Of a stretch of DNA of 64,000 nucleotides, positions 1 through 64,000 are shown piece by piece. The DNA is from Gnetum montanum (Eukaryota > Plantae > Gnetophyta). Every line of letters begins with the position of its first letter. Position 1 is the stretch's first letter. The notes under the pieces are model-generated. The model was not told the DNA's origin and made no database searches. It saw only the letters and a program-made list of their open reading frames with translations. Position numbers and translations under genes: made by a program. The stretch spans positions 390,105 to 454,104 of the forward strand of contig MNCI01002585.1 of NCBI GenBank assembly GCA_015680685.1. The letters are read 5' to 3'.

Positions 1-351
1 AACGATTAGCGTTTGGTAGCCACAGTTGCATAGTTCAGGGTGTGTTCGATAAGTGGGAACGGATGCTGACGCTAGTTAAATTAGACTTAGGACATTAGTT
101 AGAGTTAGTTAGTTTCTCAACCCTTCCCTCATAGCTTAGGAGATAAACCGAAAAATACCAAAAAAATCATATACCTCAGACTTGCTTAACCATACACCAT
201 GACACATACAAGCAAGCTTGGGAAGACAACGAACAATTAACCCCAAGCGTTCCTTGTGGCGTTAAGGCATTTAGTCTGCGAAGTTCGACCGGATCGTGCA
301 TACACGCTCGTATTCGTATGGTTGAGTGTAGGGGTACCTTGCCACTCATCA
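1..351 (+). mobile_element. 3' part of an Athila-like LTR (3' LTR or solo LTR), ending ...CCACTCATCA
   Basis: 179-351 is near-identical to 35385-35557, and its end is the reverse complement of the LTR ends at 46531 and 54277 (TGATGRGTGGYGAGGTACCCCTACACTCAACC). No PBS follows. Confidence 0.85.
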
Positions 352-1750
352 AGGATAAAGACCATCCTTTAGCCAAGGATTTCTTAGAGGAGTGCCTTGA
401 TATCATGGAAGAACATTACTTTTCTTGGAACCTACTAGAGTTAGAAAACACTATGCCTAATGAGAGGTTTTCCCTTAATGGGGTAGAATATGCTAGGGTA
501 AGAGTTCTAAGAAAGGCCAGAGTTGACCAAGTAAGGGCAAGGAAGGAACAACAACAATAGTAACTACAAGAACAACTCAAGAACAAAAATTAAAGGAATT
601 ATAACATCAGCAGCTACTAGAATAATAGAGGCTAACGAAGCTACGAAAAGAGTCAAAACAATTATAGTAGCAATAATAGAAAGATGGGAAAAGCTCATCT
701 TGAGCCACGACTTTTCCATCTGGGTACTTAATTAAAGGAGTAGCTCGAGCTTTTAGGAATAGAGAAAAAGAAGGTTGAATCATATTGAGTCAAAAGTTCT
801 TCACTACACCAAAAACAAAAGCCAATGTAATCTTCTAGTACAAGGAAGATGATCCATAGATGGGGAAGCAAAAGCTTATAATGTCCCATCAAGAGATGTC
901 AAACACTATAGCCACATTGATCAAAGACATGGGAAAAGTAGCTTATAGCTAGATCGTTAAGCTCAAAGAATTTATCTTGTAAAATGAACAAGAAGTATAA
1001 AAGTTACAAGAGGAAGTTAAAGGATTAAGAGGTGAAAATGAGTAGCTCAAGGCAATAATAACCATCAAGGAATCACTACTTGAAAACAAGGAATATGCAA
1101 ATAAGTAGCTAGAACAAAGATTAGCTATTATGAACTCAGAGTATGAATAAGCAAGAAAAGGAAAAGCTCTGGACTACTATCATCTTGCTCTACAAAACTT
1201 TAAGGAAGTCATTACTAAGATTATAGTAAAGAATGCATGAATGAAATGAGAGAAGAACAAGCCATGTTCATATAGATGGATAGAAAGATTCAAGAATTGT
1301 GTGATCTAGCTAGAGTCAAAAGAAAGCTGATGCCTTAGTATTAGTAGGATTTCCTTGATACAATGATGATGTCAATTATGGGGATTATGCATGAAACTAC
1401 AAAGAAAAATTTTGTATCAGGGGTTGCATTGATTTAAATAAGTAATTTTATAAAAAAATTAGGCCTTGGAAAAAGTAACATTGAAGTAGTTATTAAGAAG
1501 CTTAATAGCTCTAAACTAGATTCAATGAATCAGGCTATTAAGACTCTTCTTAATCATGGCAAGTTGTCTCAGTAGTTAGTGATAGAAAGGCTTCACGTTT
1601 AGAGAATAGAAAAAATGTATCAAGAGGTGGAACAATTAGCTAATGGCTTGAAATTATATGAGAAGAATGTGAGGAAGTTGTAGCCTCAAAATTTTTCATT
1701 ATTGTAACTGTTGGAGGCTAATATAAAAAGCCTAGAGTAGATTTGTTAAA
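352..1750 (+). pseudogene. Decayed retrotransposon accessory ORF (coiled-coil rich), paralogue of 8230-9600
   Basis: DHPLAKDFLEECLDIMEEHYF..ERFSLNGVEYARVRV matches HPLAWDLSNEHLALLEENYF..EKFPLSGTKYARVKV at 8230-8380. DNA similarity continues for ~1.4 kb. Many stops. Confidence 0.65.
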
Positions 1751-2379
1751 GGAGGGAAATTTTTTTTTGGAAGATAAGAAAGATTATAAAGACTATTTTA
1801 TAATGGAATTTTAAAAAAGTTTTTATCTCTCTTTTATTTTTAATCCTTTAGCTATAATTTCTAGTTAAGTAGCTTTTATTTTTTGTCTAGCCTTAATATT
1901 GCATGACTACATATGAATGGATTGCTAGTTTTGAAATATGCTAGTTTCTCTACGAATAGAGGTTTAACATATTTATGTTATTTTGGTTGAATGAAATAGT
2001 GTTGATAAGTGTCAATTTTGAATTAGCTTAACACAGGAAACATTATCATCTTTACATGATTTTGAACTTTTTCAAATAATCTTTACACCTTAGTCTCTAC
2101 TCTATTTAGTAAAGCTTTTGTGGTCTAGCATTGGGAAGTTAGCTAACAGATAGTTTAGAATCTAAGATTGATATTTCCTATAAAACCATTCATTCAATAT
2201 ATATGTATGTTATGTAAGATTTAAAGCTACATTTAGAGTGAAAGCTATTTGATTTATTTAATTATGCTAAGAGATAACTAAAAGTGATATCCATTAGTCA
2301 TACACATGATAGTAATTCCTTATCAAGAATTTATTACCTTGTCAATTGATTTTTATTATTAAATACGCGTAGCCATATT

Positions 2380-3200
2380 GAGCTCATTAGAAACTAACAA
2401 AGGTTATTTGGAGGTATTTATGTCTTGGTGGTATCAAAAACTAGCACACACCTAAAAAGAGTTATTTAAGATATTCCTTGTGGTGGGATCATTGTCCTTC
2501 TATAACACTTTGGTTACTAATGATGACACGCCTTTCCAATTAGCTGAGTTTGTAAGATGGACTTTAGAGAAATCAATCTTGCTCTATTCATCCTCAAATT
2601 ATTATTGACAAAAAAAATAAAAATAAAAATGGTTTAGCAGAGTCCACAAATAAGAAGCTAATCTCTTATATCAAGCATTCTATGAATAATAATATAAGAA
2701 GATGGCATGAGCTTTTGCAAGGAGCCCTTTAGAATGATAGGATTAGGATTAAAAGATCTATAGGAACTACACTATTCAATTTGGTTTATGGGATTAATGC
2801 TCAAATAACTAATACAACTATATCTTCAATAGTATATTTTATGGAAAAATATAGCCCATGATTAGACAAGGAACATGTTGTGATGGCTTTCTTTTTAACA
2901 AGAGAAGATGAAATTGATGAAGCTTGAGATAAGCTCTTATAGAATGCAACATTGATGAAGAGATGATTTGATCATCAAGTGGGATGGATGACATTTAGAG
3001 AAGGAAACTTGATTTTGTTGTGGAGAGTTAAAGGGAAAAATAAAGCTAACAAATTCTTGGCTAGATGGATTGGACCATTAATAATTAAGCAACAAGTGGC
3101 TAAAAATACTTTCACGCTTGCTTTATTAGATGGACAACTGTTCAGCTTTTTGTTTAATCCTCTTCATTTAAAGCATTACTTAGGGAAACTTCCCACTTAG
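2380..3200 (+). pseudogene. Ty3/gypsy integrase C-terminal remnant
   Basis: Reads NGLAESTNKKLI...RWHELLQGAL...NLVYG and FREGNLILLW...KFLARWIGP...HLKHY (GPY/F region). Multiple stops. Confidence 0.8.
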
Positions 3201-4619
3201 AATAGCTTAATAATGGCTAACCAAATTTATAAATATGCACATAGTGTTTCATAACTAATTTTCTTAGGACTATTTAGAGAGTAGAACTTGAGCTATAAAA
3301 TATATAATCTTGTTATTTCATCAACAGTCATGGTTGGGAGATTGAGGCCAATAGTAAGAAGGAGAGTATTTGTAGATCCAAAGAAAGTAAAAATGAAAGT
3401 GAGGCCTTTTATCCCATAGTTATCTAGATGTTTTCCTAAGCATGTACATAGGATATATTATAGGGCCATCATGGATCATCTTATAATTTCCCATTTATGA
3501 CATAGGTCTTTGATGAATTTTCCATGCTTACGAATGGAAAGTCCATCCATGTTAGAAAATGGGTTGAGATTCTAGAATGCTCAGACCTTTCATTGAAGGA
3601 AACCTTTAATGAAGAGAGTCAAATTTAGAATTTTCAATTATGAGAATGTTTTAGTTAATTAGCATAAGAACAACATTAAAAGGAGGCTCAGAAACTTGGA
3701 AAAAGAACATGAAGAAGAAGAAGAACCTAAGAATGATAAAAGTTTGAAGGATCCCAAGGAAAAATAGGATTAGAATGGTCAAGTGCATAGCGATGCACCT
3801 ACTCAAGTAACAACTAAGCTTGAATATGATGAATCTTCAAAATGGAAATTTTTGAAAAAAATTATAATCATTTTACAATGCTGATTTATATCATTAGCTT
3901 AGATTTAGATTAGGCTATGTAAAGTATTGTAGGATTAGGATTTTTTCATCCTTGTTTAGCCTTAAGCTACAAAGGTTTTTCCCCACAAATATATTTAAGC
4001 TTTTACTTAACTTTTCTTATGTCTGTATATGAATGTTGCAAGAAAAAGGTTATGTTTATTTGGAAAAATTGTTGCACTAATTAGCCACTTTCATGGAACA
4101 ACATTGAACTTGAGTTATTAGGTGTGTTTCTGTGATATTCAATGATTTTTGAAGGATCGATTTACTTGCGTAGTAAGAATAAGCTAAGATTTTTTGTGCA
4201 AGATAAAGCCCTAAGCAGAGGTAAGTTTTTGAGAAAAGTTTCTGCATAAATTCTAGAAAGATTAGAATCATCTTGATCAAATATTCTTTAAATGAATGAT
4301 GTTAAAGTCGAATGGACAACAATTTTACTTCATTGATCATATAAGCTCATGAGATTTCAGTGAGTTAGATGAGCTAGCGTTTCAAATTAATATCATGTAG
4401 AAATAATTGAATTAGCTATCAAAGAGAGAGCTTATATGAGTTTAACTAGGCTCAAGAGTAAGCTCTTTCTTAGTCGAAATAAAATTGTTGAGAATGGATT
4501 CACAAAGCTTAAGAATTAATTCCATCTCGATATTAGATCAGCATTGGGACAAATAGTTGAGCACAGAAAGAAACATTCATTTTAAAGAAAGGGTCTAATT
4601 TAAATCTAAAGAAAGGATT

Positions 4620-6410
4620 TGTGACATACACTTGCCACATCAGCTCATAGAGGAGCCTCATAGGACCAAACAGAGATTCTACAAGATGATTCTACTCAAC
4701 TTAGCTTCATGGGATATAGGCATAACGAAAGGCTGAAATTAGCTTTATATGAATCTGCTATGACATGTAAGCTATTGAATGAAGTGAGTTCGTAGAGCCA
4801 AGACTTTTTTTACAAAAGAATGTGAAAATGATTATGCAAAGTTAGCTCTATTTAGATGGAAAGATTAGTTAGGTTTCAAAATGGCTTGACAAGAAATGCA
4901 CTTATTAGTTCTACCACATCAGCTCTAGAGAGAGGATAATGTTCATAGAACCAAAGTTTGGCTCTACAAAGCAAGCATGGAAAAGCTTTACCATGTCAGC
5001 TTCAGAGTAAGAGCATCGCTCGTAGAGCTAAGATTTAGTTCTATTAGCCAATACATAAAACATTCTACCACGTTAGCTTCTTTGTAGAACAAATAGGGAG
5101 AAGGTGATCTCGATTTTATGACAGGATTAAAATCATTTCTAAAAGCAACATCATTTGAGTGTATTGGAATAAGCTTGTATACAAAACTTGAATTTAGCTC
5201 TATAAGCGAGCATGAAAATGGTTCTACCACATGAGCCCATAAAACTAGTTTATAAATTGAAACTCAACCCTATGAAGAAGTTTTAAATTAGCTTTGCCAT
5301 GTTAGAATTCATAAAGAGAAAATTCATAGACCTAAAAAGTGTCTCTATAAAATGGTTTTATGAATAGATAAACTACCTACCAAGCGCACATTCGAAGCTT
5401 TAAAAATAGTCAACCCTTATTTCCACATTAGCTTGTAGACCTAGCTTATGAAGTCAAAATTCAACTCTATGAACAAATCTAAAATTTGGCTTTATAACCA
5501 AATTAGCTTTGGAAGGTTAATAAGCTCATAAGGATGGACCTTGAGTAAACTCTGTCACATAAGCTATTTCGTAAGGAAGGTTCATAGATCCAAAATCTAG
5601 TTTTATAAAGAAAGGCTAAAATGGGTCTACAAGTTAGTGCATGAGCACTCCTACCACATCAGCTCTTTTATAGAATGGGTTCACAGAACAAAAATTTAGT
5701 TCTATAATCAATCCACTTTTTAGTTCTACCACGTCAACTTTGAAAACTCAATAAGTTTATAAAGTCAAAAGAGTTAGTTCTAAAATAACTTTTTAAGAAA
5801 CATTGCCATGTTAGCTTTTATGTAGTGCAAATTTGAAGAACCAAAAATTGGCTCTTCGAATGAGCTACAAAATGATTTTACGAGCCATTTAAGTGCCAAA
5901 GTATAAGGTTGGACATGGGGCTTACTACATATTATTTTGCACATGGAAAATTATGATTTTAACCCAGCTCCAAGGATATAAAAGAACTCAAAAGTCTTGA
6001 AAACTCAAGATTGAAGAAAAGCTCATAAAACCAAAAAGTAATTCTATGAATTGGCTTTACGAGCAAGCTACAAAGCCATTTTACCATGTTAGCTCCCTTG
6101 TAGAGCAAGTTCATAGAGTAGGAAAATGGTTCTATAAAAAAATTTGAAATAGTTATATAAGCCATGTCAAAACTCATCTCAGGCCCACAAAAAGATACAA
6201 TTTTAATTTATGCACATGAGTGTAAAATTTTTAATCTAGCATAGTAAGTTACAAAGAGCATGGAACAACATGTAGAACCAAAAATTGGTTCTACAAAGGA
6301 GCTTGAATTCTCTCTACCATGTTAGCTCCCTTATAGAATGAGTTTAAAGAACATGAAAAAGGTTCTACAAGGATGTTTCAGAAACATTCTTTCATGTCAA
6401 CTTTATCTTA
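4620..6410 (+). repeat. Degenerate tandem array (~75-80 bp unit) with core CTRCCAYRTYAGCT
   Basis: Core recurs at ~4632, 4911, 4989, 5066, 5223, 5651, 5726, 5804, 6082 and 6314, often followed by ...CATAGAACCAAAA. Confidence 0.65.
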
Positions 6411-6899
6411 TCAAGCCAAAAATTAAAAAGGAATTATGGGTTAAGAGAAGAGATTAAGTGTTTAGCTTTCAAAACCCATAAGATATAAATAACATTAAAA
6501 GGATAGCTCAATATCATCAAAGCATATCAAAGGAAAATTTGTATAGCTTGCCCCCCAAGCAAATAAATTAAAAGATGAGGCTCTGTGTATTAATAAATAA
6601 TCTTAGGATAGATTTCAAGCTATAGAGAAATTGACAATTAGAGCTGAGAATTGAGCAAGGTTGCCATTGAAGCAAAAGAAAACATTTTTGAGGTCCTATT
6701 TTTTTTTGCAATCAAGCTAAAATGTATCACAAGAAAAGGGAAGAAGCATCCCAGAAGTTTCAAAATTTCGACACTTGATGTTTTCTTGGATTATTTGTAG
6801 TAATTCAAGCTAAATATTTACTAGCTTTGGCAATGGATTAACATCATGTAGGTTGAATTAGAAGTAGAAGAAAGTGATATTTTTATATTTGATAAAGAT

Positions 6900-9600
6900 C
6901 ATGATTTGGTGGAAAAAATAGGACTTAGTAGTGGAGGACTAGCGTGAAATATACAAGAAAATAGGCCTTCACAAGCTTGGTTTTAGGTTGAGGGCAAACA
7001 TTATCAAAGATGTCTTGAATCACCTAATAGTAGAGATTGTGTATGAAAAAGATAAGCTTCATTTCAAAAGAACCACAGAGCATTATATTAATATTAGTGT
7101 TAAGAAGGCCTATGAGCTCTATGATATAATAGAGTCCAACATTATAGAAATAGAAGCTCACTAGTATAACAAAGATGTACTTAGTGAAAAATTTTGGGCT
7201 CACCCTGAGACTGGGAAGACCATTAGGCTCCCTTTGACTAATTTAGCAAAAGCTTGGGGATACTAGAATGTCATTTCAAAAGTTTCAGAACTCAAATTTC
7301 CCCATAGAATTTTTATTTTAGCATTGAATTTTTTTATTGGTCAAGAAATTAATTCAGTTGTATATTTTCATGTCTAGGCTTGGATAGCCTCAAAAAATAA
7401 AAAATCTTTCTTCCTTGTACAATATATGAATGATGTATTATAGAGAAGCTTGGTCAAAATTCAAGAATAAGAGACTTAGCTAAGTCTATGTTTTTTTTGA
7501 TGGATTTTTTATTAAGTGAAGTCCTTGACCCTAAAAGAACATTACCAATTTTTGTTGGCTACATAATACAAAGAAGAGCTTATCTTGAAGACCCTTGTTA
7601 TGATTTCTTTCCAGCCATTTATCAAAGAAGGTACTTTGACTCTTAAGCTTTAGAATTTTTGATGAATTGTATGTACTCTTATTTGATTAAGTTTATTTTT
7701 GGATTCTTCTAACCAAGATATAATCAACAAGTTATTAATGAAATAAAGAACAAATGTCATGGAGCTATCCTTTTGCATGCTTGGTACACTCAGATGCTGA
7801 TAGCTGGTTTTGAAGGAAAAGCTTTGAAATTGACTTGATTTGGGGTTCCTTATCCAGTAGTGTTGGATGTTGGAAGGTAAATGGGGAAAAGTTCCTTAAC
7901 TCATGATTAGAACCATAAAGAGGTATTTCCTTTAAAATTTGGCTTCTGGGCATTGATCAATGTATGGCATATAAGAGGAATGACAAGGAGATACAAGGAG
8001 TAATGTGATTTTAGGAGCCTTAAGGAGAATATATTCAACTACTAGGATAAGGAAAGTTCATTAGTTTGATGAAATAAATGTGGTTTATTTGAAAGTTACA
8101 AATAGAGAAGTGAACCAAGTTAGAGACGATACTCCAGAATAGCTTAAGAGAAATTTATCAGTAAAACTCCCATCCTCTCCCTGTGATTGACTAGATATTA
8201 AAGTTTGTAGATTGATAGATAGTAGAAATCACCATTTAGCATGGGATTTATCTAATGAACACTTAGCATTATTAGAAGAAAATTATTTTTGTTAGAAGTT
8301 ATTAGACCCAAAAGAGGCTATGCTTGATGAAAAGTTTCCACTCAGTGGTACAAAATATGCAAGAGTGAAAGTAGCTAGAAGAATAACACTGGAAAGAATA
8401 AGAATTAATAATGAGCTAAAGAGGCAACAACTACAAGAGCAATAAAGGTTGAAAGAGTTGCATCAACAAAATCTACTAGAGCAGTAGAAACAAATAGAGC
8501 TACAATAACAATAATAATAGTAGAAGGAAGAAAAAAGCTTGTCATTCAGTTTCATTTTTCTCAATTTTTCTTTTGGTTACTTAATTAAAAGAGTAGCATG
8601 AGCTTTTAGAGTCAAAGAAAAAGAAGGACAAATCAAATTAAGTCAAAAGATTTCTACTAAGCTAAAAATAGAAGCGAGTGTTATCTTCTAGTACAAAGAA
8701 GACAATCCACAAACAGGGAAATAGAAGCTTGTGATGTCCCATAAAGACATGTAAAAATCCATAGCTACTTTGATAAGAGACATGGAACAATTAGCTGACA
8801 ATCAGGTAGCCAAACTCAAAAGAATTTCTCTTATAGAATGAATAAGAGACATAAAATTTATGAGAAGGAATAAAAGGATTAAAAGAAGAGAATGAGTAGT
8901 TGAAGGTAATAATCACCATTAAAGAATTGCTACTTGAAAATAAGAACTATGTAGATGTACAATTACAAAAAAAGTTAGCAATCATAAGTTCAGATCTAGA
9001 ATAAGCTAGAAAGGGAAAAGTTCTAAATTACTCTCATCTTACTCTACCAAGTTTTAAGGAAGCTATCACTAAGATTATAGTAAAGAATGGATGAATGAAA
9101 CAAGGAAAGAAATCATAAAGATGAGAGAAAAATAATACATGTTTTTATATATGGAAAGAAAGCCTTAAGAATTATACGATCTAACTAGAGCCAAAAGATA
9201 GCTACAACCCCAGAATAAATAGAGTTTCCTAGATATGATGATTATGATGGTTATGGAATTGATAAATAAAACTGTTAGGAGCAATTTGGAATTTGAACAA
9301 GCTTGTTCTTGTGTAAGGGTTGCATTAACTAAAATAAATAATTCTATAATAGAATCAAGATTAAGAGAAAACAATGTTGAAGAAGTTATTAAGAAGCTTG
9401 ATAGTGTTGAACTAGATTCAATGAATCAAGCTATTAAAGTTCTTTTTGAGGTATCAATACAGGGACTATAGGTTCAAAGAATAGGAAAAATTTGTTAAGA
9501 GGTTGAATAGTTATCTAACAATTTAAAATTATATGAGAAGAATGTAAGATAGTTGTAGCCTTAAATTTATAACAATTTTAATTGCCAAAGTTTGCTATCT
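6900..9600 (+). pseudogene. Decayed long accessory ORF downstream of integrase (Gln/Glu/Lys-rich coiled-coil C-terminus)
   Basis: Coding-like, stop-riddled sequence; ORF fragment 9235-9471; the 3' half is paralogous to 352-1750. Confidence 0.55.
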
Positions 9601-9965
9601 AAAGCTGAGAGTAGATTTTTTAAGCTAACAGTTATTAATAGAGGAACTCTAAGTTCAAAGAATAGGAAAAATTTGTCAAGAGATTGAATAGTTAGCTAAC
9701 AGTTTATAATTATATGAGAAGAATGTGAGGTAGCTATAGTCTCAAATATTATAACAATTGAAATTGTCAAAGGCTGCTATATAAAGCCCAGAGTAAATTT
9801 TTTAAGTTAACAATCATCAATAGAGGAACTCCGGGTTCAAAGAATAGGAAAAATTTGTCAAGAGGATGAACAATTAGTTAATAGTTTATAATTATATAAG
9901 AAGAAAGTGAGACAACTATAGCCTTAAATATTGTAATAACTATAACTACCTAGAGGCTATTATAT
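9455..9965 (+). repeat. ~181-bp tandem repeat, about 2.7 copies
   Basis: GTTCAAAGAATAGGAAAAATTTG at 9472, 9653 and 9835, with the rest of each unit alignable. Confidence 0.9.
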
Positions 9966-10049
9966 AAGATCTTTAAGCTATTCTTGGTAACAAAGACTTT
10001 TCTCTTGGTGTCTCTTGTAGTGCTTGCTTACCTTTAGCTTTCTACTTGT

Positions 10050-11300
10050 TGAGGATAGCTTACATATTTTTTTCATTTGTCCATGGATGCTTGATATTCC
10101 AAGCAAGCTTGGCTAAATCAAGTATGAGTGGAACATCCAAAAAATAGGATAGAGTTGGAAACATCTTATTAGTATTATCATATTACGTGGTAAACATGGT
10201 TTGCTTCAACTTGAGCATTGCTACACAGTTCTTACATGTTTGGTAGTGTATCATATTCCTTGTAAGATTCTCAACAACATATTTTTGATTGATGAATTTG
10301 GTTTGTAGAATCCTTAATTCAGCATTAGTAGCTTGAAGCTTTTCTTTAGTTTGATCATGAACCTAACATTCATGATCGAACAATGAGATCATGGTTGTAA
10401 GCTCATTTTCTAGATCACTATGGGGTCTTCCAAGTGTAAGCACAACCAAGTTAGAATAGTATAGATTAGTTAATTTTAGATAGTGGGTTAGGTCCTAAAT
10501 ATGTAGCTTCCTTACTCTTACCTTTGCTTATCCAGTTATGTTTACCACAGCTAGAGCACTTATTCATGTGATTATGCTTTATTGTTATAAGAAAACATCA
10601 AGTTTGGCCTTAGCTACTATGATATCCTTCTAGTTGATTTCTTTCTATAGCCCTACTTGATTATTTTATTGGTTTTTGATATTCTCATATCACTTTTCCT
10701 TGTTCTTCCAAGTTGCAATTTCAATGATGATCTTTCATCAGAATAGCATGACATCTTGCATGGATAAGTTGTAGTTCTCCCTAGCCAATCATGATATCTA
10801 AAAATTTACTTTGGTTTATTCTTCATGAGTTTGGTAGAGATGCATTTCTAATGCATCCCTTTCCTTTTTAATAGCTTCTAGCCTCCAATTTTTAGCAACC
10901 ATCAACTTGTTTTTTCCCTCTAGTATTATGATGATTTCTAGGAGAGTATATGATTCTATCCTTATTTAGGAGGCATATGATTATACCCTTATTTGGAAGG
11001 CATTCCAAGTTTTTTACTCTTTTTTATCAAATCGATCATAAGGATAAAAAATATTTTTCCCACTAGGATCAATATCAAAATTATGATTATATTTCTATAG
11101 GTTTATATTGTGATTTCATTCTTTATAAGAATTGAATCATTGTTGATCCATTTGGTTAGAGTGAAAAACTTATGTGAAATGGATTCATCAATATCTTGTG
11201 GGCTCTATCATTTGTACTACATTCTTCTAAATTTACATTTGTGTAATCTTTTTAATCATTATTTCATCATCTAGGAATACGAATTTACTTAATACATTAG
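10050..11300 (-). pseudogene. Possible gag-like remnant
   Basis: Minus-strand fragments NKCSSCGKHNW (knuckle-like, ~10530-10565) and a 24-bp GYNHMPP-like repeat near 10950-11000. Very degraded. Confidence 0.3.
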
Positions 11301-11403
11301 TTATAAGCTTTTCATTATTCATGAAAATATTGGACAAAACAAATAATTGTATAATAATTTATTCTATCTTTCTCTTAGCATGATATATATTCTTATTGGC
11401 AGG

Positions 11404-12275
11404 TGATGAGCAGTTGGGTATTTTAACACTCAACCTTACAAGTCATGAGTGTTCACATGTGAGTCGATTGTAATATATGGATGGATAATGTAAATATACT
11501 AGTAGTTGATGTTCTATTTGTAATCATTATATTCTCACATAGAGTTAGTGAAGTGCAAGTTGTATGGTTTAACTCTTATTGAGATATATGATATGATGAT
11601 GTTGTTTGGCTTGAATTAAGACTAAATGCGGTCATGGTAAAAAGGATGATAAAGTCAAAGCTAAGTATGACAGAAATGTAAATCTATTCTAGTTTATGGT
11701 GATAAGTATTCATTCCTAGCTTGTTGTACACATCTTGGGCTAATGCAATTTCCATTGGGATTACAATTAAATTTACTATTGATCAAATTAAGTAAGGTCA
11801 CCATTGGATTATCAAAGAGTTAAAGGTTATGCTTGAAACCAATTGTACTTATACTACCTTACTAAAGAACATTGGAAAAATAAAGTACTTAAAAAATGTA
11901 AAGGACTTCATCAAAGGAAACATGCTTAAAAGTAAAATTAAACTAAATGAGATGCTACAATGGTGAGAAACAATCTTGATCTTTATTGTCGATCATAAAT
12001 TGTATCCAAGAATAATCCAATCAAATAAAAACTTCATACAACTATTAATCATCACAATGTGGGCATTTACTCTAATTCTAAGTTATGAAAATAATCTACA
12101 AAAATTTGGCCAAGTGTTCGGAAAAGTTATTCTGTTGTCATGATGGTGGATTGATATTTATAGGCATGAACATGGCCCACTACATTGCATCTATGATGAT
12201 GTATGTAAAGTTACCATGTCATAACTATAATATCATAGATACGGTATCGCAGGGTACATAACAAAGGTTTTATCA
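11404..12275 (-). mobile_element. 3' LTR of an older Athila-like element (same broad family as D)
   Basis: TGATGAG...TATCA termini. Internal blocks such as ACACTCAACC and GTACACATCTTGGGC match LTR 46531-47323. The adjacent TATCCCCTCAACT is the minus-strand PPT, as at 47324. Confidence 0.8.
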
Positions 12276-12539
12276 TATCCCCTCAACTAATTGAAAACTT
12301 GTCCTTGAGTTAAAACAAAAGGAGGATAGAGTTTCTTTGCAAAATTGATGGGGTTATATATAGACTATGATACTATGACATATACATGATTGACTCTATT
12401 ATGAATGCCACATTGTGATTCAAGTGGTGTTTACAAAATTATCATGCATTGCATGATTGATACATATGACAAAAATGAATCAAAACAAAACAAATTAAAA
12501 TAAGTTTGATGTAGTCTTTAGGTTCCAAGTGGTGATAGC

Positions 12540-14256
12540 TCCTCCATTAACTTCTTTCCTTTGACGTTGGGCTTCTAAAATTGGTTTCTGCTGAGTAATA
12601 ATTGAAGCTTCTCTTCCTTTAACCTTGGATCATGTACCATCTTGGTGAATTCTATAATGTTTGTTGGAGTTGGCACTTTTCATGGGCATGACAACTAAGA
12701 GAATATTTTATTGACCTTCACATACTAAGCCGCAAACTACTTTCTTTCTTCTTCAAATGCTTAAGTTATCTTTCTTAATTTTTGATAGTTGATCATTCTC
12801 ATAGCTAGATTTGTTGCTACATCCTTTTAATCCTAGTAGCTAGCTTTGATCACTTAGAACTTGGAGTTTACAATGTGAAGCTTTTTTTGCACATCCTTTT
12901 GCTCTATAAGCTCTTTCTCATATAATGCATATACTATTTCCACTTGTTTCTCTAGTTCTGTTTTGGACCTACATGTAATTAAAATGGATAGATTTTCATA
13001 TTAGAGATTTGCTAATACCATGTATTCCATCAAATCATCATTTGCAGGTCCTTGTTCTTAATCTCAACTTAGTACACATCGACAAGATTGTCTAGGATAG
13101 GCTACCAATTAGGTGTTTGTGTTGTGATGGACCTGATCTTGGCGTTGGCCACTTGGATTTCTTTTTCATTGACATGCTTGTACATGCCCACTTGATCCTT
13201 AAAGTGCTCCTTCATCCATTTATGTTTATTAACCTTATTTTTCCATGTGGTGATTTTAATGGTTGACTTTTTTCGTATTACATATACTTTCTGCATTGAT
13301 ATGGTTCTATTTTCTCTAGCCAATTTTCTTATGTCAAGGGTGACTTTGGCAAAATTCTCTCATAGTTGATGAATGCTTTATTTTAGCATATTGTTTTATT
13401 TCTTAATGTTGATCAATCTTATATTTTCTACAATAATTTTCTTGTTTTCTTCTTCCAAGGTAGTTAAGGTGTTAGTAAGGACGTAGGTTTGTGCTTCTGC
13501 TATTAAGACATTTCATGTTGCCTTTTCTTTTCCATCTCCATTTAGGTGTATTTGGCCATTGGTTGGCTATCTATTTGGTTCTAAATTGTTTTAGCTAGTC
13601 TAACATAATGTATAATGCAAGGTCTTGCCTTTCTTCCCTTAATGTAGCCAATTCTACTTATAGCCCTTGCACCTTATTTTTAGTATGCTCCATTTTGGTT
13701 TCTGCCATGACCAGGTTGCCCTTGATAAATCAATTTTAACTATACTATAATAATATCACTTGGGATATCAAAGAGGTTCTAAATGACTTGTCTAGTCTAT
13801 AATAGTTAGTCTAGGATGTGCTCATGCTCTTCTGGGGTCATGGAGGTTCCAGCTATAGACTCTATGTTTTTGGTTTTTGTAATATTGGCTAGTGAGAATA
13901 TTGAAAGATTTTTTAATATGATCCATGATAACCTCTATTGCTCTTGATACATCCTAGTGTTGCATAACCATCATTGTCACTTCTTCTCCTATTTCTAACA
14001 TTACTTGGAAAGATGTAGCATTCCCTGATATCTATTATGCCCAGTCTTCATCCTCTCTTGCTTGTAATGAGATCTAGCCACCTGTGGATCTTGTTGATAC
14101 TATAGGATTACTTAGATTTTTTCTTGCTCTATACATACTAGAGACCTCTATGCTTCCCCAGCTTATTATTTTGGCTCTTTGTTGTAAATGGTTCATTAAA
14201 GGTTTGTAGTCTTGCTGTGTTAATGGAGTGCTTGGCCTTAGTATATTAGTAGCCAA
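12540..14256 (-). pseudogene. Decayed Athila-like ORF2, homologous to 47497-49217
   Basis: ARENRTISMQKV...KEHFKDQVGMYK matches ARENQTLSMKEV...KEHFWDQVGMYK at ~48170-48330. The ISGNA(T/A)SFQV block is shared (~14010 vs ~49030). Confidence 0.8.
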
Positions 14257-14259
14257 TGG

Positions 14260-15169
14260 GTTTAAAATGTATATAAGTTACATGCTTAGATGCATAAGGA
14301 GCTATACGGATGATGCTTGAAGTTAGGTAAAACTAGCGGATTGTGTCTTGCAATTGGTTTCTCAATCCAAGTGCTTCTAAGCCTTAGCTAACAACACTCC
14401 TTGTTGGTTCCTAGGTACAGGTCTGCTGCATTGATGTTGAAAATATGGTGGAATGATAGTTAGACTCTTAGTAATGTGCACTATGCTAAAAGTTGCAATG
14501 TTCATTCCTAATGCTAAAAAATGTTCAAAATGTCAAGAGTCCCCTCAATATGTTTGAATGTCCTTTATATAGGCTACATGGTTGTTGATTTGATGTTGTC
14601 AATCCTCTACCATAATTATTGATAGATTGATTCAATTTGTAGGTGTTGTAGATTCTTCATGCCGAACGTATCTTTCAAATTTGGTAGGTTTTATGAAAAA
14701 CATGTTGGTTTTGTCTTCTCCTGGTGAAAGTACATTGGCTTTAGCTTCTTCCAACACAAGTACACTAGCCTTAGCTTCTTCTAGAAAAAGTACATTGGCA
14801 TTTGATGTGCTCTAGCATAAATACACTGGATTTGATGTGAACATTGAAACCCATGAAATTAATATGCTGGCTACAAGTTGTTCCAACATATTAATTGCCA
14901 TGGCCAATATAAATGCCACAAAAGCCCAAATTTGGCAACTTCCAAGGCATTTCCAACCTTCCAAAGCTTAAGTCCATACTTAATATAGTCTTTTTCACTT
15001 GGGAAGTGAGGTGACAACAACTTATGAGGCATTTTTTAACCTTAATAAGTTAAAGTATGTGCAATTAGAGTTCATGAACTACAAATTGTACAATTCACCA
15101 CAAAATCTTGCCTCAATTTCAATAGTGAAGATCATGAGTTGTAACATGAATTTTCTTAGTGGTGTTTTA
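14260..15169 (-). mobile_element. Truncated 3' LTR of minus-strand Tat element Z, with PPT at ~15170-15183
   Basis: Reverse complement reads AAAGAGGAACAAA|TAAAACACCAC...GCCTCATAAG...CCCAAGTGAAAAAG, homologous to the PPT and LTR start of B (58128-58330). TATA-like GCCTATATAAAGG near 14565. The distal end is not identifiable. Confidence 0.7.
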
Positions 15170-16079
15170 TTTGTTCCTCTTTGCTGATGTTTTGAGGATT
15201 GACTTGAGAAACATTGACAAAAAATAATAAACATCATCACAGGTTTATTGCCAATGGTCCCTCTCTATGCTTGATTCTATAGCTATCAAACCATGCCAAA
15301 GAATGCTAATGATGATGAGATGGTATAGGATAAGGCTATATTTGGTAAGAAGGGAATGGTCACAGGGGATTAACGATGAGTTTTGTGTGTTGACATCATG
15401 GTTATGGTATGATAGTAACATGCTTGTTGATTAGTGTAGTCTTTGTGCTTCGAAGTGTTTATTACTTTGTAAAGATTTTGAGGAACCAACCCTCCACTCC
15501 AAGGCTTCTTTGACCATTAGGCTTCTTCCTTTGCTTATATGAAGTCATTGATCCATTATTTGGGCTTCATTGGCCACTCAACTTCTTATATATATATATA
15601 TGTAGGGTGAAACCCTCATTCAGTTTCATTGCCAAGGTAAAGCTTAGTTTGGTTTTCTTGCTAAATGAGATGTATTACATTCAATGAACTTGATGGTGGA
15701 GCATGATGAAGGAGAGGTAACATGGCCATGATGTATGAATGTTAAACATATGTCACCATTGTTGTTTAGGATAAGGAAGGTTGTAATCAAGCTATAAGAT
15801 TGGGCTTAAGGACAAGTAATGAAAGTGATGTAAGACAAGCACTCTTAGTATGGTAGAACAAGCTAACCAAATTTCATTCATTAAGGTCATGTGGTAACTT
15901 GCTAGCATAATGCATTGCACCTTCATGATGACTCTAGGCATCATCTTGAAAGCACAACTCCAAGATAACAAGAAAATAAGACAAAGAAAACATGTAGTTA
16001 TAAGATATTGCCTAAGGCTGCATGAGATAATGAGCAAACTAGGCTGTCAAGCTTCCTTGCTTTTGGTTGTAAAGGTGAC

Positions 16080-18122
16080 TAATGTCAACTATTGATGGCC
16101 TTGTTACTAGCATCAAGTTGTCCATTGACTTGAGGGTAATATAGTGATGAAAAGAAATGCTTGATGCCTATGTATTGATAAAAGGCTTGGAATGCTTAGT
16201 TACTAAACTATGGTCCATTATTTGTGACTATGGTCAAAGGTACACCAAAATGGGATACTATGTTATCTAGTATGAATTTATAGACTTGTTGAGATATTAT
16301 CTTCTTTAAAGGAATGGATTCAACCCACTTTGTGAAGTATTCAATTGTAGTGATGATAAAGATATGCCTCGTAGAAGACTTAGGTGTTATAGGTCCAATA
16401 ATGTCAAGTCCTTACTATTGAAATGACCAAGTTATCTGAGTAGTGTGTAACTTAGTTGGTGGCACATGTATTAGGTTTCCATTCCATTGATAGGTATAAC
16501 AAGTTGTAACCTTCTGCAGGAAGTCACTCTTCATATAATGCCAATAATAATCTAGTCATATAATCTTTATGACCATGGCTCTAGGTTCTATATGTCATCC
16601 ACATACACCTTTATGAACTTGCTCTAGGATTATGTGGGCATTAGTTTTATCCAAGCACATTAATAATATAACATCATAGCATCATCAACATAGTGTGTTA
16701 TCACCTATAATAACATACTATTTTGATCTTTTATGTACAACATCCTTTTGAGAAGTAGTCAGGCCCTGTGAAGATTCATAATGCATTAGGTAAAACTTGA
16801 TATTGTCATACCATTCTTTTTGAAGAGCAGTATTAATAGGGGTTATAGAGATGCCTTTATTGTTTTACATAATTGAAATAGAAAAATTCATGGTTAAGGA
16901 AGATAACTTACTAAACACATCAAGCATCACACTTAGGACTAAGGTTGTGATGGCATCAGCTAAGGTGTTCTTGGTTCAAGTTATATGTTGGATACTAATG
17001 TCTATAAATTGTTGCATCAGTTTCTTAGCTAAGTCCTAGTAAGGCTATAAATGTTTGGGTTTACATGAATAAACCTTTATTACTTAGTTAACCACAAGTT
17101 TTGAATCACCTTTGATCATCAGGCATTTGATTCCTTGGTCACAAGCTACCATTATTTCCTGATTAATCTTTCATACTCCAGCACATTTTTGATGCATGAA
17201 AATTCAAAATGGTATGTGAAGGGTTCTGATGGTGGAAACACTAGGTCCATGGGCAGTTGAAGCTTCATCAAAGTGCATGATAGCCTATAGCCCTTAGGTA
17301 CCTCATTAATAATGTTGACATGTTCATTGGAAAACTCAGGGTCTATGGATGCATGGTCTTCTACTAGGGAAGTTGTGAGTTGTGTGGCTATAGCTTGCCC
17401 TTTTATTGAGGCTTTGGAGATGTAATGTAGGTCAAACTTAGCTATTATGGATTTCCAACCGTTTATATGGCTACTTTCATAGATATTGGTCTTTATGGCT
17501 CTAAGCACATTATCTTTGCATATGACATTAACATGGCTTTATAAGAGGTAGTGTCTCCACTTCTTCAATGAGAAGATTAGGGCTAGACAATACTTCTCTA
17601 CTTTGATGTATTAGGCCTCATAGGTAATTAATGCAAGGCTTAGGTAGTATACCGGCAGCTCTTCTCCATCATTGTGTTTTTGATAGAGTAGAGCAGTTAT
17701 GGATGCATTAGAGATAGCTACATAGATGTAAAAAGGTTTTTATTTTATGGTGGATAGACCATGGGTAGTTGTACCAACTCTTGCTTAAGGTTTTTAAAGG
17801 CTTCTTAGCATTAAGCCATTCACTCATAGTGAACTCCTTTCTTAAGTAAGTGTTACATTGGTTGCAACTTATCCATAAGCTCAGTGATGAACCTATGGAT
17901 AAATTATAATCTACCTTGTAGTTCTTAAAGCTCCTTAAGGTTTGTAGGTGCTGCCAAGTTGGATATGGCCTTAACCTTATCAAGATCGACACGAAATCCT
18001 TTCTTTGAACACTACAAAGCCAAGCATCTTATTAGTTTTGGTGCCAAAGACATACTTTTTAGGACTAATCTTGAGTTGATATTTAAGACATCATTTAAGC
18101 ACTAAGTCAAGGTCATGCACAT
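16080..18122 (-). pseudogene. Tat pol remnant (RT C-terminal part, RNase H, archaeal-type RNase H, integrase core) of element Z
   Basis: AKFDLHYISKASIKGQAIA, YHFEFSCIKNVLEYE and YYPQVNGQ..NKAI; collinear with 55310-57360. Cut at 18122 by element A. Confidence 0.9.
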
Positions 18123-19837
18123 TGAAACACCATGAAATTTCAGGACCCTGATGCTTCAGCAAAGTCTTGAAATTCGGGCAAGGACTTCCATAAGTGCAGT
18201 GTCACGATGGTCTATCCGGACAACGTAAGCATTGAGGGTAGACCGCACAGTCCGGCAGCATAACTATAGCGTGGCAGGGATGTACTTTGATAATACTCCT
18301 ACATGAATAGCTCCGATGGAGTAAAAGTGTTTGCCCATGTTTCAACTGTTAAACAGGTTTGCTCTGCTGACACACCGGGACATGACAAACATTCTATGAC
18401 AAAATGTTTGCAAAACAAGTCAGGATTCGGCCAACACTGGGTGCTACGTTGTGCTATGCTATGCAACGTAGCAAGGACAGAATGCACAAAGGCCCATTTG
18501 CCAAGTGGTTCCAATGAGAGGATTTCACTTGGTAACGCTTCGACCTCCAAAACTACCTATCCCACTTAGCCCTTAGATCTCAAGCAAAGTTTCCTAACAA
18601 AACATTGTAGACCGAACAAGGATGCATGTCATATTGGTTGCTCCATTGCATAGCGTAGCGAGGATGAAAAACAACAAAATGCCCCAACGATGAACTCAAT
18701 AGGTCTGAAGGATTTCCAACATGGAAGACAAAGTTGCAGTTGCTTGCTTAACCAAGCCTTAGGCAGATTCTCTCTGCTTTTGGGCAAGACTTCTTTCAAG
18801 ATTGACGGTTACGCTATGCTAGGCTACGTAGCGTAGCACAGTGTAGCGTGCAATTACTTAAACTACGCCAACATGCTGGACAACATAAGTAATGTAACAC
18901 TTTCATGGAGGCATTAAGACATCTTCAGTTAGCTCTAGAACTTGTTGGCAATGATCACTCTCACCCTAGCACTTCTTTGGTGGACAAAATCAGCAAGTTT
19001 GCTTCATTTTGCACACCTCTGGTCAATCCCTAAAGTTGTTCCTACGCTTGACCTTGCTCACAAAAGTAGGGAAGACATAGTCTTGGAGCATAGGTTCCAT
19101 TTTTCTTTCATTGTTGGTATGCTTTTTGAATTTTGGCACATGCAATTTTAGCGGTATGCTCATAGCATAGCAGCAATACACAGCAGAATAACACAGTCAC
19201 CTTTGAACTCTGTGGGACCCAGGACATGTGGAATCTAAACCATGTTTTTCTCCTGCATTTGGCTCTATAAATACCCTAGTGAATAATGTTCAAAGGGTTG
19301 GCTTTTGGAGAGCATAGTTGGCATTATTAGTATTCTGGTTGACTCCAGACATCCTTTTGTGGGTCTAGCATTTTGGCACCTTGGTGAGCGGATTGGCAAG
19401 CAGAAGAATCCTGAGTAGTGAGCTATTGACTATAGTTCAAAGACCTGTGACCATACTGCTCTATTGTAAGTTGTGCCACTCTAGTGTTGCATATTTAGTT
19501 GTACGCTTTCCAATAGAACAAAGATCAGATTTGCCATCTTGGGGTGGTGCATTTTCTCACCCAAGTCTATTTTATTCTTTATTTACTATCATTGTTTTTT
19601 GCACTATTTTTATTGTCTTGCATTTGTTGATCATCGCTTCACTTGCATACGTTTCTTCTAAAACAAATGTTTACGAAATGTTAAGTTACACCAATTAAGT
19701 CCCTGTTTAATTGATTAGATCATTTAGGGCACCCCATTTCTGTTTCTCTCCAACATGACCATCGCATGGATCCAGGGTTAGGCTGTATGCCTGGCAACCT
19801 CTCGGTGTTCCAGCCACTGATGTTTTCGGTCGTTACA
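18123..19837 (+). repeat. 5' LTR of element A
   Basis: TG...CA ends. Aligns to 35567-37583 (ORF-track twins 18942/36764 and 19381/37182). TATA-like CTATAAATA at ~19266. Confidence 0.92.
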
Positions 19838-19842
19838 GTTTT

Positions 19843-19860
19843 TGGTGCTAGAAGGAGGGC
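19843..19860 (+). promoter_or_regulatory. Putative primer-binding site of element A (TGGTGCTAGAAGGAGGGC)
   Basis: Lies just after the LTR end; identical to 39945-39962 in element B. Confidence 0.8.
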
Positions 19861-20514
19861 CTTTTTGGTGCCCTTTCTACATATTATGGGTAATCTTGCA
19901 CGTTGTTTGTACCCTGTCACCTATTAGTGTAGACATGACACCCTTGTAGTTGTTTACGCATCATGTGATGCAGACTGGGTGCAATGATGGTTACTTTGGA
20001 ACCTGGAGGGATGAGAAGCCTCCGATTACTTATCAATTTCCATGTTTCTCGTTGACAATTTTCCTTTAATCACATAAAATGATTCCTGCAACCATTGTCG
20101 TTCCCACCTTGAACCTTGAGGTTCCTTTCTTGGCTCAAAACACCATAGGTGCCGAGCGACTGCCTAGCCTAGTGTTGGCGCAACGTTAGTCTCTTAGGCT
20201 CCGACACCTGTCACCTGAGTGCTTGGTGCAAGACGCAGAGCGCTATGACTTCCTCTAAGCAAAGATCCAGGTGAATTTGCTCTTGGATTGCCAAGAACTC
20301 GAAGAAAAATATAACTTCGAGTTCCTTCATCGAAACAGGAGGAAATTTATCCCTAACCATCCACCTGACGGAAACATATCAATGGATTTTGGACTAGCTA
20401 ATATGAGTCAGTAATTCTAGGGAGCGAGATACGGCGTCCCATTACGATGAAGTGTTTGAAGATGGATAGAAAGACCTGGACTTCCATTCCGAGGGTGGTG
20501 GCCAAACCTAGCCT

Positions 20515-23500
20515 GTGGTTATCCCTTCCACCACGGTCTTCCGGTTGAACCCGCTCTTTGCTTCTGCCCCCTTCATGGTTGCCACAACCCTGTCACAATC
20601 TACACATTTGTCAGTCATGGCTAGTCATCTCGTACCTTCTACGTACCAACAAGGGGTCTCTTCAACTTTGTTCCTAGTCACACTTTCTTCGCAATTTGCT
20701 CTAACAACGTACCCAACGTTAATCATGGCTACATTGCCATACGTCCACACTCTGCCCACGTCTCAGTCACATGCGAGCTTCGCCTCTGGTCCCTCGTCTA
20801 CACATGTCCCACCACCAGTGGCCAACCCAGTCTCAACCACGTGGTGGGTGCCAACCCCTTCCTTACCTATGGGACAACCTTCTTAGGTATCATACTATGT
20901 GCAACCCCAAGCCCACTAGCTTCTTCATGTAGCACAATCTAGTGCAGGGCTATGGGCCGTCCTACTAACCAGGAAAGTTATCAACCCCACGACCCCACCA
21001 ACGGCCACCCCACCAATAGCATCACCCATCGGGTGGTGGACGGCCTAAGCAACACAATTCGCAGGAGCAGCACCAACAACGTCCCTCATGGCCTAGGTTT
21101 CTGCCCTTACACTGCAACCCCCACTGACACATATGATAGCTGCTCATGCAACCTTGCAGTCATCTACAACATCACCAGGTTTGGACCAAGCTTTTCAGCT
21201 AATCTAGACCCTTACTGAGGAAATTAAATGCCTTAAAGTTATCGATTCTGACATGGTACAGGTCATAGACTTTTACCACGACAATCCCATTAGCCTGACT
21301 GTCCCCATGCTTACGTTACCCCTTGGGGTAGAACTCCCCCAATTTATGAAATATAATGGGGAGGGCAATCCCAACGCACATTTAGTAATGCTTAGATCCA
21401 AGTCTTTACTGTTGCAACAATAGCTGCATACTATCATCTGTGTCTTCACCATGTCCCTGATGGACAAGGCTTTAGACTAGTACCACGCACTCCCACGCAC
21501 GTCCATCTCAACTTTGAAGGAGCTACTGAGTCAGTTCATGACCTGTTTCAAGTATAACTTGAAGTGAGAAGTCACACTCGACCAGTTGATGAGTGTCTAA
21601 CAAGACCAACTCGAGTTTGTGCAAAGATTCATACAGTGGTGGAGTGCCACCTTGAACAAAATACGTGAGCCTATTGTTGAGGCCCATTTATTGGCCATCT
21701 TCAAGGGGGCAGTAAATGACTTCATTAAGTCAAAAATTTACTACCTAGCTCCATGCTCTCTTAGCCAAGCCTTTGCTCAAACTAAGAGCATCTAGAACGT
21801 AGCTGAGGCTAGTAAAGACCCAGCTTATAATTACATATAAAAATGCACACCTTAAAAAAGATAAAGAGAAGGGTAAAACCGCAACAGCCATGGTGGCTGA
21901 TGTGGCTAACAAAGCCAAGTCCAATAATAGCAATAACCCAAAGGTAGCCACAGCACCCGCTAACGCCACATCTGGCTCAAGTAACACTAGTCAACCCTCA
22001 ACATTAACACCTGAGGTGCCAACCCAACCTAAACCCAACTTTGAGTGCAAGGATCGCTCCAAATATACCTCTTTACCTGTTAAGCCTTTAGAACTTCTGA
22101 AGCAACTGTTGGAAGCTGGGTATATACAGCATAAACGGATGTCAGAGGAAGCGATTAAATGTCATCAGCGATACTACGAACTCCTTAGGAACCCCTCCTT
22201 GGCTATGCCCAATGAGGCGCCAATTCCTAACAACTTTAGGCTAGAATGGTTCTGTGACTACCATCAACTATGTGGTCACGATACAGACTATTATGTAGCG
22301 TTGAAAAATAATATCCAACGCATGATCGATTAGGGCAAGCTGGTCTTAGACGAAAGTAGTCTTGTTTGCCTAGACAATCAATCCATGCATGTGTACAAAG
22401 ACCCCCTGAATGCCAAAACATTCAAGTGCCTCTGACACACAATGCCAAGCAATGAAAGCAGCACTGTAGCCTTGCCGTTCGAAAAAATGGGAAGAGCATT
22501 TGGCTGACAAGATGGCTAGGGAACGTACTGCCTTAGGTCCCCCCAAGCCTACCCCCTTGTCCTCAATGCCTATGGCCACCTCATTATCAGCAATTGATAA
22601 TGCCATGCACATGCAATCATCACCAGCCTACCCAAGAAAGCCTAGTGCATAACTTGAAATTGCCCCCCCTCACGAGATTCATCTCCTAAGATGAATGGAA
22701 GAGGAAAAGTGTGGCAAACAATAAGATGGTAGACAAGATATTTTCAACACCCTCAACCAAGTCAAATAGGCTTTGAAACAGAAAAACAAAACTTTGAGCT
22801 TGTATGATTTGGTAATGACTTCTACCACGCACTGCGAGGTCATGGTTCACATGTTAACGTCTATACTAGTTGATGAAAACATGCCAATAGAGGAGAAAGC
22901 GATCCATGCTGTCATGCTTCCCTCCACCATTGAGGAACCACCGTTGGCTTAGTTAAAGTTTCTTGATGAGTCCATCAAGGACAACCTTGAAAAGGGTCAG
23001 GGGACAACAGCACCCATGTTCATCACAATGCGGGTCAGTTAGTACAAGATTCGAAGAGTACACGTTGATGACAAGGCTACTACAAATGTCATCCCGTTTC
23101 CTATAGTGGACAAACTAGGTTTGGTTGATCAAATCAAGCCCACAACAACCTCTTGCCTGAAGTCATTCAATAGAGCTTGGGTAGTGGTAAAGGGAACTGT
23201 CCACATCAACTTTGTGGTAGGGGACTAGTTCCCCACAAGCGCGGTGTTCATTGTGATGGAAGAGATGCCTGGGTTTAACCTGATCTTGGGGAGGTCATGG
23301 TTAGCCCAATTAAGGGCTGTCTCTTCACCCATACATCAAGAGATCCACATACCTTACGTAGGTAGAGAGGTGGTGATCTACGGTGATGAAGTGGCTGCCC
23401 AAGTAATAAACAATGTTGACATAGAGCAAGGTTCAGAGGTAATAATCTCTGAAAATGAAGCGTCTATTCCTACTAAGGCTACTTGTTTGACTAATGAGCC

Positions 23501-23651
23501 GACCAAAGATGCCGGCTTAGAAAAGGAAACCATGTGGGCCAAGTTACCTTTTCAAGTGATAAATAACAACATAGAAGAATACCGCAACAAAGCTCTTTGG
23601 CCATATGCTTCACTTAGCCCACAATGGGTTAAGAAAAAATTGCATAATTAG
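20515..23651 (+). pseudogene. gag-protease of element A
   Basis: Pro/Ser-rich N-terminus; KYNGEGNPNAHL gag core; CDYHQLCGHDTDYY Tat-type knuckle; protease RVHVDD..TNVIP and FNLILGRSWL. Many stops. Confidence 0.88.
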
Positions 23652-23900
23652 AAACTACCCATGATTCAACTTCATAAACGCTTGGCTTTGTTATCTCCTC
23701 CCTAATATTAGCATCACGTTTACTGCTCACTATGTTCACTTTCAGCATTACCATTCCAGTTTTCACCATGCTTATTTCTTTTGGCATTACATTTAATGTT
23801 TACATTATTTTAATTCTTTGCACCATGTCCATTGCTTGCATTCGGATTGTGTCTCCTGTTTACATTGTTCCCACCGTTTACATTACAATTGTTGTTAAAA

Positions 23901-24190
23901 CGGCCTGGAATGACCTTAAACTACCACTGTGGCCTACTAAGGCCTAAAACTGGCCATTCAAAAAAAAAAAAACATCCTTATCACTTGTTACGACCCGAAA
24001 TGACCTTAAACTATTGTTACGGCCTGGAATGGCCTTAAACTACTACTGTGGCCCGCTAAGGCCTAAAATTGGCCATTCCAAAAAAAATAAAAATCCTTAT
24101 CACTTGTTACAGCTCCAAATGGTCTTAAATTATTGTTACAGCCCAAAATGGCCTAAAACAAGTAATGGCCTGAAATGGCCTAAAACTAGA
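23901..24190 (+). repeat. ~119-bp tandem duplication built on the G(A/G)CCT(T/A)AAACT motif
   Basis: CGGCCTGGAATG.CCTTAAACTAC at 23901 and 24020, plus partial copies. Confidence 0.85.
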
Positions 24191-24360
24191 ACGAGAAGCT
24201 CCCAAGGAGCTTAAAAAGACAAAGAATAAAAATAAATACAACACGTTAGCCAACATGAAATAAATCTCTTCACACTATATTCTTTATTCAATATGAATCA
24301 ATAATGTTTACAAAATTTTTTGTAAATTCAAAGACAAGAATAAAATTTCCCGCCGTTACG

Positions 24361-27300
24361 CTATGAGTCTTCACCCGCATCACCATTCCCTGCCTCATTG
24401 GATCCTGCATTTTTGTTTGCATCCTGTGCAACAAAGAAAATAAAACAATCAATTAAAGCTACAACAAAGGCTTTTATAAAATAAACTACGATACCCCAAA
24501 AGGTAACTAACCCGAAATGGCCCCGTGTCCATTTCGGGGGGTATTCGATCCATGTCAACCGTAAAATGTTACAGGATCTCCTCCTTAGCGATGTTGGCCC
24601 AATTCCTATCCCCTAGATTAGCGCTTGCTGCAACCTTATCCTTTTTCATAATTGTCCATCTAGGTGGCTTTGGAGAAAAGGTGGTAGTGCTGGTCTCACC
24701 CATAAGTAGAGTCATCTCCCTTTCGGGAGATTCACTAACTGTCACCTATTGCATGAACTTGTCATAAGCCCCAGAAGCACCAATAATGTCAAGGAATAGC
24801 TCATGGGTATGCAACTTGACTGAAGCATCCCGATATTATTTGAAATACATGGAACATTCTATTATATATATATGTTTGTGGTTCTTCTGTGCCTACCCCC
24901 ACTTGTAAACCTTCATGCTATAATCCTTCCAGTCTTGGTTCTTCTAGGCTAGAAGGTCCATTTGCATGCGCTGTTCGATTATTTCGCGTGTGGCTTCATT
25001 GTTGCATCATATGATCGTCTAATATCTTGTGTAATCGATGAAAGCTGTATGCCAACTACCATCGTGAGTGTCCTGGGCCAACAGAAATTCATTCCAAGAT
25101 TAGAGATCCCCCACCTCAGCAGTTAGGTTGGCCTTCTCCTTCTCAATTCTTTGCACTTGTTTCTAGAGATCTTCGTTCACACGCCTGCACTCCCATAGAG
25201 AGCGTTCTAAGTACGACACACATTTACTTTCTTTATCATATATGTGACGAGGTACTTTGGTTACCTCCAATGGAAATTCGGGTACGACGTCGACCTCAAC
25301 CACCTGCTTGGGATTCCACTTGAGGTGAGAGGTTGCCAATTGCACACAGAAGGGCATTAGTCATAGTGACATAGTGAAATTGCAACAATGTAGAAAGCGC
25401 AGCGTAGCAACTTTAACTTACCAATTTTCAGATCGATTTTTCTTAGACGATCGATCATGTCATCAACCACCCCTTCCATAAAAGTGAATTTGTAGATAGT
25501 CTTAGTCCATGGTCGGAGACAGATTGAAGAAGGACCAGGAGTATCAACAGTGGTGTCTGCTGCACAATAAAATGTGTTATCCACGGTGGAGAGGATTACA
25601 ATAAAGCTGATGAACAACGTAAATGACAGTGTAAAGCTCCTACCTAGCAAATCCTCAAGGGTGATAGCAAGGGGNGGGTCGCCCATTGACACACTGTCAA
25701 ACAAGCGGTCAAACTCACCAGCGTCAAATTGGAGCCCCTCTCTTTCTAGCTAACTCAATAGTGTAGCAGCGTCCTCAACACTCATATGCCCCTCCGGTAC
25801 TAAACTATAGTCGGAAAAAGGATCATCAACAAGGGCCTCTTCTTGATCAACAGAGGCCTCTTCCTTATCGGCAGGGGCCTCTTCTTCATTGGTTGGGGCC
25901 TTTTCTTCTGTAGCCAAGGCCTCTTTGTCTTCCCCGATCACCCCTGTTCCAGGGGCTAGAACCTCCTCCTCTCCTTCTTCTTCTTCCTTTGCTAATAAAA
26001 CATAATTACAGTAAGCAAGATACACCAACTTGGAATAGATGCTACATTGTGCAACGCTACCTAGCATAGCACAACGTAGCAAGCGTTAACCAAACAGTCA
26101 AACACACTTACCAATTGGGGGCTGCACTCTACGAATTTTGAGTCGTAGCTTCTTTCCCCTCTCATCATTTGTACAAGGAGGCTCTTCGGTAGGACGACAT
26201 TTCTTACATTGCAACCTAGTCTTCACTATTTCTGCAATGAGGTGTTCTCCCCTTGACATGCTGCTTGTGTTAATGGGGGGTGCCTCTCCCACATTATCCT
26301 AAGCGCAAAAGGGACGTGCCACCTGATCCATTGTCATTATTGAAAGCGATTCCCTAATAGCCTCCGGGTGATCTTGGGATCCTGTGGTATGGAAAACTTG
26401 GCAAATCCATGGCTTTGATATTTAGTTACAATCTTGCTATACCCAGATGCCATTTTCACAGACCACCAGAAACTCTGTAAAGCACCGTAAGCAAGCTATA
26501 AAAAAGCTGTAGTGTACGTTGAAACGAGACTCAAGCTTCTCACAAAGCTTGACTATTTCAGCACGTAAGTCTTCAGAAAGGTACCGGGCCTAGTTATAAT
26601 GGGTCACTTCCTCCATGACCTTCCTCATTATCTAAGCCTGCTCCATCCCAAGGATATGCCCTTAGGAGAGTAGCTTAGGGAAAGCACGGGCACGGAAGAT
26701 AGGGTAAATCCTTTCGACCACCACTAGCTTGACCTTGTGGATGTAAATTCCTTTTCGGTGCTTACTTATCCCTAGCCACTCCTCGATGTCTCCCTAATGG
26801 TTCACATCTTTCTTAGATTTTTCTCCTACAGGGAGACCATCAGAAAGGACACTAAAAATATCTGCAAAAGTTGGTCATTAATTTCGAATACCACCCGCAC
26901 ACCGTGAAGACGTGTACGAAAGCGGTTAGCCTTGTCGGAGAAGGAATCGGCTAGGGGAAGCATTTATGCAGTCGGGACATTCAGATTTACAGCCAGAAAT
27001 AAGTCCATGAGCCTAGCCTCCTAAATGTTGTGGACAATGGTGGCTGGGGCCCCATTGTAGAGCCAACGTTGAGTCTCCTCCACCTCCTCGTACTTGAAAA
27101 AGAGGTTGGTTTCATTACGCCCAGAGGTGATCATAGTGACCTCTTTGGATTTTGTTATCACTATAACAGTTAGCAAAACACAAAGAAAAAGTTAGCAAAA
27201 AAAATGATGAAAGCACATCGTCACTTGAACACATAACAACGAATCCATGGCTTTGCATACCAGGTTTAAATGGCATAGGAAATGGTGGGAGTTCCACTAG

Positions 27301-29316
27301 CACATCTTCAACGGTAAGCAGTCTGAGGGATGCTCACTTCCTATTCAACCAACCAGCTTCCTTACACTTTACAGAAAAATTGGAATACCTGGTTGGATAG
27401 GTTTTAAAGTCAAGCCTAAGTTGCCATATAACACCAGCACACACGTTCTCGGTAGAGGAGAACTTCTGCAAGGCTGTCTGTGCCAACGCCAAGGCATCTA
27501 TGTCACCGTGAAGATCATTCCCATCAATATAAAACCCAATAATACACAAAAATACAATTAACACCTCTATCTAGTGTAACATAGATTATAAAACATGTTA
27601 AGATACCTCCACAAAACTCACTCGCTAGCATAGTAAATGGTTCCAAGTGGGTTCAGAAAACAAGTGCCCATGTGATGGGCAATGTATACTGTGTTATATA
27701 AGTGATAGAATTTGTACTTAGGCATGTCCCAGATCCAACTTAAGCACCTCAAGCCTCTTGGGCACTGGTTAAAACCTTCTATACCTTCGCCTTCAATTTC
27801 CCCATCATCCATGAACTTCAGAATGCCCCAGTTTGCCCAGGGCAACAATGTTTCTGTAATTGTGGTTGCTATCTTGGCTGATAAGTGTGACCACATGATC
27901 ACACTAAAATGGTAAGGAGGAATTGTAGGAAGTCACGTGCACCCTCCTAGAACCAGACCACCTGCTGCCCCACACATGCATGGGGAGGATGGACGTTGGC
28001 CATAGGTTCACTAAGGCAACATAAGACTCCTACAAGTTTAAGGATAATCAAGACAGGTTTAAACATGACCCTGCATGACAAAGCATCAAATGTTAGCACT
28101 GTGTTCAAGTAAGGTTTACATGTAGTGTAGCGTGACCCTCTATTTATATGTAGCATAACATGATCTTCCGACTATGAATCCCCCTTTTAGCATGAACTAA
28201 GGAGTCTCCCAATGAACGAAGGTAAACATTGCATGCAGCGTACTAAAAAAAAAGAGTTGGGAGTAGCGTAGCATAACGGTTAAGTCTAATGTAACATAAC
28301 AATAGTGGGTGCATAGCACGATGCGACAGTTACATGTTACATAGAACAATGCAAAAGACATACCTAACAAAACATAGCATAACAGCCAACACTTTTGCAT
28401 AAGGATGGCGGCTATGTCACGCGCAACATAGCAAGATGAATACACCATACGCAACATAATGTATAATAAGAAGAGCACTATAGCCGGCATCGCGGCATAG
28501 CAAATTTGGCAGTATAACAAATTTAACAACGTAGTAGCACTACAAGCTTGATAGCGTAGCAATATGACAGATTGCTAACATGATGGCCTAAGGGCCTCAT
28601 AGCATAAGCAAAGTAATGTAACAACAACAACCTTATAGTCTAACTGTGCAGACGAGAGAGAATTCACAGTGCCCCCACCGTCCCAACCCTACCTTGCTGA
28701 ATGAAATAGCTCATGCTACACTATGTGAAACATGCATCACGTTGCCATAAAAATTTTGCAAATAACTAAAACCCTCTAAGGGAGGCACACTATGCCAAGA
28801 ATGCTCTACATCACCCAGAACTACCCAAACCCCTGTGACAATGCATTTTCCATTCTTTACAATGGCGGCTAGGGCAAGACTGCATGTAGTTGTAGCGTAG
28901 CACCTATACGGTTGCTGTGGCCAACTAGTGATGACCACGACGTAGCGGCCAAAACGACAACCAAAATAGTGTAATAGATGCAAACATCACCACAATAACA
29001 ACAACAACAACATGATCCGATTCATCAACTAAAGGAAATAAGGATAGCATAGTGACTTATTGAGCTGATGGAGCCTCTTGTTACACTTCAACGCATGCCT
29101 TGGACAGGCATCTCAGAGTGTCCTTCACCTTGTCTACCTTGGCAAGTCCTTGATGCCTGTGTTCGCCTTTAGATGCCATTGTCTTGCTCGTGAATTGTCT
29201 CTGTCAACTGCTACGCTATGCTTGTTACACTCTATCTACTCGATCATGCTATGCTCTGGGTGTGAGCTCTGACAATGAAAGTGACAAGTTTACTAAGGGT
29301 TAAACCCCTATTTATA
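24361..29316 (-). pseudogene. Antisense multi-exon accessory gene inside element A: FCP1/NIF-like HAD domain, PMD/plant-transposon-protein-like domain, acidic repeat, coiled coil
   Basis: Predicted exons 28070-27622, 27535-27261, 27160-26112, 25991-24512 and 24423-24361. Introns are GT..AG (one acceptor reads GG) and keep frame at the junctions. TATAAATA at 29316-29309 and AATAAA at 24288-24283. Exons upstream of 28070 are unresolved; stops and frameshifts are present. Confidence 0.8.
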
Positions 29317-29499
29317 GTTGACATGGTAAAACACTTGCCACTTTCATGTTTTGATTAACGCAGGACATCCCCTACAACATAGCACTATTGCACCGTAGTC
29401 CCACTATAGTGTAGCAATTATCTGCACCATAACAGGTGGGCCCACCAAAAATTTTTACCCCATCTTGTCACTTTATCTTTACAAAATCTACCTAACCAC

Positions 29500-29760
29500 G
29501 GTCCATAAAGACCTTAAACTAACAATTTTGGCTTTCAATTCTACCCAATAACAGTCTGCAAAGACCTCAAACTAGCAATTTTAGCCCACGGTTTAACCCG
29601 ACAATGGTCCACCATGACCTTAAACTGGTAATATCAACATTTCTTTCACATTTTAAACCTGGTTATGATCCACCATGACCTTAAAATGGCAATTCGAACA
29701 TTCATTCTACAAGCTATTATATTATCACGGTCTGCTAAGACCTTAAATTGGCGATTAGCT
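29500..29760 (+). repeat. Cluster of GACCTTAAACTGGC-like motifs
   Basis: Copies at ~29510, 29563, 29617, 29677 and 29739. Confidence 0.8.
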
Positions 29761-29906
29761 TATGTTGCATTATTGATTTACACATGTTTCTTACATGTTA
29801 TTTCTTTAAATAGGTATCACTTGACTTGGTTTATTTTCTTGTTGAAACAGGTCAACCCGAAAGATAACTATACAGGGTGATCTCTGTTTGCCTTTGACCT
29901 TAACAG

Positions 29907-32900
29907 GTCCCTACGGAAAGTGTACAAGAAGTTTGAATCAAGAATTGATAAACTTCGAGTTATCTTCTCACAACACCTTAGCGTCCCTGGAAACATCCCT
30001 AGACCTGCCTGAACATTTGGTATAGGCCTTAGACTTAGAGGCTGGGGATGTGACTAAGGACCCTCTTATTGATATCCCCATAACTACAACTAAAGGTGAA
30101 GAAAAAAATCTGAAAGTTAGCTCTCTATTACACCCACAGGTACACCAAAACATTGCAAAGGTTCTCCATGATGTTAAAGTGTTCGCATGGTCATATGATG
30201 ACATGCCGGGCCTAGATCCATGGCTTATACAACATAATATTATCCTAGATCCATGTGTTAAGGTAGTTAAGCAAAAAGCCCATAAAATCAAACTGGAGAT
30301 TGCATTAGCTGTACGTGATGAAATCACCAAGCTTTATGAAGAAGATTTCATCTGGGCGGTCGATTACTTGGAATGGGTTTCAAACATCATTATAGTTTCT
30401 AAGAAAATGGGAGGTATACAAATTTGTATAGACTTTCGAGATCTAAACAAAGCAACGATTAAGGATGATTTCCCATTACCAAGCATCGATAAACTCATAG
30501 ACACTACGGCTGGTCATGCCTTACTGTCGTTTATGGATGGGTTCTCAGGCTATAACCAGATCCGTATAAACCTAGAGCATTAGTTGTCAACCACCTTCAT
30601 GACCCCTTGGGGAACGTTTTGTTATACAATGATGCCTTTCGGACTCAAGAATGCTGCAGCAACCTACCAATGAGCAATGACCTATATTTTTAGTGACTAC
30701 CTCTTGGAGATATTAAATGATTACGTGGATGGCATAGCATTCAAGTCTAAGGAAGCTATTGATAATCCCAATGAACTAGATGTAGTCCTCAAACATTGTC
30801 ATAAGCATGACTTGCCTTTCAACCCAAAGAAATGTGTTTTTGGGGTTAAAACCAAATGCATGCTAGGGTTTGTAGTGTCGGAGATAGGGATATGAGTGGA
30901 CCTTGATAAAGTCAAGGCCATCGTTAACCTAGCATCGCCTACCAACCTTAAAAAAATTGCACGGGTTGCAAGGAAGAATATAGTTTATTAGAAGGTTTAT
31001 AGCGAGGTTGATAGATAAGTTACGTCCCATGAAACACCTGCTTAAGAAAGGGATCAACTTTGAGTGGACAGAACAATGTCAACAAGCTTTTGATAACTTA
31101 AAGAAAGAGCTTTTGCACCTCCCAACTATTTACCCACCACAGAGGGATAAGCCTTTCTACATCTACCTTGCCACTTCGGACACATCTATTGCAACATTGT
31201 TATGTCAGAAGAAAGATAATGGCTTTGAAATCCTGGTTTACTACTTGAGCCACACACTAATAGCTTATGAGGCAAAGTACAACGAGGTAGAAAAATATTG
31301 CCTTGCACTAGTGTTTGCACTAAAAAAGTGGAGACATTACTTGTTTCGCAGCAAGGTCAACATTATATGCAAGAGTAACATACTTCAGGCTATCACAACA
31401 ATCTTGTACGAGAGTAGTAGGATAGCCCGATGGAAAGCTATAACAGCAGAATTTGATTTACATTATGTAGGCCAATTATCAAGAAAGGGTCAAGCAATAT
31501 CTACACAACTTACAACTTCACCCATTGACGATCAGGCAATAATAGAACTTGAATTCCCTGATAAACACATCAATAGCCTAAGCCCTGTACCATCTGATTT
31601 TGAAGAAATTCTACATTTTGATGGCGCTGCGACCACACGAGGTGGAAGTGCCACCACAGTTATTACTTTCCTTTAGAGGAAATTCGGCCCTTTGCATATC
31701 GCTTTAGGTTCCTTTGTATGAACAACATGGTTGAGTATGAAGAACTTCTTATGGGTCTCTTAGTAGCCCAAGAGCTAAAGATCCAACATTTGGCAGTTTG
31801 GGGAGACTCGCAATTAGTGGTTAATCAGATCATTGAAGTCTACGCTTACAAGGCTTCACATTTGCAACCTTATTGTGATCTAGCTAAGAGTTTTTTGAAA
31901 TAGTTCACAATGCTAGATATCCAACATGTGCCTCACAATGAGAACACCATAGTAGATGCGCTAGCCACTTTAGCATTGAACGTTTCACCACACATGTTTG
32001 CTACCTTGCCTAGTTCGATAAAAGAATGCATAGACCCTATTACTCAAGAGGTACACATCGCAGTTGTTAGTATGACAGATATCCAAGAATGGTATGCAAA
32101 CATTAAAGCCTACCTTCAACATGGAAAACCCCCAAAAGGCTTGAGATCTGCTCAGAAGGATGCAATTCGAAAGCGAGCTTGGCAGTATGTCCTTATAGGA
32201 GATAACACCCTATGTAAACACTCCTTTGATGGGATATTGCTAACTTGCATTGGTGAGGAAGAAGCATAGAAAATTATTAACAAAGTTCATGAGGAACTAT
32301 GTGGGGAACACATAGCCCCTAGGCTATGGCAGTAAAAATCAAATGCCTAGGGTATTATTGGCCTTACATAGAACAATATTGCCTCGCGAAAGTTAGGACG
32401 TGTGATGTGTGTCAACATCATGCAAATATCATACACGTGTCACCTACTGAGTTACATCCTACATAGATCATGTGGCCATTCCAATGTTGGGAACTGGACA
32501 ACATAGGACCCATCACACCTAAGTCTTCCAGAGGTCATAGCTTCATCATCACTACAATTGAATATTTTACAAAGTGGGTGGAGGTTATCCCCCTTAGGAA
32601 GACTACATCTCAATAGGTTTGCCACTTTATCTTGGATAACATAGTAACAAGGTTTGGTCTTCCCATGACTATTATGATAGACAACGAGCCACAATTTAGT
32701 AGCGTAGAAGCCAAAACCTTTTGCAACAACCTTGACATCAAGATATCCTTTTCATTGTCATATTACCCATAGGAAAATGGTCAAGTAGAGGCAAAAAACA
32801 AAGCCATCATCAACCTGCTCAAAAAGATGCTTAGTAGCAGTAAGAGGCGATGGCATGAACAAATCCTCTACGTGTTGTTGGCCTACTGTACGATGTGCAG

Positions 32901-33330
32901 AACGACCACAGGTAAGACTTCCTAAAGCCTTGTCTATGAATATGAAGTGGTGTTACCTCTTGAATTGTAGGTTCCATCACTTCGAATGATCCTTTTGAAT
33001 GTTGTGAGCGAGGCTTAGAACAACGAGTCAAGGATCATTGATCTTGACTTCGTAGAGGAGGAGCAAGCTCAAACACTCAACCTCATCGAATGGTACCAGG
33101 ACAAGTAACAACAAAAGCACCACTACAATCTACATCAATGGTCAATCAAAAAAGGGAACCCAGTTCTCAAGGCTATTCCTGAACATGTAAACAAATTCTC
33201 AGCCGACTGGGAAGGCCCTTTTGTAGTCATGAAGGCCTATGAGAACGAGGCCTTCAAACTGGCCGATATGAATGGCAATGAGTTTGCGAATCCTATCAAT
33301 CATTTGTATTTCAAGCCATACTACGTCTAA
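29907..33330 (+). pseudogene. pol (RT, RNase H, archaeal-type RNase H, integrase) of element A
   Basis: [54 protein letters not shown] and the integrase HHCC/core; ends FKPYYV* at 33330. Confidence 0.95.
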
Positions 33331-33374
33331 CACAGGAGTTACATGAGGTACTAAGCAAGGTAAGATAATCATTC

Positions 33375-33620
33375 GCTATGACGTAAAACTGGCACAGATA
33401 GTCCACTATGACTATAAACTGGCACAACACATCCTTGGGCTATGACGTAAAATTGGCATCCACAGTTTGGTCTGCTATGACCTTAAACTGGCCCATCCAC
33501 CATCCACTATGATGTTAAACTAGCATAGCGGTTTGCTAGGACCTTAAAATAGCACATTACAGTCTGCTAGGACCTCAAACTAGCACATTTGACAGTCTAC
33601 CAAGACTTTAAATTGGGTTC
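33375..33620 (+). repeat. Tandem ~30-35 bp units CGCTATGAC(C/G)T(T/A)AAACTGGCA downstream of integrase
   Basis: About 8 consecutive copies visible. Confidence 0.85.
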
Positions 33621-34711
33621 GCATTTCAATGCTGACCAGCCCACATCCACGACCCTATAAACAAGTGAGCATGCACAATGCCAACTATCTAGACAACATG
33701 GGGTGGCACATTGCAGTTCCAGAATGTAGTCCACATTGCCGAGGGAACACCCTCTAGAACACATGCAACGTCATTGCCCCTGGCATCTTGCTGATCTTCT
33801 GGAGATGTCATCTAACATCTTGCTGACCTTCTAGAGCTACCGCTACCACAACCACTCATCTCAATGATAGCTCTTGCCGTCAACACCTACTATTGGAGGC
33901 CTAGCACTATTGTGGTCCACCCCACAAGATTGCCATCCTCCAGCCCTCACCATTTTCCAAGTCCAAGATCCGTTTAGCTATTAGGCCTCTCACCTTGCAG
34001 CTGGATTACATGATGTTTACCTTGGGCAAGGAATTCTAAGCACTTGCATTGCCCTCCCTCTCAATCAACTTGACCTCCTTTCTTATACTTATAGTTTTTC
34101 ACGTCTCCTTTACAAGCTTCCTTGATGCATATAAAGCCCTCCCACATGCCCAACTGCCAAGTCCATGATGACTATAACATAACTCACCTCATGGGAAGCA
34201 TCTGTAGGTAGGTCAAAGCCGCACATGGATGTAACACAACTCATCTAGGGGAGAAAACACCTATCCTGCAATAGTAAGGTTGTCTACAAGTGAACGTGGC
34301 TGAATAACAAAAGGAAAACACAAAAAGTGCAAACGATCAGAATAGCTCAAAAAAAATGGAACAAGTGCCCAAAACAAATGGCACCGCAGTTGTTTCAAAA
34401 TGACCATCTCTAAGCACTCTGAGGAGAGGTCAAAAAGGCCAACAAAGAAGGATGCCCATGCGTGCATTGACTCCATCACAAGCATTCCGATGAGGGACCA
34501 CACTATGTTACATCTTTTCCTTCCTTGAACCTGTCCCCTCAAATCCATCCTTGTCCTGTTCCCTTACTCGACTATCCCAATACTCACAAGTGTAGCAAAG
34601 CGACATATGAGTGACCACTAGAGAGCAATGTTAGCATTTTGTTTTTCATGGTGTTTCGTATTCTTTGTCGACATCTCTTGGGCATATCCTCCAGACATCA
34701 ACAAAGAGGGG

Positions 34712-35557
34712 TGATGAGACGCGAGATGTACTGGGCCGCGATATCGCNNNNNNNNNNNNNNNNNNNNNNNNNNNNNNNNNNNNNNNNNNNNNNNNNNNNN
34801 NNNNNNNNNNNNNNNNNNNNNNNNNNNNNNNNNNNNNNNNNNNNNNNNNNNNNNNNNNNNNNNNNNNNNNNNNNNNNNNNNNNNNNNNNNNNNNNNNNNN
34901 NNNNNNNNNNNNNNNNNNNNNNNNNNNNNNNNNNNNNNNNNNNNNNNNNNNNNNNNNNNNNNNNNNNNNNNNNNNNNNNNNNNNNNNNNNNNNNNNNNNN
35001 NNNNNNNNNNNNNNNNNNNNNNNNNNNNNNNNNNNNNNNNNNNNNNNNNNNNNNNNNNNNNNNNNNNNNNNNNNNNNNNNNNNNNNNNNNNNNNNNNNNN
35101 NNNNNNNNNNNNNNNNNNNNNNNNNNNNNNNNNNNNNNNNNNNNNNNNNNNNNNNNNNNNNNNNNNNNNNNNNNNNNNNNNNNNNNNNNNNNNNNNNNNN
35201 NNNNNNNNNNNNNNNNNNNNNNNNNNNNNNNNNNNNNNNNNNNNNNNNNNNNNNNNNNNNNNNNNNNNNNNNNNNNNNNNNNNNNNNNNNNNNNNNNNNN
35301 NNNNNNNNNNNNNNNNNNNNNNNNNNNNNNNNNNNNNNNNNNNNNNNNNNNNNNNNNNNNNNNNNNNNNNNNNNNNNNNNNNNAGACTTGCTTAACCATA
35401 CACCATGACAAATACAAGCAAGCCTGGGAAGACAACGAACGATTCACCCCAAGCATTTCTTGTGGTGTTAAGGCATTTAGTCTGCGGATTTCGACCGGAT
35501 CACGCGTGCACGCTCGTATTCGTATGGTGGAGTGTAGGGGTACCTCACCACTCATCA
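34712..35557 (+). mobile_element. Athila-like LTR insertion (probable solo LTR) with AGGGG TSD, inside the PPT of element A
   Basis: AAAG-AGGGG|TGATGAG...CTCATCA|AGGGG-CCAT-TGAAAC. The 846-bp span is close to the D LTR length. The middle is an N gap. Confidence 0.85.
34748..35383. other. Assembly gap (N run)
   Basis: Run of N. Confidence 1.
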
Positions 35558-35566
35558 AGGGGCCAT

Positions 35567-37583
35567 TGAAACACCATAGAATTTTAGGACCCTAATGCTT
35601 CAGCAAAGTCTTGAAATTCAGGCAAGGACTTCCACATTTGTAGTGTCATGATGGATTGTCCGAACAACGTAGGAACTAAGGGTAGGCTGCATAGTCTGGT
35701 AAGTTTTCTATTACCCGGGCTGATAGGCCTGTTGGACTCTCTAGCCTGCCCAATTGGACAATTGACCCAGCTAATAGTCTACCCAGGGACCATGCTAAGA
35801 GTTGTCAAAAGTGTTCAAGAAGAGCCAAACAGTTTAGCAAGTTTTCTGATTGCAAAACCTGCTACGCTATGCTACGCTGCATAACATAGTAAGCCTTAAG
35901 GAGATTAATCAGACATCCAAGATGCAAAATGGTAACAAGCCAGTCTTCTAGAGAATTTGCCCTATTTTACCCCTGAAGCATGAGTGATAGGTCGCAATAG
36001 AATGTGGTGAACTTTGTCAAGAATCATCTCAATTTAAGTGCTACGCTATGCAGCGTAACACAGTGTAGTGGGGATGTACTTCGATAACACTCCTACGTGG
36101 ATAGCTCTGATGGAGTAAAAGCATTTTCCCATGTTTCAATCATTAAACAAGTTTGCTTTACCAACACACTGGGACATGAAAACATCCTATGAAAAAATTT
36201 TGTAAAAAAAGTCAGGATTCGACCAACACTGGGTGCTACGCTATGCTATGCTATGCAACGTAGCACAACGTAGCAAGGATAGAATGCACAAAGGCCCCTC
36301 TGCCAATTGGTTCTAGTAAGAGGATTGCACTCGGTAATGCTTTGGTCTCCAAAACTACTTGTCCCACTTACCCTTCAGACCTCAAGTAAATTTTCCTGAC
36401 AAAATACTATAGACCGAACAAGGATGCATGTCATATTGGCTGCTATGCTGTGCTACGCTGCATAGCGTAGCACAATATAGTGTGTATGCAAAAAAAAAAA
36501 ATGCTGCAAGGATGAACTCAATAGGTTTGAAGGCTTTCTAGCATGGAAGACAAAGTTGTAATTGCTTGCCTAACCAAGCCTCAGGCAGATGCTCTATACT
36601 TTTAGGTAAAACTTCTTTCAAGACTGGCGGTTACACTATGCTACACTACATAGCGTAGCACAGCGTAGCGTGCAATTACTTACACTACGCCAACACGCTG
36701 GATAGCAAAACTAATGTAACACTTTCATGGAGGCATTAAGACGTCTTTAGTTAGCTCCAAAACTTGTTGGGAATGATCACTCTCACCCTAGCACTTCTTC
36801 GGTGGACAAAATCAACAAGTTTACTTCATTTTGCATACCCCTGGTCAATCCCTAAAGTTGTCCCTATGCTTAACCCTACTCGTAAAAGTAGGGAAGATGT
36901 AGTACTGGAGCATAGGCTTCATTTTTCTTTCATTGTTGGTATGCTTTCTGAATTTTGGCATATGTAATTTTAGCGGTATGGTCACAGTGTAGCAGCAATA
37001 CACAATAGAACAACATGGTCACCTTTGCACTTTGTGGGACCCAAGACACATGGAATCTAAACCATGTTTTTCTCTTGCATCTGGCTTTATAAATACTCTG
37101 GCGAACAATGTTCAAAGGATTGGCTTTTGGAGCGCATAGTTGACTTCAGACATCCTTTTGCGGGTCTAGCATTTTGACACCTTGGTGAGCAGATTAGCAA
37201 GCAGAAGAATCTTGAGTAGCGAGCTATTGACTATAGTTCAGAGACCTGTGACCATACTGCTCTGTTGTAAGCTGTGCCACTCTAGTGTTGCATATTCAGT
37301 TGTACACTTTCCAATAGAACAAAGATCAGATATGTCATCTTGGGGTGGTGCATTTTCTCATCCAAGTCTATTTTATTCTTTGTTTACTATCATTGTGTTT
37401 TGCACTATTTTTATCATCTTTCATTTGTTGATCATGGCTTCACTTACATACATCGCTTCTAAAACAAACATTTACAAAAGGTTAAGTTACACCGATTAAG
37501 TCCCTGTCTGATCGACCAAACCGTTTAGGGCACCTTGTTTTCGTTTCTCTCCAGCACAGCCCTCGCACGAATCCAGGGTTAGG
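35567..37583 (+). repeat. 3' LTR of element A, truncated at its 3' end
   Basis: Aligns with 18123-~19783; similarity stops at CCAGGGTTAGG. Confidence 0.9.
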
Positions 37584-38431
37584 GTAAATAAGGTGAGCCC
37601 AAGATCAAATAGCATAGAATGAGGCCAAATGAAGGCCCAAATGATGGCAAATGTGACCAAATGATGATTGAGCCTAGTCAAATGACATTAAGTAACGTTG
37701 AAAAAGGTCATACTGATGTCCAATGACAAAATAATGTCAAATCAAGTTAACTAAGGTCAAATGATGCCAAATGATAGAAAAATTTGATGCAATAAGGTCA
37801 AATGATGTGAAAATAAGGAAATACAATCAAATGACACCAAATGGAATGACAATAAATGTCAATAATATGTAACAAGGTCAAATTAAGCTAAAACACAATG
37901 GAACTAGGTCAAACCAGTCAAGGTGGAAAACATATGGTAAAATAGGATTAATATTAGTTAATCAAGGTTACATTTTACCAATTTTAAGCATTAGCAGGCA
38001 ATGGTGGAAGGCTACAGGGTTGATGGAAGAGTTTGAGCACTTGGTGAGGTTATTTAAAGGCTATTTGGAGGAAAAATGAAGTCTTTTTGAAACAATATGC
38101 TGGTCCTCTTGAAAAATAAGTTGGCTAGTGTATTTCATGTAGGCTTTAGAATATTTTTTAATGCAATTTAATTTTCAAGGTTCATTTGGACCATTTTTTG
38201 GGTTCTAAGGTTTTGAAATGCTAGCATAGTGGACTGGGAATAGGAATTTGTTGATTTTGATGTCGATTAGAACTCTTGAAGTCATTGCATGCTTCCAAGG
38301 CTTGAAAAATGCATTGGCCAACATATCTTTCTTAGGCCCTAGTGTATCTTTTCAAGAAAAATGGATTCGTGAAGTGTTAAACATGCAATTTTGACTCTAG
38401 GAGTCTCCCAGGGCTACATAGGGGTGCTAGT

Positions 38432-39937
38432 TGAAACACCACAAAATTTTGTATGTTATAGCCAATTTTCATTGTGTAACTTTCACCTCATCAAATATGA
38501 GGTTAAAATTTATTGTAAATGTAAAGATTGTAACCCATGAGGGGTAATCTCACATATTCCATACTTTTGAGGTTGAAAATTACCTCATAAGTGATTAAAG
38601 CCTCATTCCCCAAGTGAGAAAAGTCACATAGTGTTTATATTTGGGCTTATTGGGGGGGGGGGGTTGGGGTTTGGGGCGGTTGGGGGGCCTTGTAGGATGT
38701 ACAAAAGGCCTTTTGGAATGCCAAAAATGGAAATTTGATGGGTTTTATGGGGGGTATTCACTTTTCTATGTTGAAAACACATGTAGTGAAGTAAATCTCA
38801 CCTACCCCTAGTGTCGAAGGATGCAGGTTTCTCCCTTAACTTGTAAAATTTCCCCCTCAACATGGAGATTACATGCACATCTTGGAAATCTTTCCTCCTC
38901 AGCGTGGAGCCTCCACATCTAGCATGGAAACTACATGCCCCCAACGTGAAAGCCACAAAAACCAAATTTCAGCACCCCATGCACTCCAACATTGACCAAC
39001 CACTTTAGCAAAGATGGCAAAAAGCTTAGCGTGGAACACTTATCTCCAGCATGAAAGGTGTTCCCCCATTACTATTTATTGTAAATGGAATGACCATGGA
39101 GGAAGGGAACTTACTATGTATAGTAACCCTTTAAATTTGGGCACCCATCTCACTTGTACAATCTAGAAATTTGCAGTTAATTTGCAACCATTGTAAAACC
39201 AAATTACAAGCCAATCATAAATGATGCTTAAGGTTCAATGACTTTTGATGCATATACACTTTTATAGTTCAACAATTTTTCATGATCAACAACTTTTGGT
39301 TCTCACAATTTTTACGATTTCACACTTGGACATTCTCAAGCATTGAACAACTCTTACAATCTCCCATGTTTGCATTTTCTTGAATCCCAGTGTGGAAGCA
39401 TTATAGCCTTGAGACTTGTGAGATTTTGGGGGCCAATGTTGCATTTTTGGGACTCCCAACCCTCATCGTGGAGTAATCTAACACCAAGTTTCTCACTTTT
39501 CTCACCCTCCAATAGTAACCAAAATTGTAGATCTATAGTTTGCAATAGAGGAGATTTGAATGCATCAAGAATGGCTTGGTATTCTAATGCATTAGCTTCA
39601 ATAGGCCTTGAACACTTGCCTTAGTGAACCCTGATTTGCTCTCTCATGGGCATTTATTGTACACATTTTGGAACTCTTCCTTTATTATTTTAATAAAGTT
39701 TTAAAGTTTCATTTTTAGGTGCAATTTGCATTTGTTTTTTTTTGTTCTATAGAGCTGTAATTGTTTTTCATTATTATTTGCATCATTCATTTTGAATTTC
39801 TCAAAGTCCCTAGTTAATCTACCAGAGTGACCAAGGTACTTTGAAGTCCATTTTTTGGAGGCCCTAGGGATTCAGGATTAAGGTTGCTACACTGAATCTA
39901 TCGATTTTTCTAGTGATCAAATTTTCCTATCACAATA
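38432..39937 (+). repeat. 5' LTR of element B
   Basis: Aligns to 58141-59631. Confidence 0.92.
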
Positions 39938-39944
39938 GTTTTCT

Positions 39945-39962
39945 TGGTGCTAGAAGGAGGGC
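39945..39962 (+). promoter_or_regulatory. Putative PBS of element B
   Basis: TGGTGCTAGAAGGAGGGC follows the LTR; same as in element A. Confidence 0.8.
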
Positions 39963-40189
39963 CTTTATTAGATTTCTACATCCAATCCTATGACCATCAT
40001 TACTAATGTTGCCTATCATCCTAAAATTTGCAATTTGTTGCTTCAAAGCCTTTGAATCTTTGTATCAAATAATGTTGCAACCCATTCCCTCTGCAATCAA
40101 AGCCCAGCATGGAAGTTGCAAGTTTGGGTTCTTAAGATTTTCATAGTAGTTACTCTGAATTTCAAGGCCAACATTGACATCCCACCAAA

Positions 40190-41310
40190 ACCTTTAGAAA
40201 ATTAATGCTACCCCTTGTCCCCCATGGCCAAAACTATAGCGTGGAAGTTGCAAGTGGTTGGGTTGGCTTCTCATAGCAACTGAAGTGAATTTTTCAACCC
40301 AAAGCTAGCATTGATACCTTTACCCCTTTTTTATTTTTTGTTGCCACTTTTTTTAGTTTTCAAAGTGGGTGGTGTAATCCTTCCAAAAACCATCAAACTT
40401 CCAGATGTTAGCTTCCCCTCCATCTTTCCTAGCTTAGAGAATCGGTAGCTTGCTAAAACCATTTTTAGTGAAAAAACACCAACTTCCACTTTAGTTGTTA
40501 ACCTTTTCCCCCATCAACATTGGCTTAGAAGGTGTGATATTCTCATCATCTCATCCCCTTCTTTCCCCCCTTGCCATACTTAATGTAGAGGTAGTTGGGA
40601 GGTTAGTGTGGGTAAGGCTAAACACCAACTTTCCCAACTTTCTATTTTTGGTAAAGGGGTAAACCACTATTACCCCCACTTACTAATTATAGAAAGTGCT
40701 CCATTTTCAACCAATCAACAACACTATTTGGTTGTTGTTGCCATTTGCAGGTTTTTTAAAATTTTTTTTGTATCCAAAACCTTTAAAGAATCAATGCTAC
40801 CCCTTCCCCCCTATGAACAAAGTTGCAATGTGGAGGTTGTAGGTGGTTGGGTGGTGGATTTTCACAGCAGTTATGAATTTTTTAGCCCAAGGCCAGCATT
40901 GAAAACTTTCCCCTCCTTTCCCTTTTTCCTACTAATTTCTTTTTCTAGTTTCTAAAGTTGGTGGAGCAACCATTCTGGAAATCAACAAACTTTTAGAAGT
41001 TAGCTTTTCCCCCATCTTTCCAAGTTGGGAATATTAGCACCCTACTAAAGATAAGTTCTAGTGAAGAAAAAGAAAAATAGTAACTTTCCACTTTGGTTTT
41101 CAACCTTTCCCCCATTAACATTGGGTTGAAAGATGTGAGATTCCCATTAGCTCACCCTCCTTCTTTTCCCCCTTGGAATATCTAGTGTAGAGGTAGTTGG
41201 GAGGCCAGTGTGGGTGAGGCTTAATACTAACTTTCATAGCTTTCTATTTTTGGTAAAGTGGGAAAACCACATAACTCTCCACTTAGTAATTGTAGTAAGT
41301 ACTTTATTTT
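40190..41310 (+). repeat. ~590-600 bp tandem duplication in the 5' UTR of B
   Basis: AATGCTACCCCTT at ~40204 and ~40793; GTAGAGGTAGTTGGGAGG at ~40585 and ~41187. Confidence 0.8.
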
Positions 41311-41749
41311 TAGTTGTTTTTTCTTTTTTAAAAACATTTTTGAATTCCATTCGCTCGAATTTACTTCTGTTTTTCCTTTTATAGCTTGTTTTAAGCCATA
41401 TTTGACAAAATAACCATGTCTTTCTAGTATTTCACCAAGTTGCCCCTTACCTTCATTGGTGAAAGTCCTAGCCAACAAGCCATGAGGGTCTATAACCTTA
41501 AAGACCTTACTATCATTGAATGCATGCAGTCTTTGAGGATTAGGGGAAAATGTCTTAATTTTACAACCATAAATGAAGACTGATATAACTTCATTTGTGC
41601 CAAAATACAATCTAGCATGCTGATTCCATGTTTGAAAGCAAAAGCCAAAAGGAAGTTCAAACTCATCCACTATAATGGTAAGGAGTACATCCCTTCCCCT
41701 TATGACCAAATACCTCTAATTGATATTTATGTTGGTATCTTAGCCCAAG

Positions 41750-44700
41750 TGATTGAGATGGAGGAGGAAGAGGAAAAATATAGCTAAGAGGAACAAAAGG
41801 AAGAGGAGGATGAATTTAGAGTAGAATCTGAGCCCAAAAAGATCCTAGGAAGATTATTTCAACAAGTAATCCCCAAGGCTAGCAAGCCTTTCCCTCATGC
41901 CTTCATTTTCTCCATGGGCATGGTACCACCATGTTCCACTCCCTGCTACCCTACCATGGCTGACCCCATGTTGGTCATAGTCATGCATCAAACTCAATTA
42001 ATTTCATAACCCATCTATGCTGTTGGCCACATAGGCTCAATCCATACCATCTTTTATGATGGTTTTCATCACCATAAATTCATAAACTACCCATATAGGA
42101 TCCACAATGGGACCTCAAGCAACTCAAGGGTTAGACACCCCTTTTATTCCATTTGTGCCTTAGGTACTAGCACAAACATCCTTTTCCTTATTTGGTCCAC
42201 AAGCTAGGACCATGACATAACCTCTTTCTTCCATCCTACAATCCATAGCAAGGACAAAGTCCTTACAATAGATGCCATAATCATATGTGCAAACCTTGCA
42301 ACCAATAGAGCCACCACATGATCTAGGTTAAGCCTTCTAGATGATCCAAGACTTGATAGAGGAATTGAAGAGGCTTAAAGCCTCTACTTCATAAAATGTC
42401 AAGATTATGAACTTCTACAAGGATGATCCCATTGGTCCTATTGTCCCATCCTTAAGACTCCCTCCTAGTGTCCCTATTCCTAATGCTTACCTTATAACCT
42501 TTAGATCCTAATGCTTACGATTGCAGTTGTGGCCTCATACCATCATGAGGATTTTCCCTATGTCCTTGATTAGGATAGCACTTGATTGGTACCACGCACT
42601 ACCTAGAGGATCCATATCCTCTCTGGAGGACTTGATAGTCCAATTTTTTGGCTACTTTAAGTATAAGTTGAAGTCCGACACCATGCTTAATCAACTCATG
42701 AAGGTCAAGCAAGGATCCCTTGAACCCATGCAGAAATTTATTCAATGGTGGAATGGAGTACTAAATGAAATACCAAAACCCATCGTTGAGGCCTAATTTT
42801 TAGTCATATTCAAGAGGATAGTGAATGGCTTTATCAAGTCCAAGCTCTACTACCTTAACCCATGGTCCCTCAGCCAAGCATTTTCCCAAACCAAGAATAT
42901 AGAGGATGCTGTGGAGGCCAATCATGATCCAACCTACATAGCATATAAAAATCAAAATACATAGAGATACAAAGAGAAAGCAAACAAAATAATGTGATTG
43001 TAGTAACCATGACCAAAGAAGAAAAGATAACAAACCAAGGGCCAAGGACCAACTCACCCAAGGCTCCCACTAATGATCGTAATAACCGACCTTCCACCTA
43101 TAGGGTCACCACATCAACAACAACTAGATATAATTTTGAGAGGAAGGATAGGTCTAAATAAATTTCCTTACTACTAAAGCCATCCAAGTTGTTGGACCAA
43201 GTGCTGAAGAGTGGGTGCATGCAATATGAATAGATGATCAAAACTTCTTGAGAGAAACATGAGTAACTATGTGAAATAGCCAAAGACACATCTTGAGTAA
43301 CAAAGGATGATCCAAAACTACCTAAGTACTTCAAAATAGATTGCTTTTTCCATTATCACCAACTACTTGTTCATGACATAGACTTTTGCTTTGCATTGAA
43401 GTATAACTTGCAAAGGATGATAGATAGTGGGGAGCTACTCTTAGATGCTTCCAAATTAGTACAGATGAAAAATTAATTGATGAAAGTCTATAGAGAACCG
43501 TTGAATGCTAATGACAACCCTTACATTATTTTTGCATTCAACATTACTAATGATCGAGAATCCCCAAGAGAACCATTCGTGATTCAAGTACCCCCTTGAA
43601 ATGGAAGGGCTTCTTTAGCTTCCACCAACTTAAGATCCCCCTTCATAGTATCATCCTAAATGCCTCTGAGGGAACCTTTTGTCACCAGGGTCCCCCAACC
43701 TAACACAACCCAAGCAACTGTAGCCTAACCAACTACACAATGACCTCCCGTGGGGGTTAATGCTACTGCCTCTTCTTTACAACCAATGATTGACAACTAG
43801 AAAACTTCAACTAAGTAAAAGAAGAAACACAAGTAAAAGCCTAGCAACAAGGGTGACAAGTAGATAGAGGCATGAAAGGAAGTGCCCACTGAAACCCACT
43901 TCCCTTTCAGCTATACCCATGACCTCCTTTGCCCAACCCATTTTAACCAACAAGCCACAAAAGGACACCAAAAACCATAACTAGAAGAATGAGGAAAAGC
44001 CCAAATAACCACAACCTTAAGTTGAAGTTTGCATTTTTGGGTGCATGCAGGAAGTGAAGCACAACTAGGGTGATAAGCCAACAATCAACGATAAAAATTC
44101 CTTAGTGCAATGGATTAGGTTAGATAATATCTTAAGCAAATGAATGCAACTTTGAGCTTATATAACTTTATCATGACTTCTGCCATAGATTGTGAGGTGT
44201 TAGTGAAAATGTTAACTTCCATCCTCATGAGTGAGGATGTCCTTGTTAATGAGGAAGCCATCCATGCAATAATGGTTCCTCCATCACCAAGGGAGGAGAG
44301 GTCAACATACCTAGTATTTTATGATAGTGAAATCAAGGGTGACCCTTAAAATGGAAAAGTAACTAGGGCTCCTATATTCATAACCATAGATGTAGGGTAG
44401 TTTAAAGTACATTGAATGCATGTTGATGATGGAACTGCAACTAATGTCATCCCATGTACCATTGTTGAATGGTTGGGCCTAATTGAGTATATACAGCCTA
44501 CATCAACTACAACTCTCAAATCCTTTAATGGATTAAGGGTTTTTGTGAAGGGGTCTATCTCCTTGGACTTTGTGCTAGGGGAGAAATTCCCCATAATTAC
44601 AAATTTCTTAGTGGTGGAGGAGATACTAGGGTTCAATCTGATCCTGGGAAGACCATGGTTGGCTTAATTATAGGTTGTGTCCTCACCCATTGAGCAAGAA

Positions 44701-44990
44701 ATTCATCTTCCTTATGAGGAAGGTGAAATCATCATTCATGATGATAACATGATTCCCTTGGTTGTCAATAATATAAACATAGAGTAGGGGTTTGAGGTGG
44801 AGCTTCAGGAGAAAACTCCCAATCATGAAGTCCATCAACCTAAGCGAGAGCAAAAACCCAATGATGACAATGATAAGCAACAAGATGCGTTATGGGATGA
44901 ACTCCCTTTTAACATCATTAGTGAAGGTGATGGTGAATAAAAAATTATGCAAAGTAGATCTTACTCATTCCCTAATCTTTCAAAGATTAG
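41750..44990 (+). pseudogene. gag-protease of element B
   Basis: RIFPMSL..ALDWYHALPRGSI gag core; protease MHVDDGTATNVIP and FNLILGRPWL; collinear with element A. Confidence 0.88.
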
Positions 44991-45821
44991 TAAGAATCTA
45001 CACAAGTGAAGTACACATTAACCTTCTCATGCCCTTATAACTAGATGCATTGATAGTCATGTGTCTAATTTGCTATATGTTTTTATATACTTTGTTTTAC
45101 TCTTTGCGCATGTAGCCTAACTTTCTAATCTTATTTGCATTTTTACTTATTTACTTTTACTCATGTTATGAACAAGCTAAAAGCCTTAACAAACTTTAAA
45201 ACATAAAATTGTAAAAAATATATGTTTCTTTGTTAATATGGCCCACCATGGCCTTAAACTAAAAAACAATACAACATGGCTTAGTAAGGCCTAAAACTAA
45301 CAAAACCTAATAATTTTTTTACCTATGTTAGCTAAATTTCACCATATGTAGCCTGTTTTACTTGATTTTGGCCTTATTACATGATGCTTTGACTTGTTTC
45401 AGCCTGGTGTTGCATTGTCAACCTTCTTCATCTTATTGTGGCCTTTATGTAGCCTTATATTCTCTTTATTTTCCTTTTTCTAGCCTTTGATTAGTATCAA
45501 ATAGTGAGGTTTGATCTTTCTTGATCATCATTTGATACCATGTGACCATGGCCCACTAAGGCCTTAAACTAGCATCCTAGCCTACCAAGGCCTAAAATTG
45601 GCAAAATCATAATCTTTGTTGACCATTTTTAGCCTTATTTCACATGCTTCCCCTTTCTTGAGCTTTATTTGACCTTTATTATGCTTTGTTGACTTGTCCT
45701 TACCCTTTTTATAGCCTTTGATGATCTTGTTTGCATTAGATTTTCATAATTTTATAACATTTAGCATTGTTTTTTCATTTTTACCCAGATGCCACTTAAT
45801 ATACTTTTGGTTGACATGCAG

Positions 45822-46530
45822 AATCAAAGTTTGAGTACTTGGGAGCAAATTAGTTTGCCTTTGTATCTATATGGACCTCATGGTGACGTTGAATGGTGTA
45901 TCAACCCTGATTGCCTAGATCTTGAGCTTGAGAGTCTTGTTGACCATGTTGTCTTGATAGAAAAATCCTTAGAATGGCCTGAAAACCTAGTTAAAACCCT
46001 TGACTTAGAGGTAAGTGACATAATTGAAGGCTCTCTAGTTGAGGTTCTGGTCATAACACACAATGTTGAGGAGAAAAGCCTTAAACTAAGTTTCTCATTG
46101 AAACCTCAATAGGCTCAAGACATCACCAAGGTCCTGCAAAGCAACATTAAAGTATTTGCCTAGTCATATGAAGATATGCTAGGCCTAAACTCATATTTAG
46201 TCTAGCACAACATCATACTAGACCTTAGCATTAGACTGATTAAGCAAAATATGCGCAAGATTAGACTTGATTTGGCCTTTGCAGTTTGTGATGAGATTTG
46301 AATGCTCTACCAAGCTAGTTTCATTAGGGCTGTTAACTACACAGGATGGGTGTCCAACATAGTAGTAGTCCCTAGGGAAAATAGGAGTATCTATATTTAT
46401 ATAAATTTTCAAGTCCTAAATAAAGCAACTATCAAAGATAACTTCCCTTTTGCTAGTATTGATCAACTTATTGATACTATGATTAGACATGCTTTGTTGT
46501 CCTTGATGGATGGATTCTCATGATAGAACC
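45822..46530 (+). pseudogene. pol of element B, 5' part (RT up to LMDGFS)
   Basis: WVSNIVVV, LNKATIKDNFP and LMDGFS, then interrupted by D. Confidence 0.9.
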
Positions 46531-47496
46531 TGATGGGTGGCGAGGTACCCCTACACTCAACCATACAAATATGAGCATTTCACACATGATCCGGTCGAAC
46601 TTTGCAGACGGGCTAGTTGTGGTATCTAGACTGTTACTCTTAGATCGCAGTTCGCTATCTTCCCACCTAGACTAGTATTAGCTTTGTCACGTATGGTTTA
46701 GTCGAGAGTGAGGTGTATGATGTGTTCCTATACTAATGCTACTCCTAGAGTTAGTGGAAAATATCTTTAATTAAGCAAAGAGGAAAGGGAGAGAGAATCT
46801 AAACTAGCTTAAGTATGATGAGCATTTGTTCCTTAATCATCTGTACACATCTTGGGCCTCATGCACAACTACCACTGGGATTACCAAGTGCATGGCCTAA
46901 GTACACTACTGGGTTACCAAGTAGTCACACTTAAATGCTCATGATTAAGTCATACTCATTTCGCGTTACTAGGAGATAAGGGTGAAGAGATATTAATTAA
47001 GAAAGTAGTAAATAATAATTAAATAAATAATTAATTAAGTTAAGTGGATGCTGCAATGATGAAGTAATCTCGATCTTTATTGTTGGTCATGTGCATGTCC
47101 AAGTACATCACACTCAAATAAGAATGCCATATAATTACAATCACCACATTGCGGGCATGCACTGGGAGAAAAGGGTTGAGAGAGGAACTACTTTAAACTT
47201 AACACTTAAAAAAAACTCTAGAAACTAAAAACTTTAAAAACTGCCTACCAGATCTATCTACCTCTTATTTATAGATGAGGAGACAAGCTACGATATCATG
47301 GCCAACAAAATGATAACTCATCATACCCCCACAACTGAATGAAAACTCGTCCTCGAGTTACAGTGAGGACAATCTTCATTGATTACATAGTGGATAGGTA
47401 TGGGATTATTGACTTGTGAGAATGGGTTCATGCCATAATGTGGAATCAAAATAAAATTAAGACACAACACAAAGAATGCAAAAGAAAATCCTATAG

Positions 47497-50324
47497 CTAC
47501 AAATTGATAGAACTCATGTAGTTCTTGATGGTGGTGGCTCCTCCATGGGTGTCTTTCCCTTGTTTTGTGCTCCAGGTCTTGGGACTTGATGGCATTGAAG
47601 TATGGCCTGGGGTTTCTCCTCTTTGGTTCAGGGATCCTATGCCGTCCATGCTAATGTTCCAATGTTTGATGAAGTCAGCACCTCCCATGGGCAGGGTAAT
47701 TGCGGAAACATTTTGTTTGCCTTGACATACCAAGCCGCAAATACCCATCATTTCTCCTCATAGGCTCTAGCTTTGTCTTTGTATTCTTGAAAATCTGCAA
47801 GCCATCAAGCCAAGTCTATTGTGACACCTTTTTCTCCTTGGTAGCTTGCTTTAACCACCTCAAGTTTAGAATTTGAAATCTCCAGTTTTTGCAATATCTT
47901 CTTGTGTTTTGCAATTTCTGTTTCATATTTGGTGTAGGTGGTGGCTACTTGTTTCTCGAGCTCTGTTCTTAGGCACCTTGTTGTTAACATGGCAAGGTTT
48001 GCATACTGCAGGTTTGCCAAATCCATGTATTCTATAAGGTCTTGGATCTGCACGCCCAAGTTCTTAACTTTTGCCTAGTGGGAAAATGCATATGTGTTCA
48101 ATATGGCCCACCAGTCATTGTGTTAAGCACTAATAGCGTTGATGTGGGCCTTGGCCATATGGATCTCCTTCTCAATGATCTATTTATACATCCCCACCTG
48201 GTCCCAGAAGTGCTCCTTTAGCTTTTCATGCCATTTAGCCTCATTCTACCACATGCTTATTTCAATATCTGTCTTTTGGTGGATGGCATGTACCTCCTTC
48301 ATTGAGAGGGTTTGATTCTCTCTGGCTAAACAGTTCATGTCTTAGTTGACCCGAATGAGTTGTTCTCGTAACTAATGAAAATGTTCTTTAAGAAAATTCT
48401 TTTACTTTTCCACAGAGGTTAACCAAAGGTTGTCAGCAACAAGCTACTTATTTTCCTCTTGTAAGGCTTTGAGTGTCTTGGTATGCTCATAAGTTTGTGC
48501 TTGTGCTATAGAGGCATCCCAAATAGGCTTCTCTTTTTCTTCTACCACCTTCTTATTCTCTATCAGTAATTTAGTCAGTTTCTTAGTTTTGAAAATGTCC
48601 AGCTGGTTTGTGGGAACAAATTTCAAAGGATCTTGCTATGCTGCTTGTAGGGCTACGAGCCTTTCTTGTAATTTTTACACCTCTGCTTCAGCGTGCTCAA
48701 CCCTCATCTCTGTCAAGACCAGCTTTCCCTTGGTGGAAATGAGGTCTGATTGAATTACTGTAACATTCTGAGGGATGTTAAATAGGGACTTCATTACCTA
48801 CCCCATTTGTAGCAATCGATCAAGTACATCCTCATGTTCCATAGGAGTCATTGAGGTTCCAATGAGAGTTTGAGCATCCCGTGCTCCTATAAGGTTTACT
48901 GGTAGCATAAAAGGTACATTGAATGATTCTTTAATGTGGTTTGTGACCACTTCTGTGGCTTCTACTACATCATGGTGTTGCATGACCACCACTGTGGCTC
49001 CTTTACCAATTTCTAATTGCACTTGAAAAGATGCAGCATTCCCTGAGATTTGTTGTGACCAAGTGCTCTCCCCTCCTCCTGTATGGATGGACACTTCACC
49101 CCTTGCATGATCCAAAGAAACCATGGGCTTCATGGCATCGTTGATTACGCGAAAGAGATTTGCATCATCATGACTTCCCCAACTAACCGTCTCACTGATG
49201 GCCCTGAGATGGCTCATCGATGGTCTGTAATCTTGCGGTAGTGGTGGTTGATCTTGGCCTGTGCTAGGCCCTGCTTCCTATTGTTGGCTGGGTCCCGTAC
49301 TTGGAAGTTGGCTGGGTCCTTCAAGTTGAGTTACAGTTGGCCCTATCGTCTATTCTTTTTCTTGTTATGGTCTCAGCATTTCACCAGTAATTTTCCTTAT
49401 GGCTAGTGGCTTTAGAAATTTAGCATATGAAGCATTTTGGGCTTTTTAGAGGACATCATTGGTGTATCCTCTGATACTAGCACGTCGGCATAGCCTTCTG
49501 ATAAGGCAAGGGGGGTAACACCATCTTCCTTGTCTTCCGTTCCTCAAACCACCTCAGGATCTCTGTGAAGTATAGATGAGGCAGGTCAACATTAATCTTT
49601 CCCATCAATACTACACATCCCCTTGCTGCATATGTTGAAATTCTTTTTAAGCCCTTCATGGGGAAGAGGTGATAAGTTCCAATTTTGAAATAGATCCTCT
49701 CTTCCTTCGTCAACTCTCCAAACATCCTATCCTCATTGCCATATGTCCTTTCCAACCAAACTCTTCGTGCATTAGGGTCTGAATGGGTAGACAACTGATC
49801 AACCTTTGGCCCTATATTCAGAAGGTTTAATGCTTCTGAAATGGCCTAAATAGAGAAATCTACTGTCACACCATAAATGTTAATCGTGGTGCCTTATTCT
49901 CTGTTGTGCCAAAATTGGTACGTTTCCCCTAAGTACCAAGCACCGATTTTAGAGAGGATAGGCCATAATGGGGATCCTTTGAGGTGATCCCTAATGGCCT
50001 CTGGAGAAAAATCTGTGAAAGATTCAAAATTTAATTCCATAATCACCGTAGTGAATGTGGACCTTTCGTGGATAGCCTAAACATAATCCTGGGGCAACGT
50101 GAGATGTTGTCCCTATTCAGGAGCTGCCATAGCTCCTCCTTCTACCTACCTTGATTGTACAGTAGCAGGGTTTTCTTGGTGAATGCTAAATGATTGTTCC
50201 TCCTTCTCTGCATGTTGTCCAGTAGGGACTTGTCCTTCACCTCTCCTAGGTCGTTTGCTCCCACCTTGAGTAGGACCTTCTTGTTGTCTGCGTTTCGGGG
50301 CCATTTGTAATCACACGGGGCCAA
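47497..50324 (-). pseudogene. Athila-like ORF2 (plant-transposon-protein-like N-terminus, coiled-coil C-terminus)
   Basis: Chain of same-strand ORF fragments 50324-47497; INIYGVTVDFSI..AISEAL and INVDLPHLYF motifs; homologue at 12540-14256. Confidence 0.75.
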
Positions 50325-50756
50325 TCATTAGTAAGGTTGTTTTCGAAGTTAGGTTATACCTTACTACTTTCCTTAATGAATTTATTTTATCATCGTGTGA
50401 TGTTTCCCAAAAGATTATAATAATGAGTCCTTTTTACTTAGGTGGTTTCCAAATTTAGTTTCCTGGTATAACTAAGGGGATGAAATTATTTTTGCCACAT
50501 TTTTTCTTAATGTTATAACTAATTACCCCTGATAATGTCCTTTGGGCAATGATAAATTTCAAAAAAGTTATGCTCTATTCGACGTGTGCCCCTCCCCCAT
50601 GACTAAGCTGAACACTCTAGGTTCAAGTAGGTTTAGATGAAATGAAAATCAAAGGACCAGCGAGCAAGATATAGGTATGAAAGCAAGGGACGTGCAATAG
50701 CAAGTCATAGAGAGAAATTTGAAAAACTCCCCTGCGTGAATAGTTGAAAATGATGG

Positions 50757-50777
50757 NNNNNNNNNNNNNNNNNNNNN
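50757..50777. other. Assembly gap (N run)
   Basis: 21 N. Confidence 1.
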
Positions 50778-52153
50778 GCGACCTATCGATAATTAAGGCA
50801 CAACACAATATATCAAATTTTAAGATTTTTTTGAAATTAACAATGTATACTAAGGACATGTGGACAAGTGTTAAAAGGTGCTAGGGTAATTTAACTAGTT
50901 CTAAAGGAACGAAGAATTATGTGTGGGTGGAATTGATCAATAAGGGCCTCAGGTGGTAAGGGAGAGAAAAAGGTCATGTGATAGTTCATAGGAACGTTGG
51001 AATTCGGAGGGATAGTAATAAGGGAAAGAATACCATTGAAAATACATTGAGGGTAATACATGGTGTGTGAGAGATGTGTTATGAGTAAAAATTACAAAAA
51101 AATTACGTAAGTGGGTCCTCCCCAAAGTAGGTTCCAACCTATAATTCCCTTACGTAACCACACTTAAAAGTGTCTATGGGCACTCGAAGGGTTAAATGTA
51201 ATCCACACTGGTTCCACAAAACACACACATGTAAGTATCATTGGATTGAGGTCGAAATTCTACGCTACACAAGACATGAGCTACAATTACATGAACAGTG
51301 AGATGAACTGGTGTATAGAAGGGATTGTAGAGATTGGGACATGAGGTAACTGACTGAGGGCATAGTGAATCCTATGTGTAAAGCATGATTAATGTGTCAT
51401 TAACCCGTCGTTCCAAGATCAGGACCAAGTCCATTCCTCTAATCAGTGACACCAAATTGTTTCATTCCATGATGAGTGACTATGAGAGTACCATAACAAC
51501 AAGGTGTATGATTACTTGGCATTTTGTTCAAGGGAGGAGTGATTTTTGCTTTGTGACACTTCTTCTTCTTCTTCTTTTTTGATTGTTGAATCCAGAGAAG
51601 CCACCAACCTTTAGGCATGGGTACATGTCTTTCCAGTGGGACCCCCTAGAACAACATTGTATTTTTGAGTGCCCTTTTAATTACTCTTACTCCCATTTTT
51701 CGTTAGATCTACAAGGATCTTAGTACAACCATGTTGCATGATAACTCCCACAAAAATCACCAAAGAGAATCCACAAGTCCCCTTGATGTGACACCCTAAT
51801 CATTCCCTTTTGATCCATCCTTCTTCATTTTGGGTACAATGAACATAAAATTAATTTTAAGTTTTAAGAATGTAAAGAATATCACTGTACGTTCGAATAG
51901 AACCTCTTATTGGTAGAATGGATGAGTGGGTGTAATGGGCTCACTGTCCAAATAATTGATCGTTCGAGACTCGATAACATAGAACACACCTCAACTAACG
52001 AGCCACATGAGTGTTTTATTCATAGATTATATTACTTGTAAAAAGATAAAAAGATAAAAAGACAAAGATAAAACAAGAAATTAAAAGAGGAAAAACTGGA
52101 AAAAAATTGTAAAGTTAAAGAAAATGAAAAATATTTATTAATCTTGCTTGTCA

Positions 52154-53990
52154 TTAAAATGGGGGATATCCCCCATAACTAAATGGTTGAGCATGGAAAG
52201 GATTAATAAATGAAAGATGAGGATCCTTGCATGTTGGAAACATTGAAACTTGGTCATACTTACCCCATTGGGGTTCACACACTTGATTATAGTAAGCATA
52301 GTGGGGCAATTTATGAGATGTGGTTTCTGGATAAAGAGTTGATCCACTATGATACTTGAGATTGTAAGATGGTATGCAAGGATCGCGATGCCGCTCTCCA
52401 TGGCTGTATTCATTAGATCGTATGGTTTTTGGAGTGTTAATTGGTGGCCTTGGTAAAGTGACATGAGGCGCTAGGTTCGAAGAGAATGCACCATAGTGTT
52501 GGACTTGTGCTGAGTTGGAGAATCCAGTGGCCTTGGAATTGTGTTGTCCCTTCCTATGGTCATGTCTAAAGAAGAGACGCTTTTGATGTTGATGAGGTCT
52601 CTCACTGCTGTTTGCAATAGTGGTACAAGTAACGTTCGTGGATTGTTGCTGTGGTGTAGACATTTCAGGAACAATTGGTGGAAATGTAGAAGGAGAGAAA
52701 GGATGAGAATGTTGAAATTTAGAAGAAATGTAAGGTACACAAGGCGGTGGATGTGTTGAAGACATGGGCTGATAGTATTGAGGAGAATGATAATGCAGCG
52801 AGATAGAGTATGTTGACCCAGTTGGGGAAACAGGATGTTGAACTAGATAACCATTTAGATTTGGATGATACGAAGGGTGTCTCCAGTTTAGGGGTGGCTT
52901 CCCCCACGACTAGGATTGTTTCCACTGTGATCAAACATAGTATCTCTATATGAACTCTAGGTGTAACGTGCCTCCCCAATACTAATATAAATGTAACAAG
53001 ATTGGGCATTGGCCCTTGGGATGATCGTACAGGCAAATGTTGCATTCATACATATGATTGGCAGTTAAGCTCTTATTTTTTTCATCCCTTCTTTCTGATT
53101 GTCTAAGGATTCTTTGTCCTGCTTCTTGGGTTGTCAAAACTCTATCTCCAATAATATCAATGTATTCTCCACACTTTTTATGTGTCCATTCCAACATCTT
53201 ATTGATCTTTGCCTTGACTTCTTCTAACGATTGTTGTATTGGCAAAGATGGTTCTTCCTCCTTGAGATAGGTTGATTTCTCCTTTTTATGATTATGGACC
53301 TTTGTTAAGTTGAGATTTTGGTTCCGTTGATATTTTTTGACACTCTCCCATCTAGCCATTTCTCCTTCTTCTTTTGCTACCCGCATAATAAGCTCTGGGA
53401 ATTGATGGGTTCATAGTTCATATAGTTGACCTTGGGCATACATCCCTAGGGTTTCTCTTGTTGCATCACGAAGCCCATCAATGATATGGTACATTAGCCT
53501 TTCCTCAGAGAACTCATGGCTTGGAAAGTTGTTTTACAGTGCATAATATCTTTCTAAGGCCATGTCCAAGGGTTCATGTTGTGCTTGTTTCCACTCTTGG
53601 ATTTGTTTCCTCAAGGCCGACACTCCTGCGTAGGTTTGATATCTTTTGTTAAAGAGTTCTAACATTGTTGGCCAATGTCATATTAAATTTGGTTTTAACG
53701 ATCTATACCATACTTTTGCTTGGCCAACGAGTGTCATAGGAAAGAGCTTGAGTTTTTGCCAACCGTTATCAATGTTGTTCCATGCATAGGCATCGTAGAA
53801 GGCTTGCAAATGTTGTTGTGGATCTAAGTCATAGCCTCTTGAGAAATTGGAAAAGTTGTTTAAATCAAGCCTAGGTAGATGACTCTCTTTATGATGCCTT
53901 TGAGAGATTTGAATAGCCTCTTTTATTTGCGTTAGGCTTGTATGGCCAGTACGGGTTCATCGTCATCGAGTAAGTTATACTTTCATGTGT
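52154..53990 (-). pseudogene. gag of element D
   Basis: KLKLFPMTLVGQAKVWYRSL retrotrans-gag core, CNICLYDHPKGQC knuckle and a Ser/Pro/Gln-rich tail. Confidence 0.85.
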
Positions 53991-55098
53991 TAGGACGATG
54001 CTGCTTTCGTTTATGTTTATAAGAAACCCCCACCTCATATTGCATACTTGAATCTTCATTGTCATATAATTCGTTGGTTCTCCAATGAATTTCCTCACTA
54101 GGTATGGAATTTTCATAGTCTTGTAGGAGAGGCATGGTTGTGCAATTGTGTGTGAATTTATATGTGACTTTTTATAATGATTTCTTCCTAAAAGATATAT
54201 CATTAATTCCTATACAATGACCTTTTGTGATATAACTAATCTAGATAACTAGCACCATCCCTGGCAATGACGCCAATGATGAGTGGTGAGGTACCCCTAC
54301 ACTCAACCATACGAATATGAGCATTTCACGCACAATCTGGTCAAACTCTGTAGTCGAGCTAGTTGTGGTATCTTGACTATTACTCTTAGATTGCAGTTCA
54401 CTGTCTTCCCACCTAGAATAGTATTAGCTTTGTCACATATGGTTTAGTCAAGAGTGAGGTGTATGATGTGTTCCTATACTAATGCTACTCCTAAAGGAAG
54501 TGGAAAATATCTTTAATTAAGCAAAGAGGAAAGGGAGAGAGAATCTAAACTAGCTTAAGTGCAATGAGCATCCATTCCTTAATCATCCGTACACATCTTG
54601 GACCTCGTGCATGACTACCATTGGGATTACCAAGCGCATGGCCTAAGTATGCTACTGGGTTACCAAGTAGTCACACTTAAATGCTCGTGATTAAGTTGTA
54701 CTCTTTCCGCGTTACTAGGAGATAAGGGTGAAGAGATATTAATTAAGAAAGCATTAAATAACAAATAAATAAATAAATAATTAAGCTAAGTGGATGCTAC
54801 AATGATGAAGTAATCTCGATCTTTATTGCCGATCATGTGCGTGTCCAAGTACGTCACACTCGAATAAGGATGCTGTATAATTACAATCACCACACTGTGG
54901 GCATGCACTGGGAGAGAAGGGTTGAGAGAGGAACTACTTTAAACTTAACACTTAAAAAAAAACTCTAGAAACTAAAAACTTCAAAAACTGCCTACCAGAT
55001 CTGTCTACCTCTTATTTATAAATGAGGAGACAGGCTGTGATATCGTGTACGAGATATCACGGCTGCGATATCATGGCCAACAAAATGATAAATCATCA

Positions 55099-57883
55099 AA
55101 ACAAAATTAGAATCAACCTAGAGCATCAATTTAGCACAACCTTCATGAACCCTTGGGGTACCTTTTATTATATCATAATGCCCTTTGGCCTTAAGAATGC
55201 AGGAGTAACCTATCAAGGAGTCATGATTTACATCTACAGTGATTACATGTTAGGTATGCTCAATGATTACATAGAAAATATAGTTGTTAAGTCCAAAGTG
55301 ATCAATGACCATGTTAATGAACTAGACCTTGTGCTTAAATGATGTCTCAAGTATGAGCTTAGGATCAATCCTAAGAAATGCATCTTCAGTGTCAAGACTA
55401 ATAAGACGCATGACCTTGTAGTATTCAAAGTAGGAATATGTGTCAATCCTAATAAGGTTAAGGCCATATCTAAATTGGTAGCACCTACCAACCTTAAGGA
55501 GCTTTAGGGATTACAAGGAAGATTACAATTTATTCATAGGCTTATCACTAGGCTTATGGATAATTTATAGTCCATGTAGCACTTTCTTAAGAAATGGGTT
55601 CACTATGAGTGGATGAATTCATGCCAAGAGGCCTTTGAAAACCTTAAGCAAGAGTTGGTTCAACTACTAACAGTCTATCCTCTACAAGAAGGTAAGTCAT
55701 TTTATATCTACTTTGTCATCTCTGATATGTCCATTGCCTCTCTACTTTGTTAGAAGTGCGATGATGGATCAGAGATGCCTATATACTACCTTAGCCATGC
55801 ATTAGTTACTCATGAGTCTTCATACACTGAAGTGGAGGAGTATTTTCTAACACTAATCTTCTCATTGAAAAAGTGGAGACACTACTCCTTTAGGAGCTAA
55901 GTCAACATCATTTGTAAAAATAATATACTTAGAGCCATAACAACCAACATCTATGAAAGTAGTTCTATAGCCTGATGGAAAGCCATAACCGTAAAGTTTA
56001 ACCTTCATTATGTCTCTCAATCCTTAATGGAAGGTCAAAATATAGTTGTACAACTCATAGTATCACTTATCAATGACAAAGTAGCCATAGTTCCTAAGTT
56101 TCCTGGTGAATACATTAATACTATTAGCCAAGTGCTTGAAGGTTATGAGATGGTCATGCACTTTGATGGAGCTTCAATTGCCCATGGAACTACTACCGTT
56201 GCCATTATAACATTCCCATATGGTGAAATCCAATCCTTTGCATATCATTTTGAGTTTCCATGCACTAATAACATAGTAGAGTATGAGGGTTTGATCAGAA
56301 AGATGATGGCAACTCATGACCTAGGGATCAAGCACTTAAGGATTAAAGGTGCACAACTTGTGGTCAACCAAGTGATTGAGGTCTATGCATGTAAAGCCAA
56401 ACACTTACAACCATACTATGATCTAGGGAAGTAATTGTTACAAAAATTTATAGATGTTAATATCCAACACATACCCTAAAATTAGAACACCATAGCTGAT
56501 GCAATTACAACATTAGCCCTTAGTGTTTCACTAGATGTGTTTAGTAAGTTTCCCACCTTAACCGTGGACTGTGCTACTTCCATCACATAGAACACTGAGG
56601 ATACCTTTATGGATATTGTTCATACTTCTCCTCCTAAGGAGTTGTATGATGATATCAAAATTTACCTCATACATGGTAAATCCTCATAAGGCTAACAAAT
56701 GCTCAAAAGGATGTTGTATGTAAGCGATCAAAGCAGTATGTCATCATGGGTCATAACACATTATGTCAACAATCCTACGATGGCATGCTCTTAAAGCGCT
56801 TAGGTAAAATTGAAGCTAGAATGGTCCTAGAGGAAGTTCATGAGGGTGTTTGTGAAGGGCATATAGGACTAAGAGCTATGGCCCCTAAGATTAGATGGTT
56901 AGACTACTATTGGTCCCATCTAGAAAATGACTGCCTGTAGAAGGTTAAGCATTCTGATACATGCCAATGGTATAGCAACCTCATACATGTACCATTAACT
57001 AAGTTGCATATCACTTAGATAACATGTCCGTTTCAATGATGTGGGTTGGATATCATTGCACCTATAATGCCTAAGTCTTCTGCAGGGCATAGCTTCATCA
57101 TTACCACAACCATATACTTTACAAAGTGGTTTAAGGCTATTTCCCTAAGGAAGACTACATCTAAACAAGTCTACAAATTCATCCTAGATAACATTATAGC
57201 TCATTTTGACATACCCATGATGATAGTTATAGACAATGGACCATAATTTAGTAGTTAAGAAACAAAATATTTCTGTCATGATCTAGGCATTAAGCATTAT
57301 TTCTCATTGCCTTATTACCCTAAAACCAATGGACAAGTGGAAGTAAGCAATAAGGCCATCATCAACCTACTCAAGAAGATTCTTAACAATTGTAAGCACA
57401 AATGGTAGGAGTGGCTTGTCCATGCACTATGGGCATACATAACAAGCTATCGAATGGCAACTAATATGATCCCTTATAGCTTAGTTTATGGTTCTGAAGC
57501 TTTTTTACCTCTTTAATTGCAGGTGCCATCACTTAGAGTATCCTTGACTGACTTCATCAATGATGAGCAAAACAAGGAGTTGTGAACAACAACCCTAGAC
57601 TCGGTGAAGGAGTAACATATGTAAGCACTTTCTCACATTGAATACTATCAAGAGAGGCAGAAGTGACAAGATCACTGTAACTTGACCATGTGTAAGATCA
57701 AGGAGGGTGATCTAGTCCTCAATGCTATCCATAAGCATGCAAACAAATTCTCAATGAACTAGGAAGGATCCTTCCTTGTCACCAGAGCCTATGGGAATGG
57801 TGCATTTAGGATAGCTAACATGGATAAGAATGAGCTAGCCAAATTTGGTCAATCACTCCTATGTAAATCCATACTACATGTAA
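55099..57883 (+). pseudogene. pol of element B, 3' part (RT, RH, aRH, integrase)
   Basis: IRINLEHQ, MPFGLKNAG, HFDGAS..TNNIVEYE, VHEGVCEGH and IDNGP; ends PYYM*. Confidence 0.95.
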
Positions 57884-58140
57884 CTAACAATCATCGACAA
57901 GCAAGCCTACTTTCAATAGTTCGCTATGATCTTAAACTGGCAACATAGCCTGCTAGGATCTTAAATTGGTACCATGACCCACCACAACCTTAAACTAGTG
58001 AATTTAGTGACATAGATAGCTTGGTTGTATCATATCATGTGGCATGTATGCATTGTAGCATCATACTATGAAATGGTGTTTTGTGTTCTTTGTTGGTGCC
58101 TCTCAGGTCAATCATCCAAGCACCTACAAAGAGGGGCCAT

Positions 58141-59631
58141 TGAAACATTACAAAATTTTGTATGTTATAGTCAATTGTCTTCATGTAGTTGTCACCCCAT
58201 GAAAATTGAGGAAAAACTTTATTGTAAATGTGAAGATTGTAACCCATGAGGGGCAATCTCATATATTCTAGACTTTTGAGGCTGAAAATATCTCATAAGT
58301 GGTCAAAGCCTCATTTCCCAAGTGAAAAATGTCACATAGTGTCTATATTTGGGCAAAGGGGTGCGAATGGGTATACACTTTTCTATGTTGAAAACACATA
58401 CAAAGGGGTAAATCTCACCTACCCCTAGCGTGGAAGGATGGAGGTTCTCCCTTCGGCTTGGAAACTTTCCTCCTTAATGTAGAGATTGCATGCACAAATT
58501 TGAACCCTTTCCTCCTCAGCATGGAGCCTCCACTTTTAGCATGGAAACTGCATTCCCCTAGCATGGAAGCCACAAAAACTAGATTTTAACATCCCATGAA
58601 CTCCAATCTTGACCAACCACTTCAATAAGGATGACAGAAAGCTCAGCATGGAATACCTATCTCCAGCATGGAAGGTATGCTCCTGTTTCTATTTATAGTA
58701 AATAAAATGACCTAGGGGGAAGGCACTAACTATGTATAGTAACCTCCCAAATTTGGGCACCCATCTCACTTATACAAGGTAGAAATTTGCGACCAAATTA
58801 CAACCAATTTGCAACCATTGTATAGCCAAATTATAGCCTAATCATAACCATTTTGTAGCCCTAGTCATGATCTAAAACCTATAAAAACTAGTCTCAAACA
58901 CCATTTACAAGTTCAGTGACTGTTGATGCACACATAATTTTGTGGTTTAGAAATTTTTTTATGATTAACAACTTTTGGTTCTCATAATTTTCATGGTTCC
59001 ACACTTGAACATTCTCAAGCACTGAAGAGCTCTTGTAATCTCCCATGTTTGCATTCTCTTGAACCCTAGCATGAAAGCATTATAGCCTTGAGATTTGTTA
59101 AATTTTGGGTTCAACATTACATTATTGGAAGTCCCAACCGCTAGTGTGGAGCAATCTAGTACCAAAATTTTCACTTGTCTCACCCCCTACTAGTAATCCA
59201 AATTGTGTATCTACAATTTGCAATAGAGGAGATTTGAATGCATCAGAAGTGACTTGGTATCCAAATCATGGAGCAAATTACATTGGCTTCAATAGGCCTT
59301 GAAATCTTACCTCAGCGAACCCTCCTTTGCTCTCTCATGGGCATTTATTGTACACATTTTTGAAACTATTTCTTTATTATTTTAATAAAGTTTTAAAGGT
59401 TCATTTTTGTGTGTAATCTACATTTGTTTTTTTTCTTGTTCTACAAGTGTATAATTTTTTTTCATTATTATTTGCATCATTCATTTTGCATTTCCTAAAG
59501 TCCTTGGTTAATTTGCTAGACCTACTAGGGTATCCTAAAGTCCATTTTTCAGAGGCACTAGGGATTTATGGTTGAGGCTACTACGCCAGATCTATCAAAT
59601 TTTCCAGCAATTGATTTTTCCTATTGTAATA
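58141..59631 (+). repeat. 3' LTR of element B
   Basis: Follows the PPT and is followed by TSD CTAGT. Confidence 0.92.
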
Positions 59632-62600
59632 CTAGTGTTGTAGGCTGGTCATCTAGAGGTTAAGATGGGTTGATTTAATGTCAGTTTGAAGCTCCACATA
59701 TGAAAAATACATTGGCCAATGTATCTTTGCTTTGCTATAATGTACTTTTGATGGAATTTTATCTTTTCATGTCTAAAATGGGGTAAAATGGTAGTTGGTT
59801 TTAGGTTTCGGTGTTCTCAACTTTTCTAGGCTTCTCTAGTCAAGTTTTGGAGAATCCAAGATTGTCATAAGGCTATGAAAAGTAATTCCCACATAAAAAA
59901 TATGTTGGATAGCATCTTTATTATATGTCCTAGCATATTTCTTGAGAAAATTTAATTTCTAGGGAACTTGGGTGATTAATTAACTGGGTTTTTTTTTATC
60001 TTCTAGGGTTACTAGGATTTGTGGTTAGGGCTTAGGCTTAAAATTGTCGATCTGGGAAGTTATTGGAGGCATGATTTAGCCATTTCTATTTTAGTGTATC
60101 TTTGGAGAATTTGATTATTTTGATCATTTTAGGCTCAGTTTTCAGGGTTTGATGGTTATCAGAGGCTTTGATAAGGTTTTGGGGTTGGATGGAGGCATTA
60201 GGAGGTTGATTTGACTAGTTGATGACTTGTTCTTAGGTTTTCATGGAAAAGATATGGTGGACAACATTTTTATGGATCATCCTAGCATATTTCCAAGGTT
60301 TAAATTAATTTTAACTCATTTTTGGCTTGTTATTTGGTATTCCAAGGTTACTAGAGACTTAAGGAATGTTCCAAGGATAGGGTTTTCTATTTGATTATCG
60401 TTGGAGGTCTTATTGGTTAATTTATTTCTCAATCTACTTAAAGATATGTTGCTGACATATTTATGGCTCTTGCTAGTGTATCATTTTAAGAAATATGGGG
60501 TTTGACACTTTTTGATAGGTTTTAAGAGGTTTTGGAGTTGTTGAAAGCTTTGCTAATGTGTGGGACTTGGATTGGATGTTTTGAGCTCAATTAGAGGTTT
60601 GGTCAATGTAATTCATCCTCATTCCTTACATAGATATGTTGCCAATGTATCTTTGCTCATGACTAGTGTAGTTTTGCTTAGAATGGCCTGTTCTAGATGT
60701 GTGTTGGTCATTTCTGACATTAGAAATCCTTCAGTATTAATGTCTAGGTTTCTAAGTTTGGATAAGGCATTATTCAACCTCAATGGGTTGAAGATGGATG
60801 GATAGTAGAGATATCTTAGCCATGATTGGTTCTTGGAATCCATACCAAGCCTTCTTTGACATTAATCTCAACATAGTTTTAGTAAAAACATATGAATCCC
60901 ATGGTATTGGTACTTTTAAAGGTTTATTTGGGATGTGCCTAGTGGGGCCTACTTAAGTTTAAATTATTAATTAGTATTAAACTTCCCATAAATCTAGGAT
61001 ATTTTTTACCTTCCATATGTGAACATGGAGTTCATTGGGTGTTATGTGGGAGTTTTGGGTGTAAGAGTTATGGGATTAACACATAAGTATGGGAAGGCTC
61101 TTAACATCAAAATTTTACACAAACCAATTTTCTTAACCTAGTTCTTGTAGATAGTGATTTGTGTCAAGGATTTACAATTGATCTTACCTCTAATCCCATA
61201 ATATCCTAGTATATCTATGCAATTTCTCACCAAAGAGGAAGTGCAGTTGCAAGGATGTGAAGAGAGGTTGAAGATTTTTGTGCTTACTAGCCCAAGATGT
61301 CAAAAAGAAGAGGATCTACTAGCAAAAATACATGCATGGAGGAGGCAGACATTGCTGCCAAAGGAATCTCTCACCTACCATGGTTCATCATTTGAGAAGG
61401 CTCATCCAATATGTCTACCAAGTACCTTCCTTTCACTATTTTTACTATTTTTGGCCAAGATATTTAGGTGTTTTGTGTTGGCTAGGCTTGTGGGTTAAAA
61501 AATTTTGGTTTTAAATGGTTTGGATGCTACATTTAGGTTGTGTCTATGCATTGATGTTGTTATTTTGGCCTCAAGTCCTACCTATTCCAAGTTTTGAATT
61601 TTTTATTTTTGTCCATTCTATGCATTTTCACTACTTTTTGATGAAATAGTAATGCCACTTTTCAATTTTTTTGTAAGAAAATGGGATGGAATTTTTAGTT
61701 TCTAAGGAATATATTTACTATCCATTGTTTATTGTCACAATTATGGTTGAATAACCAATTTCTAATCTACAGGTAATTTTTTATGAATTTTTCCATAGAC
61801 CAATGCGTAGTGATTTTTTGGCTTTGAACTGTTTTTATCCCTTTGAGACTGGTAGCGTTGACATTTGTAATAATTCTTTCTATCAATATCCTAGCCTCTT
61901 AGGGATTTTTAGGATTGGATAGAAGGGTTCTATGATAGTTTTATGATTTTTTGAAATTTTATTAAAATTTTCATAGAGGTTTCACTGTAGTTGTTTCATT
62001 GCAAACTAGGATTTTTGAAAAACTTTCAAAGTGGTGTTATGCTATTATGTTAATTTTTTATATGCATATGATTATAATGTTAGTGTAAAATTCTTGTTGA
62101 ACTATGTTTCTTTGAAATGATTAGACTTAGAAAAAAAAATTTAGTAATTTTTTGTCCATGTGAATTGCTTTATATAGTTGTAGTTTCAATTGTTGATGCT
62201 GCAGAGCTTCCATTTTGTATAGATAGTGTTGGCTTACTTTTCAGATTTCAATGGTCATGTGTAGAGTTCCTAGGGGTTATTTACATGTCATATGTTGGTT
62301 TTTAATAGCTGTTAGAATTTTTTTTAAAAAAATTTAGCTAGCCTTCCTAGAGCTTTTACCACAACTGTTTCACTACAAATTGGGATTTCTAGTCAAAATT
62401 TCATTAAACCTAGAATTGAAATTTTTACAACTATTTTTGTGTTGTTGGTCATGGGTTTGAATTTTTTATAGACTAGTTCACATAGTTTTATTTCTTATCA
62501 TAAAAATGTTCTAATTCTATTATGCACATTTCAACCATGTGATTACCATCTTCATCAATATGTTGGTTTTCGATTAATTTTTATATGCAAAGTGTTGATA

Positions 62601-62754
62601 ATTTAAATTTTAGATTTTTATTGTTTCAACCTTTAATTTAGTTGTTTTGATTTTGTATAGTGATGTTGACATTTCATTCATTATTTTTTGCTTACTATTG
62701 TTGAATTATGCTTCCTGAGATGTAACGTTTTAATGGCTATTTTTAGCTATGTAG

Positions 62755-64000
62755 GGTCTTCTTGAAGCCCATCCTAATTGTGGTTGAGCTAGTTGGTCTC
62801 TTATGCTACATAATAATTACACTAGAACCTAACAATCCACCTCTTGATGTGGTCCTAGATCATGGTTTTCTTTGGTTCAGATTAGGGGCTAGGGAGTTCT
62901 TAGCATTCTTGCTAAAGAACTTTAGTGTGATGTTGTGGTCATCCTTGGCCTCTGACACTACAACAATGATTTTAGAGCTCTATCATTGAGTTCATGGTCA
63001 ATGATCCTACCACTTGTGTGAAAGGTGACCATCATGATGATAAGTACACCATAGGCACACAAAAGTTATTCCAAATTTGGGATATACGTGCGTTTATTTC
63101 ATACAATGAAAATAATACATTAGGCCACTTGGTTGTGATGTTGTTTGTCTGCTATTTTCATTAGGCCACTTGGTTTTGATAATTTTTGTTCTTTAGTTTA
63201 CATGTTGTAGGCATAGGGTAGATGATTCAGGACTAATCAAGAGTGATCAAGTCTTACCCTTGGTCCACATAGCATTGGAGGTTTTTGCACAAAGTTAAGT
63301 AGTGAGGTTTATGGTGTTGGAATAGCTAAAGGATGACTTTAGTAGGTATACCTCATACTACTCCCAAGTCTATTGCAAGTGCTTGGCCAATAAGACTGCT
63401 CATGATTGGTGGGGCCTTTGAGGCTTGGATGTATATGCATCCATGGCTCTTAAGTTTCCTACATTGCCTATACCAAGTAAGCAAAGTTAAAGTTTTATTA
63501 TTATTATTATTATTTAATATTTTTTGTTTATATAATGTTAACATTTTATGGTTGCTTAGTTACTTAGTTATCTAGGCACTAAGTGTTTGACTAATTTTAT
63601 TAGTATGGCTACAAGTTTAATTTTTAAATTTGTTACCTTTGTTTTTCCTTGGTTTTGTATGATGTGCCTATGCTAAAGCTGATGGATTTTTCACATTGTG
63701 TTATAGGTGCTACTCCAAAATCTACTATTGCCATGATCACTTCAGGACATGCGGAGGAAACACTCATCCTCAAGTGGGATGAAGTAGAATCAATGTAGCA
63801 TTGGTTAGCTAGCTAAGCACTTGAGACATTCAAGAGAGGATTGCCAATGCGGGTTTGCTAGATTTATTTGTGTTTCCTAGCCCATCCATGCCTAGTTCAT
63901 AGATGGTGAATGTCATCGACTCCTTTGACAAAGGAGTTAAGAAATTCATCATCCACGTTCATGGTGTGCCTATCACTTTAGCCATTAGTGATTCTACATT
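62755..64000 (+). pseudogene. Second, diverged copy of the FCP1/NIF-like + PMD-like multi-exon gene (runs off the window)
   Basis: KPILIVVELVGLL..WFRLGAREFLAFLLKNFSVMLWS, QIWD..YNENNTL, LKDDFSRY..YS..KC and MITSG..W..GLLDLF..DSF..HGV align to the exons at 28070-26880. Acceptors at 62754, 63210 and 63706; donor at 63477. Confidence 0.8.

Follow-up and report, generated by a model that had tools for sequence, protein, structure and literature searches.

The evidence supports a protein gene with introns on the minus strand, reduced to a pseudogene in this copy, between the protease and reverse transcriptase (RT) regions of a Tat-clade retrotransposon in the 64,000-nt stretch of DNA that was analysed (the window). 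The retrotransposon, element A, is probably an old and dead Ogre-like member of the Tat clade of Ty3/gypsy elements, with a protease-RT gap that carries a decayed antisense accessory gene of the family. To our knowledge, the accessory genes described in plant LTR retrotransposons are all uninterrupted ORFs of unknown function that lie at either end of the internal region. Our coverage of the literature, which was incomplete, returned no published case of an intron-bearing antisense gene between protease and RT.

Element A spans 18123-37583, with LTRs that are 84.5% alike over 1.56 kb (blastn), and it has the gag, protease, RT, RNase H and integrase set of a Tat/Ogre element (Table 1). As is also typical of these elements, a non-coding region lies between the gag-protease ORF and the RT ORF; the gag-protease stop codon was found at 23649-23651, in agreement with the end at ~23650 given in an initial annotation of this DNA. 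We place element A in the Tat clade because the pol region matches RT_RNaseH_2 (2.9e-27, with a weak RVT_1 match; Pfam) and because an RVT_3 match (PF13456, 31622-31900; E 8.4e-8, 32.6 bits against a cut-off of 21.6) sits between RNase H and integrase, the position of the archaeal-type second RNase H of this clade. The counterparts of gag in the sister element B and of integrase in B and a further element, Z, gave weak Retrotrans_gag (Pfam) and rve matches, respectively. Element B has CTAGT on both sides, consistent with a 5-bp target site duplication (TSD), and no matching 5-mer was found around A.

Table 1. Features of element A, its antisense gene and the second copy of the gene (window coordinates).
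Feature	Position	Strand	Basis or remark
5´ LTR, element A	18123..19782	+	blastn to 3´ LTR; starts TGAAACA
gag region, element A, decayed	21143..22416	+	tblastx, colinear with B 42285-43511
Protease-containing end of gag-protease ORF	22761..23651	+	tblastx, 44% over 297 aa to B 44119-45009
Array of 27-31-nt motif, core GACCTTAAACT	23897..24188	+	5´ side of cassette
AATAAA	24283..24288	-	~75 nt past last stop codon of antisense gene
Last coding exon piece, terminated by stop	24364..24423	-	open in frame; connects across intron 24511-24424
Intron, GT..AG, 88 nt, 70% A+T	24424..24511	-	sequence reading
C-terminal gene part: acidic low-complexity stretch, then stop-broken pieces	24512..25991	-	candidate introns 25643-25560, from 25421, 25264-25207
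Intron, GT..AG, 120 nt	25992..26111	-	contains LTR-type TAGCGTAGCA motif
Large middle exon, heavily decayed	26112..27160	-	13 stops in best frame; first 290 nt conserved with copy 2
Intron, GT..AG, 100 nt	27161..27260	-	acceptor position and phase same in copy 2
Exon 2, C-terminal tail of NIF-like domain	27261..27535	-	one stop; 31% aa identity over 55 aa to copy 2
Intron, GT donor, non-canonical acceptor in element A	27536..27621	-	sequence reading
Exon with NIF/FCP1-like domain	27622..28070	-	one stop and one frameshift; both catalytic Asp positions substituted
Upstream region	28071..29316	-	AG acceptor ending 28071; TATAAATA at 29316
Second array of 27-31-nt motif (core GACCTTAAACT)	29495..29750	+	3´ side of cassette
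Pyrimidine tract GTTTGCCTTTG (also in B) and cag acceptor-like site before RT frame	29886..29906	+	sequence reading
RT, RNase H, second (archaeal-type) RNase H, integrase; decayed	29987..33327	+	Pfam; tblastx to B and Z
3´ LTR, element A	35567..37583	+	~350 nt longer than 5´ LTR; purine tract precedes
Copy 2 of first three exons; very diverged, also broken	62750..63992	+	extends past window end

The protease-RT gap measures 6.3 kb in element A (23651 to 29987) but only ~0.95 kb in element B (45009 to 45957; tblastx). RT-side coding had been proposed to resume at ~29907; RT homology to B is found again from 29987, and a cag|G acceptor-like site lies at 29905-29906. For the sense splice junction proposed from ~23628 to 29907, the GT (canonical, 23628-23629) and AG dinucleotides are present, but their join is out of frame with RT in the decayed element A. 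In B, no AG acceptor was found at the place aligned to 29906 of A. Reads from three RNA runs gave partial matches only, all continuing into unlike sequence, and none crossed a junction, a result that does not argue for silence in other tissues. The part of the gap that carries the antisense gene, hereafter the cassette, is embedded between two arrays of a motif typical of the element.

The minus-strand signals were all found where the initial annotation had put them: a TATA box starting at 29316, the AATAAA at 24288 (the sole one within the cassette) and an acceptor AG ending at 28071. Three of the four introns it proposed (27260-27161, 26111-25992 and 24511-24424) are canonical GT..AG introns with 62-70% A+T and pyrimidine tracts, while the fourth (27621-27536) has a GT donor but does not end in AG; position 27537 carries a different letter in most family contigs than in element A. 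At the three exon junctions that had been quoted, the adjoining ORF pieces connect in frame. As coding units in element A, the proposed exons failed: none is open (5, 1, 13, 15 and 0 stops in the best frames), exon 1 additionally requires a frameshift, and this copy of the gene carries dozens of stops and frameshifts overall. Nor does the 1480-nt stretch 25991-24512 read as the single exon suggested, as at least one additional clean GT..AG stretch lies within it (84 nt, 25643-25560), along with two more donors (gtaag/gtaac; 25421 and 25264). In the large middle exon, a stop codon precedes an ATG at 26966-26961, where the gene may divide into two ORFs. A 21-nt tandem repeat lies at 25825-25908 in this C-terminal part, and 28100-29100 is a fast-evolving, low-copy stretch with many TAGCGTAGCA motifs.

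Evidence that the antisense gene once coded for protein came from comparison with a second copy (copy 2) in the window. A colinear tblastx chain of seven blocks (sum E 6e-24) connects the two over 235 codons. First, second and third codon positions agree at 0.55/0.64/0.345, such that third positions are near saturation and second positions 64% alike, and in-frame alignment gives a BLOSUM62 sum of 423, versus -50 and -72 when shifted, resembling the RT control rather than the LTR control. Additionally, the acceptor of the third exon lies at an equal codon distance and in the same phase in both copies. Given this pattern of identity by codon position and the conserved intron position, we conclude that the gene was once truly coding; the chain and the coding-type substitutions likewise indicate more than chance. 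An expanded non-coding spacer, with ORF pieces and splice-like signals arising by chance, would be consistent with the similar stop counts on the two strands (202 versus 194), with longest open stretches that differ little between strands (130 versus 93 aa) and with the lack of a Pfam match in any element A piece of the cassette. Such a spacer does not account for the chain, the conserved intron position or the NIF features described below, and we regard this already disfavoured explanation as highly improbable.

The layout also recurs in the genome, probably hundreds of times over, as had been anticipated. In a public DNA run (X1), 19,122 contig pieces match 24100-30099, mostly at 90-95% identity. 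Summed contig depth, which does not equal copy number, was 1,400-14,700 over 24300-28100 and ~5,000 at the RT start, compared to ~8-10 for single-copy pieces, and all bins across the 6 kb, including the junction regions, were multi-copy. Since these contigs cover the cassette whole and at RT-like depths, we regard it as belonging to the family rather than as a single insertion event. An alternative, in which a mobile element or piece of DNA unrelated to the family landed independently in the gap of this one copy, would be in line with the short, cassette-free gap of sister element B and with one X1 contig that joins 24189 to 29498 without the cassette, a junction with just 22 letters on one side and the same repeated motif on both. 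It is nevertheless very unlikely, given the multi-copy coverage and the position between the two motif arrays. A search for terminal inverted repeats (TIR), direct repeats or a TSD belonging to the cassette itself found none, as predicted, and the 10-mer TAGCGTAGCA, with 28 matches versus 1.4 expected, occurs nearly exclusively in the two LTRs of element A and the non-coding parts of the cassette. This shared LTR-type motif and the lack of its own TIR or TSD argue that the cassette is not a foreign insert.

Copy 2 sits among nested retrotransposons. The possibility that it lies in the protease-RT gap of Z, with Z running on past A and B, was rejected as unsupported, since no RT homology was found in 37584-38431, where it would be expected if this reverse element continued, and A has no recognisable TSD. 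Neither motif arrays nor TAGCGTAGCA motifs were found near copy 2. Since copy 2 is thus unplaced in any element, the coding signature could reflect selection on a host gene, not selection within elements. By this account, for which gene transduction by LTR elements offers a precedent (PMC11963269), a NIF-like host gene was captured once, antisense and with its introns, by an ancestor of the family and has been a functionless passenger since, while selection acted on the host paralogue, copy 2. We consider such a capture unlikely: copy 2 is itself broken by stops and surrounded by nested retrotransposons, and the cassette has been retained at high copy over its full length. An accessory gene of the element family, decayed in element A, therefore remains our preferred reading.

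By its sequence features, the first exon resembles a HAD domain of the NIF/FCP1 type that is missing both catalytic aspartates, and hence a pseudo-phosphatase. The sole Pfam match for the copy-2 piece 62747-62986 was PF03031 (NIF; profile positions 34-71), at E 0.039 and 14.1 bits, below the gathering score of 21.8. For the copy-2 counterpart, the best named ESM Atlas clusters were NIF in 30/30 cases (score 0.93, 191/256 features in common, recognition 4202), a result that constitutes a lead and not an alignment. At the catalytic DxDx(T/V) motif, hydrophobic residues or Lys/Glu replace both Asp in element A as well as in copy 2.

The suggestion of a PMD-like middle exon was not borne out, the resemblance by eye being confined to one motif: a Pfam search with 26 pieces from A and copy 2 returned no PMD match (PF10536), even with E values as high as 10 allowed, and the presumed PMD piece gave no usable ESM Atlas match. 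With 36 stop-free pieces from the two copies, Pfam returned only the sub-threshold NIF match and a few unrelated weak matches, and Transposase_28 was not found in the cassette. A phmmer search with a 104-aa A piece against 1.84 billion representatives recovered one spurious tandem-repeat protein only. A search for homologous proteins found nothing for an 80-aa copy-2 piece and a 130-aa A piece, and, for the RNase H piece, only relatives at 33-39%, a distance too great to recover sister elements. A PDB sequence search was blank, and no relative was detected among viral and metagenome contigs. In these searches exons were used separately and in their natural sequence only, rather than as a joined protein, a consensus or a mended frame.

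These features suggest how such a gene might have functioned when intact. It has a TATA box and a poly(A) signal of its own, along with several short introns of plant type, and probably encoded a protein with an N-terminal NIF/FCP1-type pseudo-phosphatase, a middle domain of larger size and a tail that is acidic and resembles a coiled coil. Because the gene is antisense, its introns and poly(A) signal would go unrecognised on the sense genomic RNA, outlast reverse transcription and be copied with the element. The gene would occupy the site of the facultatively spliced intron of Ogre elements; were that intron in use, Gag-Pol would be made from spliced RNA, while the gene would travel on unspliced RNA. 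The protein might affect expression of the element itself or silencing by the host.

Tentatively, we can extend this reading to a Tat lineage whose protease-RT intron has come to house a functional antisense gene, complete with promoter and introns. The product would be a NIF/FCP1-type pseudo-phosphatase, perhaps fused to a PMD-like domain, that acts on RNA polymerase II or host silencing to the benefit of the element, and the 10-mer common to the LTRs and the upstream region of the gene could couple the two promoters. If this is true, genes with introns can pass through reverse transcription as part of a retrotransposon, the very large size of such elements is partly explained, and a dead CTD-phosphatase-like protein becomes a testable candidate for dealing with host transcription or silencing. 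Such genes escape surveys that look for long uninterrupted ORFs at either the 5´ or the 3´ end.

Among known systems, the gap itself is closest to that of Ogre elements, which are described, in passages of PMC6317226 citing Neumann 2003 and Steinbauerova 2008, as having a facultatively spliced intron between gag-protease and RT-RH-INT. Element A shares with them the Tat-clade affiliation, a single gag-protease ORF ended by a stop and followed by a non-coding gap, and a pyrimidine tract with an AG just ahead of the RT frame. Known Ogre gaps average 274 bp (PMC6317226), whereas that of element A is many times longer and holds a gene on the opposite strand, and splicing in A is putative. The extra ORFs of Tat elements, which encode a PMD and a coiled coil (Ustyantsev 2015, PMC4408406; Steinbauerova 2011), are likewise accessory coding regions, antisense in some lineages, and the acidic, coiled-coil-like tail in element A is similar. 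These ORFs are continuous and lie at the 5´ end in sense (Ogre) or, in lineages III and V, antisense at the 3´ end (PMC4408406), whereas the element A gene, found neither upstream of gag nor downstream of pol, is split by introns and has a NIF-like start and no Pfam-detectable PMD. In Retand, Grande and RIRE2, an antisense accessory gene is also a lineage-wide feature, but these ORFs lie between pol and the 3´ LTR and are mostly Transposase_28, that of Grande with its own promoter (PMC11963269), in contrast to a gene between protease and RT without a Transposase_28 match.

With regard to the protein, the NIF/FCP1/SCP CTD-phosphatase family (PF03031) is resembled in the sequence features and motif order of the N-terminal half; the differences are the score below the Pfam cut-off and the substitution of both catalytic aspartates in both copies. 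A second comparison is with the plant PMD proteins MAIN/MAIL1, their phosphatase-like partner PP7L, and the PMD-PP7 fusions MAIL3 and VvMAIL2.2 (PMC7156037). These are host genes rather than element-borne, their phosphatase-like module has a PPP and not a HAD/NIF fold, and the PMD in element A is unsupported by the tools used. If the PMD reading holds, however, both systems would join a phosphatase-like module to a transposon-type domain, and the element A gene would parallel a host module that regulates the silencing of transposable elements.

Self-comparison showed that the window holds nested Ty3/gypsy elements. In one of these, the old Tat-clade (Ogre-type) element A, the protease-RT gap contains a real antisense multi-exon accessory gene, family-level but locally dead. 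Element A has RT and RNase H. Before integrase it carries another RNase H-like domain downstream of the first (RVT_3, E 8.4e-8), which is a hallmark of the Tat clade (PMC6317226, PMC4408406). At the protein level A and its sister element B are colinear, with the protease end at 22761-23651 in A matching 44119-45009 in B and the RT start at 29987-30547 pairing with 45957-46520; the gap therefore measures ~6.3 kb in A versus ~0.95 kb in B. A clean 5-bp duplication, CTAGT (38427-38431 and 59632-59636), flanks B; inspection of A's flanks revealed no recognisable duplication, which hints at a rearranged flank. A younger LTR element sits in B's RT (LTRs 46531-47297 and 54277-55044, 91% alike), and an internal region akin to its own lies at 10051-14227. 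We also noted a direct repeat pair, 712-1750 and 8565-9936 (~7.85 kb apart, 75-77% alike), the second member containing a 182-nt tandem repeat at 9386-9930; these are probably the LTRs of another old element. A 177-nt stretch right after A's assembly gap and directly before the 3' LTR (35384-35560) recurs at 178-354 with 91% identity.

Features of the nested elements, the second gene copy and the repeated motifs (window positions)
Feature	Position	Sense	Remarks
Element A	18123-37583		LTRs 84.5% alike, both beginning TGAAACA; purine tract before 3' LTR
Assembly gap in A	34748-35383		636 N
Element B	38432-59631		split by younger LTR element at 46531-55044
Pol fragment Z	16086-18123	reverse	end coincides exactly with start of A
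Copy 2 of antisense gene	62750-63992	+	continues beyond window edge
27-31-nt motif arrays, core GACCTTAAACT	23897-24188, 29495-29750	same sense	flank cassette in A
27-31-nt motif, further sites	33380-33617, 45560-45602, 57928-57999	sense	after integrase in A and B; once in B's short gap
TAGCGTAGCA ranges	18267-19172, 35860-36660, 25400-26071, 28264-29416

Reading the minus strand of the gap confirmed several signals named in the initial annotation: TATAAATA at 29316, AATAAA at 24288 (~75 nt past the terminal stop) and an acceptor AG ending at 28071. The junctions it quoted do join neighbouring ORF pieces in frame. Among its introns, 27260-27161, 26111-25992 and 24511-24424 have GT..AG ends, A+T-rich bodies and pyrimidine tracts, but 27621-27536, with a good donor, has a non-canonical acceptor dinucleotide in A's copy; most family contigs in the public DNA run X1 carry a different letter at one of these two acceptor positions. 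The 1.5-kb stretch 25991-24512, proposed as a single exon, contains at a minimum one additional clean GT..AG stretch (25643-25560), along with two further strong donors. None of the proposed exons is open (5, 1, 13, 15 and 0 stops in the best frames), and exon 1 requires a frameshift. The anatomy of the antisense gene is real, but A's copy is a wreck, a decay that fits an element with LTRs differing by 15%.

Evidence for coding came from copy 2, a very diverged copy of the first three exons with only ~51% DNA identity to the antisense gene in matched blocks. With tblastx, A's cassette and copy 2 shared seven colinear blocks (235 codons, first three exons, sum E 6e-24). In these blocks, picked by protein score and hence carrying some ascertainment bias into the codon-position and frame tests, identity by codon position was 0.55, 0.64 and 0.345, and the BLOSUM62 sum over identical ungapped blocks was 423 in frame versus -50 and -72 in shifted frames. 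The RT and RNase H controls, compared between A and B, showed the same frame pattern; the LTR control did not. In both copies the third-exon acceptor has the same phase and codon distance, and the 28071 acceptor reads AG. Even with the ascertainment bias, the size of the effect speaks for purifying selection having once acted on a protein. An in-frame stop with ATG directly after it was observed at the same aligned codon in both copies (26966-26961 and 63900-63905), with differing stop codons; such a match would arise by chance with a probability of roughly 0.09, and the pair could reflect two coupled ORFs instead of one. Placement of copy 2 inside the protease-RT gap of Z, the reverse-oriented pol fragment, is unsupported, given the lack of RT homology in 37584-38431 and of a recognisable duplication around A. 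Copy 2 may be of host-gene origin.

The cassette might have been a one-off insertion with ends of its own; no terminal repeats or duplication belonging to it were found. Comparison with X1 contigs at ≥88% likeness yielded 19,122 pieces, mostly 90-95% alike, those identical to the window having a depth of ~8-10. Summed depth, which by the tool's warning is not copy number, was 1,400-14,700 over 24300-28100 and 58-650 over 28100-29100, compared with ~5,000 where RT begins. Rather than occurring in only this copy, the cassette is multi-copy, clearly as repeated as A's RT. The far less repeated 28100-29100, between the TATA box and the first confirmed acceptor, is either fast-evolving or subfamily-specific. 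The most repeated part was 24700-25099 (9,800-14,700), though its minus-strand frames are full of stops. As direct repeats around the cassette, the 27-31-nt arrays could mediate its loss. Allowing ≤1 mismatch, the 10-mer TAGCGTAGCA has 28 occurrences in the window versus 1.4 expected, and 26 of them fall in element A: 20 in the two LTRs (three in a 3'-LTR-only stretch), five upstream of the gene or within putative introns of the cassette, and a single one in the integrase region. Within the window none was found in B or near copy 2, and the 10-mer may be a regulatory motif common to LTRs and cassette.

Three RNA runs (~1.9 billion letters read each) gave 20-87 reads per run, almost all partial matches continuing unlike, and clustered on the repeated 27-31-nt motif; none of these reads spanned a junction, and the three runs thus gave no sign of expression or splicing on either strand. 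In run X10, ten RNA molecules start at 24936 on the plus strand. For the putative sense join, the canonical GT at 23628-23629 puts the end of the donor exon in phase 0; the RT frame at 29907 calls for two fewer letters, which leaves the join out of frame in A's copy. At the corresponding acceptor place B lacks an AG; the pyrimidine tract is common to A and B.

Exons were searched separately, as natural pieces rather than as a consensus. For the 80-aa intact piece of copy 2 (62747-62986), the sole Pfam match was NIF (PF03031), sub-threshold (E 0.039) but falling where expected in the profile, and in the ESM Atlas all 30 of the 30 best named clusters were NIF (score 0.93, 191 shared features). 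The two aspartates expected from the DxDx(T/V) motif are lost in both A's copy and copy 2. The N-terminal product is best read, from these matches, as a NIF/FCP1-like pseudo-phosphatase. The proposed PMD in 27160-26112 resembled that domain by eye at one motif only and drew no support from Pfam or the ESM Atlas. Searches for relatives came back empty: phmmer run on 1.84 billion representatives, a pair of word-based protein searches, a search of the PDB and three collection scans.

The initial annotation had cast the pol intron as a cargo bay, and we offer this splicing model as a proposal. From general knowledge of retroelement biology, the introns and poly(A) signal, being antisense to genomic RNA, would be invisible on it and would be copied by reverse transcription; were the cassette to lie in a facultative intron, spliced RNA would yield Gag-Pol and unspliced RNA would carry the gene. 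Published Ogre protease-RT gaps are facultative introns with a mean of 274 bp (PMC6317226), in contrast to the ~6.3 kb of A, and the antisense gene adds a variant to the extra ORFs already known from retrotransposons.
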